This document shows positions 1-64,000 of a DNA stretch of 64,000 bases, in pieces; position 1 is the first letter of the stretch; each line of letters starts with the position of its first letter. The notes beneath the pieces are model-generated. The model saw nothing but the letters and a program-made list of their open reading frames with translations, did no database searches and had not been told where the DNA came from. Source of the stretch: Thermoguttaceae bacterium (GTDB lineage: Bacteria; Planctomycetota; Planctomycetia; Pirellulales; Thermoguttaceae); contig JAUMVK010000011.1 of assembly GCA_030530205.1 (NCBI GenBank), positions 24,887-88,886 on the forward strand. The letters run 5' to 3'. Made by a program: the position numbers and the translations under genes.

Positions 1-1
1 A

Positions 2-1282
2 GTCCAACTCCCCGCGATGGACGGGTCTTTCGAGGGCCAGGACCTCGTCATCAAAGGCGCGGCCAATGAAATCGTTCTGAAGAACGTGGTCGTCGGCGAA
101 GTCTGGATCTGCTCCGGTCAATCCAACATGGAAATGCCGCTGAACTCGTGGGGCCAGAGCCGCGCCCCCAAAGGCCAGCCTTTCGTTCCACGTCTGGCCT
201 GCACGGAAGAAGAGCTGAACGGCGATTTCAGTTTCGTCCGTTTTAACCGCGAGCAGCACGAAACCTCCGCTGAAGAAAACAAAGACGTGCACTCCGCCGG
301 CTGGCAGCTCTGCAAAGACGGCGCCCAGAAAAACTGCACGGCCTGTGGTTTCCACTTTGCCGTCGCAATTTCCAAGGTCCTGAACGTCCCGGTCGGTCTG
401 ATCGACTCGAACTGGGGCGGAAGCAACATTAATAGCTGGATCCCGGACTACGGTTGGAATCTGGTCCCCGAAACGGTCCAGCCGGGCAAAGACCTTCTGG
501 CGAAACGCGCGGCGGACATGGCGGCGGGTCAGCCGTGCGGCTACCACCACGCTGGCGGGATGTACTACGCGATGCTCGCCCCGTGGAAGAACTACACGGT
601 CAAGGGTGCGCTCTGGTATCAGGGCTGCTCCAATGCCGGCGAGGGCGAATTCTACTACTTCAAGCAGAAGGCGATGATCCTGGCGTGGCGCAAGATCTGG
701 GGCGACATTCCGTTCTACTGGGTCCAGCTCGCCAACTTCATGGCCGAAGACCCGAATCCGAACGCGGCCGGTTGGGGCTTCGTCCGTAACGGCCAGACGA
801 TGTGCATGGAAGTTCCGAAGACCGGTCAGGCGGTCATCATCGAAGCCGGCGAGGCTGGCGACATTCACCCGACCGACAAATGGGACGCCGGAAACCGTCT
901 TGCCCGCTGGGCGCTGGCCAAAGATTATGGCGTTCAGGGGATCGAGTGCTGCTCGCCGATGCTCGAGAGCGTGGCGTTTGACGGCGCGAAAGCGATCGTG
1001 AAGTTCAACCACGTCGGCGGTGGTCTGGTCGTTGCGAAGAACACCGAGCGCGAGGGGATCACGTGCGTCGAAGGCACGCCGAACTGCTTCGCGGTGGCTG
1101 GCGAGGACAAAAACTTCCACTGGGCCGAGGCGAAAATCGTCGGTGAAGACTCCGTCGAGCTGACCTGCGCCGACGTCCCGGCTCCGAAGTACGTCCGCTT
1201 TGCGTTCCAGAACAATCCGAAAGATTTCAACCTCTACTCCAAAGACGGCCTGCCCGCCACACCGTTCAGAACGGATAAATAA
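2..1282 (+). CDS. Sialate O-acetylesterase (SGNH/DUF303-type); 5' end probably off-window
   Basis: ORF 17..1282. ICSGQSNMEMPL catalytic-serine block plus NWGGS and WYQG blocks typical of sialic acid 9-O-acetylesterases. The frame stays open back to base 2. Confidence 0.8.
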   Translation, partial: VQLPAMDGSFEGQDLVIKGAANEIVLKNVVVGEVWICSGQSNMEMPLNSWGQSRAPKGQPFVPRLACTEEELNGDFSFVRFNREQHETSAEENKDVHSAGWQLCKDGAQKNCTACGFHFAVAISKVLNVPVGLIDSNWGGSNINSWIPDYGWNLVPETVQPGKDLLAKRAADMAAGQPCGYHHAGGMYYAMLAPWKNYTVKGALWYQGCSNAGEGEFYYFKQKAMILAWRKIWGDIPFYWVQLANFMAEDPNPNAAGWGFVRNGQTMCMEVPKTGQAVIIEAGEAGDIHPTDKWDAGNRLARWALAKDYGVQGIECCSPMLESVAFDGAKAIVKFNHVGGGLVVAKNTEREGITCVEGTPNCFAVAGEDKNFHWAEAKIVGEDSVELTCADVPAPKYVRFAFQNNPKDFNLYSKDGLPATPFRTDK

Positions 1283-1334
1283 ATACGGGGATGACGCTTC
1301 CAGCGTCGTCAGCAATCTTGTAGGGAATTGAATG

Positions 1335-1802
1335 TTAAATGGGAGGCGCGTAATTCCGGCCACCGGCCTTCATTACCGACTCCCACTCCATCATCGTAAA
1401 GTGAAATTTACGGTGGCATAACTGCAACCGCTCGCCTAGCCCTGCACTGGCGCATGCTGCAGATCCGTCTTGCAGTATGCTTGAGTACGCGGTTATCGCC
1501 TCGAAATCGCTACAATTCCAGCCCATCACGCTCTGCCACATCGCCTGAGTGTCTTCCGTCTCAAGAAGCCAGAACCCCTTGGTTATTTTTACCTTGTGTA
1601 CCGGCTTTTCAAAATCGTATTTATCCCCGCCCATCATAAACTCTCCCGGCGGGCACCAGCGGAAAGCGTATTCGATCCCGTCCGCCGTCAGAACGATTCG
1701 GTCCCCAACATTCGGGTCAGAAGGAAGTTCGTCGGCCCAACTACAGGATACCATAAAGACCCCCAAAAGCAAAAGGGCAAGGGCAGAAAACCGTTTTTTC
1801 AT
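1335..1802 (-). pseudogene. Truncated/decayed FGE (SUMF1, formylglycine-generating enzyme family) paralog
   Basis: The first ~95 aa (signal peptide, RWCPPGEFMMGG, GFWLLETE.TQAMWQSVMG) closely match the 53490..54272 paralog. After that the family motifs are lost. The 3' part overlaps a copy of the dispersed intergenic core element (1345..1392). Confidence 0.6.
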
Positions 1803-1908
1803 AATTCACCTCCAGGCAAATCTTTCTCATTTAATTCGGCGGGCAAGAAAAAATCAAGTGGGAGAGGTTTCGTCATCCGGCACATGGAAAGACTTTTCGA
1901 AGCCGAAT

Positions 1909-2376
1909 CTATTTTCCTTTTCGCTGGAACGTGACTTCGCCGCCGTTTGCCAACGCGGTCTTTTTAACTCCGACGAGCAAGTGCGGGGAGAAAAACGCGG
2001 ACTCGGACGGCACGCCCTCGCGAGTGTACTGGACAACCAGCCCGTTTTTGCACGGCACGACCGACTCGACCGTATAGTTCCACGGCGTATTTCCCCATTC
2101 GATCCAGTAAAGGATCACGTGGTCGTTGAAGTAATCCGGACTGATGAACTTCTGCCTGGAAAACATGACCGCCGCGGGATGAAAGAGCGCTTCGAACTGC
2201 TCGTGGGTCGTACAAATGCCGAACTTGCAGTTTTGCCCCTTTTCCGGGTGGATCGTGTTCGGGACGAAATACGATTTGAACGTTTCAAACGGGATGGCCG
2301 CGGAAGGTGCGTCCCCCAAAACGGAGGCGGTCATTCCCAAAGCGATGGCCGAGGCGATAAATTCTCTTCGATTCAT
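1909..2376 (-). CDS. Hypothetical exported protein (Tat-like signal MNRREFIASAIALG)
   Basis: Clean 155-aa ORF with normal composition and an N-terminal twin-arginine-like signal. No recognisable domain. Confidence 0.5.
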   Translation of the reverse strand: MNRREFIASAIALGMTASVLGDAPSAAIPFETFKSYFVPNTIHPEKGQNCKFGICTTHEQFEALFHPAAVMFSRQKFISPDYFNDHVILYWIEWGNTPWNYTVESVVPCKNGLVVQYTREGVPSESAFFSPHLLVGVKKTALANGGEVTFQRKGK

Positions 2377-2546
2377 GGATCAGTCTCCTGGAGGGTAAAC
2401 TTACTATTGGGTACAAATGCATATTCAGAAAGGCAGCCTGCGACACTTTAAATCGGGAAGGCTAACAAGAGGAGCGTTGACCGTAACGGCCCAGCCAGAA
2501 CGGGCTTTTTTTATCGCCCGTCCTGATGGAGGATCATTGGCAGACA

Positions 2547-3722
2547 TTACAGGCACATACGGAAAATGGCCTCGACGTCGGTCGGGGTCAGGGTCGTGAA
2601 GGAGTCGAGCGTCCCTTTCTCGCCGCAGGCTTTTTTGGCCATGACCGCGAAGTGCGTGTCGTCGATGCCCAGGTCGGAAAGGCGGCTCTTGAGGCCAAGC
2701 GTCCCGAAAAAGAACTCTTCAAGCGCGGCAATGGCGGCCTTTGCGCCTTCCATCAGTCCCAGCGACGGATCGACCCCCATGACCCTCTCGCCGAAGCGTT
2801 TGATGAGCGGGGCCGTCTCTTCGTTCAGCACGTACGTGAGCCAGCGCGGGGTCAGAATGGCCAGTCCGTGGCCGTGCGTAATGTCGTAGAAGGCCGAAAG
2901 TTCGTGCTCGATCGCGTGGCAGGCCGCGTCCTGGACGATACCGTCGAAGAGGAAGCCGTTCAGGGCCCAGCTCGCCGCCCACATCAGGTTGGCGCGCGCC
3001 TCGTAGTCGTTCCCGTTCTTCACGGCGACTGGGGCGAACTTGACGACGGTCGAAAGCACCTCCTCCTGGATCCGGCGGAGCATGTCCATCTCGTCCTCGC
3101 GGCTGAAGTACGCCACGTCGAAAATGTGCGACATAATATCGACGGAGCCCGAGGCCGTCTGGTAGGGGCTGACCGTGAACGTGTTCGTCGGGTCGAGGAA
3201 CGAAACGCGTGGGTGGGCGTTCGGGAAGAAGATCCCGAGCTTGTCGTTCGTCCCGACGTTGCTGATGACGCAGCCGCCGTCCATTTCGCTCCCGGTCGCG
3301 GCCAACGTGAGGACCGTCACGATGGGCAGCGTATCCGTGACCGCCGCTTTGCCGGTCATCAGGTCCCACGAGTCGGTCCCTTCGTACTTCGCGGTGGCGG
3401 CGATCGCTTTGCAGGCGTCGATCGTGGAACCGCCGCCAACGGCCAGCAGGACGTCCACGCCTTCGCGCTTGCAGATCTCCGCGCCCTTATTGACCGTCGT
3501 GTGACGGGGATTCGGCTCCACGCCGGGAAGCTCGAAGACCGTCAGCCCGGCTGCGGCAAGCTGGGTCACCACGCGGTCGTAAAGGCCGATGCGTTTGATG
3601 GAGCCGCCTCCGTAGGCAAGCAAAACTTTCTTTCCGAAGCGTGCCACTTCCTCACCAAGGTGATGGAGCTGTTCTTTGCCGAAATAGATCTTCGTCCGAT
3701 TTGCAAAGATGAAATCGTTCAT
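2547..3722 (-). CDS. Iron-containing alcohol dehydrogenase (YqhD/butanol dehydrogenase-like)
   Basis: 391 aa. GGGS.KR, GVEPNP, AVGGGS.IDA.K and HG.G blocks are characteristic of the Fe-ADH family. Confidence 0.9.
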   Translation of the reverse strand: MNDFIFANRTKIYFGKEQLHHLGEEVARFGKKVLLAYGGGSIKRIGLYDRVVTQLAAAGLTVFELPGVEPNPRHTTVNKGAEICKREGVDVLLAVGGGSTIDACKAIAATAKYEGTDSWDLMTGKAAVTDTLPIVTVLTLAATGSEMDGGCVISNVGTNDKLGIFFPNAHPRVSFLDPTNTFTVSPYQTASGSVDIMSHIFDVAYFSREDEMDMLRRIQEEVLSTVVKFAPVAVKNGNDYEARANLMWAASWALNGFLFDGIVQDAACHAIEHELSAFYDITHGHGLAILTPRWLTYVLNEETAPLIKRFGERVMGVDPSLGLMEGAKAAIAALEEFFFGTLGLKSRLSDLGIDDTHFAVMAKKACGEKGTLDSFTTLTPTDVEAIFRMCL

Positions 3723-3961
3723 TGTTGTTCCCTTTCTTTTGATGTTGGCCTCATAAAATTCTCAGCGACATCCACAGTACCGGTAAATTTATTATAATTC
3801 AAGAAAAAAACTTTGTCAAGGGATCGGGGATGAGAAGTCCTCCAAAGAAATTTCGGATTCTTTTTTTGTACCCCCTTGACAGGCCAAATATTATCGATTA
3901 AACTACAATTAATACAGTTTACCTACCCTTCCTGATTCTACCTTTTTTGAAGGTCCCGCCT

Positions 3962-5479
3962 ATGAATAGTCAGAGATTTACTGTCCCATTTCTTGTTTTG
4001 TGTTTCGTTTTGTCCTCGTGTTTCGTCTGTTCGGCCGCGGATCTGTTCGTCGGCGCAGCGAACTGCAGCATCACGCCCGACCGCCCGATCCTGCTCTCCG
4101 GCCAGTTTTACCGCCGGATCAGCAACGGGGTCCAGATCCCCATCGAGGCAAACGTCGTAGCGCTCGAAAGCCGCGAGGGAGACCAGAGCGTCGAGTCGGT
4201 CGTCATCGTGAGCACCGACCTGGTCTATAACCATCCGAATCTTCAGAAGGCTCTGGTGCCGGAGATCGCGCGGACCGTCCCTGATTTTAACGTTTCGCAA
4301 CTGGTTCTGACTTCGACCCACACGCACGCCAGCGCGGTGATGGACGACAAACAGTTCGAGATCCCGGAGGAGGGAAACGTGATGAAGCCCTCCGAGTACA
4401 TCGCCTGGGTTTGTCCCATCATCGCCCAGACGGTCAAGCAGGCTTGGGATTCCCGCAAAAAGGGGAGTTTCTCGTACGGTCTTGATTTCGCCGTCATCGG
4501 GTATAACCGTCGGGCGGTCTATTCAAACGGCGCGGCTGTGATGTACGGCCACACGGACAAAGACAATTTCCGCTCTATCGAAGGGATGGAAGACCGTGAC
4601 GTGAACTCGATGTTCTTCTGGGACGCGGACGGGAAATTGCTCGCCATGCTCCTGAACGTCTCGTGCCCCTCGCAGGAGGTGGAAGGGATCTCGCAGATTT
4701 CCAGCGATTACTGGGGTGTCGCGCGGAGGCTTCTCCGCAAGGATTTTGAGGACGAAAACCTTCCAATCGTCTGCTCGTGCGGTGCGGCAGGGGATCTTTC
4801 TCCGCACGTGCGTTACGCCGCCAAAGCCGTTTCCCGAATGGACTCCCTGCGTGGTGTTACGCGGCTTCAGGAGCTTGGCCGGCGTCTGGCGGTCGCGGTC
4901 GAAAGCACCTACAAGACAGTTCAAAACGACCGTTACGACCAGCCGATCCTGCGCTACAAAACGACCTGGCTGACGCTTCCGATGCGCATCCCGACCGCGG
5001 AGGAGTACGAGCTGTGCCGCAAGGAATACGAGAACCTGCTCAAAAACGATCCGAAAAACGGGCGGATCGGCTGGAACAAGAGGATCATGAACCGTTACGA
5101 GGACCTCGCGAAAAACCCGCATCCGACGTACGAGACACCGATCAGCGTTTTGCGTCTGGGTGACACTGTTTTCTGCACGAACCAGTTTGAGCTTTACACG
5201 GACTTCTCGATCCAGATCAAGGCGCGGTCCAAAGCGGTCCAGACGTTCGTCTCGCAGATCTCCGCCAGCGCCGGCAAACCGGACGAACAGAATCTCGTGG
5301 ACGGCAAGCCGTTCCCGTGGACCTTCCCGTTGCGGGCGGGGACGTATTTACCCTCCGAGCGGGCCAAACAGGGCGGCGGCTACGGCGCGATCATCCAGTC
5401 TAACACGGTAGGTCCCGAAGGCGGACAAATCATTGTAGAGGAAACACTAAAATTAATCGAGGAAGTTTTTAACGAATGA
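3962..5479 (+). CDS. Exported neutral-ceramidase-like N-terminal-domain protein
   Basis: ATG at 3962 followed by a signal peptide. Paralogous to the C-terminal two-thirds of 8930..11155 (ITPDRP..L.GQ.Y.RIS.G, THTH, NVSCPSQE, CGAAGD.SPH, CTNQFELY blocks). The family call is made by eye. Confidence 0.5.
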   Translation: MNSQRFTVPFLVLCFVLSSCFVCSAADLFVGAANCSITPDRPILLSGQFYRRISNGVQIPIEANVVALESREGDQSVESVVIVSTDLVYNHPNLQKALVPEIARTVPDFNVSQLVLTSTHTHASAVMDDKQFEIPEEGNVMKPSEYIAWVCPIIAQTVKQAWDSRKKGSFSYGLDFAVIGYNRRAVYSNGAAVMYGHTDKDNFRSIEGMEDRDVNSMFFWDADGKLLAMLLNVSCPSQEVEGISQISSDYWGVARRLLRKDFEDENLPIVCSCGAAGDLSPHVRYAAKAVSRMDSLRGVTRLQELGRRLAVAVESTYKTVQNDRYDQPILRYKTTWLTLPMRIPTAEEYELCRKEYENLLKNDPKNGRIGWNKRIMNRYEDLAKNPHPTYETPISVLRLGDTVFCTNQFELYTDFSIQIKARSKAVQTFVSQISASAGKPDEQNLVDGKPFPWTFPLRAGTYLPSERAKQGGGYGAIIQSNTVGPEGGQIIVEETLKLIEEVFNE

Positions 5480-6816
5480 AGAACGAGGGAGAAACCATGC
5501 TAAAACGAAGAGATTTCTTAAAATCCGTCTCTGCGGCGGCGGTTGCGCCGCTGGTAGTTCCGGGAGCGGTTCTCGGGAAAGACGGGCAGATGAGTCCTAA
5601 CGACCGGATCACTATCGCCGTGTTCGGAGTCGGAAACCGCGGCACGCACTCGATCCGAGCCATGCGCCCCCTGCCAGACCACCAGGTCGTGGCGATCGCC
5701 GAGGCCCGGCAGGATCGCGGCGAGGCGGGTTGCCGCCTGGTCGAGTCGATGTACGCCGACCGCATCGAGTCAGGCGAGTACAAAGGCTGCAAGCTCTACC
5801 GGGATTTCCGAGACATTTTGCTCCGAGACGACATCGACGCGGTCTGGGGCACGGTCTGCGACCACTGGCACGGCTGCCTGTACAGCCGGATCATCGAGTC
5901 GGGCAAAGACCTCTACGGCGAAAAGCCGCTTACCCGCTGGGTCGGTCAGGGGGTGAAACTCAAGAAACTCGTGCGCCAGTACGGGACGATTTTCCAGGTC
6001 GGCACCCAGCAGCGCAGTGACCCGAAATTCCGCAAGGCGGCGTTCCTCGCCCGAAACGGCTACCTCGGCAAGGTGACGGAAGTCCAGGTCGCGGCCCCCG
6101 GCGGCACGGCCATCCCGAGTGTTCCGTCCTGCGACCCGCCGGAAGGGTTCGACTGGGATATGTGGTCCGGCCCAGCGCCGCTCCACCCGTTTGACCCGCG
6201 CCGCGTCGAGTGGCTCGGCCTCTACATGATCGAGGACTACTGCGCCGGCTTCATCACGAACTGGGGCGTCCATCACCTCGACATTGCGGGCTGGGGGATC
6301 CCCGAAATCTTTGAAAAACCGTTTGATCTCGAAGGAAAAGGCGTACTCCCCGATTCGGGCATGGCCGACACGTGGATCGCATGGCAAATGACCATGGCCT
6401 ACGATTCGGGCCTGGTCATGCGCTTCTGCAACACCGGGAACCCGTACGAACAGGGGTGCAAATTCATCGGCGACGAGGGCTGGGTCCATGTGAACCGCCG
6501 CGGAATCAAGGCGAGTGACCCGAAACTCCTTCAAATCGAGCCGAAAGACGGCGATGACCCGCTGCACGTCAGTCCGCTCCACGGCGACCCTTACACGGCC
6601 CACACCGCCGACTTCTTCCGCAGCATGCGCTCCCGCAAAGACCCGGTCGCCCCGGTGGAGCAAGGGCATTACGCGACGACGCTCGGAAACATTTCCGACA
6701 TTTGCCTGCGTCTGAACCGGAAACTTCGCTGGGACCCGCAGAACGACTGCTTCATCAACGACGACGCGGCCAACGCCATGCTGACGCGGCCCGAACGCAG
6801 CCCGTGGACGATGTGA
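5476..6816 (+). CDS. Gfo/Idh/MocA-family oxidoreductase with Tat signal
   Basis: MLKRRDFLKSVSAAAVAP Tat signal and a GVGNRG Rossmann motif. The ATG at 5476 overlaps the upstream stop (ATGA). An alternative ATG is at 5497. Confidence 0.85.
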   Translation: MKNEGETMLKRRDFLKSVSAAAVAPLVVPGAVLGKDGQMSPNDRITIAVFGVGNRGTHSIRAMRPLPDHQVVAIAEARQDRGEAGCRLVESMYADRIESGEYKGCKLYRDFRDILLRDDIDAVWGTVCDHWHGCLYSRIIESGKDLYGEKPLTRWVGQGVKLKKLVRQYGTIFQVGTQQRSDPKFRKAAFLARNGYLGKVTEVQVAAPGGTAIPSVPSCDPPEGFDWDMWSGPAPLHPFDPRRVEWLGLYMIEDYCAGFITNWGVHHLDIAGWGIPEIFEKPFDLEGKGVLPDSGMADTWIAWQMTMAYDSGLVMRFCNTGNPYEQGCKFIGDEGWVHVNRRGIKASDPKLLQIEPKDGDDPLHVSPLHGDPYTAHTADFFRSMRSRKDPVAPVEQGHYATTLGNISDICLRLNRKLRWDPQNDCFINDDAANAMLTRPERSPWTM

Positions 6817-6820
6817 GATC

Positions 6821-6946
6821 AACGAATAATGAAGAACGAATAACGAATAATGAGGAGAAAGACTTCAACCTCCCTTCGGTATTCAAACCCGCTTGAGCCG
6901 GAACTCATTCCAATCATTATTCGCTATTCGTTATTCATTATTCATT
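6821..6946. repeat. Long-armed intergenic hairpin H1 (33-bp arms, 3 mismatches)
   Basis: Arms at 6821..6853 and 6914..6946, built of AACGAATAA-like units. The loop contains AGAAAGACTTCAACC (6856..6870), which is shared in reverse complement with H3. Confidence 0.85.
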
Positions 6947-6963
6947 TTTAGAGAGGTAAAACC

Positions 6964-8778
6964 ATGAAAAAATTAATATTCGTTTTTACGTTACTCCTTT
7001 CCGTTCCGCTTTTTGCCGCCAGTGACTGGGATACGACGGGGAAAGGGGGCTCAACTGGAGATTTAACTCCCGAACAGATCGAAGCGGCGTGGGCCGGTTT
7101 CCAGACCTGGGTCGCCGGGACTGACGCGGAAGCCGTCCGCGCGATGGACTGGATCGTCATTAATGCCACGTCCGACCCGGAACTCTGCAAGGCGACGGCC
7201 GCTCGTCTGGCCAAAATGCTGGCCGAAGAAAAGACCAGTGCGGACGCCAAAAAGTACATCTGTGCGAAACTTTACCGGATCGGCACCGACGCGGAGGTTC
7301 CGCTCGTCGCTCCTCTTTTGATGGACCCGGCGACGGTCGATGACGCGCGTTTCCTGCTCGAACGGATCCGCTCGGAAGCCGCCGTTTCCGCTCTGCGCGA
7401 CGCGTTCGGAAAGCTCACCGGCCGGCCTCTGATCGGCGTGATGAACTCGCTTTCGCTCATCCAGGACGAGGCGTCTTTCGCGAAAATCGCCGAGTTGACG
7501 CAAAGCGCGGACGACGAAGTGGCCCGGGCCGCCTGGCGCGCCGTGGGGAATTACGCTTCGGACGCCGCGGCCAAATTCCTGACCGACTCGCTCAAAGCCG
7601 CGAAGGAACCGAATATTCGGCTTGAATCCGCCGCGGTTCGGACGGTCGGACTCCTTGAAAAAGCGGGCAAAAACGACCAAGCCGCGGAGATCTACGCGCT
7701 TCTGGCGCAGGACTGCCGCACGAAAGCCGGCCGGCTCGCGGGGCTGAATCACGCCTTCAAGAAAGAAATGATGGCCGACTGGTACAAGTCGGAGGACCCC
7801 GTCAAGATCCGCATTGCGACCCAGAACGACCCGAACGTCAAAGAGATCGAGTACAATATTCCGGAAACGGCGTCTTCTCTCCTCGCCAAGCTCAAGGCCA
7901 AACCGGACAATCCGGACCCGGTGATCATTTCCCAGCTCGTCGCGCTGAAGTGCTACGACTGCATCGACCCGCTGGTCCAGATCGCCCGGAACCCCGATCC
8001 GGCGGTTTACATAATCGCGGTCGATGGTCTGCGCGGGATCTGCGACCCGGACGTGAACGACCTGCGCCGCATGGTCAAACTCTTCGTGGACCTGAAAGAC
8101 CCGGAAGCGGTGGACGCGGTTTCCCGTGCGATCGGTTTCATCGCGGCTAAAGAGAAAAATCCGGACGCTGCGGTGGATCTGGTCCTTCGTTTTCTGAACG
8201 AGGCGGAGGGAAAAGACTCCGAAGAATTCCGCGCGAAGGCACTCCCGATGCTCGGGCGTTTGGGAACCACCCGGGTTTGGGGGCTGATCCAGGACGCGCA
8301 GAAAGGCTCGCCGGCGCTTCAGGCCGCGGCCGCTCGTGCGATCTGCAACTGGCCGAACGCCGCCCACGCGGATCTTTTGTGGAAGATGGCGACCGAATCG
8401 AAAGAAGCCGCCGACCGTCAGCAGGCCCTGCGCGCGTTCATTCGTGTGATCACGATCCCGTCGAGTGTTTCGCCGGACGTGACGCTTGAAAAACTTCAGG
8501 ACGCTTTCAGGCAGGCGGAAGACCCGGCCGAGATGAAGTTCGCGGTCCAGCGTGCGGCCGCCATCCGCACGACCCGCTGCGTGGCGTGGCTTGCGTCCCT
8601 TTTGGACTGCGAGGTCACGTCTCAGGAAGCGTGCGCGAGCATCGTGGAACTGGCCCACCACCGGTTCCTCCGCCAGCCGAACAAGGCGTTCTTCGAGCCG
8701 ATCCTGCTCGAAGTGGAAAAGGTCGCGAAAGACAAAAATATTCAGGTTCTGGCGGAAAAAGCCCGCATGGGCATGTAG
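6964..8778 (+). CDS. Exported HEAT/armadillo-like repeat protein
   Basis: Signal peptide, then 604 aa of alpha-helical Ala/Leu-rich repeats. No catalytic motif seen. Confidence 0.45.
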   Translation: MKKLIFVFTLLLSVPLFAASDWDTTGKGGSTGDLTPEQIEAAWAGFQTWVAGTDAEAVRAMDWIVINATSDPELCKATAARLAKMLAEEKTSADAKKYICAKLYRIGTDAEVPLVAPLLMDPATVDDARFLLERIRSEAAVSALRDAFGKLTGRPLIGVMNSLSLIQDEASFAKIAELTQSADDEVARAAWRAVGNYASDAAAKFLTDSLKAAKEPNIRLESAAVRTVGLLEKAGKNDQAAEIYALLAQDCRTKAGRLAGLNHAFKKEMMADWYKSEDPVKIRIATQNDPNVKEIEYNIPETASSLLAKLKAKPDNPDPVIISQLVALKCYDCIDPLVQIARNPDPAVYIIAVDGLRGICDPDVNDLRRMVKLFVDLKDPEAVDAVSRAIGFIAAKEKNPDAAVDLVLRFLNEAEGKDSEEFRAKALPMLGRLGTTRVWGLIQDAQKGSPALQAAAARAICNWPNAAHADLLWKMATESKEAADRQQALRAFIRVITIPSSVSPDVTLEKLQDAFRQAEDPAEMKFAVQRAAAIRTTRCVAWLASLLDCEVTSQEACASIVELAHHRFLRQPNKAFFEPILLEVEKVAKDKNIQVLAEKARMGM

Positions 8779-8788
8779 TTTCACGTAA

Positions 8789-8900
8789 GATTCGGAGGGC
8801 CGGCGTCCTCGCCGGTCAAGTTCGGCGAAAGCCGAACGAAAATAAAAATTGGGTTGAACTTCGTTCAACTTGACCGGCGAGGACGCCGGCCCTCCGAATC
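8789..8900. repeat. Long-armed intergenic hairpin H2 (perfect 34-bp arms)
   Basis: 8789..8822 is the exact reverse complement of 8867..8900. The loop holds two small hairpins and a GGGTTGAAC motif related to the H1/H3 core. It may act as a terminator or mRNA stabiliser. Confidence 0.9.
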
Positions 8901-8929
8901 AAGGCCCTCCTTTTAGAATTTAAACAAAA

Positions 8930-11155
8930 ATGAAAAAACTCACCTCCATATTACTTTTACTCCTTTTGGGTGCGTGTAATTTCGTGCAGGCGCGTGACGT
9001 TGAAGTCGCGATCGCCGCGTACACGTACCGGAAATTCACTTTCTTTGAAACGGTCGAAAAAGTCGCCGATCTGGGCGTTCCGAACCTTTACGGATTCAAC
9101 TTTCAGGCGGTCGGCGGCGGAATTGACGGCGTTCTGGACCCGGCCAAACTTTCCGACGCGGACCTGCAGAAGATCCGCGACTTCCTCGCCTCGAAAAAGA
9201 TCACGCTCTGCGCGCTTTATTACGGCTCCTTCCCGGATGATGAGGCGGAATGCCGCCGCATTTTCGAACGCTCCAAATTCCTCGGGGTCAAGCGTTTCGT
9301 GAGCGAGCCGAAGCCGGAACTGCTCCCGATGCTCGATAAAATCGCGGGCGAGTACGGCATGATCGTCGGTCTGCACGGCCACAGCCGGCAAGCCTCGCCA
9401 AACACGTGGCACCCGATTCTGGTCGCGAACCAGTGCAGCGGTCTGAAAAACGTTGGGGCTTTCAACGACACGGGCCACTGGCTCCGTTCCGGCCTGGCTC
9501 CGACCGATGGGATCGAGATCCTCGGAAAGTACACTGTGGGCTTTGACCTCCACGATACCGACGCGGAAGGGAAAGATGTTCCGCTCGGAACCGGCACGGG
9601 AAACATCGGTTTGATGCTCCACGCGCTCCAGAGGATCCCCGGCCCGCCGGTCCTCATCGGGATCGAGTACAATTCCAACCCGGACGATCCGACGGAAGAC
9701 GTGAAAAAGTGCCTCGAGTTCCTGAAGGACCCGAAGCCGGATGGATTCTCGAAAAAGCCGGACGGTTTCTACGTCGGCGCGGTTTCGATCGATATTACGC
9801 CGAACCGGCCGGTTTCGCTGCCGGGCCAGCACTACACGCGCATTTCCGAAGGGGCCAACACGCCGGTCGAGGCGAACGTCCTGCTTCTCGACTCGGTCCA
9901 GGAAGGCCTCAGCACGCCGGTGGTTTTCATCAGTTTTGATGCGGTCGGGATCGGCACGGACTTCAACCTCACGCTGCGAGACGCCCTTCAGAAAGCGCTT
10001 CCGGACGTGAACACGGAGAACATCATCATGTGCGTCACGCACACGCACGACGGTCCCACCCTCTACGGCGACCCGCCGGATCCGCCAACCGAGGGCGACT
10101 ACATGAAGTACGCGGAGTTCCGTGACTTCGCCATCTCGCGCATCGTTCCGGCCGTTCAGAAGGCGTGGGAGGCCCGCGTCCCCGCCCGTTACGGTTTCGG
10201 TCTGAGTTACGCGAACATCGCGTACAACCGCCGGGCCATTTACGCTGACGGGACCGCCGTCATGTACGGTAAAACCGACCGGCCGGACTTCCGCGCCATC
10301 GAAGGAATGACCGACACGGACCTGAATATTCTCTGCTTCTGGAACGAAAAAGACGAGCCGATCGCGATGATGCTCAACGTCGCGTGCCCCTCGCAGGAGA
10401 ACGAGCACTACACGAAACTCGACGCGGACTTTTGGGGCGACCTGCGCCCGATGCTGCAGAAAAAGTACGGCAAAAACCTGGTCGTTCTTGGAGTTTGCGG
10501 CGCGGCGGGCGACCAGTCTCCGCACATTCGCTACCGTCAAGCGGCGGAAGTGCGTATGCAGAAGCTCCGCGGCCTTGAACGTGACCAGGAACTGGCCCGC
10601 CGTCTGTTCGACGCGGTGGACGACGTGTACGACCTGATTGCGAAGGACAAACGCACGGCTCAAATCGTGAAATTCGAGTACATTCCTCTCGATCTGCCGG
10701 TCCGGAAAATCTCCCAGGCCGAGTATGACGCGGCTGCGGCAGAGGTGAAGAAGCTCGACGAGGATTACGCGAAGACGAAGAGTTCCCACTCCCTGATCCG
10801 CGGCAACTGGCAGAAACGCACGCTTCAGCGCTGGGACGACCAGCAGAAGGGCGTAAACCAGACCTACGCCACGAGCATTTGCGTCATGCGCCTCGACCAG
10901 ATCGCCATTTGCACGAACCAGTTTGAGCTTTACAACGATTTCGGCCTGCAGATCAAGGCGCGCTCCAAAGCCCTTCAAACGTTTGTGATCCAGCTTTGCA
11001 CCGGCCGGCCGGAGTCCGGTTCCTACCTTCCGACCGCGTTTGCAGTCAAAGGGGGCGGCTACGGCGCAGTTCCCGCCTCGAACAAAGTCGGCCCGGAAGG
11101 CGGCCAGATCCTCGTCGAAAAGACGCTGGAAGCGATCGAGCGTGAATTTGAATAA
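8930..11155 (+). CDS. Fusion protein: xylose-isomerase-like TIM barrel + ceramidase-like domain
   Basis: Signal peptide. The N-terminal ~270 aa resemble sugar phosphate isomerase/epimerase TIM barrels. The remainder is paralogous to 3962..5479. Confidence 0.6.
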   Translation: MKKLTSILLLLLLGACNFVQARDVEVAIAAYTYRKFTFFETVEKVADLGVPNLYGFNFQAVGGGIDGVLDPAKLSDADLQKIRDFLASKKITLCALYYGSFPDDEAECRRIFERSKFLGVKRFVSEPKPELLPMLDKIAGEYGMIVGLHGHSRQASPNTWHPILVANQCSGLKNVGAFNDTGHWLRSGLAPTDGIEILGKYTVGFDLHDTDAEGKDVPLGTGTGNIGLMLHALQRIPGPPVLIGIEYNSNPDDPTEDVKKCLEFLKDPKPDGFSKKPDGFYVGAVSIDITPNRPVSLPGQHYTRISEGANTPVEANVLLLDSVQEGLSTPVVFISFDAVGIGTDFNLTLRDALQKALPDVNTENIIMCVTHTHDGPTLYGDPPDPPTEGDYMKYAEFRDFAISRIVPAVQKAWEARVPARYGFGLSYANIAYNRRAIYADGTAVMYGKTDRPDFRAIEGMTDTDLNILCFWNEKDEPIAMMLNVACPSQENEHYTKLDADFWGDLRPMLQKKYGKNLVVLGVCGAAGDQSPHIRYRQAAEVRMQKLRGLERDQELARRLFDAVDDVYDLIAKDKRTAQIVKFEYIPLDLPVRKISQAEYDAAAAEVKKLDEDYAKTKSSHSLIRGNWQKRTLQRWDDQQKGVNQTYATSICVMRLDQIAICTNQFELYNDFGLQIKARSKALQTFVIQLCTGRPESGSYLPTAFAVKGGGYGAVPASNKVGPEGGQILVEKTLEAIEREFE

Positions 11156-11190
11156 ATCGATTCCCCCAAAACTATAACAGGAGAAATATT

Positions 11191-12015
11191 ATGGGAAAAA
11201 TCGCCCTTGGAATGAATCTGGAAGCCACACGTCACCACGACAAACCGTTCCTTTGGGGGTTGGACCGTGCGGCAGAAATTGGTTACGAGTACGTGGAACC
11301 GATGGTCCACTTTGGACGGGAATTAATGTCGGAGGCAGGCTACTACCACACAGTCTCTCTTTTCGACGACCCGAAGTGGATGGCGGAGGAGTGCGCCAAG
11401 CGCGGCCTTAAAATCTCGGGTCTTCAGGCACACGGGCCACTTGGCCGACCGGACCGTCACGGCGAGTACCTCAAGCTGGCGGTACGTTACTCGGCAGAAT
11501 GCGGCGCGCCGGTCGTGAATACGGACGAAGGGATCAAAGCCCCGTGGACGACCAAAGCCGAGGACATGGTGCTGATCCGCTACACGCTTCAGGAAGCGGC
11601 TTTCATCGCAGAAAAACGCGGCGTGAAAATCGGTCTTGAGTGCCACGCGCAGTACTCTAAAACGCCGGAAGGACTCGACGAACTGTACAATCTGGTCGAT
11701 TCGCCGTCGATCGGGATCAACCTCGACACGGGGAACGCCTACCTCTGCGGCGCGGACGTTTACGAGTGGCTCGAACGGGTCTGCGGCCGTCTGGTCCACC
11801 TCCACGCGAAAGACATTTCCGTCGCCCACTCCGATGCGGAAAGAGGCCAGGTCACCGGCACTCCGGTCGGCTGCGGCTGCGGTGACGGCGTGATCGACTG
11901 GAAGCGCGTGATCGAGATTTGCAAGAAGTGCCCGAACGACCTCGTTTTCTCGGTCGAGTGCGGAAGCATCGACGAAGCAAAACGCAGCTACGAGCATCTT
12001 TCCTCGCTGCTGTAA
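11191..12015 (+). CDS. Sugar phosphate isomerase/epimerase (xylose isomerase-like TIM barrel)
   Basis: 274 aa. LE.H, NLDTGN and HLHAKD metal-site-like blocks typical of the AP endonuclease 2/xylose isomerase-like family. Confidence 0.75.
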   Translation: MGKIALGMNLEATRHHDKPFLWGLDRAAEIGYEYVEPMVHFGRELMSEAGYYHTVSLFDDPKWMAEECAKRGLKISGLQAHGPLGRPDRHGEYLKLAVRYSAECGAPVVNTDEGIKAPWTTKAEDMVLIRYTLQEAAFIAEKRGVKIGLECHAQYSKTPEGLDELYNLVDSPSIGINLDTGNAYLCGADVYEWLERVCGRLVHLHAKDISVAHSDAERGQVTGTPVGCGCGDGVIDWKRVIEICKKCPNDLVFSVECGSIDEAKRSYEHLSSLL

Positions 12016-12164
12016 CAGTCTTTCATTCAGTTGTGCGGGAAAAACCTCATTTGAGAGATTTTTCCTGTACGACTTCAAAAACCTTTGATTATGTAGTCTG
12101 ACATTATAATTAAAATCTCCGAATACATTACTACATCCTTTCGATCTGATAATTGTTGATTGGA

Positions 12165-12265
12165 CCTGGAAATGTCTGTTATACAGTATTGACGAATTCC
12201 TGCTTGTGGTATAATTCAAATGCGGACATGGTTCTTCCTCGTGTATATGGTTTGCTGTTTTTTTT
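12165..12265. repeat. Left inverted repeat of the CARF-nuclease cassette
   Basis: The core 12208..12265 is the reverse complement of 13905..13962 with 4 mismatches in 58. Weaker similarity extends outward to about 12165. Confidence 0.85.
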
Positions 12266-12566
12266 ACATTATACACTGAACCTGTCCGCGTTTTAATTAT
12301 TTTTCCGGTACGCGGTTGCCGGATGAACTCCTTTTTTTAGGTCACTGGGAATTTTTGGGGAAAATCTTGTGAATTTATCTGGCCGACTCCTTGAAGGTTT
12401 TCATCCAATCGATTATACTGGATTTTTGTGGAATTTTAAACTTTATCCGTCTTTTTGAGAATTAAGAACACTTTTTCGTTATATTATATGGAAGGGCTTA
12501 CGTCACCTATGTGGCTGCCATTTGATTTTTGACCGTCCAACCTGATTTTTCCTGGAAAGGATCCCG

Positions 12567-13802
12567 ATGAGCACGCTGATTTGTCTTTTGTCCGGACAGC
12601 CGGTTCCCAATTTGATGTCCTGCGCCGCGTTGCATCCAGACAGGATCGTTCTGGTTCAAACATTCAGAATGAAGGGCAAGAATGTTGCCGACAGGTTCCA
12701 GAACGCTCTGAAGAAAATGGGAATTCTGGTAGATACTGAAGTCGTTGATGTGGAGCCGGGACAGGATAACCATTTTTCATTCCTCAAAGATTATTTTCGC
12801 AGTGCATTGCTCGAAGCGTATTCAGGGGACACTTTTTTGCTGAACCTGACCGGGGGGACCAAGCCGATGAGTATCGCTTTGTACGAGACATTCCTTACTC
12901 ATCCGGGAGTGAAATTCTATTACTTTGATTTTGATTCTCCCTGCGAGATCATGGATTTCATCGGGGGCGGGAGCTCGGATGTTGGGCAGATCCCGCTCGA
13001 GGCGTTTCTGGCTGGGTACGGCTTCAAGACCGTCAAATCGATGAAACACATCGAGGCCGCAGAGAACGCCGCGCTCGAACGAGCTCAAACGACGAGGTTT
13101 CTCGCGTCCTGCTGCAATGACCCCGGCTTCGGAATTTGGAAAAAATCCGAAGATGATGAGGAGGAAAAAGCAAGTCGGGCGTGGCTTGTGGAGGCCATGC
13201 GACACAAGACCCCTTCCACCTTGAAGGAAGGTCTGCTGCATCCCTCTGATCCGAAAATTTCCCGGGCGTTAGCCGACTGCTTCCACCTGGAGCAAAACGC
13301 GGACGGCACGTTGAGCGGGACTGTCAACAAATACGATGTCAAGTATCTTGACGGCGGCTGGCTCGAAGAGTTCATCTGGCTCACATTGCATCATTACGAA
13401 AGGAAATATGAACTTGGCGACCTGCATTTGGGCCAGGTGATTCAAAAGGAAGGTTCCAAGACATCCAATGAGCAGGGTCAGGTAATCGAAAAGAGACCCC
13501 CACAAAATGAGGTGGATGTTTCCTTTATGCGCAATAACACCTTCCACGTGTGGGAATGCAAGACCGATTTTCAGGAAAAATTGCCGCTTTACCTGTACAA
13601 ACTCTACGCGGTGCTGAAAGAACTGGAGGCACTTGGTACACGATCTTCCCTGATCTCCAATTGCTCGATAATCACGACGGATGAGAGCAAAGAGCGCGCC
13701 AAACTTCACTCTACGAAGCTGATCGACGCGGAATCGATTCACAATCTGGCGATCGATCCCGAAAAAGAACTTGAAAAGATATTCAATCCCTCAAGATCCT
13801 GA
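12567..13802 (+). CDS. CARF-domain + PD-(D/E)xK nuclease effector (Card1/Can2-like, DUF1887 type)
   Basis: N-terminal LLSGQPVPNL and LNLTGGTKPMS CARF signatures. C-terminal EVDVSF...VWECKT is a D...ExK nuclease motif. RBS GGAAAGGA lies upstream of the ATG. Confidence 0.8.
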   Translation: MSTLICLLSGQPVPNLMSCAALHPDRIVLVQTFRMKGKNVADRFQNALKKMGILVDTEVVDVEPGQDNHFSFLKDYFRSALLEAYSGDTFLLNLTGGTKPMSIALYETFLTHPGVKFYYFDFDSPCEIMDFIGGGSSDVGQIPLEAFLAGYGFKTVKSMKHIEAAENAALERAQTTRFLASCCNDPGFGIWKKSEDDEEEKASRAWLVEAMRHKTPSTLKEGLLHPSDPKISRALADCFHLEQNADGTLSGTVNKYDVKYLDGGWLEEFIWLTLHHYERKYELGDLHLGQVIQKEGSKTSNEQGQVIEKRPPQNEVDVSFMRNNTFHVWECKTDFQEKLPLYLYKLYAVLKELEALGTRSSLISNCSIITTDESKERAKLHSTKLIDAESIHNLAIDPEKELEKIFNPSRS

Positions 13803-13904
13803 GATTTATGAGGACAAGATTGAAATTACATGCCAATAATGGTTCATCCAGTAACCGCGCACCTGGAAATAATTAAAGATGTGGACAAGTTCAGTCTGTA
13901 ATTC

Positions 13905-14005
13905 AAAAAAAACAGCAAACCATATACACGACGAGGAACAATGTCTGCATTTGAATTATACCCCTGTCAAGGTTTTATCAATGCCTGGCCACTGACATTT
14001 CCCAA
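13905..14005. repeat. Right inverted repeat of the CARF-nuclease cassette
   Basis: See the left repeat. Core at 13905..13962, with a degenerate extension to about 14005. Confidence 0.85.
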
Positions 14006-14034
14006 AAAAGACTACAGAATCATAATCTTTGGTA

Positions 14035-14173
14035 TTCTGAGGACCGATTCACTTTATTGTCCTTTGTGCGCCTTGAAAAATATTTGTCAGGTCTATGATT
14101 TTCGTGATGGAGAATACTTTAGGCTAAAAATCCTGGGAATCAAAAGGTGCCTGTACATACTTGTCGGATGAAC
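14035..14173 (+). mobile_element. ISL3-family transposase 3' remnant plus IS end (copy A)
   Basis: Translation ...YDFRDGEYFRLKILGIKRCLYILVG matches the ISL3 transposase C-terminus. The DNA is homologous in inverted orientation to 22631..22775. The IS terminus is GGTTCATCCGACAAG (reverse complement). Confidence 0.7.
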
Positions 14174-14196
14174 CCTTTTTCTTAGCCCACATTCCG

Positions 14197-14239
14197 CCGA
14201 TCGTGAAAAGGGAACCACCGCTCTTATTTTCACGATTGA
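14197..14239. repeat. REP-like palindrome (CCGATCGTG...CACGAT)
   Basis: CCGATCGTGAAAAGGGAACC...TTTTCACGATTG, almost identical to the unit at 61730. Confidence 0.75.
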
Positions 14240-14363
14240 GCACAAACAAGCATGGAGATTATCAGAAAATTTTGCCACTTCCCATTGCAAAAAAGAAAAA
14301 AGTTTGATAGAATGCATCTTTGTTCACAGAACTCTACTAATTTTCATTTTCAAGAGGCAAAGT

Positions 14364-15572
14364 ATGAAAAAAATCCCGGTCATTTTAACCATCTTATTTC
14401 TTTGTACCTTACTTGTTTCGTGTCATAAGGCCGGAGATGTGCGCACTTGGAGTTATGGTAGCTACACTGTCGAAGGCGAGTTTGTCGAACTGGCAGAAAA
14501 TGGAACGACCGTTTGTATTCGTAAAAAAGATGGGAATATCGTGAACATCCCGCTGTCAAAACTCTCTCAAGCTGATCAGGATTATGTAAAAGATTCTGAT
14601 CGTCCTATTGAGGGGGAACCTGCGACGTTAATGCTTCCTAATGCGCCACATGCGGGAGACCGTGTGGTTTTGAAGGTGGATAACGTAGAATTTGCCTTCC
14701 GTTGGTGTCCTCCGGGGAAGTTCGTAATGGGAAGCCCCGAGAGCGAGCCTGGCCGGCGCAGTACTGAAAAGCCTCATCTGGTTCAGTTGTCGAAAGGTTT
14801 CTGGATGCTGGAAACAGAAGTGACGCAAGCCCAGTGGAAGGTTGTCATGTGTACGAGTCTGGAAGAACAGGCCCAAAAAATGCTCAACGACGACACGCTT
14901 TATAAGTTTTCCTCAGGAGAGAAAACTCTTCGGGACTATTTCGGTTTCAAACAAAATGAAACGAGCCGCACGATCCACGGCAAGGGTGATACATACCCGA
15001 TTTACTATGTAAACTGGCACGAGAGTATGGAATTTTGTCGTCGTTTAAGCTCATACCTGAATCTGTGTGTCCAGCTTCCAACGGAGGCGCAGTGGGAGTA
15101 CGCTTGCCGAGCTGGCAGCACGATGGCACTTCCGAACGGGCCGATCAAGATCAAAGGGAAATGCGACGCTCCGGCACTTGATCCGATTGCGTGGTACGGC
15201 GGAAATAGCAGTCAAGGGTTCGTGGGGACAAGCCCGTGGAACTCCAGCAGCTGGTCGGAGACCCAGTACCCCGGCGGCCCTTGTGGAGCGCACCCGGTGG
15301 GCAAAAAGGACGCGAATGCCTGGGGCCTTTATGATATGTTGGGAAACGTGTGGGAATGGTGTTACGATTACTATGATGCAGCTTATTACGTCAGGTCTCC
15401 ATTGAGCGACCCGAAAAACACAACGGTTTCTACAGGCCGCGTGGATCGTGGCGGAAGCTGGTACGACCACGCTGAGTACTGCCGCTCGGCGTACCGCGGC
15501 GAGAATGCCCCTGACTTCCGGGATGACCTCCTCGGCTTCCGCGTCCTTTTAGTTCCCGGTCAAGAGAAATAG
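14364..15572 (+). CDS. Exported SHD1-like + FGE (SUMF1) domain protein
   Basis: Lipoprotein-like signal. W.YGSYTVEGEFVEL..NG..V.IRK.DG..V.IPL.KLS..D..YV is an SLA1-homology/SH3-like module. RWCPPG.F.MGS, NAWGLYDM.GNVWEWC and RGGSW FGE blocks follow. A TTGCAA-17-TAGAAT promoter-like site is upstream. Confidence 0.8.
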   Translation: MKKIPVILTILFLCTLLVSCHKAGDVRTWSYGSYTVEGEFVELAENGTTVCIRKKDGNIVNIPLSKLSQADQDYVKDSDRPIEGEPATLMLPNAPHAGDRVVLKVDNVEFAFRWCPPGKFVMGSPESEPGRRSTEKPHLVQLSKGFWMLETEVTQAQWKVVMCTSLEEQAQKMLNDDTLYKFSSGEKTLRDYFGFKQNETSRTIHGKGDTYPIYYVNWHESMEFCRRLSSYLNLCVQLPTEAQWEYACRAGSTMALPNGPIKIKGKCDAPALDPIAWYGGNSSQGFVGTSPWNSSSWSETQYPGGPCGAHPVGKKDANAWGLYDMLGNVWEWCYDYYDAAYYVRSPLSDPKNTTVSTGRVDRGGSWYDHAEYCRSAYRGENAPDFRDDLLGFRVLLVPGQEK

Positions 15573-15596
15573 ACAGGCAACATTACCCCCCCCCTC

Positions 15597-15636
15597 GCCG
15601 ATCGTGAAGAGAGAAGGCTCTCTTTACACGATCGGC
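15597..15636. repeat. REP-like palindrome, possibly a terminator
   Basis: GCCGATCGTGAAGAGAGAAGGCTCTCTTTACACGATCGGC lies immediately after the FGE gene stop. Confidence 0.75.
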
Positions 15637-15733
15637 AGGCAGTGAAACGGGCGAAATTTTCTGCGTTTCCTGAACAAAAATGTGAGAATTAGCAGTTTTT
15701 TTATAGGTAGCCATCGTTTTTGTTGTTTATGGC

Positions 15734-17281
15734 TCAACCTTCGATCTCGCCGCGGGCACGGCGGGTGAGGTAATCTTTTGTCACTTTCCAGACGACAGGC
15801 GAAAGCAGGACAAGCGCCACGAGGTTCGGGAACGCCATAAGGCCGTTGAAAGTATCGGCAATCCCCCAAACGACTGAAACGGTCAGGTAAGGGCCAATGG
15901 CGACTAAGAGAACGTAGAGCATACGATACATCTTGATGAGCCATTGCCGGTTTGAACCTACGAGATATTCAAGGCATTTCTCGGAGTAGTAGTCCCAGCC
16001 AAGAATCGTCGTGAACGCGAAGAACGTAAGCGCGATCATCAGGAAGAACGACGCGATCGTTGCAGAGTGTGGACCGATAAACGCAAGTCCACAGCTGAAT
16101 GCCTCGATGGTAATGTCAACCCCCTTGAGTCCAAGCGATGGTTCCCACGTACCCGTGACGACAATTACAAGACCTGTCATCGAACAGACGATGATCGTGT
16201 CGATGAACGTCCCCGTCATGCAGACAAGGCCCTGGCGCGCCGGCTCGTTCGTCTTTGCCGCGGCTGCCGCGATCGGGGCGGAGCCAAGTCCCGCTTCGTT
16301 CGAGAAGATTCCTCGCGCAATACCCTTCTGCATCGCGATGAAGATCGTGCCAACCATACCGCCAGTAAAAGCCGCAGGGTTAAACGCGGCACGAACGATG
16401 AGATCGATCGCCGGTAAAATCTTTGAAATGTTGCCGAAAAGGATGATCAAACAAATAAGGACATAGAACAGCGCCATGAACGGGATGATCATCATCGATA
16501 CGCTTGCAATACGTTTTAGCCCGCCAATAACGACGAGAGCGGTACAAATAGTGACAAGCGCGCCGGCTATGATTATGGAGAGGGAATACGTCGTGCCGAA
16601 TATTTGGATACCAGTCGCAAGGTCGTTCGGATTAAAATTCGGGTCGAAGAAACGCTGGGTCGCCGAGGTGATACCGTGGACCTGCGTGATCGTTCCGATA
16701 CCGAGAATACCGGCAACTACTCCGAAAAACGCGAAAAGGACGGCGAGCCACTTCCAGTTCTGAATGCCAAATACACCTTTCAGTCCCTTCTCGATATAAT
16801 AGAACGGACCGCCCAGGACCCGGCCGTCGGGTGTGAATTCGCGGTACTTGACTGCAAGCAGGCCTTCGGCGTACTTCGTTGCCATACCGAAGAAAGCGGC
16901 AACCTCCATCCAGAACAAAGCGCCGGGACCGCCCGTACCGATGGCCGTCGCGACGCCGACGATGTTCCCGGTGCCGATCGTCGCAGAGAGAGCGGTACAA
17001 AGCGCACCAAACGCGGAAACATCGCCCCGGGTTCCCTCCTCGGTGTGAAACATGTAACGAAAAGCATTTCTCAGGTTCAGGAGGTGAAGGAACCGCAGCA
17101 TGCACGTAAGGAGGATCCCTGTAAACAGGATCGTGATGATGAGCGGCAAACCCCAGATGAAATTGTCTGCCTTGTCAACCAGTGTCGTTAGTGAGGCAAG
17201 CCAGTCATTCGAGGTCTCAACCGTTTTCGTGACCGCGATTGGAAGCGCTGTCGCAGCAACATTATTTGTCATCTGATCCAC
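15734..17281 (-). CDS. Alanine/glycine:cation symporter (AGCS family)
   Basis: 515-aa polytopic membrane protein. GDVSAFGALCTALSATIGTGNIVGVA and SNEAGLGSAPIAAAAAKT blocks are typical of sodium:alanine symporters. Confidence 0.9.
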   Translation of the reverse strand: MDQMTNNVAATALPIAVTKTVETSNDWLASLTTLVDKADNFIWGLPLIITILFTGILLTCMLRFLHLLNLRNAFRYMFHTEEGTRGDVSAFGALCTALSATIGTGNIVGVATAIGTGGPGALFWMEVAAFFGMATKYAEGLLAVKYREFTPDGRVLGGPFYYIEKGLKGVFGIQNWKWLAVLFAFFGVVAGILGIGTITQVHGITSATQRFFDPNFNPNDLATGIQIFGTTYSLSIIIAGALVTICTALVVIGGLKRIASVSMMIIPFMALFYVLICLIILFGNISKILPAIDLIVRAAFNPAAFTGGMVGTIFIAMQKGIARGIFSNEAGLGSAPIAAAAAKTNEPARQGLVCMTGTFIDTIIVCSMTGLVIVVTGTWEPSLGLKGVDITIEAFSCGLAFIGPHSATIASFFLMIALTFFAFTTILGWDYYSEKCLEYLVGSNRQWLIKMYRMLYVLLVAIGPYLTVSVVWGIADTFNGLMAFPNLVALVLLSPVVWKVTKDYLTRRARGEIEG

Positions 17282-17396
17282 CTTTTCTTTTTACATATTT
17301 TCTCCGCGCCAGTATTAAATGACCGGTTTTTATACTTCAAGGCCGCTTAATGCTCACCACGTGCCATTTTGGGAGAATGATTCGGCCAATTGCGGA

Positions 17397-18575
17397 TCAG
17401 TTGTCAAGCATCTGTTTGCAAATTTTGCTGCATTCCCAAAGCATTCTCGGCAGGTGGAAGCACCCCTTGAAGATGTTCCCCTTTTGCGTTGAGGAGATGG
17501 TGCCGTCGCGGTGGAGGTAGCCGAACCAGTCGCCGTACTCGCGGTCCGTAAAGTGCTCAAACGCCCAGTCGTGGACCTGCTTGTGCATGTCGGCGTACTT
17601 TTCATCGCCGGTAAGCTGGCACGCCAGCAGCGTCGCGATGATCGTTTCATTGTGGTTCCACCAGAACTTCATGTCGTGCCAGTACTCGACGGACGGTTTG
17701 TCGTACACGTCGCGGAAATAGAGCATCCCGCCGTACTCTTTGTCCCAGCCGCGCTCCCACATCCAGTCGAGAATGTCGAGGCCGGTCTGGATGTAGTCCT
17801 GCCGGTTCCGCCGTTTTCCTTCGTCCATGATGAACCACGCGCCTTCAATGGCGTGCCCCGGGTTGAGCGTCCGCCCCTCGCACGAGTCCACGATGTCGCC
17901 GTTCGGCGCGACGCACTCCATGACGCACCGAATCTCCGGTTTCATAAAGTACTTCTGGATTTTCTCGATGCACTCGTCGATCTTCGCGTCGGCGCCCTCC
18001 AGCTGGATGGAATCCCGAAGCTGCTGGATCGTCGCGATGAGTATCGCGTAGTAGCCCAGCCCGATCATGGGGCGGACATCGGTGAACTTGGGCGGGTTCG
18101 GCACGTGGTTGGCGAAAATGTTGTAGCACTTGAGCGCCAGTTCCTTCGCGTGCTCGGAGCCGTCCGCCTTGGCCAGCTCGCCGAAGGAGATCGCCCCGAA
18201 CGACTCGCTGAACGCGTAGCGGCGTTTGCGGATCGGGCGGCCGTCGCGGGTGAGCTGGAAGAACATCCGCCCGTCCTCGTCGAAGGCGTATTTCTCGACG
18301 AATTCGAGCGTCTGCCGGCACTCTTCGAGCCAGACGGGGTTTTTCGCCGACGTCTCGCAGTTGTTGTACAGATGCCCCATCACCCAGGCGAAACGGCCCT
18401 GCTGCCAGACGCCCTTGTCGGTGTCGAAGAGGTTGCCCTGCTGGTCCACGCAGGTCATGATCCCGCCCTGTTCGTGGTCCACGGCATGGTTGAGCCAGAA
18501 TGGAATGGAGTCGTTAAACAGCGTGTTGGTGTAAAGCTGATACAGTTCGTTGATTTGATCTTTTGTATAAGTCAT
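17397..18575 (-). CDS. N-acylglucosamine 2-epimerase (AGE family)
   Basis: 392 aa. (alpha/alpha)6-barrel AGE-family blocks (FWL.H..D...GG, W.QGR, HA.E..WF, WWNHNE). Sits next to nanA. Confidence 0.85.
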   Translation of the reverse strand: MTYTKDQINELYQLYTNTLFNDSIPFWLNHAVDHEQGGIMTCVDQQGNLFDTDKGVWQQGRFAWVMGHLYNNCETSAKNPVWLEECRQTLEFVEKYAFDEDGRMFFQLTRDGRPIRKRRYAFSESFGAISFGELAKADGSEHAKELALKCYNIFANHVPNPPKFTDVRPMIGLGYYAILIATIQQLRDSIQLEGADAKIDECIEKIQKYFMKPEIRCVMECVAPNGDIVDSCEGRTLNPGHAIEGAWFIMDEGKRRNRQDYIQTGLDILDWMWERGWDKEYGGMLYFRDVYDKPSVEYWHDMKFWWNHNETIIATLLACQLTGDEKYADMHKQVHDWAFEHFTDREYGDWFGYLHRDGTISSTQKGNIFKGCFHLPRMLWECSKICKQMLDN

Positions 18576-18588
18576 GGCGATTCATTAA

Positions 18589-18743
18589 GTTAGGAGTTAG
18601 GAGCGAGGAGTTAGGAGTTGGAAATGGAAGGCGGTAATGAAGGCCGCAAGGCCGGAATTACGCGCCTTTCAAGGGTTGAAGTCTTTCTGCAAGCCGCGTT
18701 GCGCGAAGCGTCAACTTCTAACTCCTAACTCCTAACTCCTCAC
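18589..18743. repeat. Long-armed intergenic hairpin H3 (31-bp arms, 4 mismatches)
   Basis: Arms at 18589..18619 and 18713..18743, built of GTTAGGAG units. The loop shares exact 15-, 17- and 14-nt blocks (reverse complement) with 6856..6870, 1345..1361 and 1364..1377. Confidence 0.85.
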
Positions 18744-18749
18744 TATTTT

Positions 18750-19646
18750 TTACGGTTCGATCACTCCGAGCGCTTCGATCCGCGCCAGAATGTCCTTCTT
18801 GCCTTCCGGGGAGATGGACTTGAGCGGGAGACGGACGTCGCCCAGATCCAGACCGTGCGCGGCCATCATGACCTTGCCGGCCGCCACGCCGCCGTACTGG
18901 ACGAGAATGTCCACCACCTGGCAGACTTTCCGCATGGAGGCCTGCACCGCGTCGAAATCGCCGGCTTTCAGGTCACGGACGATTTTCAGGTACGTCGGGG
19001 CCATGTAGTTGTACGTGCTGCCGATTGCTGATTTCGCACCCAAGGCCACCGCGCCGGCAAAGAATTCATCGACGCCGAACGTGATGTCGTACTTGCCGTC
19101 CAGTGCCGCCATGCAGTTCTGGTACTCGTACAGGTCCACGCTGTTGAACTTGATTCCTGCCAGCTGCGGCATACGCTTGTCTGCGCATTCGAGGAACTTG
19201 ACCATCGGCAGGCTGATCCCGGACATGCCGGTGTGGTAGTAGTAGAACGGGAGGTCCGGCGCGGTTTTGACCGCTTCGATGCAGTAATCGACGAGCGTCT
19301 CGACGTTGCCCGGCTTGAAGTAGTTGGCGGGCACGACGCTCACCGCATCGCAGCCGACTTTCTGGGCGTGGGCCGCCAGTTCCTGAACGTCTGGCAGAGC
19401 CAGCGCGCCAACGTGGGCGATGATCGTCAGTTTCCCCTTGGCGGCTTTGACCCACTCGGCCATGACGGTTTTGCGTTCCTCGACGGAGCAGGAAATTCCC
19501 TCGCCGGTCGATCCGCAAATATAGACGCCCATGACGCCCTGACGCTGAAGCATCTCGGCCTGTGCGCCGATGCATCCGTAATTGACGCTTCCGTCGGCGT
19601 TGAAGGCCGTATGCGTTGCCGCGATAAGTCCCGATAATTTTTTCAT
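18750..19646 (-). CDS. nanA: N-acetylneuraminate lyase (DapA/NAL family)
   Basis: GVYICGSTGEG and the Schiff-base Lys region (GIKFNS) are typical of the NAL/DHDPS family. RBS AGGAG lies 8 nt upstream of the ATG at 19646. Sits in a sialic-acid gene context. Confidence 0.85.
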   Translation of the reverse strand: MKKLSGLIAATHTAFNADGSVNYGCIGAQAEMLQRQGVMGVYICGSTGEGISCSVEERKTVMAEWVKAAKGKLTIIAHVGALALPDVQELAAHAQKVGCDAVSVVPANYFKPGNVETLVDYCIEAVKTAPDLPFYYYHTGMSGISLPMVKFLECADKRMPQLAGIKFNSVDLYEYQNCMAALDGKYDITFGVDEFFAGAVALGAKSAIGSTYNYMAPTYLKIVRDLKAGDFDAVQASMRKVCQVVDILVQYGGVAAGKVMMAAHGLDLGDVRLPLKSISPEGKKDILARIEALGVIEP

Positions 19647-19676
19647 ATTGATTACTCCTTTCAAGTGGTTAAAATT

Positions 19677-22424
19677 CTAATCGACCTCTTCCGGCACGTA
19701 TTTCCACGTCAGACCGTCCAGCTGATCCATCGTCGGCCGGCCGGTCAAGAGGGAAACGACGTACCCGACCACCACGCACGCCAGCAGTCCCGCGACGCTG
19801 TAAAGCAGGAAGTGCGGCTTGACCGGCACGACGTTCGTATAGATCAAAACGATGTTGACGATGTAGGACGCCGCCAGCCCGGCAACCGCGCCCGCCCCGT
19901 TGATCCTCGGGATGAAAAGGCCCATGACGAAGAGCCCCGCCAGCCCGCTGGTCAGGATCCCGATGACTTTCTGGAACTCCATAAACAGGGATTTGATGTC
20001 GATCGTCGCGATGAGCAAAGCGAAGGCGATCGCGGCCGTCCCGAAGATGAACGACGCCCATTTGGCGACCTTGAACGCCTTGACCTTGTCGTTGCTGATG
20101 AACCGGCAGTAGAAGTCGGACATAAACGCCGTGGACGCCGAGTTGAAGTTCGCGGAGAGCGTGGACATTGCCGCAGCAAAAATGGCGGCAATGAGCAGGC
20201 CCGAAACGCCCGTCGGCAGGCTCGAAACGATGTACGTCGGGAAGACCGCATCGTTCTGGTACATCGACCAGTCAAACGAGCCGGCGTTCGATTTGTAGTA
20301 CGCGTAGAGCGTCGTCCCGATGAAGTAGAACAGCGTGCAGCTCATCACCGACAGGATCCCGTTGAACCAGATCGAACGGGCGGCCGCCTTTTCGTCTTTG
20401 GTGGTCATGTACTTTTGAACGATCGTTTGGTCGGACGTGTAGGAACTGAGGTTGATGGCGATCCCGCCGATAAACGTCACCCAAAAGACGGGCTCCACCA
20501 GGGACCAGCTAAAGTCGAACGCGTGAAATTTCTGATTGGCCATCGCCAGCTGGAACACGCCGGACACGCCGCCGTCGGTTCCCATGATCATCATCGTAAC
20601 GGCAATCAGGGCGCCGCCGACCAGAACCACCGCCTGGATGAATTCCGACCAGATTACCGCGCTCACGCCGCCGATGGTCGAGTAGATCACCGTCACCGCC
20701 CCCACCAGGACGATGGAGACGAAGAGGTTCATGCCGACGATCACCGAAAGGGCCAGCGCTGGCAGGTACACGACGATCGCCGAACGCACGATCATGAAAA
20801 TGATAAACGCCGCGGAAGCGAAAACTCGGGAGAAAACGTTAAAACGCTTTTCCAGGTACTCGTAAGCCGATGTGATCTTCAGCCTCCGATAGAACGGCAA
20901 ATACAGGTAAACGACGATCGGAGCGAGAATGAAGATCGCGAACGTCATCGGGTACATCCACCACGAAGAACTGAACGTCATGGCGGGGATCGTCATGTAC
21001 GTAATGGACGAGAGCATCGCGGCAAAGATCGCCACGCCGTTGACCCACCACGGAATCCGGCCGCCGCCTTTGCAGTAGTCGTCGATCCCCTTGTTTTTCC
21101 GCATGAAGAAGTACCCAAAGGGAAGCATCAGGCCCAGGTACACTAAAAAGACGGTCCAGTTTACGGTCCCGAACCTCCGGTCAAGCGCCAGATTGAGGAC
21201 CTGCAGACCCGCCCAGCGCTGCGCCGGTTTGACTTCCCCGCCGACGACCATGAGCTGATTGCTGAAGTTCATCACCGCCGCGCCGCAGACGGGCGTGGGG
21301 ATCGTCACGTTCCCCTTTTCGAAAAACGTTCCTTCTTCGATGACCGTATGGTAAACGAACATCCGTTTTTCCCAGTTGAACGACTCAGGCGTCCGGGCGT
21401 AGTACTGGGTCAAATATTCGTCTTTCTCAGGCCCGGAAAGCGTGTTGAGCTTTTCGTTCACTTCCGTCCAGACGTCGGCGTTGACGCCGCCGACGAGGAG
21501 GATCGACTCGGAGCCAACGACGACTGCCGTGGAACCGATCGAGCAAAAGCGCTCGCCCTTGTATTCGAGGTCCGCCAGGCGGGTCCATTTGACCTTCAGC
21601 GTCCCCGCGTCGTCCCGATCCGGCTGCATTTTCCAGACGTCGTACAGAGGTTTTCCGTTCGCGCCCTCCGCTTTGTCGTATCCGCCAAAAACGAACAGGG
21701 AAGCGTTGTCGTGGATCGTATCAAGATTGGAAATCCGAACCGCGCCGGCCGGCTGGGAACGCACGACGCCGTTTTGCACGTCGTCCGGAATGCCGTCCAG
21801 CTCGACCCATTTCCCCCCATCCAGAGCAAACAGTTTCCCGCTGGCGAAAACGTAAGGGACCTTCCCGATCGCACCACCGCAGCCCATCGAACACGGGGCG
21901 GGCAGATCCGGCCCGGACGTCAGCTCGACCGAATCGGTCTGGGCGTTGAAAACGGCTTTCCAGACTTTGACCGACTCGCCGTTTTCATTCGCGCCGCCGC
22001 AGAGCAGCAAATACGAATCGAACGCCACCGTGACTCCTTCCGCGACCGGCTCAGGAAGTCCCTCGGGCGATTCCTTGCCATCGACAAAAACCCGCACCGG
22101 TTTCGCTTTCCAGACGGTTTTCCCGTCCGCGGTTTCCTGAACGAGCCGGGAAACGGTCCGGGCGTAACACTTTTTTCCGCCGTCCGCGACAGGAGCGTCA
22201 AAATACGAACCGCCAAAGGTCAGCGCGACCTTCTGAAGGTCACCCGGGGCGGCGTTCGTCTTGCCAACGACCCCGAAAAATGGCCGTGCGACCGCTTGAG
22301 GCAGAACATCCGACTGTGTTACCCATTGCAAACTGGCGTTGTTCTCAAGTCCCTTCGCTGAAAATGAGGTAAAAAATAGAATCGCGACAATAGCCGCAGT
22401 GTAAATGATGTGTCTAATGTTCAT
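19677..22424 (-). CDS. Fusion: Kelch-repeat NanM-like mutarotase + sodium:solute symporter (SSS)
   Basis: Signal/TM, then about 400 aa of Kelch-type beta-propeller repeats (VFGG, LLVGG, MVVGGE). About 500 aa follow with SSS-family TM blocks (GGRIPWWVNG, TIGGVSAVIWSEFIQ). Confidence 0.8.
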   Translation of the reverse strand: MNIRHIIYTAAIVAILFFTSFSAKGLENNASLQWVTQSDVLPQAVARPFFGVVGKTNAAPGDLQKVALTFGGSYFDAPVADGGKKCYARTVSRLVQETADGKTVWKAKPVRVFVDGKESPEGLPEPVAEGVTVAFDSYLLLCGGANENGESVKVWKAVFNAQTDSVELTSGPDLPAPCSMGCGGAIGKVPYVFASGKLFALDGGKWVELDGIPDDVQNGVVRSQPAGAVRISNLDTIHDNASLFVFGGYDKAEGANGKPLYDVWKMQPDRDDAGTLKVKWTRLADLEYKGERFCSIGSTAVVVGSESILLVGGVNADVWTEVNEKLNTLSGPEKDEYLTQYYARTPESFNWEKRMFVYHTVIEEGTFFEKGNVTIPTPVCGAAVMNFSNQLMVVGGEVKPAQRWAGLQVLNLALDRRFGTVNWTVFLVYLGLMLPFGYFFMRKNKGIDDYCKGGGRIPWWVNGVAIFAAMLSSITYMTIPAMTFSSSWWMYPMTFAIFILAPIVVYLYLPFYRRLKITSAYEYLEKRFNVFSRVFASAAFIIFMIVRSAIVVYLPALALSVIVGMNLFVSIVLVGAVTVIYSTIGGVSAVIWSEFIQAVVLVGGALIAVTMMIMGTDGGVSGVFQLAMANQKFHAFDFSWSLVEPVFWVTFIGGIAINLSSYTSDQTIVQKYMTTKDEKAAARSIWFNGILSVMSCTLFYFIGTTLYAYYKSNAGSFDWSMYQNDAVFPTYIVSSLPTGVSGLLIAAIFAAAMSTLSANFNSASTAFMSDFYCRFISNDKVKAFKVAKWASFIFGTAAIAFALLIATIDIKSLFMEFQKVIGILTSGLAGLFVMGLFIPRINGAGAVAGLAASYIVNIVLIYTNVVPVKPHFLLYSVAGLLACVVVGYVVSLLTGRPTMDQLDGLTWKYVPEEVD

Positions 22425-22630
22425 TGCATCGTCGTTTTCAAATGCGGAAATGATCGTAAGGAACGTTACAGGCACCGTCAAACATTTCTCTAATATCTCT
22501 TTTTATACTAACATACTATTTTACACTACCTTCAAAACTACACAAGAGGGGCCACTACAATAATTAAGGAAGTTCACGAAAACTTACGAGGCTTTTTCAT
22601 TTTAACCACCCAATAACCGTTTGTAATTCC

Positions 22631-22775
22631 GGTTCATCCGACAAGTGCGTACCGACACCTTTTAATCCCCAGGATTTTTAGCTTGAAGTATTCTCCATCG
22701 CGAAAACCATAAGCCTGACGTTTCATCGTCTTGATCTTGTTGTTCAGTCCTTCCAATGGACCGGTGGAGGAAGAA
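22631..22775 (-). mobile_element. ISL3-family transposase 3' remnant plus IS end (copy B)
   Basis: The minus-strand translation TGPLEGLNNKIKTMKRQAYGFRDGEYFKLKILGIKRCRYALVG is a typical ISL3 transposase C-terminus. The terminus GGTTCATCCGACAAG starts at 22631. Confidence 0.75.
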
Positions 22776-23227
22776 GAGAACCTGGAGGATGTTTTGGCTC
22801 GGGAGTGGCCCAAATCTCGTCGTAAAAGAAATTTCAGACCCTATCGCCGCAGATGGAAGCGGTAGTTTTTTTTGTGTTTTTTTTCAGAAAAGGCCAAGCC
22901 ATTGATCCGGTTTGGCCGCAACTTAAAACTCTGATATTTTAAGATTATTGTACGTGCCAACTCGCGTATCTAGGCCAGACACCAGCATTCTATAAAGCGT
23001 TTCTTTATTACTATGCCGTAATAAAGTTGGTGGAAGCCTGTGTTATGTCTACGAGTATAGCCTTTTATTGCCAAAGAAGAATCGGGGTTTGGTAGCATTC
23101 TCCTTATTTCTTTTTAACTTTCTGATTTTGGATTTACCTATATAGGTCAAGTGTAAGCGAAAAGTAGACACCAAATGACGAAAATATTACACTCAACTGT
23201 CTACTTTTCCCATTATTCATTGAAATT

Positions 23228-23596
23228 ATGGTCAATTCACGCGAAAAAGGAGCCAGGGCCGAACGGGAACTGGCAGGGAAACTGAGAGAACTGCTCGGAG
23301 TTGAGGCTCGGCGCGGACAGCAGTTTTGCGGAGCGAATGGGGACGCGGACGTCGTCGGGATCCCCGGCGTTCACATCGAAGCCAAGATGGTTGAGAAACT
23401 CAACCTGGAGCTGGCGATGGATCAGTCCAGGCGAGACGCGCGACCGGGGGAGATCCCCGTCGTGATCCACCGCCGAAAACGGAAGCCGTGGCTCGTGACG
23501 GTCCCGCTGGAGGAGCTGAAGGAATTCTGCCGGATCGTGGTGGATGCGCAAAAATCTCAGGAGGAAGGGTTGACTTTTCGAAAGGAGAGAGTATAA
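23228..23596 (+). CDS. PD-(D/E)xK nuclease, Hjc/phage resolvase-like
   Basis: KGARAEREL...GDADVV...HIEAK gives a D...ExK arrangement in a 122-aa phage-type protein. Confidence 0.5.
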   Translation: MVNSREKGARAERELAGKLRELLGVEARRGQQFCGANGDADVVGIPGVHIEAKMVEKLNLELAMDQSRRDARPGEIPVVIHRRKRKPWLVTVPLEELKEFCRIVVDAQKSQEEGLTFRKERV

Positions 23597-24060
23597 TGGG
23601 AAGCAGTAAAGATATTGACCGGGTGCATGGAGGATTTCATATTCAGAAGTATGTGTCCAAAGAAACCATTGCCGGAATTAAAGTCATTCAGAAAAAAGAT
23701 GTATACAAAACTGGAAGGAGTGAAGACGCTCCGGCACATTCCAATACATCCACAGCCTATTTTTCAATCAATGGAGAAACTGGCCGTGTACTTTCCCTGA
23801 AAATTTATGAAAATCGGGATTCCGTGATGGAATTTCACATGCACGAAACAGGAGAAAGGAATAAAGAAGGGACAGTTCATTATCATATTTACAGAAAAAA
23901 TAAAGATGGCAAAATTGAACGAGACGATAAAGAACGCCGTCTGACTCCTGAGCTTGAACTTAAATATGGACCGTTAATGCAAGCGGCTTATGAACGAAAT
24001 ATAAGCCTTGGATTGGGAGGAAATCCGCCCAATTATGATTTCATTGAAAAGGATAAATAA
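23596..24060 (+). CDS. Hypothetical protein
   Basis: The ATG at 23596 follows GGAGAGAG and overlaps the upstream stop region. 154 aa, no recognised domain. Confidence 0.4.
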   Translation: MGSSKDIDRVHGGFHIQKYVSKETIAGIKVIQKKDVYKTGRSEDAPAHSNTSTAYFSINGETGRVLSLKIYENRDSVMEFHMHETGERNKEGTVHYHIYRKNKDGKIERDDKERRLTPELELKYGPLMQAAYERNISLGLGGNPPNYDFIEKDK

Positions 24061-24061
24061 A

Positions 24062-24397
24062 ATGGAAGACAAACTGATAAGCAGAATTCCAGGTTCCAAG
24101 ATTGGACTTGAGGAAGATGATCCGAACTTTGCACCTATTGACAATCTTTTGTATTGGCTGGATTATGGCGGATTTGAGCGATGCCAATTCAAATATAAAG
24201 GAGTTTGGTATGTAATTCATTGTGATGCTTGGGAAGGTGGCAGGGATTATTATTTCGCAACGACCAAAAATGAAGGCAATCCACTGATGGAATCTAAAAG
24301 CGTTTGGGAAATTTTGGATTCTCCATTGCTTCCAGATGGGAAAACTCCGCGGCAAGCTCTTTGCGAAGTATCCTTCGATGAATATCAAAATATTTGA
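24062..24397 (+). CDS. Hypothetical protein
   Basis: The ATG lies 1 nt after the upstream stop. 111 aa, no recognised domain. Confidence 0.4.
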   Translation: MEDKLISRIPGSKIGLEEDDPNFAPIDNLLYWLDYGGFERCQFKYKGVWYVIHCDAWEGGRDYYFATTKNEGNPLMESKSVWEILDSPLLPDGKTPRQALCEVSFDEYQNI

Positions 24398-25242
24398 AAA
24401 TGAACTATTCGGCAAAACGAACTGCAAAAATTTACAATTACTCCCTATTCGACCCTTTGAGTACAGAAGGTTTATTTGACATTCCACGGCTTCAAAGGGT
24501 CAATGTAGTTCCAGAAGTTATTATTCCTTTTAACTACGCCCTATCCTTTCAAGGGGATATGGGAAAGACGGGGGTGCATTTCTTTATTGATGATTATCAG
24601 TTTGAAAGAATATGGCACCAACCAGAAAAATACCTGAATGTTCTTCGGAAATTTCAATGTGTTTTTACTCCGGACTGGTCTATGTATCTTGATTTTCCGG
24701 CAGCGGCTCTTTTGTGGAATCACTACCGGAAACAGGTGATTGGGCAGTTTTTCCAAAATAATCAAATTCAAGTTGTTCCTACTGTAGGTTGGGGATTTCC
24801 AAATTCGTATTCTTTTTGTTTTCAAGGAATTCCAACACATGGAACCATCGCGGTTTCTACAATGGTTGGAAAATCAAATGTTTATCGAAAAATCTGGCAA
24901 GATGGAATGACAGAGACAGTTCGAAGACTGAAGCCAGAGCAGATCCTCGCGTACGGTCAGCCGATCGAGTTCGACCCGGCCGGTGCGGAAGTCGTGTGGT
25001 TTCGGTCCGAGCATCTCGACCGGATGCGGAAAATCAAGAGAAAAGGGAATGGGCCGCGGACGAATTTCCTGGTTCAGAATCCACGGCTGGTGTATTACGT
25101 CGCGAATATGATGGGGATCCAGGAAGGACCCGACGGGAGCGGACCGCCTCTCAGAACTCCACAAACCGCCGCGTTTTTTTCACCACTTCCGCCGTCTGTC
25201 CTTCCTGGAAATCCGGCCTCCATCTGCAAGACGCGCTCTTGA
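24394..25242 (+). CDS. DUF4417-like protein (3' end probably corrupted)
   Basis: HFFIDDYQFERIW, TPDWSMY and WN.YR....GQ blocks match DUF4417 as I remember it. The start overlaps the upstream stop. The last ~40 aa are low-complexity and overlap the minus-strand tape-measure fragment. Confidence 0.55.
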   Translation: MKMNYSAKRTAKIYNYSLFDPLSTEGLFDIPRLQRVNVVPEVIIPFNYALSFQGDMGKTGVHFFIDDYQFERIWHQPEKYLNVLRKFQCVFTPDWSMYLDFPAAALLWNHYRKQVIGQFFQNNQIQVVPTVGWGFPNSYSFCFQGIPTHGTIAVSTMVGKSNVYRKIWQDGMTETVRRLKPEQILAYGQPIEFDPAGAEVVWFRSEHLDRMRKIKRKGNGPRTNFLVQNPRLVYYVANMMGIQEGPDGSGPPLRTPQTAAFFSPLPPSVLPGNPASICKTRS

Positions 25243-25921
25243 CTCCTGACTCACTTGGTACCGCGCCGATGTCTTTCCCCTCGGCCATGAGTTTTTTGAT
25301 GCCTTCACTGCCTTCCTGGAAGAATGGCAAAAGTTTAAAGCCCGCTTCGCCGAAAAGCTCCATAGCGACACGGGTTTGCTCAGATTTGTCACCGATTGCT
25401 TGGATGTGATCTGCGAGTTTCATGATTTGGTCTTCATTAGACAGTCCAGCAAAGTCTTCTGTACTCAAACCAATCTTCCCCAATTTGCCGATTGCACCAG
25501 TATCTCCCATTTGGGCTGCGCCTAATTGGTTTTGAAAAGCCTTAATACCTTCTGTTAGAATCTCGAAATTCGCTCCACACTGTTCAGCTGCGAATTTTAA
25601 ACCTCCTAAGGACTCCACACCAATTCCAATTCTTTGTGAAGTTTTGGAAATTTGGTCGCCAAGGGCCACGAACCCATTGACAGCGTTCGAGAGTGGAGTT
25701 ATAATATAATTTGTCAGGATTAAGTGGAATGCCTTAATAGAAGTGGCAGCTGCAGTTATTACAGAAGAATATTCAACCCAACTGTTTTCACTTTTTTTGA
25801 GGGTACCACTTAAAGTGTTAAAACCTGTCTCAAGTTTGCGTAGTTCCTGCGTTGCAGTTGTAATGGCGTTTGTATTCGCAGTAATTGCAATGTGTAATTC
25901 TTCTGACATGGGAGTCACCAA
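25151..25921 (-). pseudogene. Phage tail tape-measure protein, N-terminal fragment
   Basis: Ala/Gly/Leu-rich helical protein with ALGDQISKTSQRIGIGVESLGGLKFAAEQCG and MELFGEAGFKLLPF blocks typical of the TP901-type TMP core. Far too short for a TMP. Confidence 0.6.
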
Positions 25922-26215
25922 TGCGTAAAGAGTATCGAACTTTTACAAAACACAGTCCACTGCACTTTGATACTATTCATCGCGAAATAACTTATGATAA
26001 CAACGGGAATATTGTGGATGTTCAGGACCGTAATCTTTCCGAGGAGTTTCGGAAAGAAATAAGGAGCCAGGACAAAGCCCAAAAGGAAATCCAAAGGAAA
26101 AAACAAATTAAAAACAGCAAGGAAATATGGAAAAACATGTCAAAAGCGGATAAACAGTTAGTTTATTTCGGCTATACATGTCTTTTCATTGCCTTTTTAA
26201 TTGTCATTTTCCTGT

Positions 26216-26751
26216 TTATTTATGACTCGTGTGTTCCTGGTTGAAAAAATTTGCGGCAAACGCTTTACATTCCGCATGGTTGGCCATGCGGATGTTTTTT
26301 TGCTGATGGCAGTAGGGGAAGTCGGAGACTTTTAAGGCTCCGGATTTCCCGCGCCAGGTGTTGGCGATCAGGCAGGTCGAAACGGCTGTCCGGTACCATT
26401 CCTGTTTGCGTCTGCCTTCTGCCATTTGAGCCAGGTCCCGAAGCGAAAACGGGGCCGGGTTCAGGCCGATTTCTCCAGCGTACTCCCGGATGAGACGCCA
26501 AGTTGAGCCGTGCTCCGGTCGAGGTCGCGGATCACGTTCTGCTCCGCCGCTTCGATCACTTTTTCCTGATAAATCTCCTCGCGTTCCATCACCTTTTGAA
26601 TGGCGGCTTTCACGCGAGGATTCGGGATAAAATCCAAAAGCGCTTCCTCCCACGCCTTCACCAGCGGAAGGACCTGCTCGCCGCTGATCCGGGAACCGAA
26701 CCAGTCCGCCGCCTTCTGGATCGAAATCCAATTCACGCAGAAAGTGCCCAA
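26216..26751 (-). pseudogene. Frameshifted phage tail-assembly-chaperone-like remnant
   Basis: Two frames are needed (26461..26751, then 26216..~26500). EIGLNPAPFSLRDLAQMAEGRRKQEW resembles GTA/phage TAC proteins. Lies upstream of the TMP fragment on the same strand. Confidence 0.4.
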
Positions 26752-26998
26752 ACCTTGTAAAAAGTCGGTCCAAAAGCCGATTGTTTTTCAGCCGTTCGCG
26801 GAAATTCCAGGTCGATTCCGGGAAACCGCTGAAACGACACACGGTCGGCGATTTGTTATTCCATATCCTCGTCGCTGAGGTTGTACAAACACTGAAAAAT
26901 AAGGATTTTGAACATCATCACGACGTCGTACGGCAGACGCCCGCCGAGCCGAGCGTCCTTGACCTTACTGACACGATTTAACTCTCCTTTCGAGGGGA
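26700..26998 (-). pseudogene. IS5/IS1182-family transposase N-terminal (DUF772) fragment
   Basis: GRLPYDVVMMFKILIFQCLYNLSDEDME*QIADRVSFQRFPGI carries an in-frame TAA where Tyr is expected. A frameshift then leads into STWNFRERL...LF. Confidence 0.65.
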
Positions 26999-27244
26999 TC
27001 CGCTCCACCAAAACAGCGAACCGATTCGCGATTTTTCAAGCCGGTCCATCTTCCTGTCGGTCATAAACATCCACTCACCCGTTTCGCCCTCCAATTTCAA
27101 TTTTTATAACAGATTTTGATTTTTTGTAAATCGGAGGAGTTTTGAGAACTGCCTCGCATTCAGTTAATGGGTTAAAATGCTTAGATTTTTTTTACGGAAA
27201 CCATCTTCCAATATTTCAGAAAATTTTTTGATTTTTGTGGGTCA

Positions 27245-28051
27245 CTAAGATTTAATACATACACCAGATAGTAAGGCCAGTGTACAGTCATCCATCGTTT
27301 TCTGGAGGAAAACTTCTTCCAGCGCGGTCTGCAGAGCGTCTGAGACTTCGTTTGAGGCAGAATCATCGAGCCACGTCAGGATTTGAGCCACCGCAGGTGC
27401 TGTGCGCAATTCGGACGCCTGGATCAACGAGTTTTCCAGCCCGTCCGTGAAAAGGGCAAAAGATCGGACCGAGCAAGTATTTCGGATGATTTCGGTGTTT
27501 CGGGCCGCGTCTTTGTCTGTAACGAAGAAGGTCACGTTGGCGTAGTCCCCTTTTGCGGGGCAGGAAACGATAAACGGTCCGTTTTCACCAAGTCCAACGA
27601 TTCCGCCGTCGCCGATGTGGACAGCCAGCCAGCTTCCATCGAGGTGGAGCACTGCTGCCACAAGTGTGCAAGAGAAGGGTTTCAAATTTTGGGGACTGCT
27701 CTTCAGGCCTGCAAATTTGCGGATGCGGCGTTGAATGACAGAGATGAGACGTTTGGCAATTTCCTCACGCGAAACACCGGGGTACTGGATCCGATGGTAA
27801 TTCTCCAGAAGCCAGCGAGCAGCGGCTCGCGACGCGATTTTGGCGCCCAGGCTTCCGAACCGGCAGCTCCCTGCTCCGTCGCAGACAGCAACCGCTTCGA
27901 GAAAGACTTTTCCCTTCCAGTTCTTGAGCGTTTCGATGGCGTATGCGTCTTCGCAAAGCGTACCGTGCCTGCGGTGCGAACGGCCGGTCGCGCTGGCTGC
28001 CGCCGCTTTGATCTCTTCAATGTCAAATGGGTAGTTCATGATCGTGTGCAT
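27245..28051 (-). CDS. PP2C-family Ser/Thr phosphatase (TerY-P triad component)
   Basis: CEDAY, AVCDGAGS, HIGDGGIV and LFTDGL blocks are typical of PP2C_2. Third gene of the kinase-vWA-PP2C operon. Confidence 0.8.
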   Translation of the reverse strand: MHTIMNYPFDIEEIKAAAASATGRSHRRHGTLCEDAYAIETLKNWKGKVFLEAVAVCDGAGSCRFGSLGAKIASRAAARWLLENYHRIQYPGVSREEIAKRLISVIQRRIRKFAGLKSSPQNLKPFSCTLVAAVLHLDGSWLAVHIGDGGIVGLGENGPFIVSCPAKGDYANVTFFVTDKDAARNTEIIRNTCSVRSFALFTDGLENSLIQASELRTAPAVAQILTWLDDSASNEVSDALQTALEEVFLQKTMDDCTLALLSGVCIKS

Positions 28052-28131
28052 CGGGAATACGGTGGTCTGTGGGAGGGATTGGGCTGGGAACAGCGCCCCA
28101 GCCCGTGTGATCCGTTAAAGGGCTTCGGATT

Positions 28132-28818
28132 CTAAATCTGCCGCCACTTCTTCATCCCCTCCCAATCCCGCGGAACGTCTTCGCCCGGACGAGAGACCGA
28201 CACCCGAATGACCGAGGCGGAGAGCCACTGGAAGAACTCCTGGAAGCAGAGTCCGCGCAGACGCAGCGGAGTGCCTGTCGTAAACTTCTGCAACATTCTC
28301 ATGTCCGTATCGTTACCGATAGCGATGGGGTAAACGACCAGTTTTCCGGACCGTTCGAGTTCCCAGCAGCGCCGAGCGGCCTGGTCGGTCACCATGGACG
28401 ATTCACCGCACGGCTGACCATCCGTCATCAGGACGAGCCACGGCTGGTAGTAATCGACTCCGACCATCTTGAGGCATTTCTTTTGGCGTTCCAGCGTGTC
28501 GAGAGCCAGATTCACACCGGTTCCAAGGACGGTACAGCCACTGGCGCCTGGAATTTGCGGCGTCCGACGGCACGAGCCGATGGTCTTGAAGTCCTGAATG
28601 AGGTTGGCTTGTGAAGAGAATGTGACGATCGCTGCCTCGGCGCTCGACGAGGCGGTGCAATCCATCCGGACCGACTCGTAGAATTTGGTGATTCCACGAT
28701 TCAGCTCGTTCAGTTTTTCACCAGCCATCGAGCCGGAAGTGTCGAGGCAGAGGGTGATCGGGACGCGCGGCGCCGGGTTGTTGAGGAGATCGTCAAGTTT
28801 GATCCGAAGATTTGCCAT
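28132..28818 (-). CDS. vWA-domain protein, TerY-like
   Basis: The start MANLRI at 28818 follows an AGAGG RBS. MIDAS motif LCLDTSGSM. 228 aa. Confidence 0.8.
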   Translation of the reverse strand: MANLRIKLDDLLNNPAPRVPITLCLDTSGSMAGEKLNELNRGITKFYESVRMDCTASSSAEAAIVTFSSQANLIQDFKTIGSCRRTPQIPGASGCTVLGTGVNLALDTLERQKKCLKMVGVDYYQPWLVLMTDGQPCGESSMVTDQAARRCWELERSGKLVVYPIAIGNDTDMRMLQKFTTGTPLRLRGLCFQEFFQWLSASVIRVSVSRPGEDVPRDWEGMKKWRQI

Positions 28819-28927
28819 AATTAAACCTCTTTGAAAAAATGAAATGAAATGGGAAATGTTTTGACTTTTCGTTATTTTGCAGACGTGACGAATTAAAACC
28901 ATCACGTCTTGAGGACTGCGACATGAT

Positions 28928-30781
28928 TCAGGGATTCCATCCGAAGAGTCGGCCCAGGAAGGAAAAAATGTCTGGGGACTGATTCGGTTTTGTCTGTTTG
29001 GATTGTTTGGGTGGCGTGTAAACAGGAGCCTGAACATAAACTACTGACTGCTGAGGATTCACCGCTTGAGGGGTCCTTGTCACAGATATATCCATATTCA
29101 TCTTCGCCTCCAACGCTTCAAGGTGGGCCTCAAGGTCCGTTTTCCCGTCAGTGCGCAACTGGTTCATTGGATTGGTGTTGTTTTTGATCCGGCGGCGGTT
29201 GTGGGGGAAAATCATCAGATCAAAACCGTATTTTTGACTGGGGCCTACAAAGGTTTCACGAGGATCTTTAAGGATGGTACAGTAACGATTGAACAGCCGC
29301 TGCCAGTTTTTGATAGTTGTCCGCGGTTTCCCGAAACCGTCCTTGTGGAAACAGTTAAAAAAACTGTCTTTGATCGGTCGCGGAAGATGAGACCAGCAGT
29401 AACGCCATTTCCCCTCGGGAACGCAGTCGGAGTGCCTTTCGCCGAGAGCGTAAGGAAAATGTCCTTTACGGATGTTCTCATCCGGGGCGCCGCCGCCCTG
29501 GTGCGAGTACGGATGCTTGCCCGGCAGCATGATCATGAAAAGGAGGATAGCCACGGAAAAAAGCTCGTTTTCCATCGTGCGAAGCGTGCTTCCCAACTGG
29601 GTTCCGTGGAGTTCCGGCGCGGTATAGCTCGGTACTCCGACCGGGCACGGGAACCCTTCGACCTGGAAACTGTCGCAGTCCACGAACCAGACGGACGTTG
29701 GGCTTTCGACCAGGATGTTCGCGCTGTTGATGTCACCAATGAGGAGGTTCATGCGGTGTATGTACGAAATCTTTTCAAGGATCGTACAGCACAGCTGGGC
29801 TAATTGCAAACGAGTCCATTCCTTGTGCTGCTCGAGCCAGCCGGGACTCATCGCGGATTCCTGCAATTTGGCCCCTCTTGCTCCCCACATGAGAAAACCG
29901 CGGAATTGGTTCCGGGTGTCATAGACGGACTTGACCGGCAAACAAATTCCTTTCTCCCGCGGAACGGCATGGCTCGCAAGGAGTTCCACCTTGGCCTTGA
30001 GGCAGGTCGTCAGTTTCTCTGGATAATACACCTTGCAGACCATACCGGGGACGTTGGTCTTGTAAACGGCCCCTTCACCTCCCTTGCTGATCTCATCACC
30101 AAGGACAACATTCGGGCAGTTCAAATCGTGAGTATGAACGGTGCTCCCTCTACCTATGGATTCCGTGACCGGAATAGGCTCGGGATTTACCGCTTCCGGG
30201 GCGAGCGCGACGCTTTTCCGAAAGGGGGTTGGAAAGCTTTCCTTCTCGTTCCGGGTTTTCTGATCGCGTTTTGTGCCGGACGATTGTCTCATCTGATGGC
30301 GGCGAAGAAGAGTATGGTCTTTCAGTTCTCCCCCCTCCAGAGCCAGGACCGTGATCTTGTGGTTGTGATAGATCGATTTTTGAGACAGGATGTCATAAAG
30401 ATCTTCACCGAGGCCACGGTCGTTCGTGATAACAACGATGTCCTTCTCGGAGTGATATTTCTGAACCGCGGCCAGAATAACAGCATCGCTATGAGTGACC
30501 GTATTCAACGCAAGCTCGCAGAAATCCATAAGGCCTTGCGCTCTGAATCGCTTGACAAGCCTCAAACTATTGTGGGCGCTTGCCGCTTTTTTTGAAATCC
30601 GGGCCAGTTTCTGGAGTTCATCCCAGACCGTTTTCAGAAGGATGATGGGGTTGCCGCGGAGCAGAGGGCTCAACATGTTCATCATCTTTTCGAACTCATC
30701 ATCCATAACGACACAGGTGTCAATCAGAATGAGTCCTTTAGAAAAAAGGGCCGAAAAGTTCTGAGTCTTGTTGTTTTTCAT
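28928..30781 (-). CDS. Ser/Thr protein kinase (YegI-like) with N-terminal PIN-like domain
   Basis: The ATG at 30781 follows an AAGGAAG RBS. The N-terminal ~170 aa carry LIDTCVVMDD...VITNDRGL (PIN-like acidic residues). The kinase core carries GGEGAVYK, CKVY, IGDINSANILV, VDCDSF and YTAPE. Confidence 0.75.
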   Translation of the reverse strand: MKNNKTQNFSALFSKGLILIDTCVVMDDEFEKMMNMLSPLLRGNPIILLKTVWDELQKLARISKKAASAHNSLRLVKRFRAQGLMDFCELALNTVTHSDAVILAAVQKYHSEKDIVVITNDRGLGEDLYDILSQKSIYHNHKITVLALEGGELKDHTLLRRHQMRQSSGTKRDQKTRNEKESFPTPFRKSVALAPEAVNPEPIPVTESIGRGSTVHTHDLNCPNVVLGDEISKGGEGAVYKTNVPGMVCKVYYPEKLTTCLKAKVELLASHAVPREKGICLPVKSVYDTRNQFRGFLMWGARGAKLQESAMSPGWLEQHKEWTRLQLAQLCCTILEKISYIHRMNLLIGDINSANILVESPTSVWFVDCDSFQVEGFPCPVGVPSYTAPELHGTQLGSTLRTMENELFSVAILLFMIMLPGKHPYSHQGGGAPDENIRKGHFPYALGERHSDCVPEGKWRYCWSHLPRPIKDSFFNCFHKDGFGKPRTTIKNWQRLFNRYCTILKDPRETFVGPSQKYGFDLMIFPHNRRRIKNNTNPMNQLRTDGKTDLEAHLEALEAKMNMDISVTRTPQAVNPQQSVVYVQAPVYTPPKQSKQTKPNQSPDIFSFLGRLFGWNP

Positions 30782-31471
30782 TTTCGCTTCCTTGTTGTTA
30801 GGGGTTCGAATAACCATCTATCATAATAAACTCGCAAGTGTGGCATAATGACAAAAAATTTTTGAAATTCTTAAAAAATTTTTTTGTTGCTATACCGTTG
30901 GTTTTGTCTTCTGATAATAATAACCTTCCCAATGGGATGATCTTCCAGAAAAAATGTCAATTTTTAAGATTTTCTGTAAAAAAAGGCCCCACTTGGGAGA
31001 AGGGCGTGGTCCAAAAAAAAATTATTGAAGGTCGTGAAATTGTGTTCAGTAAGGGGCGTGACTCGTTGGATCCAAGCTCTCCTTCTTATGCCCCCCTTAG
31101 TTTTCTCGAGAGAAGGGTGTTTTGGTGGACACGGCAAACCCTGAGAATCTGTAAGGTTTCAGTATGGATAAAACTGTAAAGAATAATTAAAATCTGACAA
31201 ACCAATACGATTTTCTAAAAAATCGGGAAAGGCCTCCTCCGGACCCTTGCGACCCAAGAAAAAGCATCCGTTAGCCATTTTTTTGCCGTCCGCTAATGAG
31301 AGATACCTCATTAACTTTTCATACTATAATCCATTCCTTTCTGTTAGTCTGCACATTGGTCACAATTCGGGTTTACAGGAGACTTTTCTCAGGTTCTGAC
31401 CAAGCCGGTTTGCTCCGAAAGTCAGAACCTGGACCCATCTTGTCAATTCCGATCCGCAGGCCATGGTATTC

Positions 31472-32605
31472 TTACTTCCAGCAAGCGTCAACACCGGCTC
31501 GGACCGCTTTGTCCCCTGCGAAGTAACCGCCGATGGCTCCCGCGACTCCGCCAACGAATCCGCCGACAGCTGTTCCGAAGATCGGAACGACAGAACCGAC
31601 GGCCGCTCCGGCTGCCGCTCCGCCGTAGGCTCCTGCAGCTGCGCCGCTCATTCCTCCGGCAAAGCTGCCCGCGTTTTTCACGTGGGATTTCACGCGCTCG
31701 TTTTGGGTGATTTGGCCGTTCTTGTACTGGGTCTCAACCTGATAGGCTTCGTAACCGCGGACTCCAACATCGACTCCCACCCCAACAGCGCCGGCACATT
31801 TAGCGAATGTACATGCCGCTGAAGCTGCTTTCACGCTTTCCGCAGCGGCGCGGGTACCTTCCGCGGCAGCACGGGTCCCTTTCGCGGTATTCGAGAGCGT
31901 CTTTGTACCAGCGCGAAGGGCCACCGAATCCTCACGGATCTCTTCAGCCCACTTGAAAGACATTTTATTCAAAGAGGTTCTGGCCATGCTGGCAGCTTCC
32001 TGCGAGCAGGTTTTCATGCTTTTCCATCCGGGCAGTTCCGGCTTTCCAAGGACGTGTTCCGTGACGGCGACGTCAATGTTCATCTCCCCCTTTGCCGCTG
32101 CTTCGAGGACCTGCCGGGCCACGCGCTTCTCGGTCTCGGAAGCCGCCGAGGAGTTCAGCGTATCCACCGCAGCGTCGATCGCCCATTCGGGTGTGCCCTG
32201 CTTGTGGTGGAAACGGTTCGGGCGCAGTTTCGGATTACGATTCTCCTCAATACCCTTCGCCTCGATGACATGGATCTTTCCATCATTACTTCGCCAGACC
32301 TGATCAAATCCCTGCGAATGATTTTTCCCTTTGTCGCCTTTTCTCAGCAACGGTTCCCAGCCCTTTTCGCGGCAAAGACGTTCCGCGCCTTCCTCGCCGA
32401 TCTCTTCGGAGATGAGGACTTGCCCTTGGATATCCAGATTCCGGACGCACTCCATGTAACGCTCGCGGTAGGCCAGCGCTTCCTCCTCTGAGAAACAGTG
32501 CGCAGAGACCTCCATGACAGTCCCCTGCGCCTGCACAGCCTCAACATTCCAACCACCAATCAGAACCAGAACGGACAGAACAACCAAAACCAACGAATTC
32601 ATCAT
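31472..32605 (-). CDS. Secreted protein: restriction-endonuclease-like N-domain + C-terminal glycine zipper
   Basis: Signal peptide. GFDQVW...DGKIHVIEAKG is a D...ExK-like block. The C-terminal ~70 aa, GGMSGAAAGAYGGAAAGAAVGSVVPIFGTAVGGFVGGVAGAIGGYFAG, form a glycine zipper. Confidence 0.55.
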   Translation of the reverse strand: MMNSLVLVVLSVLVLIGGWNVEAVQAQGTVMEVSAHCFSEEEALAYRERYMECVRNLDIQGQVLISEEIGEEGAERLCREKGWEPLLRKGDKGKNHSQGFDQVWRSNDGKIHVIEAKGIEENRNPKLRPNRFHHKQGTPEWAIDAAVDTLNSSAASETEKRVARQVLEAAAKGEMNIDVAVTEHVLGKPELPGWKSMKTCSQEAASMARTSLNKMSFKWAEEIREDSVALRAGTKTLSNTAKGTRAAAEGTRAAAESVKAASAACTFAKCAGAVGVGVDVGVRGYEAYQVETQYKNGQITQNERVKSHVKNAGSFAGGMSGAAAGAYGGAAAGAAVGSVVPIFGTAVGGFVGGVAGAIGGYFAGDKAVRAGVDACWK

Positions 32606-32725
32606 ATTTGAATCTCCTTGTTTATGTGACTTAAAAACCTTTTACCTGATATAATACTCAAGTGAGTGAAATTCCCAAAATTTCTCAAAAATTTTAAAAT
32701 TTTTTGTTTTGGGGGTGGGAAACCC

Positions 32726-32753
32726 TTGACAACCCTTTCGCGTCTGATATAAT
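32726..32753 (+). promoter_or_regulatory. Near-consensus sigma70-type promoter facing the CRISPR mini-array
   Basis: TTGACA (32726..32731), a 16-bp spacer, then TGaTATAAT (extended -10, TATAAT at 32748..32753). Confidence 0.5.
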
Positions 32754-32850
32754 AAAAGCATTAGTGAGGGAAAAATCTCATTTTCTTTGACAATTTGTGA
32801 TTTGAATTAAAGAATTCGATTCAGGGGCGGGATAAACCGTTTTCCCGTCC

Positions 32851-33090
32851 CGTACACCGATTGCACGGATTTGACAGGGTTATAACTCGATGAACTGCTT
32901 TTCTCCGATGTAGCCAAGGGTGTACAGGGTGCCTGGATTTGACAGGGTTACAGCGTATAAAAACCTTTATGCTGCTTGACAGTGACGGTGTACAGGGTGC
33001 CTGGATTTGACAGGGTTACAGCGCGGCCCCATCAATCGTGTTCCGCAGCTTTTCGGTGTACAGGGTGCCTGGATTTGACAGGGTTACAGC
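32851..33090. CRISPR. Orphan CRISPR mini-array: 4 x 36-bp repeats (first degenerate), 3 x 32-bp spacers
   Basis: Three identical copies of GGTGTACAGGGTGCCTGGATTTGACAGGGTTACAGC at 32919, 32987 and 33055. A degenerate copy CGTACACCGATTGCACGGATTTGACAGGGTTATAAC is at 32851. Spacers are unique and exactly 32 bp. No cas gene is in the window. Confidence 0.75.
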
Positions 33091-33140
33091 CTATGTTTTA
33101 GTTTAACCGCTAAAACACGAGGTTTAGTCCCTGATACACC

Positions 33141-33196
33141 AAAAAAAAATGACATTTTTCGCCCTCGCAAGGGGGTGGAAAATGTCATTTTTTTTG
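33141..33196. terminator. Bidirectional intrinsic terminator
   Basis: AAAAAAAAATGACATTTTTC-GCCCTCGCAAGGGGG-TGGAAAATGTCATTTTTTTT: a nested GC stem flanked by A and T tracts. Confidence 0.7.
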
Positions 33197-33334
33197 AGCT
33201 CAGCCATCTAAATTCGTCTAAAATCGACCGGTTTCGGGTCGATCTTTGAACCTGATTTTCTGCGAATCCGGACCGCCGATCGTGAAGGCCGGGGTGGTGT
33301 TTCCTTTCCACGACCGGCTGGGTGAAAATTCACG

Positions 33335-33385
33335 AAAAAACCCCGGTTTCGGAGCGTTGTTTCTGCTCTGAAACCGGGGTTTTTG
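33335..33385. terminator. Bidirectional intrinsic terminator downstream of the integrase remnant
   Basis: AAAAAACCCCGGTTTC...GAAACCGGGGTTTTTG: a 14-bp stem with flanking A and T runs. Confidence 0.75.
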
Positions 33386-33399
33386 TTATGGTTCCCGCG

Positions 33400-33837
33400 T
33401 CACTCGAACTGATGGATCAATCCCGCGATCGCGTCGCCGCAGGCTTTATCCCGTTCCCGCACGAACCGCAGCGTCTTTTCCACCTCGGAGTGGTCGTAGA
33501 TCTGCGTGGTCTGCGTCGTCGAATGCCCCAGGGCGGTCGCGGCATCATCACGGCTCATCAGCAGGGAGAGGAAGGTTGCGGTCGCGTGTCGCAGCTGGTA
33601 CGGCGTCCACCCGGACCACGGTCCCGGCCGGAATTCGATCAACGGCTATGCTCCGGACCTGGCTATGCTTCGCATCCTCCCTGATCGCGATTTCCGCTTC
33701 CAGCATCCGCACGAGTTTTTCTTTTGCTTTTTCTTCGTCCCGGGCCAAATAGACTTTTTTCCGTCTTTGTAGCAAAAAAAGTCACCGTTGGCGCCTTTTT
33801 TAATGACCGGCAATTCAGATTTTTTTCTTTTCGGCAT
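33400..33837 (-). pseudogene. Tyrosine recombinase (phage integrase), frameshifted and internally deleted
   Basis: The C-terminal frame has YQLRHATATF...LGHSTTQTTQIYDH (R-H-...-Y catalytic region). The N-terminal MPKRKKSELPVI.. segment is in another frame. The total is far shorter than a functional integrase. Confidence 0.75.
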
Positions 33838-34207
33838 ATACTAAAATCCTTTCCTAAAACCAGAGTACTCTGGTTTTTTTACCGGAGTATCGCCCGAAAC
33901 CTTTTAACATAAAAAAAGGTTTCACCCCGCAAAACACGAAATGAAACCCAAGTGGGCGTTGCTGAACTCGAATCAGTGACCTCTGCGGTGTGAGCGACTA
34001 AATTGGAGCGGCTTTTTTCACCCTTTTTTCGATTGCGCGGTATGTATTCCATTTCCATTTCAGGTCTATTTTTGCGGGATCCAATCGTGATTCCCGTCTC
34101 AAAAACGTGTTTTTCTCAAAAGTATGCAAAACTATGCAAAAACCGGCAGAACTATGCAAAAACGAGGTATGACAGCCAATAAAAAACCCCGCATTGAGCG
34201 GGGTTCG

Positions 34208-34444
34208 TCACTTGCTTTTACGACCGGCGGCCAGCGCCTCACGAATGGCGTCCTGGACCGCGGCACGGATCACCTCGTGCAGCGCTTCGGCCAATCGTGA
34301 GGTGGCGTTGGCCGAGCGGCTCAGCTCGTTCGGGATCGCGTGGTCTAGGAACTTGCTGAGTGGCTCCCCGATCTGGGGCAGGAGGGCGTGGACCTCCGGG
34401 CTGAGCGTGCTGGTTACCTGAATGCGCGGCTTGCGTTTCTTCAT
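34208..34444 (-). CDS. Small hypothetical protein, possibly ribbon-helix-helix
   Basis: 78 aa. A basic N-terminus, then RIQVTSTLSPEVHALL (beta-strand + helix pattern). Weak call. Confidence 0.3.
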   Translation of the reverse strand: MKKRKPRIQVTSTLSPEVHALLPQIGEPLSKFLDHAIPNELSRSANATSRLAEALHEVIRAAVQDAIREALAAGRKSK

Positions 34445-34632
34445 TGTGTTTTCTCCGTGGGTTTAGGGTGGCGAGGGAACCGCGTCCCCCGATCGAACAC
34501 GCGCATTATAAAGACTCCCGGAAAAATGTCAATGGGATTTATAGATAATTTGAGTAAAAATCTGAAAATAAAAGTGTCTTTTAGCCTATTTGAAATTTGT
34601 TTCCGGGGTGTTGAAAAAATTCCTCCTCCCAC

Positions 34633-34660
34633 TTGACTTTTCTTTCCTGTCGATTAAAAT
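34633..34660 (+). promoter_or_regulatory. Promoter-like site of the FGE paralog (duplicated at about 53437)
   Basis: TTGACT-16-TAAAAT. The same CCCACTTGACTTTT..TCGATTAAAATGAAG block recurs upstream of 53490. Confidence 0.4.
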
Positions 34661-34688
34661 GAAGGAAGATTATTCAAGGAGGTTAATT

Positions 34689-35741
34689 ATGAAAAAAGTA
34701 CTTGTAATTCTTGCCCTTTTGTTTTTGGGTATCTTTGTGGTATCCTACAGTTGGGCTGGAGAAGTTCGGGTGTGGACTTCGGGTGGGTTCACAGTCAAAG
34801 GTGAGTTTGTCGAACTGACAGAAAATGGTACAATCGTTCGGATTCGCAAAACCAATGGTAAAGTTGTACGGGTCCCTCTGGCAAAACTTTCTGAAGGGGA
34901 TGTGGCTTACGTGAACGAAATGCAGAATCCATTTGTGGAGGAATTGAGTGAGAGTGAAGATACGGAATCCACTGTTGATGATCACCAATTGTCACCTAAG
35001 CCAAATGAGAGCAAAAGTTATGTATTACCTTCTAACCCTAAAGCAGGGGACCGAATTGTTTTGACTGTGAATGGTGTTGATTATGCGTTCCGCTGGTGTC
35101 CGCCAGGTGAATTTATTATGGGATCGGACAATGGTAGGAATAACGAAATGCCTGCTCACAAGGTAAGAATTACCAAGGGCTTCTGGCTTTTAGAGACGGA
35201 AGTCACACAAGCAATGTGGAAGAGTATGGAGAACGTGAATCTGAGTTGGTTCAAAGGAGATCGGAATCCGGTAGAGACAGTAAGCTGGAATGACTGCCAA
35301 GAATTCTGCCAGAAACTCAGCCAGAAGTTAGGCCAGCAAGTCAAGCTCCCGACGGAGGCGCAGTGGGAATATGCCTGCCGTGCTGGTACTACTGGCGATT
35401 ACGAAGTAAATCTTGACGAGATGGGGTGGTACAGAGATAATTCGGATAGAAAAACCCACGCAGTGGGTTTAATGAAGCCGAACGCGTGGGGCTTGTATGA
35501 TATGTACGGCAACGTGTCTGAGTGGTGTTCTGATTATTATTATGAAAAATACTATGACAAATCGCCAATGAACGACCCAGAAAATATATTACCATATGCC
35601 GGAGGTCGAGTGTATCGCGGCGGGAGCTGGCGTCATAGTGCCGGGGGCTATTGGTCGGTATACCGTGATAAGGAGGATGATTCTAAATTCCGGAGTGATA
35701 ACCTCGGCTTTCGTATTTATATAGTTTCCGATCAAGACTAA
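34689..35741 (+). CDS. Exported SHD1-like + FGE (SUMF1) domain protein
   Basis: The ATG at 34689 follows AAGGAGG. Same architecture as 14364..15572 (VRVWTSGGFTVKGEFVELTENGTIVRIRK, RWCPPGEFIMGS, NAWGLYDMYGNVSEWC, RGGSW). Confidence 0.8.
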   Translation: MKKVLVILALLFLGIFVVSYSWAGEVRVWTSGGFTVKGEFVELTENGTIVRIRKTNGKVVRVPLAKLSEGDVAYVNEMQNPFVEELSESEDTESTVDDHQLSPKPNESKSYVLPSNPKAGDRIVLTVNGVDYAFRWCPPGEFIMGSDNGRNNEMPAHKVRITKGFWLLETEVTQAMWKSMENVNLSWFKGDRNPVETVSWNDCQEFCQKLSQKLGQQVKLPTEAQWEYACRAGTTGDYEVNLDEMGWYRDNSDRKTHAVGLMKPNAWGLYDMYGNVSEWCSDYYYEKYYDKSPMNDPENILPYAGGRVYRGGSWRHSAGGYWSVYRDKEDDSKFRSDNLGFRIYIVSDQD

Positions 35742-35763
35742 GCACAGCAAGCCTCCGACAATC

Positions 35764-36291
35764 TCACCTCTCTCCGGTGAGCGGGCGGTAATACGCCAAA
35801 ATCTCGAACGCTCGCCCGCCCGCGCATTGGCAGTAGGTCTGGATCCCGCGGGCTTGCGCCAGGTTCCACATCCGGCGACAGAAGGCCGGGGCGCCGAAAT
35901 CGTTCAGCCCGGTCGGGCCGTAGGTCTGCTCGGTGTTTGGCGCGAGGGTGAAGGTTTCGGTGCGCCAGGTCGCGTTGCGGATCGAGTTCGCGTATTCCGC
36001 GACGAAATCGTTCGGGGAGATGAATTCGCGCCCGTCGATGGTGTCGATCGTCAGGTCCGGGATGGCGTATTCGACCGTGCAATCCCCGCAGCCCGGCACG
36101 AAGTAGTGCCCGCCCCCGCCGGTCGGCATGATGGTCACGAACAGCGTGATCCGGATCGGGTAGAGGTAGGGGTTTTTCATCGTCAAGGTGCTGAATCCGC
36201 CGCTGAGCGTATGGTAAATCGCCAACCACGTCCGTCGATTGAACTTGGAGGTCCCCTCTATGTAGTACGCTGGTTTGAAAAACTCCCACAA
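35764..36291 (-). CDS. Hypothetical protein
   Basis: 175-aa ORF, no recognised domain. A ~70-bp near-identical remnant of its middle part recurs at 54329..54396. Confidence 0.4.
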   Translation of the reverse strand: MWEFFKPAYYIEGTSKFNRRTWLAIYHTLSGGFSTLTMKNPYLYPIRITLFVTIMPTGGGGHYFVPGCGDCTVEYAIPDLTIDTIDGREFISPNDFVAEYANSIRNATWRTETFTLAPNTEQTYGPTGLNDFGAPAFCRRMWNLAQARGIQTYCQCAGGRAFEILAYYRPLTGER

Positions 36292-36471
36292 CCTGTGGGA
36301 GAGATTGGTCTTTTAATCTGTAAAACCCAAGGCGATGCGATTGTGGAAAGGAATCTCTTCGGCACATCGCACGCATCGTCTCGGACCTCTGGCCAATCCA
36401 CTATTTTGGAGAGGGGAACACACACGACTGCGGCAATGCAACCGCAATAAGTCACACAGTGTGTGACCAAT

Positions 36472-37728
36472 TTATAAATCACGTACGATTTTCCACGTTC
36501 CGTATTTTCTGGCCCCGACTCTTTCGATGATTCCATCCATCTGCAGTTGCTTCAGATACCTTAAAATAGTGGATCGTCCGAGTTCCATCGACTTCATCAA
36601 TTCGTCTATTGTGATGGCTGGATTATCTCGCAATCTTGCAAGTATTTCTTGCATGATTTTAGTCTTTTTAGTATCATTTTGAGACTCTTTAGTATCATTT
36701 TCTTTGCTGCATTCCGTCAGCAATCCTGTCGGCCTTATATTGCTTTCTAAAGAATCATATTCCATTTTCAGTTCCCGTAGCAATTCTTCTTCCGTGGGGA
36801 GATACAGCTTGTATTTGGAGGCGAAAATCTGATTCTCTTTTTCCGAAAGGGTGTATTGAACCAGTGAATCACTTTTGTTGGCACACAAGACAATGCCGAT
36901 TGGCGGATTGTCACCCGGGTTCATTAGCTCGCATTCGTAATAATGGACATACATCTGCATTTGTCCCAGGTCCTGATGAGTCAAATCCCCGACTTTCAGG
37001 TCAATTAACACAAAGCATTTCAGAATGTAATTGTAAAAGACCAGGTCGATCCGAAAATGCCTTCCGTCAAACGTAAAACGTTTTTGCCGGGCTACAAACG
37101 AGAAGCCACGGCCAAGCTCAAGCAGAAATTTTTGCAGGTGCGTAATCAAAGCCTGTTCCAGATCGCTTTCATAAAAATCGTCGTTCGGATTCAAACCAAG
37201 AAATTCCAGAACATAAGGGTCCCGGATTACATCGGATGGAGTTTGGCCAGGTTCAAGTTTTTGGATCTCTGCCGCCACCCCTTTTTTGTCTCGACTGGAA
37301 AGAAGCCGTTCGTAGAAAAAAGAGTCGATCTGTCGGGCCAGTTGACGAACACTCCAGCGGGATTTAATGGCTTCTGTGGTATAAAACTGGCGGGCTTTTT
37401 CACTATCAACCTGAATCAGGAGTCTATAATGTGACCAACTCAGATCTTTAGAGAGTTCAAGGAAATTGGGAAATGCGAGGTAAAACTGCCGCATATATTT
37501 GAGGTTCGTTGCGGTAAATCCTTTTCCAAAGTCATTAGTCAGTCTTTCCGCCAGTTCCTGAATAAGTTACTTGCCGTACTCGTTGCGTTCTGCTCCCCCT
37601 TGTTCCGCAACGATCATTTTCCCGATGTTCCAATATGCTTCCACCATCATGAAATTCACGCTATAGTACACTTTTGACCGAGCCTCGGTCAAGATTTGCA
37701 GGATTTGGTTGTAAAAATTCTCATTCAT
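36472..37728 (-). pseudogene. DUF1016 (YhcG-like PD-(D/E)xK nuclease) with C-terminal wHTH; premature TAA at codon 54
   Basis: The reading frame runs from the ATG at 37728 and is interrupted by an in-frame TAA (37569..37567). Downstream are IDLVFY...LIDLKVG (D...D.K) and a C-terminal ITIDELMKSMELGRSTILRYLKQL HTH. The 36472..37494 part could still be expressed from an internal Met. Confidence 0.7.
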
Positions 37729-38135
37729 GGTTTTGAACCTCATCGAATGGTTTCCCAGAAATACTCATCATTTTGATTATACCCAATCCACGATAATTTT
37801 CAAGGTAGGCAGAGAAGAAATTATTGATGAATGTGGTCTTGTCTCCAAGAAGAAACGTGGCTCATTCCATTTTTCACGCCCCAAAGGCTGGAACAATTTG
37901 CTGATGATAAAGTAAGCCACCTACTTAAAAAACCTTAACAAGCCTTTTATACTCTTCCTAATGCCCTAGTTCAAAATCCAAATTCAATCTCTAATTCGGC
38001 AATGTCTTCCCTTTCTGGCTTGGTGAAAGGGGGAGAATCTATTGGAGAATAGAAATAATGATTCCCTAAGAAGTTGGTTTATACCTACAGTCACTTTCGG
38101 AGAAAGACAAACCTTTTCTGTTTTTAGTAAGACAA

Positions 38136-39074
38136 TCAAAGTTTCCAGATTTCTTCACATTTTGAAACATAATCCTCAAACAATTTCAAATCAAACGAAC
38201 GAACTGGCTTCTCTTGTAGATGTTTTTTTAATTTGATAAATATATCTTTATGATCCATCTTGTCTTGATTTCCAGAATCCGGCTTCAAATATCTGGTAAT
38301 ATCGGAGAATGCTTCCTGTCCTAAAAAATCTACAATCTTGTAAACCTCTTGTAAGCCAGAAGAAGATGAAGACGGAACATACAACTCACAAATACTGTTT
38401 TGAATTGAGGAATGAAAAAGATCTTCGTTTTGATGCCACTTGAGTTTATAACGACTAATAAATGTTTGGATTTTAGGATCAAACCTGATAAATGGAAAGG
38501 GAGTCTGAGATGCGAGTTCAACAACATCACCCATGCCAGCTCCATAAAAACCGTAAGTCAATTCACTACCTAAACCAATAGAAATTGCCCCATGTAAATA
38601 GATTCCCATACTGAATAGTTGGAAACAAGACGCGATACACGCCTGTATCATTACAAATAGTGGTATGACACTTATTGTTTGGCAGCAAAAATGCTCTCTT
38701 GGATTATAGAGTCTGCAATAAAATAAGAGAGAATGTCCCAGTATTTGAACTTCAAGTTTGTTTGTTGCCTGGAAGCAATTATAATCCTGGAAAATTTGTT
38801 CAAAACAAGTTATTGTAAATTCGATGCGTGTTCGCATTTCAGCATATTGAGGGCTTAGTTTTTTCATAAGAGCATTAGATGGAATTCGATAATCAATTTC
38901 TTCATTACAAAGATCTTCAATTTCCAAATAGCAAAGTACAAACATTCCAGGTTCGGAAGAAAGTGTTTTTTTGACTCTAAAATGGAAAATTTCAGGAATT
39001 ACGGGAAGAAGTCCTTTTGATTCTCCAAGTGTATTTTCTTCAAGGATTCTATTTATAAGTTGATCCTTGTTCAT
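38136..39074 (-). CDS. Hypothetical; degenerate paralog of the upstream palm-cyclase-like protein
   Basis: Aligns with 39074..40018 (GIYLHGAISIGLG vs GIFFRGGISLGRG; VVELASQ vs ACELEES; KIVDFLGQEA vs YVVDTFGEAS). The acidic positions are changed (YLEIEDL, GHSLLFY). The start overlaps the upstream stop (TAATG). Confidence 0.6.
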   Translation of the reverse strand: MNKDQLINRILEENTLGESKGLLPVIPEIFHFRVKKTLSSEPGMFVLCYLEIEDLCNEEIDYRIPSNALMKKLSPQYAEMRTRIEFTITCFEQIFQDYNCFQATNKLEVQILGHSLLFYCRLYNPREHFCCQTISVIPLFVMIQACIASCFQLFSMGIYLHGAISIGLGSELTYGFYGAGMGDVVELASQTPFPFIRFDPKIQTFISRYKLKWHQNEDLFHSSIQNSICELYVPSSSSSGLQEVYKIVDFLGQEAFSDITRYLKPDSGNQDKMDHKDIFIKLKKHLQEKPVRSFDLKLFEDYVSKCEEIWKL

Positions 39075-40018
39075 TATTTACTCCTGGCTTGAACTGTTTT
39101 TTTTAAGTCAATATACTTTTGTTGAATATGGGGCTTATTTTGGAATTCTTGGATTTTTTGATCTGCTATTTTGAGTATTTTCAGACATTTTTGTTCAAAA
39201 TAACCAGGACTGTATTTTTCTAATAGAGTTTTTGAGGCCTCTCCAAAAGTATCCACCACATATATGCTAGGATCATTTTCATCTTTTTTAAGTATTCTGA
39301 AATTATTGTAAACGGAGTTTTGTATTATGGAGTCAAAATCTATTTCATGTAGTCGTTGAGCAGGTAGAACAATTCTGAATGATTTTGCTTTACTCTCTTC
39401 TAATTCACAAGCTTCATAAACAGGATAGGCATACAAGTTTCCTGTAAGAATCCTCATTCCACGCCCTAAACTTATACCACCGCGAAAAAAAATACCTTCG
39501 GAAAAGAACTCCAACATCGCATGTACACATATAATTAACATTATTTCAACGCTTGTTAATAATAGATTGTCAGCACATGCTACTTGAGTATATATCATAA
39601 TCGAATCTGAAAAGATTTCGGAATGAACTGGATATAGATATTCAAGACGTTGAGTGTTACCAAGTAATGGGAATAATTCTAGTATTTTCTGCTTGCTTTC
39701 AATCAGTTTGTTAATGTGATCAACAAAAAATGTTCTAAACTTATCAATTGTTCTGAGTATCTCCTGTTGTTTCTGTATTGCTCGAAAAATAGATCCATTT
39801 TCGACTGACTGTTGGATATCACTCAGTTTGTCTTTTTGACCAATTAAGTCAATGAAACACACAAGATAAAGCGGCAAGTAATTTTCCTGATTTCTCTGAA
39901 CAAGAAATTCCAGTAATTCCTGTAATTGAGACTCGTCAAGTTTTTTTAATCCTTGAAAACTTTCTGGTTCATTATGGAATGATGTATTCACATCAGTTTT
40001 AATGTGGATAATTGACAC
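39074..40018 (-). CDS. Hypothetical; nucleotide-cyclase/GGDEF/Cas10-palm-like protein (inferred)
   Basis: A GTG start at 40018 lies 5 nt after GGAGGA and 25 nt after the helicase stop. The motif order CFIDLIGQK ... IFSDSIMIY ... FFRGGISLGRG ... YPVYEACELEESKA parallels FxDxxGFT / GDxxM / RxGxHxG / VNxAARLE of palm-domain cyclases. Confidence 0.35.
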   Translation of the reverse strand: MSIIHIKTDVNTSFHNEPESFQGLKKLDESQLQELLEFLVQRNQENYLPLYLVCFIDLIGQKDKLSDIQQSVENGSIFRAIQKQQEILRTIDKFRTFFVDHINKLIESKQKILELFPLLGNTQRLEYLYPVHSEIFSDSIMIYTQVACADNLLLTSVEIMLIICVHAMLEFFSEGIFFRGGISLGRGMRILTGNLYAYPVYEACELEESKAKSFRIVLPAQRLHEIDFDSIIQNSVYNNFRILKKDENDPSIYVVDTFGEASKTLLEKYSPGYFEQKCLKILKIADQKIQEFQNKPHIQQKYIDLKKTVQARSK

Positions 40019-40043
40019 ATTTGTCCTCCAATGTGGAAAGTGT

Positions 40044-42158
40044 TTATTTAAGGAATTCAGATGGCGTGCCAAAACTTGTGATCCACGCCGCTTTTTGCGC
40101 TCGGGTGAGGGCAACATATAGAAGACACTTTTCCGACGTAGTTGTTTCTAGGCGCGTCTGTTCATCCGTTCGGTCGATGGATGCTGGAAGAGGAATCGTA
40201 CCATGGTTGACTGCCGCGACGAATACGTACTGGAATTCGAGACCTTTTACCCGGTGCATGGTGGCAATCCGAAGACCATCCGTGGAACGATCGTCGCTTT
40301 GTGTGCCCGTGATTTCAAAGGTTGGAATTCCGCTTTCTGAGAAACGTCTGGAGTATTCCTCAAGAAGTTTGTGCGTTCTCGCAACCAGGCAAATGTTTTC
40401 CAGTGCCACGTCCTCTTCGGTCAGATTCAGGATTTCTGTCAGGAGAAATTGAAATTCATCATCCGGGTTTTCAAACGTTTGTATCTTTGGCGGATTGCCG
40501 TGCATTAATGATTTACAACGATCACCAGGGTCGAGAGCTTCGTCCAGATCGTCAAAATCAACACCTTGAAGAAGCGCGAAAGCGAACTTTCTCGTTTCTT
40601 CGGTCGTTCTGTAATTGATTCTCAAAGTGCTTGATCTTCCACGAATAGCGACTCCGCAGGAAGAAAGAACCGCGTGGTTTCTGTATATTCGCTGATGAGA
40701 ATCCCCGACGATGAACAAATCGTTTTCATGTTCCCCGCCCGCCAAAGCTCGCAGAAGCCGGAAAGCGTTCGGGCTGAAATCCTGTCCTTCATCTACAATG
40801 ACATGTTTGTATTTTACAGAATTCAAACCGTTCTCGACCATCACCCGACAATCGGCCATGGCGGTATGAATGTCACGCACATTTTGTTCCTGCGTGAGTC
40901 TTTGGTAGGCATCGAAAACTTTCCAAACGTCTTTACGGCGGCTTTGAGTCAAGCCCGTCCCACGGCCAGAACGGTTAGCCGCGAGGTATTTTTCAAGAGT
41001 AAAAGCTTCCTGGGACGCAGCAACACGTGCCCATTCTTCCTTGAAAAACACCTTCGGAAGTTTCAGCTCCGCCGGTTTTTCCTTGCAGGCTTCGTTCCAG
41101 ATTTCTTTCATAGTTTCGTCTTCATAGTGAACCTCCGCCCCGTAATTTTGCGAGGCGAGAAACTCCCGCACCCACGCGTCCAGATTGACGACTTCAATCC
41201 GGGCAAATTCTTCCGGAGAACAAATTTTACGGAGATTCTCGCGAATGTCCGAGGCAAGATTGGCGGTAAAAGTAGCAAAAAGGATCTTGCCGGAAGTCAA
41301 TTTCGAGGCCAGAAATTTGGCGCGATGAAGGGCCACGACGGTTTTCCCGGTCCCGGCTCCTCCAAGTACACGGGCGGGGCCGGAGAACGTTTTCTCCATG
41401 ATTTTACGCTGGGTCGGATGCAAAAAAACACGCCATTTCTCGAGCGGCTCGGAGAGAATTTTGCGAAGTTCCTCCTCGCCATCCACGACGACGAACGACC
41501 TCGTGTTTTGTGGGCTCTCCAAGGCCTCGGCAAATGATTCCGCCGCAGGTTTGGGGCCACGATCCGCCGCAGCAAGTTCCAAAACTTCCGCTACAGGCAG
41601 ACCGTCCGCGAGGTAGGACAGATATTCGTACGCGTCACTTGGAAAAATCTTTGAGGCGGCTTTAAACTCATCATCCGAGACGATTTTTCTCACGAGAATG
41701 ATCTGCTCAGAAGGTACGCCGAGAGTCAAAAGATCGGCATCGCTTACGTTCTGGAAAAGACGGTAAGGGACGGCATAACCCGCATATTGGGGGACCAAGT
41801 CTTCTTTTTCCCCCTGTTCGACCTCGTAAACCTGAATGCTTCCCGAATAGGCATTGACCGCGCATCGCCGCCGGCAGGCCCATTCGTATGCCTCGTCGTG
41901 ATGGTCGATCCAGAGCAGAAGATACGTCCCGCTTTCCTCCTCACGTGCGAGAATCCCCCGGTATGTGTCATCGATCCGGATCGAACAGAGCCGTTTGTCC
42001 GCGGCATTGGTGATTTTCTCATAGTTCATCCCCGGCGTTTTGGGATTTTTCTGAAACTTATCGATGAAATCCGTGACTTTCCCCTGTATTTTCCTTGGCA
42101 GCTGCGCAAAGGCAGAGAGAAAGTCGGTGGACATCGCGATTTTGGGTTTGGTGGTCAT
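40044..42158 (-). CDS. SF1 UvrD/Rep-family helicase with N-terminal RelE/ParE-like domain
   Basis: GGAGTGKT Walker A, VIVDEGQDF Walker B, ATMHRVKGLEFQYVF and LLYVALTRA C-terminal motifs. The N-terminal ~95 aa (LPRKIQGKVTDFIDKFQKNP..PG..YEKI....RLCSIRIDDTYRGIL....G.YLLLWIDHHDEAY) follow the RelE/ParE toxin pattern. Confidence 0.8.
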   Translation of the reverse strand: MTTKPKIAMSTDFLSAFAQLPRKIQGKVTDFIDKFQKNPKTPGMNYEKITNAADKRLCSIRIDDTYRGILAREEESGTYLLLWIDHHDEAYEWACRRRCAVNAYSGSIQVYEVEQGEKEDLVPQYAGYAVPYRLFQNVSDADLLTLGVPSEQIILVRKIVSDDEFKAASKIFPSDAYEYLSYLADGLPVAEVLELAAADRGPKPAAESFAEALESPQNTRSFVVVDGEEELRKILSEPLEKWRVFLHPTQRKIMEKTFSGPARVLGGAGTGKTVVALHRAKFLASKLTSGKILFATFTANLASDIRENLRKICSPEEFARIEVVNLDAWVREFLASQNYGAEVHYEDETMKEIWNEACKEKPAELKLPKVFFKEEWARVAASQEAFTLEKYLAANRSGRGTGLTQSRRKDVWKVFDAYQRLTQEQNVRDIHTAMADCRVMVENGLNSVKYKHVIVDEGQDFSPNAFRLLRALAGGEHENDLFIVGDSHQRIYRNHAVLSSCGVAIRGRSSTLRINYRTTEETRKFAFALLQGVDFDDLDEALDPGDRCKSLMHGNPPKIQTFENPDDEFQFLLTEILNLTEEDVALENICLVARTHKLLEEYSRRFSESGIPTFEITGTQSDDRSTDGLRIATMHRVKGLEFQYVFVAAVNHGTIPLPASIDRTDEQTRLETTTSEKCLLYVALTRAQKAAWITSFGTPSEFLK

Positions 42159-42397
42159 GGGAGGATCGGATGAAAAATGAAACAGGCTAGCTATTTATTC
42201 ACTAACAGTTTTTTATATCTGTTTGGGGTGGTTTTGTCAAGGGGGGCCATTCGTGCACATCTTCAAGAACAGGGAAATGCCATCAATTTGTTTAAATGTG
42301 GGAGTTCCCTCCTTGAAAATTACGGACAGTCTGATATACTGGAGATATTCTCGAAAACCTTCCTGACTTTATTTACCCCTTAAACCGGCAAGATTTC

Positions 42398-43714
42398 ATG
42401 AGACTTTTGCATACCTCAGACTGGCATCTTGATGCCAAACTTGAACAGCTTTCCCGCAGCGATGAACAGCAAAAATTTCTCAATTGGCTGCGTGGAACGA
42501 TTTTGGAAAAACAGATCGATGTATTACTCGTCGCAGGGGACATTTTTGATTCCGGAAATCCGAGTAACAGTTCCCAGCTGCGATACAACCAGTTTTTACG
42601 TGAACTCTACCTGGACGCGAAAAGTGGAAAATCCGTCTGCAAAACCATAATCATCACGGCCGGGAATCACGACTCGCCCTCCTTGCTGAATGTTTCCGGC
42701 CCTTTCATGGAGCTTCTGGGGATGCACGTCGTGACTCAACCAACAGAAAATCTGCGTGAAATGATCATTCCTGTTCTTAATTCGGACGGGCAGACAGAAG
42801 CACTGATCGCAGCGGTTCCGTTTTTACGCGGGCGTGATCTGGTACCCTACATCGAACGCACTGAAGAATTGGAACTGGCCCAACAGATTCTGAATGGGAT
42901 GCAGACCTTCTACCGGATAATTACGGATGAGGCCCTGAAAATGCGCAGCGAAATCCTTGAGGAAGAGTCCCAGTCAAATTCAACACGAAATCCGAAACCC
43001 CGTTTGGAGTCCAGGATTCCGATTATCGCGACGGGGCATTTGTTCACGGCCCATGGTTCGACGCTTGACGGAGACGGCGTTCTGAATCATCGCGGGACAC
43101 TCGACCAATTCCCGGCTTCAGGTTTTCCCCCGGAGCTTTCCTACATTGCACTCGGTCATCTGCATCAGCCCCAGAGAGTCGATGGAAAGGAATACATTCG
43201 TTATTCTGGTGCCCCAATCACGATGAATTTCAGCGAGGCGGGCATTTCCAAACAGGTTCTGCTCGTTGAAACTGAAGCGGATTCTGAAGTCCGTGTAACG
43301 CCCATTCCCGTGCCAACTTTTCAGCGTCTCGAAGTGCTAAAGGGGGATTTTTCTGAAATCGAGTCTTCCGCCAAAGAATTGCCGGCAGAAGAACCTCAGA
43401 TTTGGATAAAAGCCGTTTTTACGGGAGAAACTTATGAGCTCTCCCTGCGCGACCAAATCGAGGAACTGTTTCAAACTCTGCCACATTTACAGCTCGTCAG
43501 TTTCGAGAACCAGACGGCCCATTCCAAACGTGTGCTGGATGAAATTTCCCAGCATGAGGATTTGCTCACCATGAAACCCCAGGAACTCTTTGATCGCTTT
43601 CTCGCGATGGTTCATTCCAGACTGGCAGACAGTGAAAAGCAGGATTTGAACAGACTGTTTGAGGAACTATTGGTGCAGTATGAAAATCGGCAAATCGAGG
43701 ATGGAATCGAATAA
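42398..43714 (+). CDS. sbcD: Exonuclease SbcD (Mre11-family nuclease)
   Basis: MRLLHTSDWHLD, LLVAGDIFD, ITAGNHD and GHLH phosphoesterase motifs. Confidence 0.9.
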   Translation: MRLLHTSDWHLDAKLEQLSRSDEQQKFLNWLRGTILEKQIDVLLVAGDIFDSGNPSNSSQLRYNQFLRELYLDAKSGKSVCKTIIITAGNHDSPSLLNVSGPFMELLGMHVVTQPTENLREMIIPVLNSDGQTEALIAAVPFLRGRDLVPYIERTEELELAQQILNGMQTFYRIITDEALKMRSEILEEESQSNSTRNPKPRLESRIPIIATGHLFTAHGSTLDGDGVLNHRGTLDQFPASGFPPELSYIALGHLHQPQRVDGKEYIRYSGAPITMNFSEAGISKQVLLVETEADSEVRVTPIPVPTFQRLEVLKGDFSEIESSAKELPAEEPQIWIKAVFTGETYELSLRDQIEELFQTLPHLQLVSFENQTAHSKRVLDEISQHEDLLTMKPQELFDRFLAMVHSRLADSEKQDLNRLFEELLVQYENRQIEDGIE

Positions 43715-43750
43715 TCCGGGAACACGAATTCATTAGAAAAAGGCACGCAA

Positions 43751-46700
43751 ATGTTTATCGAAAAAATCCATCTTGAAAATCTGGCCTCGCTTAAAGGGGT
43801 TTGGAACATCGACTTTACGAATCCGCAATATGATTCCGGAATATTCGCGATCACGGGCACGAATGGAGCCGGGAAAAGTACCATTCTGGATGCCGTCTGC
43901 CTCGCGCTTTATGGAAGAACGCCCCGACAGGAATCCTTTAGCAGGGAAACCGATGAAATCATGACGAAAAGTTCGGCTTCATGCTGTGCGGAGGTGACTT
44001 TCCGGACCGCCAAAGGACGTTTTACGGCCAAATGGGGGCACAAGAGAACACGGTCTGGTTCAAAAACCCCTTTTTCTCCACCAACGCATGAGTTTTCGGA
44101 GGAAGGCGGAGAAATTTTCCTCAAGCCAAGTGAAGCAAAAGAAAAAATCGAAGAATCGGTAGGTTTGAAATTCGATCAGTTTGTTCAGTCCGCGATGCTT
44201 GCGCAGTTCCAGTTTGAAAGATTTCTGAATTCCCAGACCAAGGAAAGAACCGAGATGCTGGAAACCTTGACCGGAACGCGGTACTTCAAAGAAATTGTAG
44301 ATTTTGCTCAAAAGCTGCGAAAGGAAAAAGGCAATGCCGTAGAAATTTTAAAATCGAAGGAAGGCGGAATGGGGATGGATCTGCTTTCGGAGGAAGAACT
44401 TCGGCAAAAAAAGTCTGATCTTGAGCAAAAAAAACAATCCTCCAAGGAACTGGAATGCCAAATTGCCGCGCTTCAAAAAGAACTGAACCAGTCAGAAGCC
44501 TGGAATCAGCTCCAAAAAAAACTCCACAAAGACGAGCAGGATCAGGAATCCCTGAATTTGTGTTTTGAGAAATTCATCCCACAGCGGCAGAAAATGGAAA
44601 AGGGATTAAAAGCAAAAAAAATTCAGTCCAAAGAAAAAGAACGAAGTTCCATTTTGGAAAAAACGGAGCAAAATCAGAAAAATCTGGAGGAACTGCAAAC
44701 TCAAAAGAATGATTTGGATGCCAAACTGAGTCACCTGGAAGAAGAAATCCGAAAAAAAGACGCCGCCTTGCAGGAAGCTAAAAATGAACTCGAAACGGTG
44801 ATGCCGGTTTTAACCCAGGTGCGGAATCTCGATGCTTTTTTGGCTGAAATTGATCAGGAATGCAAGAGACTGCGTCAAAAGTGGGAGGAACAGAGGAATT
44901 TATGTACTTCTGAGGAATCAAAACTGGCAGAGATTTCCCAAAAAACGGCTCAATCCCAACCAATATGGGTTCAACTCCTGAATCAGCTCCCGGAAAAAGT
45001 ACGCGATTCGCAGAACGTAAGCACTGGGACGCACCCAATTCTGGAAGATTATTCCAGTCTGAAAAGTTCTGGCAGGGATATCATTGGAAAGCTTGCGGAT
45101 TGCACACGGCTGGAAGGTGAATTGAAGAAACTCCAGAATCAAAAAGCCCAGCTGGAAGCGGACCTGAAGCAAAAATCGACGGTTTTTCAGGATGCTTGTA
45201 CAGCCACCGGAAAAAAGCGAGAGGATCTTCAGAAAATTGAACTCGTGTTCAAGGAATTACAGGAAAAGAAAGAGAAAAACGAAACGCAGAATAAAACGGA
45301 TTGGAATTGCCGCCAACTCCTTAAGGAAATCGATTCCATAAAACAGAACTCGGAAGAACGACGGAAGAAAATGCTCGAATGTCGGGAGGCAGGACTTCAA
45401 AACCGGCAAAAAGACGAGGAACTCAAACAGGAATTCACCGAAATTTCAGGAGAACTGGAAAAGATTTGTTCCCGAATGGAAGAGTTACGAGCCATTCTTG
45501 AAGGGGTTCATCGAATCAGGAACTACGAAGAAGCCCGAAAAATGCTTCACGATGGAACTCCGTGTCCCTTGTGTGGGGCGCTGCACCATCCTTACGCAGA
45601 ACATAATCCTAAAGATGGGACGTTTGAAGAGTCTGAGCTAGAAAAATTGGGAAATCAAAGAAAAAAGTTGGAGGCCAAACAAACAGAAATCGAAAAAAAG
45701 AGAAGTGAACACTCAAAGAAAATGCTGCGTGATGAACTTGAACTGAAAAATCTCGAAAATACTGAAAAAGAAGATCAAAAAAAGTTTGCAGAGAATTTGA
45801 GTCATCTTGAAAAACTCCGTTCGGATATTCCGGAGAATCTGGCCCAAAAAGATTCTGATGTTTTCCTGGAAACCATCAGAACCGCATTGGATTTGCGCGA
45901 TGCCGAATCGGAAGCGCTTACTCGTCAGTACAATGCAGCCGCGGAACAAAAGAAAAAGCTGGAAAACGAGTGGAAGTCTTTGGAAAACGAGCAGCACAAA
46001 ACGGAAGCGGAATTAAACGACTGTAAACTGAATCATTCCAGATGTGACTCGACAATTCAGGCCAAAAAAGAAGATTTAGACCGTCTGGACACGGAATTGG
46101 CAAAACTGGAACCTCCACTTTGGGAGTCTGTTTTGCCGTATATTTCCGAATTTCTTCCCGGTCCTGCCTGGGATCAGGAGTCGATGTACACGGAACGTTT
46201 GGCTTGGTGGAAAAAAACAGACGAATGTCTGGAAAATATGTACCGGACATGGACTGGAATTCACACCGAATACCAAAAGCGCCTCGAATTGCAAAGGGAT
46301 GAGATCCTTGCGAAAGACCACTTGGCAGCGGCTCAAAAATCTGAACGGGAAACAAGAGAAGATCTGGATGGGAAGCGCGCGAACTACGAATCCAAAGAGA
46401 AAGAACGTAAATCAAAGCTTCAGGATCGTGACCCGGAAAAGGTGGAGGACGAACTTCAAAAAAACAAGAAGAACGCTCAAGAGATGCTTGCCAAAGCCCA
46501 AAAAGAAAAACAGGACCTTGATAAAAAGCAGGCTGGACTCAACGCAACGATCGGACAAACTCAAAAAAACCTGGCTTCCGATCTCGCCCAAAAAAATCGG
46601 ATCGAGACTGAATTTCAGGCAATTCTTCAAGCGGAAGGCTTTGCAGATGAGGAAGATTATTACCGTTCACAACTCAGTGACTCTGAACTTGAAGAGTTGG

Positions 46701-47533
46701 AACAGACGGCCAGGCAACTCGATAAAAAGAAGGACGAACTGGCTGGGATCAGACGTCGGCATGCTGAGGAACTCGCGGCTTTTAACGGGCAAGCCCCTTC
46801 GGAAAAGTCTCTGGAAACTCTTCAGGAAGAACAGAACGCCGTGAAACAGTTGCGGGAATCGCTTCTTTCTGAAATCGGTGGTCTTGAAAATGAAATCCAA
46901 AACCAGGAGAAGCGCCAGAAAGACCTCGGTAAATTACGTCAGCAAATCGCTGAGGCCGAGCAGGAAGTTCGAAAGTGGGAAAAACTCACCAATATACTTG
47001 GAAATACCCAAAATTCAAGATCAAACGCCTTTGTAAACTTCGTTCAGGGGTTTACGTTCAAGAACCTTCTTTTCTACGCGAATCAGCATCTCAAAATGCT
47101 GAATCCCCGCTATGCTTTGCAAACGAAAACGGAAGACCCCACGAGTCTCCAAATCCTCGACGAGAGTCACGATAATGCTCCCCGTTCTCCCGAAAGTCTT
47201 TCCGGGGGTGAGGTTTTTACCATCAGCCTTGCATTGGCCCTCGGTCTGACTCGCATCGCAAGCCGTGGGAAGAATGTCGAAATCAACTCGTTTTTCATTG
47301 ATGAAGGTTTTGGCTCGCTTGCTCAGGATTCCCTCCTGAACGCTTTGCAGGTTCTGGAAAAATATCAGATGGAGTCTCGAAAAACGGGCAAAAAACTGAT
47401 TGGAATTATTTCCCATGTCGAAACCATCCGCAATGAGCTTGAAACGCTGATTCAGCTTACGCCTTATGCGCCTCATCAATTCAGTCGAATTTCAGGTCCG
47501 GGAGTGGAGGGATCAACTGGAAATAATTCTTGA
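43751..47533 (+). CDS. sbcC: Exonuclease SbcC (Rad50/SMC-like ATPase)
   Basis: N-terminal ITGTNGAGKSTILDA Walker A. Very long coiled coil with a CPLCGALHHP zinc hook. C-terminal LSGGEVFTISLALAL signature and FFIDEGFGSL Walker B. Confidence 0.9.
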   Translation: MFIEKIHLENLASLKGVWNIDFTNPQYDSGIFAITGTNGAGKSTILDAVCLALYGRTPRQESFSRETDEIMTKSSASCCAEVTFRTAKGRFTAKWGHKRTRSGSKTPFSPPTHEFSEEGGEIFLKPSEAKEKIEESVGLKFDQFVQSAMLAQFQFERFLNSQTKERTEMLETLTGTRYFKEIVDFAQKLRKEKGNAVEILKSKEGGMGMDLLSEEELRQKKSDLEQKKQSSKELECQIAALQKELNQSEAWNQLQKKLHKDEQDQESLNLCFEKFIPQRQKMEKGLKAKKIQSKEKERSSILEKTEQNQKNLEELQTQKNDLDAKLSHLEEEIRKKDAALQEAKNELETVMPVLTQVRNLDAFLAEIDQECKRLRQKWEEQRNLCTSEESKLAEISQKTAQSQPIWVQLLNQLPEKVRDSQNVSTGTHPILEDYSSLKSSGRDIIGKLADCTRLEGELKKLQNQKAQLEADLKQKSTVFQDACTATGKKREDLQKIELVFKELQEKKEKNETQNKTDWNCRQLLKEIDSIKQNSEERRKKMLECREAGLQNRQKDEELKQEFTEISGELEKICSRMEELRAILEGVHRIRNYEEARKMLHDGTPCPLCGALHHPYAEHNPKDGTFEESELEKLGNQRKKLEAKQTEIEKKRSEHSKKMLRDELELKNLENTEKEDQKKFAENLSHLEKLRSDIPENLAQKDSDVFLETIRTALDLRDAESEALTRQYNAAAEQKKKLENEWKSLENEQHKTEAELNDCKLNHSRCDSTIQAKKEDLDRLDTELAKLEPPLWESVLPYISEFLPGPAWDQESMYTERLAWWKKTDECLENMYRTWTGIHTEYQKRLELQRDEILAKDHLAAAQKSERETREDLDGKRANYESKEKERKSKLQDRDPEKVEDELQKNKKNAQEMLAKAQKEKQDLDKKQAGLNATIGQTQKNLASDLAQKNRIETEFQAILQAEGFADEEDYYRSQLSDSELEELEQTARQLDKKKDELAGIRRRHAEELAAFNGQAPSEKSLETLQEEQNAVKQLRESLLSEIGGLENEIQNQEKRQKDLGKLRQQIAEAEQEVRKWEKLTNILGNTQNSRSNAFVNFVQGFTFKNLLFYANQHLKMLNPRYALQTKTEDPTSLQILDESHDNAPRSPESLSGGEVFTISLALALGLTRIASRGKNVEINSFFIDEGFGSLAQDSLLNALQVLEKYQMESRKTGKKLIGIISHVETIRNELETLIQLTPYAPHQFSRISGPGVEGSTGNNS

Positions 47534-47623
47534 CCATTGAGCATATACTTGACCACTGGCACAAAGACAAAAAAACTGTAATTCTTTGAGAAATTTGGTC
47601 CAAAAGATTTCCCACAAGCCTAC

Positions 47624-47652
47624 TTGACAACGCATTTTGTCTGTATTATAAT
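47624..47652 (+). promoter_or_regulatory. Consensus sigma70-type promoter of the GTPase operon
   Basis: TTGACA (47624..47629), a 17-bp spacer, then TATAAT (47647..47652). Located in an AT-rich 290-bp gap after sbcC. Confidence 0.55.
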
Positions 47653-47826
47653 ATAAAGTAAAATCATTTTTTTGTGAAAATTTTTTCATAAAACCAGAAT
47701 TTTTATGGAAAATTTTAACACTTATTCGTTATAATATATAGAATCCTTCTTGAAATTTTGCGAAACAAAAGTTATCGATTTCACGTTTATATTCCCAATG
47801 ATCCATTGTTTGAAAGGAATGATTTC

Positions 47827-50037
47827 ATGGCTTCATTTTTCAAAAAACTGATTACCAAGAAAAGCTTCGCGTGGCTTTTTCCTCTCGTACTTTTGGTTTT
47901 CGCGTTCCTGCTGTGGCAGGTCGGAATGAAAGCGCTTACTTCCAAAGAAGTCTCCGGGATGGAGTCTCAAGTTCGGGATATTCTCAAAGATTGCCCACCC
48001 GAAATCACCACGAAGATTTTGGAACGTTTTCCAAACCATGATTTGGCCCTGGCCGCGACACTTCAGGAGCGCAAGCAACTTGGGACCGATGGCTTGGCCC
48101 GGCTTGCCGATTCCACTCAGGCGGCTCTGGATCATGAAATGTCCGTTCTGGCTGCAAATCCCGAGATGTTGGCCGCCAACATGGAGGATCAGCGAGATGC
48201 GTTTTTAACCGTTCACTGCCTTACGATGGACCTGAACTCCCAAACCGCAGAGAAGTCCGGGAATTCTGACCTTATTGCGGCTTCGCAAGCGATGAACGCC
48301 GAGTATCTCTCGGTTCTTCAGGATGCCTCGAAAAAACCGGATCTGTGGGTTAAAGTGCGTGAAAATCCGATGTTCGCGTTCCTGCTTATCCAGCAGAAAC
48401 GTGATCTCCGTGAGCACCCGGAACGGAACGATTGGGCTGACCTGCTGAAGTTTTATGATGAAGAGGCTGAATGGCTGGATGACGTTTTGGTTAGCCTTAC
48501 GCTTGCCTCGCAAGGGATCCTTAATGAGAACATGGACGACAGTGAAAACCTCAGTCTGGAAGTTTATGACATTCTGAAAACGATCAAGAAAAACCAGCCC
48601 TACTTCAAAGAAGTCGCGAACGCTTATCTTTCGGACCCGGAATGCGACGTGGAAGAAGGAGCCGCGATTGTGTATGTCATCTTCCAGAATTTCGGCGGTG
48701 CGATTCGTGAATGTGTTCGGTCACAAACGTGCGATACGCTGGAAACGTTTGAAGTCATTTTTGCCAATCAACAATGGTTTATGGAGAATGCATTAAACTC
48801 TTTGGACACCGCCAACAAAGCATTGGCCGAAAAGCTCAAAAGCTGGAAGCGCAACATGCCGAACGCGTGGAAGGTGTGCTCCGTCGTGCCTTTCACGGTG
48901 AATCTGATGAGCGACTTGCCGGATTTGGCGGATTCTCTTTCGGAGAAGTATGCCGCGGACGATTTGCCCACACTTCTTTATACCTTCTACCCGGATGAAG
49001 TGGCGCAGGCCGCTGCGTGTATCGATAAATTTGGCGATTTGGCTCTTTACGAACTGAATTTCTATAAAAATTCGGAACTATTTCACAAGCATCTCGCCAA
49101 TAACTCTATCGGTCCGAGAATTATTCCTTATGTGGCTCGTTTCGAGGACAAAGGATTGGATGATTTATCCAAAAACCTTGAATGGCTGAATAAGTATTTT
49201 GACAAAGACGGAAATCCCATTAAGGATGAATGGTGGGTGAGCTTTCCTGGCGGTGGCGCGATTAAAGTCGTAAAAAACAAGCTGGAAGGAAAGCCAAGCA
49301 CTTGGGGCGAACTTGGGTGGGCAGCTCTTGACGTCGCGGATGCTGGTCTGCTCGTTTTGTCATTTGGAACCAGCGGAGTGGTAACGGAATCCGGAAAAAC
49401 CGCTGTGAAATCCGGGGCAAAAGCCATCGTTGAAGCAGGCACGAAGGCGACCATCAAAACCGGGGCGAAACGAGAACTTCGCAAAACTTTTTTGAAACAG
49501 GCATTTAAAAAGAATTTGGCCAAAATCAGCAAATCAACTGTGGGGAAACTTGCCGTTCGCAGCTGGCGTTTCGTATGTGGTGTTGGAGGGCGAATCACCA
49601 TGATTGCGGTCAGGGTTGCCAAGATAACCAAACAGATTTTTACAATTTCATTCAACGCGATCCGGAATACTTATCGAATTGCTCGTGGTGCGTGGCTCAG
49701 TGTTCCGGCAAATGTCCGCAAGGGGGTATACCGCTCGCTTCTGGCGGTTTCGGTAGGCTATACTATCCTTTTCAAGACGATGCCGGCATTGCCCGACCTG
49801 ATGGAAAAAACTGGCGAGTTTATCGGTAAGATTCCGGCCCAGATCGCTCAAACCGTCGCTGATTCTACGGGTGCGGTTCTCGCGGGAGTCATCAATGGAC
49901 TGCTCGGAATCGATTCTCCCAGCCCCAGGAAGTTTTTAACAGTTTTTCTTTCCTTCCTTGGCGCGATCGTACTCCTGGTTTTTTCCGGATTTTTTACCTA
50001 CAAAAATTATTACTCACAAGCTGGTATAAGGGCTTAA
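47827..50037 (+). CDS. Large membrane protein, no recognised domain (operon gene 1)
   Basis: ATG at 47827. N-terminal TM helix (FAWLFPLVLLVFAFLLW), about 480 aa helical soluble region, a Lys/Ala-rich amphipathic segment, and C-terminal TM helices (LLAVSVGYTILF, FLTVFLSFLGAIVLLVFSGFF). Confidence 0.6.
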   Translation: MASFFKKLITKKSFAWLFPLVLLVFAFLLWQVGMKALTSKEVSGMESQVRDILKDCPPEITTKILERFPNHDLALAATLQERKQLGTDGLARLADSTQAALDHEMSVLAANPEMLAANMEDQRDAFLTVHCLTMDLNSQTAEKSGNSDLIAASQAMNAEYLSVLQDASKKPDLWVKVRENPMFAFLLIQQKRDLREHPERNDWADLLKFYDEEAEWLDDVLVSLTLASQGILNENMDDSENLSLEVYDILKTIKKNQPYFKEVANAYLSDPECDVEEGAAIVYVIFQNFGGAIRECVRSQTCDTLETFEVIFANQQWFMENALNSLDTANKALAEKLKSWKRNMPNAWKVCSVVPFTVNLMSDLPDLADSLSEKYAADDLPTLLYTFYPDEVAQAAACIDKFGDLALYELNFYKNSELFHKHLANNSIGPRIIPYVARFEDKGLDDLSKNLEWLNKYFDKDGNPIKDEWWVSFPGGGAIKVVKNKLEGKPSTWGELGWAALDVADAGLLVLSFGTSGVVTESGKTAVKSGAKAIVEAGTKATIKTGAKRELRKTFLKQAFKKNLAKISKSTVGKLAVRSWRFVCGVGGRITMIAVRVAKITKQIFTISFNAIRNTYRIARGAWLSVPANVRKGVYRSLLAVSVGYTILFKTMPALPDLMEKTGEFIGKIPAQIAQTVADSTGAVLAGVINGLLGIDSPSPRKFLTVFLSFLGAIVLLVFSGFFTYKNYYSQAGIRA

Positions 50038-50040
50038 ACA

Positions 50041-51990
50041 ATGACTGACACAAAGAAAACCACGAAAAAAACGTTGAAAATCACCCTCATCGGTTCTGAA
50101 GGAACCGGTAAATCGGCTTTTTTGGCCGGATTGGCGGTTTTGGGACTGGATTCGCTGAATCCCCAATACCGTATTGCTCCTCACAACAATGCGACTTCCG
50201 TGTACCTGAATACTCTGCGCGAGTCCTTCATCATCCACAACGCCTGGCCTACACCGACACTGGTCACCCAGCTTTTGGATTTTGACCTGACGATCAACCG
50301 AACCAAGCTCAACCTGGTGACGATCGACTACGGCGGCGAGCTTTTCCGTGAGGCGTTCAATCAGATGAAACCGGAGGATATGCAGGCGTTTTCAGACCAT
50401 CTTCGTCAATCGGAAGTCCTGCTCTTTCTGGTTGACGCCGAGGAAGTGGTCGAGGCCCAGAACAGTGGAAAACAATTCGCTCTGAGTGAAAAACTCCGCG
50501 CGAACCTGACGGCCGTTCAGGAGTCTTGCAAGGAATTCGCAAAGACAAATCAGGACAAATTCAACGAAATGGAACTCTGCATCGTCCTCACGAAAGCCGA
50601 CCGGATCCCTGAACTGGCAGGGGCCGTGGAGGACTCTGCCATCGCCCGTGCTTTTGGTGATAAGTATTTCGGCAAGGTGCTCGAAACCAAAGTGGATGGT
50701 ATTAAAACGGAAAATATTCGTTACTTTGCGGTCAGCTCCATTGGCAAAAACGCGCTTGACCCGACGAGCCAATCCCTGATTCCGGGAAAGATCCAGCCGG
50801 AGGGCTACAACAATTTGTTTACGTGGATCTCCAAACGCGGGACCCGCCGTTTCAATCGGTGGCTTGTTGCCACAATGATTTTTGGTTTGATTGTTGGAGT
50901 AGGTATCGGAGTGACGTGTTTGGGCGGGAAAGTTACTGTCGATCAGCTGCATGAACAGCATGTCAGAGAAGCTTTGCAAATCCTCCAAAATCCCAATGTG
51001 CCTGTCATTGACAGACTAACAAATAGTGAAATGCTAAAAATTAATGACAAGAGAGTAACGGATGAACGTCAGAAACTGTTTGAATCTCATAAAACAAATC
51101 TTCTGGCTGAACTTGAAAAATCCCATGAAAGTAAAACCATTATTGAATTGCGCGATAAAATCAAGTCAGAAAAAGAAAGGATTGGCGGGATACTTTGGGA
51201 AACGGACCTTCAAAACATCCTGGATAAGTGTAATTCGCAAGTTGAGGAAATTGATTATAAAGAGGTTACTGTTCTTTATGAAAATGACAAAGAAGACTTT
51301 GGAGAGAAAGCGACAGCCTTCCTTGTAAATCATCCAAAGTCAGAACACAAATCGGAGATAGAGGAATATATTCACCAAAAGAAGATTTCTAAAATTAATG
51401 GCGCTAAGCACGCAATAGCGGCCATTCCCGTAACGCCTGGCACCATACAGGGAAAAATCGACAAGATTAATTGGTATCTCACCGAGTTTGAAAAAGACGT
51501 CAAAGATGCTGAAAAGGAAAAAATTGAAAAAGCTGTAAATATGGCCAATACTTTTAAAACCAAACATCAGTATACGGTCAAAATTATTAGTCATGGTCAG
51601 TTTAGTTCCACAAGGGCACAAAAAATTCAGATTAAAATTAATAATCAGGACGTTTTAAAAACTGATTATAAAAAAGCCGAGACAGTGAACCTCAATCGTG
51701 ATTTTACCTTCAGCTGGAAGTATGGAGAACCTATCGAATTTATTCTTCTTGGGTACGAAGGTTTTGGCCATTGGAAATATAAAGAATACGCAAGTGTTCG
51801 TTTAGATGGTTTTGACGCACTCAAGGCTTTTTCTCAGTCAAAAATCGAACTGAATGCCCTTCGGGGAGAAAAATATCACGGTCCTGATGGCTTTTATATC
51901 AAGTTTGAGCAGAGTCGTTACACTCCCGAAGAATGGAGTAATTTTGAGTATTACATCGCTCCTGGAGGCTTTTGGGAGGAAACCAAATGA
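50041..51990 (+). CDS. TM-anchored Ras-like (TRAFAC) GTPase with coiled-coil and beta-rich C-terminal domain (operon gene 2)
   Basis: G1 GSEGTGKS, G3 DYGGE, G4 TKAD, G5-like SSIG. TM helix WLVATMIFGLIVGVGIGVTCLGG at about aa 275. Starts 4 nt after gene 1. Confidence 0.7.
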   Translation: MTDTKKTTKKTLKITLIGSEGTGKSAFLAGLAVLGLDSLNPQYRIAPHNNATSVYLNTLRESFIIHNAWPTPTLVTQLLDFDLTINRTKLNLVTIDYGGELFREAFNQMKPEDMQAFSDHLRQSEVLLFLVDAEEVVEAQNSGKQFALSEKLRANLTAVQESCKEFAKTNQDKFNEMELCIVLTKADRIPELAGAVEDSAIARAFGDKYFGKVLETKVDGIKTENIRYFAVSSIGKNALDPTSQSLIPGKIQPEGYNNLFTWISKRGTRRFNRWLVATMIFGLIVGVGIGVTCLGGKVTVDQLHEQHVREALQILQNPNVPVIDRLTNSEMLKINDKRVTDERQKLFESHKTNLLAELEKSHESKTIIELRDKIKSEKERIGGILWETDLQNILDKCNSQVEEIDYKEVTVLYENDKEDFGEKATAFLVNHPKSEHKSEIEEYIHQKKISKINGAKHAIAAIPVTPGTIQGKIDKINWYLTEFEKDVKDAEKEKIEKAVNMANTFKTKHQYTVKIISHGQFSSTRAQKIQIKINNQDVLKTDYKKAETVNLNRDFTFSWKYGEPIEFILLGYEGFGHWKYKEYASVRLDGFDALKAFSQSKIELNALRGEKYHGPDGFYIKFEQSRYTPEEWSNFEYYIAPGGFWEETK

Positions 51991-53201
51991 ATCCAATAAC
52001 CGCCCCTTACATTCGTTATGGTCGGTTTACATCGGAAAATATGGGAGGGAATGACCAGTACGGCGTGCTGGATTCTTCTCCCGATTTTCCAGCAGAGGCC
52101 CGGAGTCTGCTGGAACGCCGCATCGTGCAGAGTTTCCAGTGGACGAACGGCTCGATCGACGTTTATCCCGACTCCTTTCTGTTTTGGAGGCTGGACGAGG
52201 AACGGTTTCTGTTCGCGCGCCTCTCAGACGGCGGGAAGGACTCACGCAACCGGCCCCATTCCGTTCGTATTCTCGCGGTTCTTTTGGCAAATTCCCAGTT
52301 TGAGAATCTGCCCGAAGAACTTGCGGCTCTGGCGAATTCCTCTGTCTGGTCAGAGCCTGCGGATGGCCTCCTGACTCTCCAGAATACGGGTTCCAATTCG
52401 TTAACACTGGCCGGGAAACTGGAAGCTGCACTGGCTTCCGGAAAGCGGACGATCCTGATTTTACGTCATCCGTTTGTCCAGAAAGCGGAAGGAGTCTTCG
52501 AGATCAACGATTTCGCCGAATCGGACTTCCCGAAGCCGATCTCAGCCTATACGCCTCAATATCCTGTACCGACTGTCTGTCAATCACCGACTTCTTCCTT
52601 TAAAGAGGACAATCCCATGAATAAACCCCTGATTTATATCCTTCTGTTTCTGTTGATACTTAGTGTGGGAAACAATATTTTCCTTTCGAGGCGGATTTCA
52701 TCGATTTCAAAACAGGTCACGGAAAACGTTTCACAGATTGCTGAAGCAAAGAAGACCCTGGCCGAAAATTTCCAAACCCAAATTAATGAGATCAACGAAG
52801 GTTTAGAGACTCAAACCCAGAATTTAGACGCTTTAGATAAAACAGTCAAGGAACTTTCCAGGAAACAATTAACCAATGAGGATTTCGAAAGTAAATTTCA
52901 AGGTATCCAGGAAAAGATAGGAAAAATGGAGGAGGAAATAAAAAAAATAAAGGAGAATATTAAATCTGCTCCTTCAAAACCAGAAGGAGATTATGAAACA
53001 AATGATGAAAAAAGTGAAGCAGTACCTTCCCAAACAGAAGACCTGACCAATTCTCCTCATCCTAATCCGGCAGGAGGTAAAGTAACAACTCAAGAAAACC
53101 GCACAGTAACCCCTTTCCCAAAAGAAGTGAATAAATCAGAAATTCCGGATGATTTAAAAAAAGCGGTCGGGAGTTCGAGATTCAACGCCACTTTCAATTG
53201 A
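51987..53201 (+). CDS. GAP1-N-like domain + TM helix + coiled-coil/low-complexity tail (operon gene 3)
   Basis: ATGA overlap with the gene 2 stop. The N-terminal pattern YIRYGRF..., QYGVLDSSPDF, DSFLFWRL and FARLSDGGKDSRNRPHSVRILAVLL resembles the GTPase-associated protein 1 N-domain (recalled from memory). TM helix LIYILLFLLILSVGNNIFL. Confidence 0.45.
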   Translation: MNPITAPYIRYGRFTSENMGGNDQYGVLDSSPDFPAEARSLLERRIVQSFQWTNGSIDVYPDSFLFWRLDEERFLFARLSDGGKDSRNRPHSVRILAVLLANSQFENLPEELAALANSSVWSEPADGLLTLQNTGSNSLTLAGKLEAALASGKRTILILRHPFVQKAEGVFEINDFAESDFPKPISAYTPQYPVPTVCQSPTSSFKEDNPMNKPLIYILLFLLILSVGNNIFLSRRISSISKQVTENVSQIAEAKKTLAENFQTQINEINEGLETQTQNLDALDKTVKELSRKQLTNEDFESKFQGIQEKIGKMEEEIKKIKENIKSAPSKPEGDYETNDEKSEAVPSQTEDLTNSPHPNPAGGKVTTQENRTVTPFPKEVNKSEIPDDLKKAVGSSRFNATFN

Positions 53202-53489
53202 CGATATCAATGATTTTTATTCGCTGGTGTCCCGTCAAAATTCAGGAAAAACAGCGAATCCCTCGTGCAGGGCTTGCCTCCGATAAATTGAAATCGTTAC
53301 AAGCTCAATTATAGCGTAAGTGCCGTAATTTACGAGGGATACGCGATGGGTAAAAAAATTTGATGGGACACTAGTGGTTTTTTTGCTGTCTCGCAAGTTT
53401 ATTTCTGCTCTCCGAAAAAATTTCCTCACCCACTTGACTTTTTCCTCTCCGTCGATTAAAATGAAGAAAAATTTCCATGGAGGTGAATT

Positions 53490-54272
53490 ATGAAAAAACT
53501 GTTTGCTGTCCTTGTCCTTTTGTTTTTGGGTGTCTTTTGGGTATCATGCAGTTGGGCCGACGAACTTCCTTCTAATCCAGATGTTGGGGACAGAATCGTT
53601 CTGACTGCGGACGGGGTCGAATATGCCTTCCGCTGGTGTCCTCCGGGCGAGTTTATGATGGGCGGTACAGGTTCTGACGAGAAGCCGGTCCACAAAGTGA
53701 AACTGACGCGAGGCTTCTGGCTTTTGGAGACGGAGGTTACGCAGGAAATGTGGCAGAGCGTGATGGGGAGTAATCCGAGCAAATTCAGTGGAGCGAAGAA
53801 GCCGGTCGAGCAAGTGAGTTGGGACGATTGCCAGTCGTTTTGCCAGAAATTGAGCCGGAAACTGGACCAGCAGGTCAAGCTCCCGACAGAGGCGCAGTGG
53901 GAATACGCTTGCCGCGCTGGTACAACGGGCGATTATGCGGGTGATCTTGATTCGATGGGTTGGTACGTTGACAATTCGGGTTCAACGACCCACGCAGCAG
54001 GTCAGAAGAAACCGAACGCATGGGGCCTTTACGATATGCATGGCAACGTATGGGAATGGTGTTCGGATTTCTATGACGCGAAATTCTACGACAGGTCGCC
54101 AGCGAGTGACCCGGAAAACACAGAGCCTTCCTCGTACCGCGTGTTTCGTGGTGGGGACTGGTTTTTCAGCGCCGGGTTCAGCCGGTCGGCGTTCCGTTTC
54201 AGAGACGCGCCTGACTACCGGGTCTATTTCCTCGGTTTGCGTGTTCTTTTAGTTCCCAGTCCAGAAGAGTAG
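53490..54272 (+). CDS. Exported FGE (SUMF1) domain protein (no SHD1 module)
   Basis: Signal peptide. RWCPPGEFMMGG, NAWGLYDMHGNVWEWC and RGGDW blocks. The promoter block is duplicated from 34620. Confidence 0.85.
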   Translation: MKKLFAVLVLLFLGVFWVSCSWADELPSNPDVGDRIVLTADGVEYAFRWCPPGEFMMGGTGSDEKPVHKVKLTRGFWLLETEVTQEMWQSVMGSNPSKFSGAKKPVEQVSWDDCQSFCQKLSRKLDQQVKLPTEAQWEYACRAGTTGDYAGDLDSMGWYVDNSGSTTHAAGQKKPNAWGLYDMHGNVWEWCSDFYDAKFYDRSPASDPENTEPSSYRVFRGGDWFFSAGFSRSAFRFRDAPDYRVYFLGLRVLLVPSPEE

Positions 54273-54328
54273 GCGCGAGAAGGCGAATGCGAGGCGTGAG
54301 CGCGTGCCATAGGAGGCAAAGCCGCTTG

Positions 54329-54396
54329 GCATGATGGTCACGAACAGCGTGATCTGGATCGGATAGAGGTAGGGGTTTTTCATCGTCAGCGCGTGG
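54329..54396 (-). pseudogene. Remnant of the 35764..36291 gene family
   Basis: About 68 bp nearly identical to 36127..36193 (GCATGATGGTCACGAACAGCGTGATC.GGATCGG.TAGAGGTAGGGGTTTTTCATCGTCA). Confidence 0.6.
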
Positions 54397-54518
54397 AAAG
54401 TCAGTGGCCGGTTGCTTCGTTTCGTGGCTCATATACTGCGCCACTGGCCGTCCATCTTGCGCATTACCCGAGTCTCATGGGCGATCATCATCTCGCCAGC
54501 CGTTATGTGGATCGATTT

Positions 54519-54968
54519 TCACCACTTGACCGGTTCGTTAAGGATCGTGCCGTCGGAAGGATTGACGCTTCCCGGCTCGGTGGCATTATACTGGACGCAC
54601 AACATCGTAAGCGGCGTGGAGCCCGTGTTCCGGACGGTACGCTTGCCCGCCGGAGCGACACGCACGACCGAGCCTTCTTTCACGGGGATATTCGTACCAT
54701 CCACCTGATATTCACCCTCGCCGGACAGGAAGAAATAAAGTTCCTCGTGGTTCTTGTGCGTGTGGTAGAATCCGCCTTCGGTCCCCGGCGCGAATACCTG
54801 GAACGAGAAATCCGCTCCACCGGCCTTGACCGCCGCGCCGCCAAACACCTTGCCGGGAATCTTCACTTCCGGGCCAAGTTCCAGCACATAGTCCTTGATT
54901 TCAGAAAGCGGGCCAAGGTCGATGGCCGTTGCGTTTGTGAGGTCCGCAGTTGCCTTGATTTCTTTCAT
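54519..54968 (-). CDS. Cupin-domain protein
   Basis: G.YHTHKNHEELYFFLSGEGEYQVDG...G..VRV is a cupin two-motif pattern. Confidence 0.75.
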   Translation of the reverse strand: MKEIKATADLTNATAIDLGPLSEIKDYVLELGPEVKIPGKVFGGAAVKAGGADFSFQVFAPGTEGGFYHTHKNHEELYFFLSGEGEYQVDGTNIPVKEGSVVRVAPAGKRTVRNTGSTPLTMLCVQYNATEPGSVNPSDGTILNEPVKW

Positions 54969-55411
54969 TTGTCTTTCCTTTCTGATTGGGTTTTCAGGTC
55001 AGCGAGAATCTTCCCGAGAAGACGCTCCAAAGTTTCCGCCTCTGTTTTGTCAAGATCCGAATAGACCAGCTTGACCAGCCGCCGCGATATGGAATTAAAC
55101 CTGCGGCGCAAGGCTTCGCCTTCATCCGTAAGAGCAACCACGACGCTTCGCGCATCGTTTTCCGACTTCTCACGGCGAACAAGCCCCATTTCTTCCAGCT
55201 TATCGACCAAAACCGTCGTCGTAGCTTTCGTACGGTGCGAGAATGCCGCCAAGTCGCGCATTGCCGTCGGTCCGTTCCTGAAAAGGCACGCCAATACGTC
55301 GCCATGCGACAGCGCAAGCCTGGCCAGCCCCGCCGCGGCGAGTTCGTCTGCCAGCCATTTCTGGGTTATGGCATAAATTCGGCTTATCAATGAAATAGCA
55401 TTGTGTTCCAT
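54965..55411 (-). CDS. MarR-family transcriptional regulator
   Basis: 148 aa. wHTH (MRDLAAFSHRTKATTTVLVDKLEEMGLVRR...D.R...V.LT.EG). Overlaps the cupin gene start by 4 nt. Confidence 0.85.
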   Translation of the reverse strand: MEHNAISLISRIYAITQKWLADELAAAGLARLALSHGDVLACLFRNGPTAMRDLAAFSHRTKATTTVLVDKLEEMGLVRREKSENDARSVVVALTDEGEALRRRFNSISRRLVKLVYSDLDKTEAETLERLLGKILADLKTQSERKDK

Positions 55412-55574
55412 AACGGCCCATTATAGTTAGATGTCTAACTTTTGTCAAGAGGGGGGGTGGGGAATCGGGACAATTTCACCAAATTTTTTTGAGGGCGTGG
55501 CAGCTTGTACATTCGTGAATGCAGAGATCGACCGAGCCGCTGAGGAAAATTTTGAAAATTTTGACCGCCGGTCA

Positions 55575-55602
55575 TTGACTTTTAGTCAGAATGTGTTATA
55601 AT
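55575..55602 (+). promoter_or_regulatory. Promoter with overlapping palindromic operator upstream of the TetR gene
   Basis: TTGACT-16-TGtTATAAT. The palindrome TGACTTTTAGTCA (55576..55588) overlaps the -35. Confidence 0.5.
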
Positions 55603-55635
55603 TGAATCATCTTTCACGAAAAGGAGACAAAGGAA

Positions 55636-56256
55636 ATGACAAAGCGTCAGGAAAATGCGCTGGAAACGCGCCGCAAGATATACACGACGGCTTGTTCCCT
55701 CATCGAGGAAAAGGGATTCGCCAACGTATCCGTTGAGGACATCACAAACGCCTGCGGCGTCGCCAAGGGAACCTTCTACGTGTATTTCAAGCGCAAGGAG
55801 GAAATCGTTTTTGAGTGCTGCAAGGAATGGTTCAGCGACGTGGATCGTAAGGCGCGCGAGCACAAGGGGACGATTGTGGCGAAGCTCGCGTTCTACTTCA
55901 AGGGCTTCATGGAAGGCGTGACTTGCGGTGGTGTGGAACTTTGCCGCCAGTGGGTACGCGAGGTGATCAACCCGAACGATTCGCCGGGCGACATGTGCGG
56001 CGGAAAGTACGCCTACGACCTCAAGCATCTGACGGCGTTCCTCAAGGATGCGGTGAAAGACGGCACGCTCAAAAAGTCCACCCCCGTCGAAACGCTTGTG
56101 CACATCTTCATGTGCGAACTTTACGGCATGACGACATGCTGGTGCATGAGTGACGAGAAATTCATCCCCGAAAAGTGGGTAGGCCGCTTCACCAAGCTGC
56201 AGCTCCCAGCCCTACTCGGACCATATTTGAACGAAACAGAAAGGGAAACAAAATGA
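55636..56256 (+). CDS. TetR/AcrR-family transcriptional regulator
   Basis: N-terminal HTH (KGFANVSVEDITNACGVAKGTFYVYFKRKEE). Confidence 0.85.
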   Translation: MTKRQENALETRRKIYTTACSLIEEKGFANVSVEDITNACGVAKGTFYVYFKRKEEIVFECCKEWFSDVDRKAREHKGTIVAKLAFYFKGFMEGVTCGGVELCRQWVREVINPNDSPGDMCGGKYAYDLKHLTAFLKDAVKDGTLKKSTPVETLVHIFMCELYGMTTCWCMSDEKFIPEKWVGRFTKLQLPALLGPYLNETERETK

Positions 56257-56407
56257 AAGTACTGCTCATTATCTGAAGTTCCCCGCGAACGGTAACACGG
56301 CGTGGCTCCTCAAGAACCTCAAGCGGGACGACGCCATCCCCCGCCACGCCGACGAACCCTGGCAGCCCATGCACTTCATCCGGTAAAAATCACAAAGGAG
56401 TATCAAC

Positions 56408-57439
56408 ATGACCCGATTCATCATAGGAGCAATTCTCATGGCTATGACTTTTACCGCAAACGCTGCGGATCTGGAACTGACAAAAGAATGGGACAAAACG
56501 TTCCCGAAATCTGAGAAGGTGGACCACTGCAAGGCGACCTTCCAAAACCGCTTCGGCATCACGCTGGCGGCGGACGTGTACAAGCCGAAAGGCGCGGAGG
56601 GGCGGCTCGCAGCGATTGCCGTCAGTGGTCCTTTCGGGGCCGTGAAGGAACAGTCGAGCGGCCTTTACGCCCAGACGCTTGCGGAGCGCGGTTTCCTGAC
56701 CATCGCGTTCGACCCGTCCTTCACGGGGGAGTCGGGCGGTTCGCCGCGTTACGTCGCCTCGCCGGACATTAACACGGAGGACTTCCAGGCTGCGGTCGAT
56801 TACCTCCTCAGCCGCGATGACGTGGACCCGGAGAAAATCGGCATCCTCGGCATTTGCGGGTGGGGCGGTCTTGCCATCAATGCGGCGGCGATCGATACGC
56901 GCGTCAAGGCGACCGTCGCCTCGACGATGTACGACATGACCCGCGTGACGGCGAACGGCTACAACGACGCGGAAGATTCCGCAGCCGAACGCATGAAGAA
57001 ACGCGAAGCGATGAACGCCCAGCGCATCGTCGATTTCCAGTCCGGGACGCCCAAACGCGGCGGCGGGGTCGTTGATCCGCTTCCGGACGACGCTCCGCAG
57101 TTCGTCAAGGACTACTACGCCTACTACAAGATGCCGCGCGGCTTCCATCCCCGCTCGCTCAACTCGACGGACGGCTGGAACGTGACGAGTTTCCTCTCGT
57201 TCCTGAACGCCAAACTGCTCGCCTATGCCAACGAGATCGAGAGCGCGGTCATGGTCCTCCACGGCGAAAAGGCGCACAGCCGGTACTTCGGCGAGACGGC
57301 TTTTTCCAAACTCAAAGGCGAGAACAAGGAACTCGTCATCGTCCCCGGCGCGAGCCACTGCGACCTGTACGACGGCGGCGGAAAGAACGCCATTCCGTTC
57401 GACCGGATCGAGGCGTTTTACAGGAAATATTTGAAGTAG
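56408..57439 (+). CDS. Alpha/beta hydrolase (exported), Cys at the nucleophile elbow
   Basis: Signal peptide. GILGICGWGG is a G-x-C-x-G elbow like dienelactone-hydrolase-type enzymes. C-terminal GASHCDLYD holds the histidine. Confidence 0.65.
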   Translation: MTRFIIGAILMAMTFTANAADLELTKEWDKTFPKSEKVDHCKATFQNRFGITLAADVYKPKGAEGRLAAIAVSGPFGAVKEQSSGLYAQTLAERGFLTIAFDPSFTGESGGSPRYVASPDINTEDFQAAVDYLLSRDDVDPEKIGILGICGWGGLAINAAAIDTRVKATVASTMYDMTRVTANGYNDAEDSAAERMKKREAMNAQRIVDFQSGTPKRGGGVVDPLPDDAPQFVKDYYAYYKMPRGFHPRSLNSTDGWNVTSFLSFLNAKLLAYANEIESAVMVLHGEKAHSRYFGETAFSKLKGENKELVIVPGASHCDLYDGGGKNAIPFDRIEAFYRKYLK

Positions 57440-57521
57440 GGGCCGGCGCGTTTTCATTGGCCGCAAAGAACAAACCGGGACGCCGGATAAAATGAAAATC
57501 AACAGACAGAAAGGAAAAACC

Positions 57522-58061
57522 ATGAGCAAGAAAGTACTGATCATCTCCTCCTCGCCGCGCAAGGGCGGGAACTCTGACATTCTCTGCGACGCGTTCGCGG
57601 AAGGGGCCAAGCAAGCCGGCAACGACGTCGAAAAGGTCCGGATCACCGAACTGAAAATCGGTTACTGCACGGGCTGTTACGCCTGCCAGACGACCGGCAA
57701 GTGCGCCATCCGGGACGACGCGCGGGGAGTTATCGACAAGATGATGGCGGCCGACGTGATCGTCCTCGCCTCGCCGGTCTATTTCTACACAATCTGCGCC
57801 CAGCTCAAGGCGTTGATCGACCGCACGGTGGTCGTTTATCCGAATCTCGCGAACAAGCGGTTCTACTACCTCCTCACGATGGCGGACACGGACCGTGACA
57901 AATTCGACGGCGCTCTCGCCGCCCTTCGTGGCTTCCTCGACTGCTGCGACGGCAGCGAAGAGGTCGGCATGGTCTGCGCCGACGGCGTGTACGAGAAAGG
58001 GACGGTCAACGGCACGAAGTTCGTCGCCGAGGCGAAAGCGCTTGGCAAAAAAATCAGATAA
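57522..58061 (+). CDS. NADPH-dependent FMN reductase / iron-sulfur flavoprotein-like
   Basis: MSKKVLIISSSPRKGGNS...CTGCYAC flavodoxin-like fold signature. The ATG at 57522 follows AAAGGAAAAA. Confidence 0.8.
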   Translation: MSKKVLIISSSPRKGGNSDILCDAFAEGAKQAGNDVEKVRITELKIGYCTGCYACQTTGKCAIRDDARGVIDKMMAADVIVLASPVYFYTICAQLKALIDRTVVVYPNLANKRFYYLLTMADTDRDKFDGALAALRGFLDCCDGSEEVGMVCADGVYEKGTVNGTKFVAEAKALGKKIR

Positions 58062-58131
58062 ATCAGGAAATCCACCTGCAAGGAAACGACACCATGATCT
58101 ACGAAAGTATCGTGAAGCCGATCTGGACGAC

Positions 58132-58581
58132 ATGATCGCCATCTGGAACGAGATCGTCGAGGCGGGAGACGCCTTTCCGCAGGAAGAACCGTTGACACGC
58201 GAGACGGGGAAGGAGTTCTTCTCGGCCCAGACGCATACCGGCGTGGCGGTTGACAAGGATGGCACGGTTCAGGGACTTTACATTCTCCACCCGAACAACG
58301 TCGGGCGGTGCGGTCACATCGCCAACGCCAGCTACGCGGTCCGGTCCGCTTGCCGGGGGCAGCACATCGGTGAGAAACTGGTCATCGACTGTCTCGAACA
58401 GGCCAAAGCCCACGGATTCGGCATCCTCCAGTTCAACGCAGTGGTCGAGGGGAATACCCATGCGCGCCATCTTTACGAACGCCTTGATTTTACCCAGCTT
58501 GGCACGATCCCGAGCGGCTTCCGCATGAAAGACGGAACGTTCGCCAACATCTGCCCGTATTTCCGCGAAACAGGGTTTTAG
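58132..58581 (+). CDS. GNAT-family N-acetyltransferase (N-terminus uncertain)
   Basis: RGQHIGEKLV...A...GF..LQFNAVVEGNTHARHLYERLDF acetyl-CoA-binding pattern. The frame is open from 58060s, but the natural ATG (58094) is in another frame. Confidence 0.7.
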   Translation: MIAIWNEIVEAGDAFPQEEPLTRETGKEFFSAQTHTGVAVDKDGTVQGLYILHPNNVGRCGHIANASYAVRSACRGQHIGEKLVIDCLEQAKAHGFGILQFNAVVEGNTHARHLYERLDFTQLGTIPSGFRMKDGTFANICPYFRETGF

Positions 58582-58600
58582 AAAACAGGGAGAATCAAAC

Positions 58601-59596
58601 ATGAAAACACGCAAACTCGAAAAATTCACCGTTTCATCCGTCGGGATGGGGTGCATGGGATTCAGTCACGGGTACGGCGCACTGCCGCCGGAAGATGAAT
58701 CAATACGCCTCATGCGCAAGGCTTACGACATGGGCTGCACGCTCTTCGACACGGCTGAGGCTTATGGTCCGTTCGTGAATGAAACCCTCGTCGGCAAGGC
58801 CGTGAAACCGTTCCGGGACAAGATCATCCTCACGACCAAGTTCACGCCTTGCAAAGTGGGCGATCAGGACATAACGAACGAGGAGAAATTAACCGCAAAA
58901 GGGATCCGCAAGGCACTCGAGGATTCGCTTCGCCGGCTGGGGACCGACTACGTGGACTGTTACTACGAGCATCGGGTCCCGCTTGCAAGCCGTCCCGAAG
59001 ATGTCGCCGAGGTGATGGGCGAACTCATCAAGGAGGGAAAGATTCGCGGCTGGGGGCAAAGCCAATCGACTCCGGAGCAGATTCGCCGCGCCCACGCCAT
59101 CACGCCGCTTTCGATGATCCAGAGCGAGTATTCAATGATGGAACGGATGTTCGAGGCGGAGGTGATCCCGCTCTGTCAGGAACTCGGCATCGGCTTCGTC
59201 GCGTTCTCTCCTATGGCGAGCGGTTTCTTGAGCGGCAAATACACGGCTTCCATGACCTACGTGGGAGATGATGTTCGCCGAGCCATCACACGTTTCGCAA
59301 AAGAGAACGTGATCGCCAACCAGCCGCTCCTGGACACTCTCGAAAGGCTTTCCTCGGCCAAGGGCTGCACCAAGGCCCAGCTCGCACTCGCTTGGATGCT
59401 TGCCAAGTGGCCGTACGTTGTGCCGATTCCGGGGATGCGCTCGGATGAACGAATCGAGGAAAACCTCGGTGCGGCAGACGTGGAACTTTCACCGTCGGAA
59501 CTCGCGGAAATCGAGACCGAACTCAGCAAAATAACCATCCACGGCAATCGTACCGATGAGGACATTCAGAGGATGGGCTACGTAAAGGCTCAGTGA
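58601..59596 (+). CDS. Aldo/keto reductase
   Basis: GMGCMG.S..YG, DTAE.YG, IRGWGQS and IPIPGMR AKR family blocks. Confidence 0.9.
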   Translation: MKTRKLEKFTVSSVGMGCMGFSHGYGALPPEDESIRLMRKAYDMGCTLFDTAEAYGPFVNETLVGKAVKPFRDKIILTTKFTPCKVGDQDITNEEKLTAKGIRKALEDSLRRLGTDYVDCYYEHRVPLASRPEDVAEVMGELIKEGKIRGWGQSQSTPEQIRRAHAITPLSMIQSEYSMMERMFEAEVIPLCQELGIGFVAFSPMASGFLSGKYTASMTYVGDDVRRAITRFAKENVIANQPLLDTLERLSSAKGCTKAQLALAWMLAKWPYVVPIPGMRSDERIEENLGAADVELSPSELAEIETELSKITIHGNRTDEDIQRMGYVKAQ

Positions 59597-59690
59597 AACG
59601 AAAGAGAAACCATGATGAACAAACTGGTATTGGCCCTTATGTTTGCTGCGGGATGAACTGCGTCCAGAGGGATATGGGCGTCTTATGGTA

Positions 59691-59970
59691 GCCAATCGTG
59701 AAAAGGTGGGGCGTGGTTATTCCAGACGGTCGCATCGTGAGAACGGTGTCATTGTTCCACGATCGGCCTGGCGTGACGGAGGTTACCCCGGTTGCCAATC
59801 GTGGAGTTGGTCAAACAGCCAACGTAAGCCAATCGTGAAAAGGTGGAGCGTGGTTATTTCAGACGGTGAGGTGGCTTCATTGTTCCACGATCGGCGACAG
59901 ACTGTTGAAAAGGAAATCGTCGTCGCAGTCTGGAAAGAGGAAGCGAGGCCGGTCGTGGAAGAGAGACAAG
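59691..59970. repeat. Cluster of REP-like palindromes (BIME-like), copy 1
   Basis: Two ~70-nt units, GCCAATCGTGAAAAGGTGG.GCGTGGTTATT.CAGACGGT...CATTGTTCCACGATCGGC, at 59691 and 59828. A 75-nt tail (59896..59970) is homologous to 61775..61847. Confidence 0.85.
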
Positions 59971-59974
59971 TAAT

Positions 59975-60224
59975 TTAATCCCCCAGCATCGTCATGAGGA
60001 TATCGCCGTTCTCCTTCAGCCATTTATCCTGCTCCCAGTAAGTCGGGAACACGCTCAGCACCTCGGCATAAAAACGGGCCGAGTGGTTCATTTCCTTCCG
60101 ATAGCAAAGTTCATGGACCACGACACTGTCGAGTACCTCTGGCGGTGTTAGCATCAGCAGGCAGTTGAAATTGAGGTTTCCTTTGTCGCTGCAGATCCCC
60201 CAGCGGGACTTCTGCCTACGGTTT
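59975..60224 (-). pseudogene. C-terminal fragment of a DUF45/YgjP-like (WLM/SprT-like) zinc metallopeptidase
   Basis: KSRWGICSDKGNLNFNCLLMLTPPEVLDSVVVHELCYRKEMNHSARFY contains the HExxH-type motif (HELCY..E.NH). The N-terminal ~150 aa are missing, replaced by the AAA ATPase gene. Confidence 0.7.
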
Positions 60225-61544
60225 TCAGCATTCTTTGAGCAGGAATCCCATGTACAGCGGCAAAGTCAAGACCCCATTTTCTTCACCCACATTGTAATCA
60301 CCAAGTTTTATGGCCGAATCCAGATGATAAATATCCCTATTTTTCAAAAGCGTTTTCAGGCTTTTGGCGTTTCCCTGATTCGCCTTGACTTCGATGGGCG
60401 TGCATTTCCCTTTGTAGCGGATGAAGAAATCCATCTCGAGCCCGCTGTCCTTATGGAAATAATACAGGTTTCGGCCCATTTTGGAGAGGCAGTCAGCGAC
60501 CAGGTTTTCAAAAATTGCCCCTTTGTATCCGAGAAGATTCCCGCTCAAAACGTCGTACTGGGTTCCATCTTCGAGCATACTCACGAACAGCCCGGTATCG
60601 GCCATATAAACCTTGAAAATATCGTTCATCGCGTTGCCGTCAAGGGGCAGCTGCGTCTCCCGGAGGTTATAGCACCGTTTAATGATGCCCGCGTCCTCGA
60701 TCCACTGCAAACACCCTGCAAACCGAGATGCCGTGCCACCCCTTTTGACCAGCGAATACTGAAATTTTTTGTTTTCCTTCGCAAGCTGGCGGGGGATGGA
60801 TTCAAAGCACTCTTTGATCAGGGACTTGTCCTTGTTTTCCGCGTATTTGACCATATCGTCCTCGTAGGAGCGGACGATGTTTCTTTGAAGGTTCAGTACG
60901 TCATTCATCTGCCGGGTTTCGACGAAAAGCTGAACGACTTCCGGCATTCCGCCGACCGCCGTATATTGCAGCAGCAGTTCACGGCAGCGATTATGCAGCG
61001 CCGAAGGAACGGGGGTTCTTTCTTCAAGATGCTTTTTCAACTCGTCCGTCAATGCGGGAACGATCCCGTTTGCCCACAAAAACTCTTCAAAATCGAGCGG
61101 GCGCATGTCCACGACCTGCTCAAAACCGACGGGCACGGATCGTGGTTCTTTGCCGTAGCCTTTGACGCCCAGGAGCGAGCCGGTCGCGATGACGTCATAC
61201 CTGCCGTCGAGGCAGAAAAATTTCAAAGCGGTTCGCGCTTCCGGGCATTCTTGAATTTCGTCCAGAACGATCACCGTTTCGCCGGGGAGGAATTTCGCCT
61301 CGGGCCCCAAAAGCGCCGACATCATCATCGTCAGGCGGTTGATCTCGAGTGACCCCGAAAAAATCCCGTCATAGTTCGGATCCTCAAAAAAATTCAGACA
61401 GACAACGCTTTTGTAATTATCCCGCGCGAATTTCAGCACGGAGCTTGTTTTCCCACACTGACGGCAGCCCTTGATGACCAGTGGTTTTCTCGTCTCAGCC
61501 TTTTTCCAATCGAGTAAAAGCCGCTCAATCTTTCTTTCCAGCAT
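60225..61544 (-). CDS. AAA-family ATPase with DUF4143 (AAA_14 type)
   Basis: P-loop GCRQCGKTS, Walker B VIVLDEIQ, and a C-terminal DUF4143-like/PD-(D/E)xK-like region (EMDFFI...IEVKA). Confidence 0.8.
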   Translation of the reverse strand: MLERKIERLLLDWKKAETRKPLVIKGCRQCGKTSSVLKFARDNYKSVVCLNFFEDPNYDGIFSGSLEINRLTMMMSALLGPEAKFLPGETVIVLDEIQECPEARTALKFFCLDGRYDVIATGSLLGVKGYGKEPRSVPVGFEQVVDMRPLDFEEFLWANGIVPALTDELKKHLEERTPVPSALHNRCRELLLQYTAVGGMPEVVQLFVETRQMNDVLNLQRNIVRSYEDDMVKYAENKDKSLIKECFESIPRQLAKENKKFQYSLVKRGGTASRFAGCLQWIEDAGIIKRCYNLRETQLPLDGNAMNDIFKVYMADTGLFVSMLEDGTQYDVLSGNLLGYKGAIFENLVADCLSKMGRNLYYFHKDSGLEMDFFIRYKGKCTPIEVKANQGNAKSLKTLLKNRDIYHLDSAIKLGDYNVGEENGVLTLPLYMGFLLKEC

Positions 61545-61729
61545 AACTTCTCTCCATGATTTTTTTCTTTATTATACCTCGATTTTAAACTTTTTCAAGG
61601 GACTTTTTCGGAAAGTTTCAATTTTTTCAAGTGACTTTTGGGAGAAAGTGCAACTTTTTAGAGGGACTTTGCCACCCCATCTTCGCCGGTCAAGTTACAG
61701 GGACGACGCTTCTGGGATTCAGCGCACCC

Positions 61730-62157
61730 GCCGATCGTGAAAAGGGAACCGCCGACCCTGTTTTCACGATCTGCGACACACTGTTGTGACGGAAATAGTC
61801 GTTGTGGTCTGGAGAGAGGAAGTGAGCCGGTCGTGGAGTCGATCAAGCTGCCAGCATGGGCCAATCGTGAAAAGGTGGGCGGAACTGGTTCTGACGGTTG
61901 TTTCGGCGTGGATACACTCCGAGGGAGCCAATCGTAAGAATGCCACTCATTTCACGATCGGTCAGACGAAAATCGCCTTGGTCGCCAATCGTGAAAAAGG
62001 GGCCGCGGCTTCACGATCGGCCTGGCGTGACAAAGAGTAGTTGCCTAGAAGCCGATCGTGAAAAGATGAGACGTGATTATTCCAGTGGTTGGAATGGTGA
62101 GGACGTCATTGCCACGATCGGCCAGACGAAAATCACTTTGGTCGCCAATCGTGAGAA
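61730..62157. repeat. Cluster of REP-like palindromes (BIME-like), copy 2
   Basis: At least 9 half-sites of GCC(G/A)ATCGTG / CACGATCGG. An internal duplication of CACGATCGG.CAGACGAAAATC.C.TTGGTCGCCAATCGTGA occurs at about 61952 and about 62113. Confidence 0.85.
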
Positions 62158-62163
62158 TGAAAT

Positions 62164-64000
62164 TCAATAATACTGCTCAACGTAGCTGTACGCTTTGTTA
62201 AAGACTTCCTGATCCTTGATCCGGTACTTCCGCATGATGATATCACGCAGATTCTTGCTGACATCTTTTCTGCCGGTCGAGGTGTTTTGCCAGCCGGGGA
62301 AACGTACGATCCGGACGATGCCGTCGATGTCATTCACGATTCTCTCGACGATGACGGGAGTGTTATCATTTCGCACGTTCTGGAAAAGTGCTGTCAGGGC
62401 GGCTTTACCCTTGTTTGCTTCCTCTTCCGGGACCGTCTCTTTTTCGAACTGCGCCACGTCTTTTGCCAGGGCGAGCAGCGCTTTGAGGAACTCCATGCTG
62501 GTCAGCAGGCCGGCCTCATGCTCTTCGCGGAGTTTCTCCATTCTCTCGCCCAGAGCAATAAAGCGGGGGTCGTCGTGATGCTTTAGAATAATAGCGGCCA
62601 GATCCATTTCCAGCTTTTTGCGCTTCTTCTCGGAAGCCGCGTCGCCTTCGATGAATTTCTGAATGATCTCCGCGTCCATGGCGAGGACTTCTTCATCCGT
62701 CGAAACCGACTCAACCGAGATGTTTTCATGAACGAGCTGGATCGTTTTGGGGCCGAGTGCCGACCAGATCATTTTTCCGCGTTCGTCGGTCGGGCGAATG
62801 GAGTCGTACACCTTCGAAAGCCAGCGGTAATCTTCCTTGTACGGGTTCAGGCAGCTATCGGGGGAGAGCGCATTCCATACGCGGTTCAGAACCCGGTATT
62901 GAGCGCCGAATTTGTCCTTCATCTCATCGTTGGGCAAGCACTCCTGAGCGGCTACGAGACCTTCCCAATCGTCGCGGGTTCTGTCAACGCCGGGGAAGAA
63001 ATGGACGCAGGCGGCCACAAGCTCCGGAACATTTCTCTTGACTTTTTCAATATCGCTGATGATTTTCTCGACGGCCTCTGCGTCAAAGGACAGGGCTTTG
63101 GCTACATCGTCGAAAATGCCTACATAGTCAACGATGAGACCGTACGTTTTGTCCTGCCCGTAAACGCGGTTCGTGCGGCAAATCGCCTGCAAAAGCGTGT
63201 GGTCCTTCATGGGTTTGTCGAGGTACATCACCTGCAGGATCGGGGCGTCAAAACCGGTCAGTAGCTTGCTCGTGACGATGACGATCTGCAGCGGGTTGAA
63301 GGGGTCGCGAAAATCATCCAGCACCTTCGCTTCTTCTTCGCGGGTACGCCGCCACTTCCTGTACTCGTCGGCTTTATCGTTATTCGTGTCCATGACGATC
63401 GTGGACGTCGCTTCCCCGAGGAGCCGGTCCAGTTCTTTCTTGTAAAGCACGCAGCATTCTCTGTCGAAGCAGACCACCTGCGCCTTGAAACCGTTGGGAT
63501 TGATCTTCGTCATGAAGTGATCGACGATATGGGCGGCGACGGCTTTGATCCGCTCGGGGTCTTTCATGATCGCCGCCATACGCACGCGCTGGGCAACTTT
63601 CGAGCGTTCCTCCTCGGTAAGTCCCGCTTCGTCGGTAAGGGCTTTGAACTCTTCATCGATCGCGGCTTGATCCACATGGAGCTTCACCGGCACCGGCTCA
63701 AAATGCAAAGGCAAGGTCGCCTTGTCACTGACGGAATCCGCGAACGAGTAACGGCTCATGTAACCGGAGCGGTCCTCGGTGGCGCCAAACGTGGCAAACG
63801 TGTTTCGGTCCAGCTTGTTGATCGGCGTGCCGGTAAGGCCGAAAAAGAACGCGTTGGGCAATGCCATGCGCATCCTCGCGCCTAGATCGCCTTCCTGTGT
63901 CCGGTGGGCCTCATCGACCATCACGATGATATTATCTCGGAAATTGATGGCGTCGTTGATCTTGGCAAACTCGAAAATCTTGGTGATGATGACCTTGCGG
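62164..64000 (-). CDS. hsdR: Type I restriction enzyme R subunit (HsdR), 5' part off-window
   Basis: VDEAHRTQEG DEAH box, FFGLTGTP, QAICRTNR motif VI and an HsdR C-terminal helical domain. The frame is open to the window end. Confidence 0.9.
   Translation of the reverse strand, partial: RKVIITKIFEFAKINDAINFRDNIIVMVDEAHRTQEGDLGARMRMALPNAFFFGLTGTPINKLDRNTFATFGATEDRSGYMSRYSFADSVSDKATLPLHFEPVPVKLHVDQAAIDEEFKALTDEAGLTEEERSKVAQRVRMAAIMKDPERIKAVAAHIVDHFMTKINPNGFKAQVVCFDRECCVLYKKELDRLLGEATSTIVMDTNNDKADEYRKWRRTREEEAKVLDDFRDPFNPLQIVIVTSKLLTGFDAPILQVMYLDKPMKDHTLLQAICRTNRVYGQDKTYGLIVDYVGIFDDVAKALSFDAEAVEKIISDIEKVKRNVPELVAACVHFFPGVDRTRDDWEGLVAAQECLPNDEMKDKFGAQYRVLNRVWNALSPDSCLNPYKEDYRWLSKVYDSIRPTDERGKMIWSALGPKTIQLVHENISVESVSTDEEVLAMDAEIIQKFIEGDAASEKKRKKLEMDLAAIILKHHDDPRFIALGERMEKLREEHEAGLLTSMEFLKALLALAKDVAQFEKETVPEEEANKGKAALTALFQNVRNDNTPVIVERIVNDIDGIVRIVRFPGWQNTSTGRKDVSKNLRDIIMRKYRIKDQEVFNKAYSYVEQYY

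What the first reader, a model, noticed from the sequence alone, without database searches (positions are those of the whole stretch)
12165..14005. Stand-alone Card1/Can2-like CARF nuclease carried on a 1.8-kb cassette bounded by ~100-bp inverted repeats
**Seen in the sequence**
- 12208..12265 is the reverse complement of 13905..13962 with 4 mismatches in 58.
- Weaker similarity extends outward to about 12165 and 14005 (shared GGAAATGTC and ATTGA blocks).
- The only gene between the repeats is the CARF + PD-(D/E)xK effector.
- The left repeat contains a promoter-like TTGACG-15-TGgTATAAT site (12189..12215) pointing inward.
- The right repeat abuts the decayed 3' end of an ISL3 transposase.
- There is no transposase inside the cassette.

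**Inference**
- Three readings are possible: a non-autonomous (MITE-like) mobile cassette carrying a defence effector, an invertible or recombinogenic module, or long-range 5'/3' RNA pairing of the transcript.
- I am not aware of CARF effectors described on such IR-bounded cassettes.
Basis: partly seen in the sequence, partly recalled or inferred. Interest (0 to 1): 0.7.

Follow-up and report, generated by a model that had tools for sequence, protein, structure and literature searches.

The report
CARF nuclease gene between ISL3 remnants
The "inverted repeats" around this CRISPR-type signalling nuclease gene are the left ends of two decayed ISL3 insertion sequences whose tips point at the gene; related strains that lack the gene differ by a 1.7-kb gap ending exactly at one of those tips, so this is ordinary insertion-sequence-driven gain or loss of a defence gene, not a new kind of mobile cassette.

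Summary
The inverted repeat is real: 4 mismatches in 58, 85% over 122 nt (E=3e-33), and about 161 nt per arm. It also extends inward to 12328 and 13842.

Each arm is the left end of an ISL3-family insertion sequence. It carries the terminal repeat IRL (GGTTCATCCGGYAACCGCG...), the transposase promoter, an RBS/AUG-sequestering hairpin, and the first ~20 transposase codons (MSAFELYHKQGIRQYR...). Both IRL tips face the CARF gene.
- **Right copy (13842-14174):** a 333-bp internally deleted element with both terminal repeats.
- **Left copy (12168-12328):** a stub.

The gene is an intact Can2/Card1-type effector. Its cA4-contact and PD-(D/E)xK residues are conserved, and dN/dS is 0.3. Its homologues (47-66% identity) sit inside type III CRISPR operons.

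Three other assemblies of the same species lack window 12118-13840. That gap covers 54 nt, the left arm and the gene. It ends exactly at the right element's IRL tip, and the right arm is kept.

So the variable unit is not repeat-to-repeat. I found no target-site duplication, no inversion, and no second cargo-bearing copy. The best reading is an orphan Can2 gene embedded in ISL3 debris, lost or gained by IS-end-anchored rearrangement. Interest is modest.

The parts
12168..12328 (-). IS-a: stub of the left end of an ISL3-family IS, on the minus strand. It holds the IRL tip at 12328, the transposase promoter, the 5'UTR hairpin, an RBS (GAGGAAG), the ATG at 12231-12229, and about 20 codons (MSAFELYHKQ..., with a 1-nt frameshift).
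   Evidence: - The IRL-to-ATG distance is 97 nt, against 95 nt in the near-full-length ISL3 of L028.
- The peptide matches residues 1-16 of the full-length ISL3 transposase P0141 at 9/16, E=0.001.
- A third copy, L018 648-808, is 92% identical.
- Logan contigs break inside it, so it is multi-copy in those samples.
12304..12328 (-). IRL of IS-a. Read on the minus strand it is GTTCATCCGGCAACCGCGTACCGG. Its tip faces the CARF gene.
   Evidence: The same terminus, GG(T/C)TCATCCG..., is found at both ends of the L028 ISL3, at IS-b and IS-c, and at six other loci of a related metagenome. Similarity always stops at the tip.
12268..12296 (-). Transposase promoter-like site of IS-a: TTAAAA-17-TATAAT.
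   Evidence: Promoter scan, 10 of 12 positions. It lies inside the 5' arm of the hairpin.
12189..12215 (+). It is antisense to transposase codons about 6-14 and points out of the IS towards the CARF gene.
   Evidence: - The sequence is confirmed.
- It was not listed by the scan because the spacer is 15 nt.
- It is conserved in L018 with a 16-nt spacer, but it overlaps coding sequence, so conservation is not evidence of function.
12329..12566 (+). AT-rich leader of the CARF gene, lying outside both IS remnants. It carries a promoter-like site, TTGAAG-17-TATACT, at 12391-12419.
   Evidence: Promoter scan. It contains no credible ORF. It has no DNA similarity to the type III operons that hold the homologues.
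12567..13802 (+). Can2/Card1-type effector, 411 aa: an N-terminal CARF domain and a C-terminal PD-(D/E)xK nuclease.
   Evidence: - Pfam CARF_Card1 (4.9e-19) and Card1_endonuc (1.2e-15), both above the curated cut-off.
- PADLOC CARF4--CARF_PDDEXK, 2.8e-46.
- PDB Can2 7bdv 1.8e-13 and Card1 6wxw 5.3e-11.
- S9, T32, K99 and Y119 align with the Can2 cA4 contacts. E315/D317 and E330/K332 align with the nuclease motif.
- dN/dS against the L022 allele is 0.32.
13842..14174 (+). IS-b: an internally deleted (non-autonomous) ISL3 element of 333 bp. It has the IRL at 13842-13866 and the IRR at 14150-14174. Its 76-codon ORF, 13941-14171, fuses the transposase N-terminus (MSAFELY...) in frame to the C-terminus (...FRDGEYFRLKILGIKRCLYILVG*).
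   Evidence: - tblastn of the L028 transposase hits 14088-14168, E=5e-5.
- BLASTP of the ORF against the full-length P0266 aligns residues 366-406, E=1e-7.
- Both termini appear in the IR table.
- The element is present in both the CARF+ and CARF- alleles.
12118..13840 (.). The segment absent from the CARF-minus alleles, 1723 nt (the left breakpoint is ambiguous within 12115-12117). It comprises 54 nt of unknown origin, IS-a, the leader, the CARF gene and its 39-nt trailer.
   Evidence: L033, L034 and L036 are collinear with the window up to 12117 and then continue at 13841. The junction reads ...GACATTATAATTAAATTC|GGTTCATCC.
22631..22780 (-). IS-c: a C-terminal relic of an ISL3 transposase with its IRR tip at 22631. 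Together with the IRR of IS-b, it brackets the 8.4-kb sialic-acid/FGE segment 14175-22630.
   Evidence: - tblastn 22637-22765, 79% identity, E=4e-16.
- Translation ...GPLEGLNNKIKTMKRQAYGFRDGEYFKLKILGIKRCRYALVG*.
- Close relatives carry PF01610.

Best explanation
**What it is**
- The two arms are the left ends of two copies of one ISL3-family insertion sequence.
- They lie in opposite orientation, with their IRL tips at 12328 and 13842 facing a Can2/Card1 gene that sits outside both elements.
- The right copy, IS-b (13842-14174), is a complete non-autonomous deletion derivative with both terminal repeats. A full-length ISL3 elsewhere in the genome could in principle mobilise it.
- The left copy, IS-a, is a 161-nt stub.

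**Shown**
- The identity of the arms as IS left ends.
- The integrity of the Can2 gene.
- A population polymorphism in which 12118-13840 is present or absent and ends exactly at the IRL tip of IS-b.

**Inferred**
- The CARF-minus allele arose by IS-b-mediated adjacent deletion. In this event IS-b transposes within the same molecule, in deletion mode, into the AT-rich site at about 12115.
- The inward-facing-IRL arrangement came earlier, from one of three routes: a composite-type insertion, a duplicative inversion, or two separate insertions.
- The hairpin in each arm is the usual IS device that hides the transposase RBS and AUG in read-through transcripts.
- The outward promoter-like site may add transcription into the Can2 gene or make an antisense RNA.
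- The Can2 protein itself would act as a cA4-activated nuclease. It would need a cyclase, such as a type III Cas10, encoded outside this window.

**Likelihood**
- About 0.9 that the arms are ISL3 left ends.
- About 0.5 that the polymorphism is a deletion rather than an insertion.
For: **1. The arms end in an ISL3 terminus**
- L028 holds a near-complete ISL3 (Pfam Zn_ribbon_ISL3, HTH_Tnp_ISL3, DDE_Tnp_ISL3).
- Its IRL, GGCTCATCCG..., lies 95 nt upstream of ATG-MSTSLLYHGFGVRDYRYV. Its IRR is ...GTCGGATGAACC, with the stop codon inside it.
- In the arms the tip-to-ATG distance is 97 nt (left) and 99 nt (right).
- The encoded MSAFELYHKQGIRQYR matches residues 1-16 of the full-length ISL3 P0141 at 9/16, E=0.001.
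- Three full-length representatives start MSTSLLYH.FG.R.Y.

**2. The right arm is part of a deleted IS**
- Its ORF runs in frame into an ISL3 C-terminal relic and the IRR.

**3. The same tip recurs elsewhere**
- It occurs at 7 further places in related metagenome contigs. These include a 185-nt MITE with both IRs (L023) and a third 161-nt copy (L018). Similarity always ends at the tip.

**4. The left arm is multi-copy in the samples**
- Independent k-mer assemblies break 30 nt inside the left arm, from both sides.

**5. The minus-strand features fit an IS left end**
- Promoter TTAAAA-17-TATAAT.
- A hairpin covering the RBS and AUG: dG -32.5 kcal/mol, z -4.8.

**6. The empty alleles**
- L033, L034 and L036 lack 12118-13840 and share an identical junction at the IS-b IRL tip.
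- IS-b has no 8-bp duplication in either allele, as expected after an IS-end-anchored rearrangement.

**7. The insertion interrupts a catabolic cluster**
- The 2.3-kb insert sits within a sialic-acid/carbohydrate gene cluster.

**8. Literature**
- ISL3 elements are described as replicative, as preferring AT-rich sites, and as carrying outward promoters (PMC13216065, PMC11952509, PMC9330008).
Against: - No full-length ISL3 of this exact subfamily was recovered. The nearest full copy, L028, shares only the tip, the spacing and the N-terminal motif with the arms.
- The N-terminal match is short: 16 residues, E=0.001 in a single pairwise comparison.
- The polarity of the indel is unresolved. CARF+ and CARF- alleles are each found in strains 1-2% apart, with no outgroup.
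- The left arm, the right arm and the L018 copy all end at the same inner point (...GACATTTCC). Independent truncation does not explain this.
- No significant trace of a right half was found next to IS-a.
- The arms are 15-24% diverged, so a duplicative inversion, if it happened, is old.
- The source genome was not in the reference genome collection, so copy number and the presence of a type III locus could not be checked.
Confidence: 0.75

Rival explanations
1. This is a decayed composite transposon. Two inverted ISL3 (or ISL3-MITE) copies captured the Can2 gene from a type III locus and inserted as one unit between the TIM-barrel and FGE genes. The left IS later lost its outer part. This is compatible with the best explanation as the origin of the CARF+ arrangement.
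For: - The inverted IS copies, with the same end facing the cargo, are arranged as in Tn10/Tn5-type composites.
- The insert interrupts a catabolic gene cluster.
- The homologues sit in type III operons, and DNA similarity to them stops at the gene borders.
- MITE pairs are known to mobilise intervening DNA (PMC4133298).
Against: - There is no 8-bp duplication at the outer borders.
- The left outer IR is missing and could not be detected.
- No second copy of the unit exists in another context.
- The empty alleles retain IS-b, so they are not clean pre-insertion sites.
- The arms differ by 15%.
Confidence: 0.3
2. A non-autonomous, MITE-like cassette is delimited by the ~100-160-bp inverted repeats, and these act as its transposition ends, carrying the CARF effector as cargo.
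For: - A long, significant inverted repeat flanks a single gene.
- The repeat family is multi-copy.
- The gene is present in some strains and absent in others.
Against: - The transposase-recognised tips (IRL) are at the inner ends of the arms and point at the gene.
- The outer ends, ...GACATTTCC, match the IRL at only 11 of 23 positions by my own count of the sequence.
- The natural indel runs from 54 nt outside the left arm to the inner tip of the right arm and leaves the right arm behind.
- There is no target duplication.
- No homologous CARF gene (L003-L012) has these repeats.
Confidence: 0.05
3. This is an invertible, or recombination-prone, module. Recombination between the arms flips the CARF gene relative to flanking promoters.
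For: Inverted repeats of more than 100 nt at 85% identity can support homologous inversion. Promoter-like sites in both arms point inward.
Against: - All CARF+ assemblies that span the gene and the right arm (window, L001, L002, L022) have the same orientation. The right arm is assembled without a branch.
- The arms show no sign of homogenisation: they are 15% diverged, yet each is about 99% conserved between strains.
- The flanking genes are a TIM-barrel enzyme and an FGE-sulfatase protein, not recombinases.
- The gene has its own promoter-like site inside the segment.
Confidence: 0.03
4. The repeats act at the RNA level. The 5' and 3' ends of a long CARF transcript would pair, or an antisense transcript from the right arm would control CARF expression.
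For: - The arms would form a ~120-bp duplex if both were transcribed on one RNA.
- Each arm folds stably on its own: dG -40.9, z -5.7 for the plus strand of the left arm.
Against: - The structure is fully accounted for as the IS 5'UTR hairpin.
- In the right arm three stem pairs are broken by non-compensatory changes (GCGGAC/GTCCGC in the left arm against GCAGAC/GTCCAC in the right; my own inspection of the sequence). Its fold is weak, z -2.0.
- No Rfam family matched.
- The best promoter match for the gene lies downstream of the left arm.
Confidence: 0.05

Closest known systems
ISL3-family insertion sequences and their internally deleted (MITE-like) derivatives
   Same: - Terminal repeats starting GG(T/C)TC....
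- A DDE_Tnp_ISL3 C-terminus with the stop codon inside the IRR.
- The N-terminal motif MS..LYH..G.R.YR.
- AT-rich insertion sites.
- A promoter and hairpin at the left end.
- In-frame N+C deletion derivatives also occur elsewhere, for example P0146 at 115 aa.
   Different: - No intact transposase is present in the window.
- No 8-bp target duplication is seen at any of the three remnants.
- A 161-nt left-end stub recurs with the same inner boundary at three sites, which is not a described ISL3 derivative.
Composite transposons with inverted IS copies (Tn10/Tn5 type), and MITE-pair mosaics such as Tn3-derived TIMEs (PMC4133298)
   Same: A single cargo gene lies between two inverted copies of one IS, with the same end of each copy facing the cargo.
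   Different: - The outer end of the left copy is missing.
- There is no flanking duplication.
- There is no evidence that the unit has moved as a whole.
- The observed variant removes only one IS copy plus the cargo.
IS-mediated adjacent deletion and duplicative inversion, i.e. intramolecular replicative transposition as established for IS1, Tn3, Mu and IS26 (my own knowledge of the Shapiro-type model)
   Same: - One deletion endpoint is exactly the IS tip.
- The IS is retained.
- No target duplication is left.
- Two inverted IS copies with identical ends facing the intervening segment is the inversion product. This applies both to CARF (two IRLs) and to the 8.4-kb segment 14175-22630 (two IRRs).
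   Different: - The direction of the event is not demonstrated.
- IS-b is non-autonomous, so a transposase in trans must be assumed.
- The IS copies are now 15% diverged.
Can2/Card1 cA4-activated CARF-PD-(D/E)xK nucleases, and the orphan DUF1887 protein VC1899 (PMC7969007)
   Same: - The same two Pfam domains.
- Conserved cA4 contacts (S9, T32, K99, Y119) and nuclease residues.
- Like VC1899, it is not next to a type III system.
   Different: - VC1899 has lost the cA4-binding residues, according to PMC7969007. This protein keeps them and is under purifying selection, so it looks like a working effector separated from its cyclase.
- Its close homologues are all inside type III operons.
Left-end control devices of IS10/IS50: RNA-OUT antisense RNA and RBS sequestration in read-through transcripts. 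Also outward promoters of ISL3 elements (IS1411 cited in PMC9330008; E. faecium ISL3 in PMC13216065).
   Same: - A hairpin pairs the region upstream of the transposase promoter with the RBS and AUG.
- An outward-facing promoter-like site lies antisense to the first transposase codons.
   Different: This rests purely on sequence. No transcript ends are known, and the outward site has a 15-nt spacer.

Membership tests
ISL3-family insertion sequence (the arms, IS-b, IS-c) | DDE transposase of the ISL3 type (Pfam PF01610) | tested here: met
   - Only relics are present.
- C-terminal relics: 22637-22765 (79% identity, E=4e-16) and 14088-14168 (E=5e-5) against the L028 ISL3.
- Relatives at 80-84% identity carry PF01610.
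- N-terminal codons in the arms match full-length members.
ISL3-family insertion sequence (the arms, IS-b, IS-c) | Imperfect terminal inverted repeats at both ends | tested here: met
   - IS-b has IRL GGTTCATCCAGTAACCGCGCACC and IRR (reverse complement) GGTTCATCCGACAAGTATGTACA.
- The same tips are found on the near-complete ISL3 of L028.
- IS-a has only an IRL, and IS-c only an IRR.
ISL3-family insertion sequence (the arms, IS-b, IS-c) | 8-bp target-site duplication | tested here: not met
   - IS-b flanks are CAATAATG / CTTTTTCT in the CARF+ allele and TTAAATTC / CTTTTTCT in the CARF- allele.
- This is expected if the flanks were rearranged after insertion, but it is not positive evidence.
MITE (non-autonomous IS derivative) | Short, no transposase, both terminal repeats, several copies in the genome | tested here: inconclusive
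   - IS-b (333 bp) and L023 (about 185 bp) have both IRs.
- The 161-nt stub (left arm, L018) has only one recognisable IR.
- Copy number in the source genome could not be measured. Assembly breaks imply more than one copy.
Composite transposon | Two IS copies with intact outer ends flanking the cargo, and a target duplication around the whole unit | tested here: not met
   The left outer end is absent or undetectable. There is no duplication at 12016-12171 / 14175-14182.
Composite transposon | The same unit found in different genomic contexts | tested here: not met
   Identical or near-identical CARF genes occur only at this locus. More distant homologues have no ISL3 tips nearby.
Can2/Card1 (CARF + PD-(D/E)xK effector) | N-terminal CARF domain with cA4-contact residues | tested here: met
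   Pfam CARF_Card1, 69 bits against a cut-off of 24.6. S9, T32, K99 and Y119 align with Can2 S19, T42, K99 and Y118 (residues named in PMC7969007; positions).
Can2/Card1 (CARF + PD-(D/E)xK effector) | C-terminal PD-(D/E)xK nuclease with catalytic acidic and lysine residues | tested here: met
   Pfam Card1_endonuc, 57.7 bits against a cut-off of 26.4. NEVD (E315, D317) and ECK (E330, K332) align with NELD and ECK of Can2 and Card1.
Can2/Card1 (CARF + PD-(D/E)xK effector) | Activation by cA4 made by a type III CRISPR complex | not testable with these tools
   - No cas10 or RAMP gene is present in the 64-kb window.
- A mini CRISPR array and a type III-linked gene lie 18-19 kb away.
- The rest of the genome is not available.
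Invertible DNA switch | Both orientations present in the population, and a recombinase gene nearby | tested here: not met
   One orientation is seen in all assemblies that span the gene and the right arm. The neighbours are metabolic genes.

The most novel reading that the evidence does not exclude
ISL3 elements have physically uncoupled a working Can2 effector from its type III CRISPR locus. Other pieces of that locus, a mini-array and a conserved 377-aa neighbour gene, lie 18-19 kb away. The orphan effector is kept under purifying selection as a strain-variable accessory gene. Its sensor domain has been swapped by recombination, and it is switched on in trans by cA4 from a cyclase encoded elsewhere. 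This would be a natural example of IS-driven modular shuffling, gain and loss of CRISPR ancillary effectors within one population.
Probability: 0.25. Interest if true: 0.45.

Novelty: new member of a known kind. Interest (0 to 1): 0.3.

Why it matters
**As a scan result**
- It removes a false lead. A long inverted repeat around a defence gene turns out to be two facing IS left ends, not a new cassette architecture.
- It gives a recipe for recognising this case: an IR tip, a promoter, an RBS, and MS..LYH codons on the opposite strand.

**Biologically**
- It is a clean natural case of a CRISPR ancillary nuclease sitting apart from any type III genes.
- The gene is intact and under selection, and it is present in some strains and absent in others. 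The breakpoint is anchored on an IS tip.
- This fits the published suggestion that some type III loci activate effectors encoded elsewhere in the genome (PMC11229360).
- It points to insertion sequences as one route by which effectors are dispersed and lost.

Tried and rejected
**Looking for other copies of the arm**
- A scan of 185,579 reference genomes with a 19-mer from the arm core found only 4 hits, in unrelated archaea and Bacteroidota. About that number is expected by chance (my estimate), and neither arm of the source genome was recovered, so the source is not in the collection.
- Two viral-contig scans found nothing.
- nhmmer with a profile of the three units found no further copy in the window.

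**Structured RNA**
- Rfam at E<=10 gave only noise.
- I first considered the arm to be a small RNA gene or a promoter-terminator module. I dropped this once the opposite strand was read as IRL, promoter, RBS and transposase start.

**Protein searches**
- A search with the 76-aa right-arm ORF found only itself.
- A search with the ISL3 C-terminal relic returned mostly 40-77-aa fragments. I first took these for MITE ORFs, but they are C-terminal pieces called from an internal Met.

**A decayed right half of IS-a in 12016-12171**
- Local and global alignments to the IS-b and IS-c right ends, and to the IR consensus, were not significant (p 0.08-0.67). Two short matches to IS-a's own IRL-proximal sequence reached p 0.014-0.036, which does not survive correction for the six tests run.

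**Target duplications**
- Inspected at every IS boundary and at the indel borders. None was found.

**Polarity of the indel**
- Pairwise differences in the flanks showed no clade structure.

**Low GC as a mark of foreign origin**
- The gene is 50% GC and the window averages 51%. Only the intergenic and IS parts are AT-rich, so I did not use this argument.

**Remnants of the neighbouring type III genes next to the CARF gene**
- None was found by tblastn.
Full report
**1.
- 12208-12265 is the reverse complement of 13905-13962 with 4 mismatches in 58.
- The repeat finder reports arms 12168-12328 and 13842-14002, 161 nt at 76%.
- Gapped blastn gives 85% over 122 nt, E=3e-33. This is the only strong self-match of this region in the window.
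- The similarity extends inward as well as outward. Both arms stop at ...GGATGAAC, at 12328 and 13842.
- The gene between them, 12567-13802, is the only credible ORF.

**2. The gene**
- It has Pfam CARF_Card1 and Card1_endonuc, both well above the curated cut-offs.
- It matches PADLOC CARF4--CARF_PDDEXK at 2.8e-46, and Can2 (7bdv) and Card1 (6wxw) in the PDB.
- The four residues named in PMC7969007 as conserved cA4 contacts (Can2 S19, T42, K99, Y118) align with S9, T32, K99 and Y119 here.
- The nuclease motif residues E315/D317 and E330/K332 are also present.
- According to PMC7969007, the known orphan VC1899 has lost the cA4 contacts. This protein has not.
- The source is a Thermoguttaceae MAG.
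- The nearest homologues, at 66%, 58% and 47% identity, all sit inside type III CRISPR operons. Their neighbours include Csx3, Cas10, RAMPs, Cas1/2 and Cas6.
- DNA similarity to those loci starts 11 nt before the start codon and ends at the stop codon.
- No cas gene was found among the larger ORFs of the window.

**3. What the arms are**
- A metagenome scan with the inner-end motif found the syntenic locus in a related strain (L022). It is 97.6% identical over 11.6 kb and has both arms in the same order.
- The scan also found seven further copies of the motif at six other loci. One is a third full copy of the 161-nt unit, next to an unrelated small gene: L018, 92% to the left arm.
- In every copy, similarity ends right after GGATGAAC(C).
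- The same ending closes two ISL3 transposase C-terminal relics in the window. They are 14088-14168 (+) and 22637-22765 (-), with the stop codon inside the repeat.

Read on the opposite strand, each arm has these features in order:
- the tip GGTTCATCCGGYAACCGCGTACC;
- a TTAAAA-17-TATAAT promoter;
- GAGGAAG as an RBS;
- ATG TCC GCA TTT GAA TTA TAC..., encoding MSAFELYHKQGIRQYRVTDIS.

A near-complete ISL3 (L028) and other full-length members support this reading:
- L028 carries the Zn-ribbon, HTH and DDE_Tnp_ISL3 domains.
- It has the same kind of tip (GGCTCATCCG) 95 nt before ATG-MSTSLLYHGFGVRDYRYV. Its right tip...GTCGGATGAACC, comes straight after YALVG*.
- The tip-to-ATG distance is 97 and 99 nt in the arms.
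- Three full-length clade members start MSTSLLYH.FG.R.Y.
- The arm peptide matches residues 1-16 of one of them at 9/16, E=0.001.

In the right arm, the ORF 13941-14171 continues in frame into the C-terminal relic. So 13842-14174 is a 333-bp internally deleted ISL3 with both terminal repeats. The left arm is a left-end stub on the minus strand.

The hairpin in each arm pairs the region upstream of the transposase promoter with the RBS and AUG (dG -32.5, z -4.8 for the left arm). This is the usual way an IS blocks translation of read-through transcripts. That last point is inference from established IS10/IS50 biology.

Outward promoters are documented for ISL3 members (PMC9330008, PMC13216065). 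Function here is untested, and a better-spaced site (12391-12419) lies in the gene's own leader.

**4. Multi-copy status**
- Two independent k-mer assemblies of the gene start at window 12297, which is 30 nt before the tip.
- One of them ends 30 nt into the IS-c relic.
- Contigs carrying the left flanking gene end at about 12228 and 12195.
- This is the pattern expected where unique DNA meets a repeat present elsewhere in the sample.

**5. The empty site**
- I looked up the exact FGE protein downstream. This found three assemblies (L033, L034, L036, from at least three samples) with the same flanking genes at about 98% identity but no CARF gene.
- They are collinear with the window up to 12117 and resume at 13841.
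- The junction is identical in all three...GACATTATAATTAAATTC|GGTTCATCC.
- The missing 1723 nt are 54 nt of unknown origin, the left arm, the leader, the gene and its trailer.
- The right element, IS-b, is present in both alleles.
- One boundary is exactly the IRL tip of IS-b. The other is an AT-rich site 54 nt outside the left arm.
- IS-b has no 8-bp duplication in either allele.

This is the signature of an IS-end-anchored event. The most economical is an adjacent deletion, in which IS-b transposes within the same molecule in deletion mode, using a transposase supplied in trans. ISL3 elements are reported to be replicative and to prefer AT-rich DNA (PMC11952509, PMC13216065).

A simple insertion of the 1723 nt is less likely, because the segment has no recognisable ends and no duplication. 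Polarity could not be settled, because both alleles occur in strains 1-2% apart.

**6. Wider arrangement**
- The CARF segment is bracketed by two IRL tips.
- The next 8.4 kb, 14175-22630 (FGE and sialic-acid genes), is bracketed by two IRR tips (IS-b and IS-c).
- Each is the expected product of intramolecular replicative transposition in inversion mode. Each is also compatible with independent insertions or a composite transposon.
- The insert interrupts a carbohydrate/sialic-acid gene cluster that runs from the start of the window to about 22.5 kb.

**7.
- *IR-bounded mobile cassette.* This is contradicted by the orientation of the tips, by the indel boundaries, and by the absence of target duplications. 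It is also contradicted by the absence of the repeats around any homologous CARF gene.
- *Invertible module.* One orientation is seen in all CARF+ assemblies that span the gene and the right arm. The arms are 15% diverged yet each is about 99% conserved between strains. No recombinase gene is nearby.
- *RNA pairing.* This is untested and unnecessary. In the right arm the stem has three non-compensatory disruptions and folds weakly.

**8. What remains unexplained**
- The three 161-nt copies share the same inner boundary (...GACATTTCC).
- No significant right half could be found beside the left arm.
- DNA just outside several tips is similar and T-rich.

**9. Verdict**
This is a real repeat with an ordinary cause. 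The locus is an orphan but apparently functional Can2 gene embedded in ISL3 debris, and it is variably present in the population through an IS-tip-anchored rearrangement. It is a new example of known phenomena: IS remnants, adjacent deletion or composite-type capture, and orphan CARF effectors. It is of modest interest for how CRISPR ancillary effectors become separated from their loci.

Noticed in passing
window 32851-33090: A mini CRISPR array with four 36-nt repeats (GGTGTACAGGGTGCCTGGATTTGACAGGGTTACAGC; the first is degenerate), period 68, and three 32-nt spacers. No cas genes are nearby. Nearly the same repeat (GGTGTACCGAGTGCCTGGATT...ACAGGGTTACAGCC) forms the arrays of the type III loci L005-L011, which hold the 47%-identical Can2 homologue. 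The spacers have no match in the window or in the fetched loci.
   Followed up: partly
window 31472-32605 (-): A 377-aa ORF with no Pfam, PADLOC or NCBIfam hit. It is 45.5% identical (tblastn E=1e-60) to the uncharacterised 350-aa gene that lies between the Can2 gene and the CRISPR array/cas2-cas1 in loci L005-L011. Here it again sits next to the mini-array, so it may be an undescribed type III-associated gene.
   Followed up: partly
window 12567-13802 compared with L022: The CARF gene diverges in a mosaic pattern between two strains whose flanks differ by about 1%. dS is 0.29 in codons 1-120 (the CARF domain), 0.10 in codons 121-330 and 0 in codons 331-411. dN/dS is 0.19-0.37. This looks like a recombination tract that replaced the sensor domain with a diverged allele, under purifying selection.
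   Followed up: partly
window 14199-14245, 33268-33320, 59690-59900 and 61720-62160: A family of REP-like palindromic intergenic repeats, (G/C)CC(A/G)ATCGTGAAAAGG...variable...CACGATCGGC. About ten copies are clustered around the PDC-S01 ATPase gene, and single copies lie next to IS-b and next to the CRISPR mini-array.
   Followed up: no
window 22780-54300: A defence-island-like stretch that begins at the IS-c relic. It contains a phage-type PDDEXK fragment, DUF4417, a PP2C phosphatase, a VWA protein and a protein kinase in a row. It also holds a YhcG/DUF1016 nuclease, a UvrD-like helicase, SbcD-SbcC-like genes, and a DO-GTPase2 with GAP1-N2 genes. Further on are a PDC-S01 ATPase (60225-61544) and an HsdR fragment (62164-63924).
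   Followed up: partly
L018 1-650 (read on the minus strand): The third copy of the 161-nt ISL3 left-end stub also has its IRL tip facing a small AT-rich accessory ORF of about 82 aa, with its own RBS and terminator. Another TGGTATAAT promoter-like site follows. So the stub again sits at the edge of inserted low-GC DNA, next to a housekeeping gene (6-pyruvoyl-tetrahydropterin synthase-like).
   Followed up: no
L023 784-968; L017 343-430: L023 holds a MITE of about 185 nt with an IRL and an IRR of the same ISL3 clade and no coding remnant. L017 holds two tandem IRL tips 33 nt apart, beside an inverted ISL3 C-terminal relic. This clade has left many kinds of debris in these planctomycete genomes.
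   Followed up: partly
L024-L027, about 3590-4210: An ISL3 C-terminal relic (ORFs of 96, 44 and 68 aa) is conserved next to gyrB-dciA-dnaN in several Thermoguttaceae assemblies from different samples. It is therefore an old, fixed IS remnant beside the replication-origin gene cluster.
   Followed up: no

Follow-up and report, generated by a model that had tools for sequence, protein, structure and literature searches.

A short CRISPR array without cas genes beside it raises the questions of which system it belongs to, from which strand it is read, and whether it can still be used. We analyzed such an array in a 64-kb stretch of Thermoguttaceae DNA (the whole stretch is called “the window” here). 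Its features are summarized in Table 1, and the comparison loci are given L numbers. The 36-nt repeat GGTGTACAGGGTGCCTGGATTTGACAGGGTTACAGC occurs in identical copies that begin at 32919, 32987, and 33055, preceded by one degenerate copy, and the strict 68-nt period leaves three 32-nt spacers between the 36-nt repeats, as an earlier sequence-only reading had counted (four 36-bp repeats and three 32-bp spacers). A generic CRISPR array was taken to consist of at least three near-identical direct repeats of 23–50 nt, with unique spacers of similar length; the three identical copies and the one degenerate copy, with their 32-nt spacers, match this definition. The repeat was matched three times in the 64-kb window, against 0 matches expected from shuffled sequences, and no further copy was found within the window.

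Table 1. Positions of the array, its flanking elements, and the neighboring genes in the window.
Feature	Position	Strand	Remarks
Card1/Can2-type CARF + PD-(D/E)xK effector gene, stand-alone	12567..13802	+	type III ancillary gene, 19 kb from the array
Conserved neighbor gene, 377 aa	31472..32605	-	divergent from the array promoter; family-less
Array promoter	32726..32753	+	TTGACA-16-(TG)a-TATAAT; scores 12/12, with extended -10 TG
Leader	32766..32797	+	small GC hairpin and U-tract 32766-32784; CTTTGACAATTTG box 32785-32797
First repeat	32851..32886	+	5' third degenerate (CGTACACCGATTGCACGGATTTGACAGGGTTATAAC); 65% identity overall
Spacer 1	32887..32918	+	TCGATGAACTGCTTTTCTCCGATGTAGCCAAG; seen only in the window, L007, and L008
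Repeat 2	32919..32954	+	consensus; GGUGUACAGGGUG[CCUG-GAUUUGA-CAGG]GUUACAGC
Spacer 2	32955..32986	+	common to the window and L004
Repeat 3	32987..33022	+	consensus
Spacer 3	33023..33054	+	common to the window and L004
Repeat 4	33055..33090	+	last, spacer-less “extra” repeat; intact
Conserved trailer	33091..33141	+	CTAT; hairpin 33095-33116; pairing segment CCCTGATACACC 33129-33140
Intrinsic terminator	33142..33195	.	bidirectional by sequence; A9, 23-nt-arm hairpin, T8
Integrase fragment	33400..33642	-	rearranged right flank; C-terminal piece of Phage_integrase at E 2.7e-4, under the Pfam cut-off

The description of the array as Cas-less held for the core genes: no core cas gene was found in the 64 kb by tblastn with Cas10, RAMP, Cas1, Cas2, Cas6, and Csx3 proteins from related loci, and Pfam and padloc scans of the window ORFs agreed in detecting no cas genes near the array. 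It did not hold for ancillary genes, because the window contains the Card1-type gene. The product of this gene matched the padloc profile CARF4--CARF_PDDEXK (2.8e-46) and the Pfam families CARF_Card1 and Card1_endonuc, and its homologues lie within the type III loci of L020, L026, L038, and L042; it is likely to be a partner in trans of the type III system. The 377-aa protein encoded to the left of the array has an N-terminal hydrophobic segment and a Gly-rich C-terminus (judged by eye), and it matched nothing in Pfam, padloc, or NCBIfam. An exact look-up of this protein, from its second start, returned only short contigs, which break within the array.

The same repeat was sought together with cas loci elsewhere, much as the sequence-only reading had proposed for the genome. 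Repeats identical at 36 of 36 positions were found to flank complete type III cas loci in pig-gut Thermoguttaceae contigs. The exact repeat adjoins cas6 in L028–L030; in L032–L037, it lies between a csm3-like gene and cas2-cas1 and also beyond cas6, and the arrays there adjoin cas10, two RAMP fusions, and the Csm3-like gene. The Cas10 of these cas loci is short and has a GGDD but no HD motif. Their other products are a Cas7-Cas5 fusion, a double Cas7, and a large Cas7 with an insertion, as well as Cas6, Csx3, and a type II-like Cas1-Cas2 pair. The padloc typing of the loci returned Cas10, Cas7_IIId/Cas5_IIId, Csm3, and Cas6, and NCBIfam returned a type III RAMP family and Csx3. The cas-linked arrays carry the same promoter/leader module, trailer, and terminator as the window array. 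In the sister lineage L020, the repeat of which is identical at 33 of 36 positions, two mini-arrays flank cas10...Card1 and cas2-cas1-cas6. The Cas1 of the cognate loci (not of the window) scored 233 bits against TIGR03639, for which the cut-off is 120, and so passes this type II Cas1 model; in the PDB, it is closest to type II-A Cas1 proteins, a likeness that concerns the adaptation module only. No cas9 was found in the window or in any cas locus with the same or a related repeat, and no cas12 is linked to the repeat in any related locus. Types II-C, V-F, and VI-B had been guessed from the shape of the repeat because its ends are self-complementary, and these guesses gave way once the repeat was found linked directly to type III cas genes. 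On this linkage, we assign the window array to a type III-D-like system that is processed by Cas6 and found in Planctomycetes of the pig gut and rumen. A 1,067-aa ORF beside the long array of L001 was also considered as a hidden effector and was rejected: it had no Pfam, padloc, or PDB similarity, and its neighbors are sugar-metabolism genes.

The flanks of the array indicate where it came from. The window array is syntenic with “array B,” the array that stands beside the 350/377-aa gene in the type III loci. In the type III loci of L020 and L042, homologues of the 377-aa gene (46% aa identity) adjoin array B; in L028 and L030, its homologues (82% aa identity; 85–97% nt identity) adjoin cas6. 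Colinearity of these last two loci with the window covers positions 31472-32790 (85–97% identity) and breaks off sharply where the 377-aa gene has its stop codon. To the right of the array, the position of the window's integrase fragment is occupied by cas2-cas1 in L020 and L032. The kinase, Card1, and 350-aa genes of L020 have homologues in the window; its core cas genes have none. By this comparison, array B survives in the window, and the cas genes on both of its flanks were deleted.

The integrase fragment bears on another origin, which the sequence-only reading had raised, namely, that an integrative element or phage carries the mini-array for its own ends, e.g., for competition between elements. 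The fragment lies 300 nt downstream, IS remnants are close by, and the array is situated within a variable, lower-GC defense island. However, the integrase is an 80-aa remnant below the threshold, neither IMG/VR nor the reference phages and plasmids yielded a match to the repeat or spacers, the array is syntenic, together with its left neighbor, with chromosomal type III loci, and the same array module belongs to canonical cas loci. We consider a mobile-element origin highly improbable and interpret the integrase fragment as the mark of a rearranged flank.

Because the cas genes are gone from both flanks of this site, the array could be a relic: the strain may have lost its type III locus wholly, so that the array is perhaps transcribed into RNA that is neither processed nor used. 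The cas genes found at the corresponding positions in L020 and L028/L030 are absent from the window without remnants, an integrase fragment stands on the right flank, in the first repeat of the window the tag is mutated and the hairpin is broken, and the module of L026 has decayed to a solitary repeat and a trailer. Against this, the three other repeats still agree with the cas-linked consensus at 36/36 positions, the promoter matches its own consensus perfectly and is accompanied by an intact trailer and terminator, and the window retains a full-length Card1 gene. Moreover, Cas-less arrays of the same type occur at no fewer than three sites, with differing spacers, in metagenomes (SAMEA36632xx) from the same pig-gut study as the complete cas loci. 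We therefore regard a dead relic as a possibility to be taken seriously, although not as the favored one. In our judgment, it is quite likely that the window holds a CRISPR array that is ready for expression, that belongs to a type III-D-variant system found in Thermoguttaceae of the pig gut and rumen, and that has been left without adjacent cas genes. Among the uses suggested earlier, the trans use of cas genes encoded elsewhere appears the most plausible, given that, within the same pig-gut population, complete cas10/cas7-fusion/cas6/cas1-cas2 loci have the exact repeat beside them.

Expression of the array can be considered from its left end. The promoter is a perfect sigma-70 match, and its -10 element ends 97 nt before the degenerate repeat, which bears out the earlier report of a strong + strand promoter ~95 nt upstream. 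At the paralogous arrays L001, L028, and L032, the -35 TTGAC and the TGnTAnAAT are kept, whereas the bases between the hexamers differ. The leader elements, i.e., the GC hairpin/U-tract and the CTTTGACAATTTG box, were found in the window, L001, L002, L028, and L032, with hairpin stems that vary (GAGGG/CTC, GGGG/CCCC, and GGG/CCC). The promoter-proximal repeat is indeed degenerate, as had been noticed, but its decay is not uniform: it matches the consensus at 7 of 13 bases over positions 1–13 and at 19 of 23 over positions 14–36. The same decay of the 5' third recurs in the first repeats of L001, L002/3, L020A, and L038, making five arrays in all. This confinement is explained if the 5' third enters no crRNA.

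The sequence-only reading had also supposed that the array may be read from the other side. In a - strand reading of the type II-C style (repeat GCTGTAACCC...), the right terminator and hairpin would be an upstream insulator and a guide hairpin, and the left repeat would be the trailer end. This arrangement agrees with the type II-like Cas1-Cas2 pair, with the classical position of a degenerate terminal repeat at the far end, with the CTAT conserved by the right-most repeat in all lineages, and with the upstream terminator and hairpin by the extra repeat that are typical of II-C arrays (PMC12080349). Nevertheless, the - strand has no promoter between the terminator and the array, the 3' end of the repeat on that strand (TGTACACC) makes a poor -10 element, no locus has cas9, the + strand promoter is conserved across the paralogues, and the part conserved in the degenerate first repeats is the Cas6 hairpin and tag of the + strand RNA. 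We consider the - strand reading very unlikely. The array is assigned to + strand transcription by the promoter hexamers conserved among the paralogues, by the retention of the + strand crRNA part in the first repeats (the 3' 23 nt, in five arrays), by the 8 nt that follow the repeat hairpin on this strand, and by a compensatory pair of substitutions (A>G/T>C) in the terminator stem of L005.

The repeat itself suggests how the transcript would be processed. Each consensus repeat contains a 4-bp hairpin, CCUG/CAGG, followed by exactly 8 nt (GUUACAGC); the 36-nt repeat folds no better than its shuffles, and the hairpin has only these 4 bp. A cas6 gene (P0016) adjoins the arrays with the exact repeat, i.e., with this weak 4-bp hairpin plus 8 nt. 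The hairpin and the 8 nt fit the expectation for Cas6, and cleavage would be placed there; the Cas6 of a type III-D2 system leaves an 8-nt tag (PMC13294483). In the proposed pathway, the + strand promoter would give rise to a pre-crRNA of ~430 nt that ends at the terminator, Cas6 from elsewhere would cut at the 3' base of the CCUG/CAGG hairpin so that each spacer receives the 8-nt 5' tag, and the crRNAs would be loaded in trans into a type III complex. Binding of a target RNA would then activate the Cas10 cyclase, and cyclic oligoadenylate would activate Card1. In the first repeat of the window, the hairpin is broken (CACG for CCUG) and the tag is GUUAUAAC, so spacer 1 is perhaps poorly processed or loaded.

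The spacers differ among arrays at one and the same site. L004 has two different spacers where the window has spacer 1, and the window, L004, and L002/L003 carry different spacers at this site with repeats and flanks unchanged. Across the array loci, there were 15 unique spacers of 31–34 nt. The spacers shared between arrays gave conflicting polarities of acquisition, with the comparisons indicating different ends. The suggestion to compare the spacers with viral databases was followed and yielded no protospacer: all 15 spacers had no match in reference phages and plasmids, and two window spacers had none in IMG/VR. No self-target was found in the DNA of the window and related loci, where a single 17/18-nt match is attributable to chance. 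This null result is a weak negative because the databases are poor for a Thermoguttaceae host. The repeat core likewise had 0 matches in IMG/VR and 0 in the species-representative genomes, and the representatives of the lineage lack the exact repeat.

The most unusual part of the array is its right end. The terminator lies 51 nt past the last repeat, close to the ~50 nt first estimated, and is bidirectional by sequence: an A9 run precedes its arms (33142-33164 and 33173-33195), and a T8 run follows them. Between it and the last repeat, the hairpin GTTTTAG-N8-CTAAAAC and the segment GGTTTAGTCCCTGATACACC (33121-33140) are present as the sequence-only reading had described them. The trailer is near-identical (≤ 2 substitutions) at all arrays of this repeat type in which the trailer end was seen, the cas-linked one included, and the CTAT beside the right-most repeat is kept in all lineages. 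The pairing segment of the trailer can pair with the 5' end of the repeat over 11 bp with one bulge, as proposed, at -16.9 kcal/mol. Its chance occurrence had been put at about 1 in 10; the pairing is rarer than that, with its energy matched by 0.45% of trailer shuffles (p about 0.005). In L020, the trailer pairs with its own variant repeat at -15.6 kcal/mol, against -8.5 to -10.6 for the cross pairs, and does so at a different position within the trailer. The minimum-free-energy fold of the window array is a predicted three-way junction in which the trailer encloses the last repeat, and the L020 lineage is predicted to fold alike. In the more distant lineage L038, no trailer-repeat pairing was detected (p 0.33). 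Pairing of the trailer with its own repeat was seen in two of the three lineages examined; two further contigs with Cas10 homologues, L041 and L042, stop before their trailers. From these comparisons, we take the trailer-repeat pairing to be real and to change with the repeat in one sister lineage, L020.

This complementarity had been read as a possible tracr-like RNA. Under such a reading, the trailer would be a tracr-like or scout-like RNA, the anti-repeat of which pairs in trans with every repeat for a class 2 (type II or V) effector. The 11-bp complementarity to the repeat 5' end, the 36-nt repeat, the linked Cas1 that passes the type II model, and the strong hairpin terminator that closes the trailer, as in tracrRNAs, are in keeping with it, and the complementarity is indeed real and changes with the repeat in one sister lineage. 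The role is another matter: all cas loci with this repeat are type III with Cas6, and none contains cas9 or cas12. Type III systems with Cas6 need no tracrRNA, so this role of the trailer is unsupported. In addition, no promoter precedes the segment itself, which is contained in the array transcript; its pairing is far below the length of a type II anti-repeat (about 20 nt or more when extended), and this pairing is missing in the L038 lineage. Rfam gave no tracrRNA match and nothing at the gathering threshold over the window; a permissive scan of the array returned spurious miRNA-like matches on the terminators and one sub-threshold CRISPR-DR18 match on the terminator loop. We consider a tracr-like function scarcely credible.

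The pairing is better explained by sequestration of the last repeat in cis than by a trans-acting anti-repeat. In class 1 systems, the extraneous crRNA comes from the last repeat (PMC13187072). According to our hypothesis, the trailer probably sequesters the spacer-less last repeat of its own transcript, and pairing that takes in the tag region as well as the 5' end of this repeat would prevent an “extraneous” crRNA. If this is true, the three-way junction of the trailer and the intact last repeat hides the 8-nt tag together with the 5' end of the repeat, and the junction blocks the making or loading of a spacer-less crRNA, for which other class 1 arrays use a mutated terminal repeat. Tentatively, the structure may be a trailer-side class 1 counterpart of the II-A/VI-B leader-repeat hairpins. 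It may also be, as a linked possibility, that an array module was captured from a type II-C-like system. The captured module would comprise the 36-nt repeat, the terminator and hairpin at one end, and the type II-type Cas1-Cas2 pair, and it would now be read in the opposite direction under type III-D effectors.

Except for its tail, which is predicted to fold back on the last repeat, the window array has little that is out of the ordinary. An orphan type III array is a familiar object, and the value of this one is that of a well-resolved case, in which the lost cas genes and their positions are visible from the comparison loci. The trailer-repeat structure is a testable candidate for sparing effector complexes from a spacer-less crRNA despite an intact last repeat, and it would extend to class 1 a principle shown so far only for class 2. 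The combination of fused Cas7/Cas5 effectors, Card1/Csx3 signaling, and type II-type adaptation bears on the exchange of adaptation modules and arrays between CRISPR types. The recurrent loss of the 5' third in the first repeat is a natural indicator of the crRNA-relevant nucleotides and of the transcribed strand, and such selective decay could aid the computational orientation of arrays.

Compared with known systems, the window array resembles other orphan arrays that are served in trans by type III systems: its repeats are intact, it is equipped with a promoter and a terminator of its own, core cas genes are missing for ~31 kb to the left and right, and several dispersed arrays share one repeat, with the cas locus elsewhere in the population. 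It differs in that its ancestry, as array B with both flanks deleted, is unusually traceable and in that the cas loci are known from other contigs. With the III-Dv/III-D2 systems (PMC13294483, PMC12669027, bioRxiv 10.1101/2022.06.13.496011), the cognate loci share the short Cas10, the Cas7-Cas5 fusion, the multi-Cas7 protein, the Cas7 with a large insertion, and Cas6, as well as a repeat of ~36–37 nt that would allow for an 8-nt 5' tag (PMC13294483). Whereas the described III-D2 system has CorA and a toxin-antitoxin module with SAM-AMP signaling, the cognate loci have Card1 and Csx3, which implies signaling by cyclic oligoadenylate. They also differ in an adaptation module that passes the type II Cas1 model and in carrying mini-arrays with their own promoter and terminator (L020 has two flanking ones, and L032 has an internal one and another beyond cas6).

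The tail of the array has its closest parallels in class 2. In the leader-repeat hairpins of II-A and VI-B and the guide hairpins and terminators of II-C (PMC13187072, PMC12080349), a transcribed flank is likewise complementary to a spacer-less repeat, and the window trailer similarly runs up to a terminator and forms an internal hairpin within what would be the guide. In contrast to these, the structure in the window is on the trailer side and belongs to a class 1 (type III, Cas6) array, and its three-way junction also engages the 8-nt tag region, as indicated by the predicted structure and by covariation in two lineages. No description of a trailer-side flank-repeat structure in class 1 arrays was found in the literature searched, and the array keeps its last repeat intact, in contrast to the usual class 1 solution of a mutated last repeat. 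Like the tracrRNAs and scoutRNAs of class 2, the window trailer combines a short complementarity to the repeat with a terminator hairpin after it; unlike them, it pairs over only 11 bp, is promoterless, and lies in cis within the pre-crRNA of a system whose cognate loci encode Cas6 and neither Cas9 nor Cas12.

The array in the window is real and well built for expression. Its consensus repeat is GGTGTACAGGGTGCCTGGATTTGACAGGGTTACAGC (36 nt), of which three identical copies are preceded by a fourth, degenerate one nearest the promoter, and the strict period of 68 nt leaves three spacers of 32 nt each. Shuffles of the window gave no repeat matches, and no further repeat copies were found in the 64 kb. 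The sequence-only reading had described this layout, together with the promoter, a strong terminator, and a small hairpin and further segment in the trailer between the last repeat and the terminator, and each of these was recovered. The array is also cas-less as described: tblastn of the 64-kb window detected no homologue of Cas1, Cas2, Cas6, Cas10, RAMP, or Csx3. A second strong hairpin terminator, 140 nt past that of the array and just before an integrase fragment, is kept in the related locus L004, not in L003.

Coordinates of the features in the window and at related loci on other contigs (L handles)
Feature	Location	Strand	Remark
Promoter TTGACA-16-TGaTATAAT	32726-32753	+	consensus 12/12, extended -10
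Degenerate first repeat	32851 (start)
Identical repeats	32919, 32987, 33055 (starts)
Trailer small hairpin	33095-33116
Trailer segment	33121-33140
Array terminator	33142-33195		23-nt-arm hairpin between A9 and T8
Second terminator	33336-33384		20-nt arms
317-aa ORF	11323-12276	-
ISL3-like segments	12166-12328; 22624-22768
Card1-type gene	12567-13802	+
422-aa ORF	14304-15572
PP2C/VWA/kinase trio	27245-30817	-
377-aa gene	31472-32605	-
Downstream defence-type genes	36472-53201
Two ORFs without matches	38136-40117		GC 33%
Kinase homologue	L020 1-1745
Type II-like Cas1-Cas2	L020 12977-14133; L032 18228-19456
Right-most repeats	L032 18002-18104
Zero-spacer module	L026 9420-9545	-
Promoter module with 160-aa ORF	L028 2813-3417

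A scan of metagenomes with the repeat core identified six loci, whose arrays have a homologous leader and promoter, save L006 with a different promoter. The 50-nt trailer and the terminator were the same in every array of this type seen to its end, and most of these arrays have a first repeat that is degenerate at its 5' end only. The spacers vary between loci and also between strains at one site: L004 and the window have the two distal spacers in common and differ in the proximal ones, and L002 and L003 have the proximal spacer in common and differ in the distal ones. At least three different genomic sites are represented, with no cas genes within 10–14 kb of the arrays. Based on the differing spacers, the number of sites, and the common anatomy, arrays of this repeat form a family of modules that are dispersed and self-contained and whose spacers really turn over.

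The sequence-only reading had suggested that the array, being degenerate at the promoter-proximal repeat, might be transcribed from the other side. Comparison of the sequences does not support this and points to the + strand: the -35 and extended -10 hexamers are kept at paralogous arrays while the bases between them differ, the terminator stem of L005 carries a compensatory change, no - strand promoter was found between terminator and array, and the decay spares the hairpin and tag of the first repeat. In five arrays, the degenerate first repeats keep 19–23 of the 23 bases at positions 14–36 and 6–8 of the 13 at positions 1–13 (11 of 13 in array A of L020). Positions 14–36 comprise a CCUG/CAGG hairpin and then exactly 8 nt (GUUACAGC), the layout expected for putative Cas6 cleavage with an 8-nt 5' tag, by analogy with a type III-D2 system in which such cleavage was shown experimentally (PMC13294483). 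In the first repeat, the 5' third would be only the 3' tail of a non-existent crRNA and, forming part of no existing crRNA, would be free to decay, which would explain the "wrong-end" degeneracy without strand reversal. In the window's first repeat, the stem is broken (CACG) and the tag carries two mutations, so spacer 1 may be handicapped.

The predicted transcription start is directly followed by a small GC hairpin that carries a U-tract and then by an invariant CTTTGACAATTTG box (window 32766-32797). Both are kept in the leaders of L001, L002, L028, and L032, a conservation that covers all arrays with this repeat type and the common leader (the promoter and leader of L006 differ), and their distance to the first repeat varies between arrays. 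These elements could form a candidate attenuator or protein-binding site. In L028, a relative with 85% identity, sequence homologous to the array promoter and 5' hairpin leads into a ribosome-binding site and an ORF of 160 aa, with no array, so one promoter module drives an array in some cases and a protein gene in another.

The same repeat and its cas genes were found on other contigs. Homologues of the window's Card1 led to L020, in which Card1 is one of the genes within a full type III locus (in order, kinase, array A, cas10, three RAMP-fusion genes, Card1, 350-aa gene, array B, cas2-cas1, cas6). Arrays A and B have the same mini-array design and repeats 33/36 identical to that of the window, and padloc typed the effector genes as Cas10, III-D-type Cas7/Cas5, Csm3, and Cas6. 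The gene of a Cas6 homologue (P0016) directly adjoins arrays with the exact window repeat in L028–L030, and a Cas10 homologue (P0026) led to complete loci on pig-gut contigs of up to 75 kb, which hold cas10, a 682-aa Cas7-Cas5 fusion, a 475-aa double Cas7, a 786-aa Cas7 with an insertion, cas2-cas1, csx3, and cas6. The pig-gut loci with the exact repeat have one array inside the locus and another beyond cas6; both share the leader module of the window, whose trailer and terminator recur at the internal array, the only one of the two with its end in view. Cas10 of these loci has a GGDD cyclase motif and no N-terminal HD motif, so immunity should depend on signalling by cyclic oligoadenylate, in line with Card1 and with Csx3, a ring nuclease. 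In the more divergent locus L026, a "zero-spacer" module beside csx3 and Card1 consists of a single repeat-like segment, TTGCCTGGATTTAACAGGGGTACAAA, and directly thereafter a homologous trailer and terminator; no Pfam matches were recorded for the upstream genes (1049, 485, 412, and 438 aa).

The window has homologues of the L020 kinase, Card1, and 350-aa gene, and none of its core cas genes. A 350/377-aa gene followed by a divergent array is common to L020, L042, and the window. L028 and L030 are colinear with window 31472-32790 (85% and 97% nucleotide identity, respectively) and differ in having cas6 and another array immediately to the left, the homology ending precisely at the 377-aa gene's stop codon; on the right, an integrase fragment stands where L020 and L032 have cas2-cas1. 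From this synteny and the two flanks, we infer that the window array is what is left, as "array B", of a type III locus whose cas genes were lost on either side, and the proposal of an array borne by a mobile element is not supported. The window array is an orphan array, a known kind of object, and its system is a Cas6-dependent type III-D variant. Its perfect repeats and promoter, together with the retained Card1, favour use in trans over a recent relic; the outcome hinges on the genome outside the 64-kb window.

The array lies within a defence island of lower GC that contains DUF4417, a PP2C phosphatase with a VWA protein and kinase, a YhcG-type nuclease, a UvrD helicase, SbcCD-like proteins, and a double-GTPase module. 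The window's one CRISPR-ancillary gene encodes a full-length CARF and PD-(D/E)xK protein of the Card1/Can2 type, stands alone in a low-GC islet with no cas10 nearby, and has homologues inside type III loci on related contigs; the adjoining 422-aa ORF had no padloc match. Two segments framing the region from Card1 to a sialic-acid transporter are 96% identical to sequence around two ISL3 transposase gene ends in L032, where the transposase gene adjoins the cas10 operon, and the 317-aa ORF may be a related transposase. In the PP2C/VWA/Ser-Thr kinase trio beside the array locus, the kinase has a weak PIN-like match at its N-terminus and a homologue (51% aa) flanking the L020 locus; the trio may accompany this CRISPR system as a conserved neighbour or be an accessory of it. 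The 377-aa protein had no family match; by eye, its N-terminus has a hydrophobic segment and its C-terminus is rich in Gly. Its gene's homologues adjoin, and diverge from, an array or cas6 in L020, L028, L030, and L042, and it may be an uncharacterised accessory of the type III system. The defence-type genes farther downstream include a YhcG/PDC-S02 nuclease with a wHTH domain, two low-GC ORFs, a UvrD-like helicase, an SbcD/SbcC-like pair, and a 759-aa protein, after which come DO-GTPase2 and GAP1-N2 proteins. Uncultured Thermoguttaceae (Planctomycetota) MAGs, from samples of goat/buffalo forestomach and intestine and from other metagenomes, encode proteins with 86–93% identity to a neighbouring transporter protein, and the nearest DNA relatives of the array locus come from pig-gut metagenomes.

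On the type II Cas1 model NCBIfam TIGR03639 (cut-off 120), the Cas1 encoded in these type III loci reaches 233 bits, its best padloc matches are type II Cas1 models, and the nearest solved structures are type II-A Cas1 proteins. Pairing a type II-like Cas1-Cas2 with type III-D-variant effectors is unusual. Comparisons of the spacer-acquisition end conflict: window versus L004 favours the promoter end for new spacers, and L002 versus L003 the terminator end, as does a G29C, at base 1 of the putative 8-nt tag, shared by the two terminator-proximal repeats of the cas-linked L032 array. On the - strand the repeat starts GCTGTAACCC, which we take, as a lead only, to resemble type II-C repeats. II-C arrays are often preceded by a terminator and hairpin (PMC12080349), and the window array would likewise be when read on the - strand; this suggests that the array and adaptation module may have derived from a type II-like system.

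The complementarity between trailer and repeat 5' end (-16.9 kcal/mol) was confirmed and is not noise: a chance of about 1 in 10 had been estimated, and only 0.45% of trailer shuffles equalled it. The last repeat and trailer are predicted to fold into a three-way junction, in which 33129-33140 pairs with the 5' end of the repeat, the hairpin of the repeat makes up the second arm, and the tag region and CU pair with 33119-33123, a stem extended by the small trailer hairpin. In the L020 lineage, the repeat 5' end has CCGAG where the window lineage has CAGGG, and the trailer contains CTCGGTAAACC, which pairs with this lineage's own variant repeat (-15.6 kcal/mol, p about 0.0075) in the same predicted topology; cross pairs between the two lineages are poor (-8.5 to -10.6 kcal/mol). 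In the more distant L038 lineage, the trailer has a CTAT start, a hairpin of other sequence, an A-run, and a terminator, and no trailer–repeat pairing was found. With Cas6 and no class 2 effector in the cognate system, a tracrRNA, as earlier proposed for this segment, is neither needed nor supported.

A repeat without its own spacer gives rise to "extraneous" crRNA, in class 1 from the last repeat (PMC13187072). Leader–repeat hairpins block it in types II-A and VI-B (PMC13187072, PMC12080349), and type II-C counters it by an upstream terminator, a would-be-guide hairpin, or repeat mutations (PMC12080349). From the predicted fold and the pairing in two lineages, we hypothesize that the trailer would likewise suppress extraneous crRNA from the intact last repeat. 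Further work is best directed at the trailer–repeat junction and at the type II-like adaptation module. Our literature search found no description of such a trailer-side structure: in II-A and VI-B the structure is on the leader side, whereas in the present array type the predicted structure is on the trailer side, at the intact last repeat.

Follow-up and report, generated by a model that had tools for sequence, protein, structure and literature searches.

ArmD of Escherichia coli O157 is a component of the validated ARMADA type II anti-phage system, where it is essential only jointly with its partners, and a RelE-like domain has already been described in it (PMC12458937). The ArmD of E. coli O157:H7 OI-172 combines a RelE-like N-terminus with a GajB-like UvrD core in 704 aa (PMC12458937; 10.1101/2025.09.22.677730). 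In ARMADA type II, ArmA (a BrxHII-like helicase), ArmB (a PglX-like methyltransferase) and ArmC (a YprA-like giant helicase) lie upstream in strict order. Modules of UvrD plus toxin are represented by type II Gabija GajB-GajC and by DarHTG (PMC13069673). In this study, we analysed a window of 64,000 nucleotides from a Thermoguttaceae bacterium (GCA_030530205.1 JAUMVK010000011.1:24887-88886), in which an ArmD-type helicase gene is followed by two paralogous genes with a predicted nucleotidyl-cyclase fold. The pairing of this helicase with the cyclase-fold family is a real and new combination, which was not found in the searched portions of the two ARMADA preprints, and the trio is a plausible candidate for a new immune module. 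An earlier note on this DNA had recognised no named defence system here; while the combination itself has proved new, the helicase is an ArmD homolog, which that note had missed. Tentatively, and with somewhat less than even confidence, we read the operon as a three-gene unit in a defence island, an ArmD-type helicase with two cyclase-fold paralogs, and join to this the hypothesis, unproven, that the helicase and the cyclase-fold proteins are functionally coupled, from sensing to signal.

The helicase gene, gene 2 and gene 3 are co-directional minus-strand ORFs (Table 1), and the ORF coordinates 38136-42158 agree with the three tightly linked genes previously described. Both reported junctions, a 25-nt gap with GGAGGA-5-GTG and a TAATG overlap, could be read in the sequence: the GTG of gene 2 (40018-40016) lies 25 nt past the helicase TAA, in frame with the longest ORF, which encodes 347 aa and starts at an ATG within the helicase gene, and TAATG forms the stop/start overlap of genes 2 and 3. 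The 314-aa start is the choice of the gene finder on related contigs as well. No terminator was predicted between the operon genes, and no terminator-like or promoter-like site in the 25-nt helicase/gene 2 gap, where only the Shine-Dalgarno sequence was seen.

Table 1. Features of the three-gene operon and its encoded proteins, in positions of the window
Feature	Position	Strand	Basis
Helicase gene, 704 aa, RelE-like::UvrD / ArmD-like	40044-42158	minus	ORF call
RelE-like domain, helicase aa 6-92	41883-42143	minus	phrog_1213 'RelE-like toxin', E = 1.8e-6
SF1 helicase core, aa 245-704	40047-41426	minus	Pfam domains and motifs
Walker A, GGAGTGKT	41340-41363	minus	helicase core motif
Walker B, VDEGQD	40779-40796	minus	helicase core motif
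Shine-Dalgarno GGAGGA, 5-nt spacer to gene 2 GTG	40024-40029	minus	direct sequence read
Gene 2, 314 aa, class III cyclase-fold (predicted), catalytic-type copy	39074-40018	minus	GTG start
D57 of gene 2	39848-39850	minus	invariant in 98/98 ungapped relatives
S137-D138 of gene 2	39605-39610	minus	D138 invariant in 100/100 ungapped relatives
R179 of gene 2	39482-39484	minus	invariant in family
Gene 3, 312 aa, degenerate gene 2 paralog	38136-39074	minus	ORF call

The helicase carries a RelE-like domain at its N-terminus, followed by a linker or middle region and a UvrD/GajB-like SF1A core. The Pfam models UvrD-helicase (2.5e-26) and UvrD_C (2.6e-23) match it, as do the PADLOC GajB and RTasHel models (about 1e-30), its motifs GGAGTGKT, VDEGQD, GDSHQRIY and VALTRA are intact, and the N-terminus gives further weak matches to Pfam Gp49 and NCBIfam Txe/YoeB; the Pfam UvrD models and phrog_1213 agree with the clear SF1 UvrD/Rep enzyme with a RelE-like part that had been noticed by eye. 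Over residues 1-703 it shares 43% identity with ECs_5264 of E. coli O157:H7 Sakai (ArmD, 704 aa), and by its sequence it is a full-length ArmD homolog, detached from the usual ARMADA partners. While its closer relatives (46-58% identity) directly follow ArmC-like giant YprA/DruE-type helicases, the window encodes no ArmA, ArmB or ArmC and two cyclase-fold genes come after the helicase instead. Only two window ORFs exceed 900 aa, an SbcC-like one with generic SMC/Rad50-type ATPase matches only and a 934-aa ORF that matched no PADLOC model at 1e-5. A complete ARMADA type II system at this locus is ruled out, as ArmD is present but ArmA-C are missing. Because several distinct sets of partners accompany ArmD-like helicases (ArmC-like giants; a type III methyltransferase with GmrSD; an LmuB-like protein with a methyltransferase and DUF429), the helicase is a reusable module.

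The AlphaFold model of gene 2 (pLDDT 85.6, pTM 0.81; 36-sequence alignment) was compared with the PDB by Foldseek, and the best 45 matches were all class III adenylyl, guanylyl or uridylyl cyclases, with probabilities of 0.63-1.00 (0.82 or more in the first 44) and target-normalised TM scores of 0.16-0.57. The Anabaena uridylate cyclase 8jsz was the second-best of these, and sGC and tmAC chains were among the top matches. The viral structure library returned giant-virus guanylate cyclase domains, and its list held a single GGDEF-type protein (E = 1.3). No diguanylate cyclase was found among the 50 listed PDB matches, and Cas10 or mCpol was rejected as the best match, the first appearing at rank 47 or beyond (with E of 0.18 or more and a probability no higher than 0.28). 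The predicted fold of gene 2 is that of a class III nucleotidyl cyclase with a beta-alpha-alpha-beta-beta-alpha-beta palm, and the modelling bears out and sharpens the by-eye palm-cyclase call; of the palm superfamily named in the earlier note, the class III cyclases stand, but GGDEF, Cas10 and mCpol are not the closest structural match.

At the sequence level, gene 2, gene 3 and 36 relatives had no match in Pfam (including PF00211) or NCBIfam, two profiles matched no PDB sequence, and PycC, Guanylate_cyc and the other PADLOC models left both genes unmatched; no PycC model was among the matches of the 36 relatives at E < 0.1. Gene 2 matched phrog_23933, a family of unknown function, at 2e-8. 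Profile-profile comparison with real class III cyclases (hhalign) was collinear, with FSD facing GD, RGGI facing RiGi and YGPxLxxAYxLES facing GdtVNxAaRlE, and weak (P = 0.0064-0.042; reversed control 0.31 versus 0.0064).

D57, D138, R179, E207 and R215 are invariant in the gene 2 family, the first three across 102 diverse relatives, and gene 2 keeps all five together with Q61; D138 is aligned to the cyclase GD (beta2-beta3) by profile-profile comparison. Class III cyclases have their two metal-binding Asp residues in the beta1 FxDxxG and in this GD. The four motifs quoted earlier as an ordered palm-cyclase set are present in gene 2 and fall on the most conserved family columns, and of the two metal-binding Asp residues that the earlier note had proposed to look for in both small proteins, D57 and D138 are invariant in the gene 2 family, whereas gene 3 has E and H. 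Such invariance of D57, D138 and R179 is the signature of a putative two-metal nucleotidyl-transfer site. Positions 201 and 205, which in the hhalign register face the transition-state Asn and Arg of the GdtVNxAsRxE helix, are variable in the family and are Tyr and Glu in gene 2. Cyclase chemistry is not established, because these Asn and Arg are not conserved, and the reaction may be other than canonical 3',5'-cNMP cyclisation; the invariance of R215, together with D246, D249 and D256 (present in 85-91% of family members), suggests a modified active site.

The trio was found only in two related lineages, that of the window and a second one (L001), in a search of 5.8 billion protein clusters. 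The two are separated by a dS of 0.3-0.7 and their flanks are rearranged, with SbcCD (SbcD, SbcC) divergent and upstream of the trio in the window and a DO-GTPase system co-directional and upstream in L001; the trio has been inherited as a block and has survived the rearrangement of both flanks. Comparison of the two lineages shows purifying selection on every gene of the trio: the helicase has a dN/dS of 0.07 (0.04 in its RelE-like domain), gene 2 one of 0.42 and gene 3 one of 0.28. The GC content is 0.32-0.34 in genes 2 and 3, 0.50-0.53 in the helicase and about 0.58 in the flanking genome, and the sharp fall where the helicase meets gene 2, from 0.50 to 0.32, shows that the two parts differ in origin. 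The expectation that homologs would be linked to a UvrD-like helicase turned out largely negative: none was found at the 90 other family loci (80 metagenomic loci covering 414 kb, L007-L012, and the genes tabulated for L067-L070), no cyclase-fold gene lay at any of 44 ArmD-like loci, and only the two related lineages show the linkage. A possible, though somewhat doubtful, alternative is that the helicase and genes 2/3 are independent neighbours, an orphan ArmD-like helicase (left over from ARMADA or acting on its own) next to a self-contained module in a defence island, co-inherited by descent and with no joint action. The nearly always solo occurrence of the family, the lack of cyclase-fold genes with ArmD relatives, the GC discontinuity, the strongly different rates (0.07 versus 0.28-0.42) and the limitation to two related lineages all argue for such independence, but the 25-nt gap holding a Shine-Dalgarno sequence alone, the persistence of the trio between rearranged flanks and the strong purifying selection on a partner-dependent ARMADA helicase in a place without ARMADA partners argue against it, all of these also supporting the functional coupling that we prefer.

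The gene 2/gene 3 family, unannotated until now, comprises more than 200 metagenomic relatives. Outside the trio its members are mostly solo, and because they are single-copy with heterogeneous neighbours they can evidently work alone. The setting of some solo members is that of a prophage or of defence genes (capsid and portal genes, Fic/AbiE, HEPN, a restriction-type helicase with a methyltransferase), and many sit among housekeeping genes. One member (at L070) adjoins a Cap12/PycTIR-type TIR protein (PF10137), and two divergent members adjoin homologous K+-channel-pore proteins, which are hints of relatives signalling to effectors. These neighbours resemble Pycsar-style effectors and, few as they are, speak against the reading in which the cyclase-fold proteins are themselves the effector, acting once activated by ATP/GTP depletion or by a different nucleotidyl-transfer reaction with a toxic or linear nucleotide product, with no need of a receptor, with the solo members as single-gene abortive-infection factors of the same action. 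The absence of an effector gene from the operon, the solo relatives with unrelated neighbours, the prophage or defence contexts of some of them, and the lack of a conserved canonical Asn/Arg in a family with invariant residues of its own would all suit this reading, but the many solo members among housekeeping genes would hardly be expected of a constitutively dangerous enzyme, and we consider it unlikely.

Gene 2 and gene 3, AT-rich (GC 32-34%) and described as mutually alignable paralogs in the earlier note, are distant but real paralogs: BLASTP aligns them at E = 1e-8 with 19% identity over 250 aa, and an HMM built solely from 100 unrelated family members detects both (2e-36 for gene 2, 2e-14 for gene 3) and no further window ORF among the 334 ORFs of the window and L001. 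In a 104-sequence alignment gene 3 carries D57->E, S137-D138->G-H, R179->H and E207->A and has lost R215, and these substitutions also occur in P0003 and P0004. Because gene 3 has lost all the invariant residues, the pair consists of one active-type and one degenerate copy, and the description of two palm-cyclase-like proteins holds in its active sense for gene 2 and not for gene 3. A tandem fusion relative of 607 aa (P0022) has an intact first copy and a second copy whose match to the family model begins only at the R179 region and which, in an alignment read by eye, is without both Asp motifs, which by analogy suggests a C1/C2-like pseudo-heterodimer. Very improbable in our view is a non-enzymatic family of palm-fold nucleotide- or nucleic-acid-binding adaptors, with an ordinary helicase and two accessory binding proteins, which the conservation of gene 3 without any catalytic residue and the lack of a sequence-level match to any cyclase model would favour, but against which the absolute invariance of D57, D138 and R179, all kept in gene 2, argues.

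Under the coupling of helicase and cyclase-fold proteins that we prefer, the products of genes 2 and 3 would form a head-to-tail pseudo-heterodimer, like adenylyl cyclase C1/C2 or sGC alpha/beta, with one competent NTP-binding site, gene 2 being catalytic and gene 3 regulatory or a scaffold. The cyclase-fold enzyme would be switched on via protein contacts, and its NTP-consuming output, a nucleotide messenger or plain NTP depletion, would arrest the infected cell, possibly via the helicase's own RelE-like RNase domain. Mammalian adenylyl cyclase C1/C2 and soluble guanylyl cyclase alpha/beta likewise consist of two paralogous units with the Asp pair in one only. However, the Asp-less subunit of C1/C2 provides conserved Lys, Asp, Asn and Arg, whereas gene 3 keeps none of the invariant polar residues of the family, and the heterodimer here is a proposal.

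Among immune systems, Pycsar, with its PycC pyrimidine cyclase and a TM/TIR effector activated by cCMP or cUMP, also has the class III cyclase fold and a defence-island setting. In contrast to Pycsar, the operon is without a TM, TIR or cNMP-binding effector, or any recognisable nucleotide-binding one, what accompanies gene 2 is a helicase and a degenerate paralog, and the gene 2 family does not conserve the transition-state Asn and Arg; identity with Pycsar is ruled out, given the lack of a PycC model match and of an adjacent TM/TIR effector. The mCpol/OptS of Panoptes, Cas10 and GGDEF proteins are likewise small palm-fold nucleotide enzymes used in immunity, and the solo members of the gene 2 family resemble a 'minimal' stand-alone version. 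In Gabija (GajA-GajB), too, a GajB-like UvrD helicase in a defence island is joined by a partner that is no helicase. The PADLOC GajB match at 1e-30 notwithstanding, GajA models matched none of the neighbouring proteins scanned, and Gabija was rejected as the identity of the locus. Where Gabija, GajB-GajC and DarHTG have GajA (OLD/TOPRIM) or a MazF-like partner, a nucleotidyl-cyclase fold is predicted here instead, and these GajB-like modules are a precedent for UvrD helicases recruited to varied effectors.

The helicase gene and the two small genes downstream of it form a real three-gene region, and the sequence details of the earlier note (gene order, the 25-nt gap, GGAGGA-5-GTG and the TAATG overlap) were all borne out. 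Gene 2 can also be read as a longer, ATG-initiated ORF of 347 aa that overlaps the helicase, a less likely start; gene callers also give 314 aa for gene 2 in related contigs. No terminator-like site was found between the three genes. GC content is 0.50-0.53 in the helicase versus 0.32-0.34 in genes 2 and 3 and about 0.58 in the genome.

Coordinates of the trio, of other features of the window and of loci carrying related genes
Locus	Feature	Position	Strand	Description
Window	Helicase ORF	40044-42158	-	704 aa; stop TAA at 40046-40044
Window	Shine-Dalgarno GGAGGA	40029-40024	-	within 25-nt helicase/gene 2 gap; 5-nt spacer before GTG
Window	Gene 2	39074 to GTG start at 40018-40016	-	314 aa; GTG in-frame
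Window	Gene 3	38136-39074	-	312 aa; start overlaps gene 2 stop as TAATG
Window	SbcD and long SbcC-like ATPase	42398-47533	+	438 aa and 1260 aa; divergent from helicase; low-GC island, GC 0.43-0.49
Window	GTPase-centred conflict system	47758-53201	+	759-aa protein, 649-aa DO-GTPase2, 409-aa GAP1-N2 protein
Window	YhcG/DUF1016 PDDEXK nuclease	36472-37494	-	C-terminal winged-helix domain; PADLOC candidate PDC-S02, 2e-116
Window	80-aa ORF	33400-33642	-	like C-terminal end of tyrosine recombinase; RHATAT...GHSTTQTTQIYDH
Window	PP2C phosphatase, VWA-domain protein, 629-aa protein	27245-30817	-	low-GC island cluster; weak protein-kinase match in 629-aa protein
L001	Split helicase	7634-9748		in-frame TAG (CAG -> TAG)
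L016	ZacA and ZacB homologs	5032-8092		downstream of ArmD-like helicase
L070	TIR protein and family member P0020	208-1777		100 nt apart
L071	Family member	7085-7771		K+-channel-pore neighbour
L136	Family member	59-967		K+-channel-pore neighbour
L112	304-aa neighbour of family member	3510-4424	-	convergent to family member

Genes 2 and 3 gave no meaningful match in Pfam, NCBIfam or PADLOC, in the PDB (phmmer and two profiles) or, by tblastn, in phage and plasmid records, and the one PHROG match of gene 2 (phrog_23933) is of unknown function. The assignment of a class III cyclase fold comes from structure, with weaker support from sequence profiles. AlphaFold reached a pLDDT of 40 for gene 2 from the single sequence and needed a 36-sequence alignment, with which a model of pLDDT 85.6 and pTM 0.81 was obtained, showing a beta-alpha-alpha-beta-beta-alpha-beta order. 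Each of the top 45 Foldseek matches of this model in the PDB is a class III cyclase (adenylyl, guanylyl or uridylyl), among them CyaC (1wc4), the Anabaena uridylate cyclase (8jsz), sGC, tmAC, sAC and Rv1900c; Cas10 and mCpol appeared only at E >= 0.18, and a viral structure library returned giant-virus guanylate cyclase domains. Profile-profile comparison with a reference alignment of ten real cyclase domains, taken from plasmids with a probe consensus, paired FSD with GD, RGGI-IG with RiGihtG and YGPxLxxAYxLES with GdtVNxAaRlE (P = 0.042 with 36 sequences and 0.0064 with 100; reversed control 0.31).

Word-indexed searches, including those run with a 36-sequence profile, recovered no more than two close relatives of each gene. 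A full HMMER scan of 1.84 billion representatives returned 34 proteins at E < 1e-3, the close relatives of genes 2 and 3 included, and a pattern scan of JGI metagenomes with two peptide patterns returned at least 202 relatives, from which 80 loci were kept. An HMM built solely from 100 distant members recovered both genes, with E-values of 2e-36 (gene 2) and 2e-14 (gene 3), and matched no other ORF of the window. No family relatives were found in IMG/VR scanned with two alignments; phrog_23933 and one prophage context notwithstanding, carriage of the family by phages is not demonstrated. A literature search for UvrD and cyclase defence pairs found nothing relevant; the family is undescribed in the libraries and literature searched, as is the pairing of an active and a degenerate copy behind an ArmD-type helicase. 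At L112, and also at L113 and L124, a 304-aa neighbour of a family member is matched weakly by the family HMM (about 1e-6), and its motifs (FFDVLGFE, AARMEHS, GQPLIDAARMEHS) are nearer to those of canonical class III cyclases than the family's own; as a sequence bridge to canonical cyclases it was rejected, having no PDB cyclase match.

Five residues (gene 2 numbering) are invariant in 102 relatives, D57, D138, R179, E207 and R215, and Q61, S137, G185, Y196 and G197 are near-invariant. In class III cyclases, the counterparts of D57 and D138 are the two Asp residues that bind metal. Positions 201 and 205, aligned to the transition-state Asn and Arg, are variable, and R215, D246, D249 and D256 are conserved instead as family-specific residues. 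The fold and residue evidence for the family is solid, and since the Asp pair is invariant but the transition-state residues differ, its nucleotide chemistry, judged from sequence, is possibly new. Gene 2 retains all the invariant residues; in gene 3, a distant paralog, the first four of the five are replaced by E, G-H, H and A and the Arg of the fifth is lost. Its orthologs have the same changes, and gene 3 is under purifying selection (dN/dS 0.28) despite this loss. A similar layout was found in P0022, a 607-aa metagenomic protein in which two family domains are fused in tandem: the first copy is intact (DVLGQ, FSDS, RGA), while in the second only the part starting at the R179 region can be aligned to the family model and both Asp motifs, in an alignment read by eye, are missing, an intact-then-diverged order mirroring that of genes 2 and 3. 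As the pairing of an active with a degenerate copy recurs, we propose from these alignments that genes 2 and 3 may form a C1/C2-like pseudo-heterodimer with one active-type and one degenerate subunit.

The helicase part of the trio is already known as a member of the ArmD family. It matches UvrD-helicase and UvrD_C in Pfam and the GajB and RT-associated helicase models in PADLOC (about 1e-30), and its N-terminal residues 6-92 match a RelE-like toxin family (1.8e-6). ARMADA type II was located in E. coli O157:H7 Sakai, where ArmD is ECs_5264, and the two 704-aa proteins share 43% identity across residues 1-703. Protection by ARMADA type II requires all four of its genes (PMC12458937; also 10.1101/2025.09.22.677730), and ArmD is essential within the system (PMC12458937). 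No ArmA, ArmB or ArmC was found in the 64-kb window. A scan of GTDB genomes with the helicase identified 44 related loci, mostly of the same full-length architecture (31-58% identity), and at 17 or more of these loci the helicase gene begins right at the stop codon of a giant protein. These giant proteins, cut by the locus edge and mostly visible over more than 1,960 aa, contain DEAD, Helicase_C and MZB/DUF1998 domains, and the single one scanned matched DruE models at 5e-96; the same layout, a giant helicase directly before an ArmD-like one, has been described for ARMADA type II. Other loci have different partner sets, either a type III methyltransferase with GmrSD or an LmuB-like protein with a methyltransferase and DUF429, thus the helicase behaves as a reusable module. 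Homologs of ZacA and ZacB (Azaca) lie downstream of one ArmD-like helicase, and WYL and GmrSD-type genes are present at further loci, indicating a dense packing of defence systems around it.

Functional coupling of this helicase with genes 2 and 3, which we hold tentatively as quite possible but at less than even odds, is suggested by the tight operon structure, and two lineages, one of the window type (L002-L006) and the other L001, have kept the block at dS 0.3-0.7 with rearranged flanks. The helicase is strongly constrained (dN/dS 0.07) without its usual ARMADA partners. In L001 it is split by a TAG that falls precisely in the linker following the RelE-like domain, yet both pieces, a 135-aa RelE-like ORF (dN/dS 0.04) and a 561-aa helicase ORF (dN/dS 0.07), remain under strong purifying selection; the TAG could be a natural split, a read-through site or an assembly error. 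On the other hand, the helicase and the gene pair may merely stand side by side, a reading only a little less likely, for which the wider survey speaks. None of the 44 ArmD-like loci has a family member nearby, no UvrD-like ORF was found in the 80 metagenomic family loci (414 kb) or in L007-L012, and no UvrD-family gene is present in the gene tables of family loci L067-L070. In addition, family genes almost always occur singly, amid unrelated neighbours, and the GC step at the helicase/gene 2 junction reveals separate origins. Measured against the refuting condition set in the earlier note, homologs never linked to a UvrD-like helicase, the helicase-cyclase coupling proposed there is weakened, though it keeps a fair probability. 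If mere adjacency is true, the value of the locus is reduced to the annotation of a new family.

Family members occur in a prophage with capsid and portal genes, next to Fic and AbiE, next to HEPN-type and IS genes, directly after a PLD-SNF2 helicase with an Eco57I/MmeI-type methyltransferase (one case), and among housekeeping genes. At L070, P0020 follows the gene for a 197-aa protein whose TIR domain is of the CAP12/Pycsar-effector type (PF10137, 2.7e-33; PDB Cap12, 1.6e-7). Two members with about 32% mutual identity, at L071 and L136, have homologous K+-channel-pore (Ion_trans_2) neighbours, one upstream and one downstream of the family gene, in which a pore domain was recognised but no cyclic-nucleotide-binding domain. 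When immediate neighbours at 80 loci were clustered by BLAST, only same-contig duplicates and 83 singletons resulted, and in a batch Pfam scan of 89 neighbours no family occurred in more than two loci. These surroundings fit a solo gene that is mobile and conflict-associated and at times has effector-like partners; they do not prove a role in defence.

The low-GC island extends over roughly 22000-54000 of the window. No PADLOC model exists for the DO-GTPase2 system, and in L001 its homologs, again three genes, immediately precede the helicase operon in the same orientation. L002 and L003, contigs of the window's own lineage, also carry SbcCD, and its absence from the L001 locus rules it out as an obligatory part of the trio. 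The YhcG/DUF1016 ORF has 340 aa here versus 418-423 aa in L003 and L004, which may reflect N-terminal truncation or a different start, and the recombinase-like ORF may be a remnant at a mobile-element boundary of the island.

In the most far-reaching reading, the family would comprise previously unrecognised, widespread, minimal immune enzymes of class III cyclase fold, which retain the Asp pair and Arg, have family-specific residues in place of the Asn/Arg transition-state pair, and may make a non-canonical nucleotide product. The trio might be a new signalling system evolved from this family, in which the ArmD-type helicase would sense phage DNA and gate the active/degenerate pseudo-heterodimer, whose product would target the RelE-like RNase domain within that same helicase. 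This joint reading, a widespread immune class with a modified active site and a trio that unites sensor, synthase and effector, seems unlikely to hold as a whole; coupling, chemistry and defence role are what we infer for the trio.

In terms of known systems, the trio would combine cyclase-based immunity with a modular UvrD helicase, both of known kinds, in a putative defence role. The layout of P0020 beside a Cap12/PycTIR-type TIR protein is Pycsar-like; to our knowledge, it was Pycsar that first brought class III cyclases into phage immunity, and the present family would add a second, sequence-invisible branch. The active/degenerate pair would be a bacterial analogue of the C1/C2 pseudo-heterodimer. 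As the trio locus shows, ArmD is separable from ArmA-C and can be re-partnered, and its detachment offers a simpler three-gene setting in which to ask what the RelE-helicase senses or controls.
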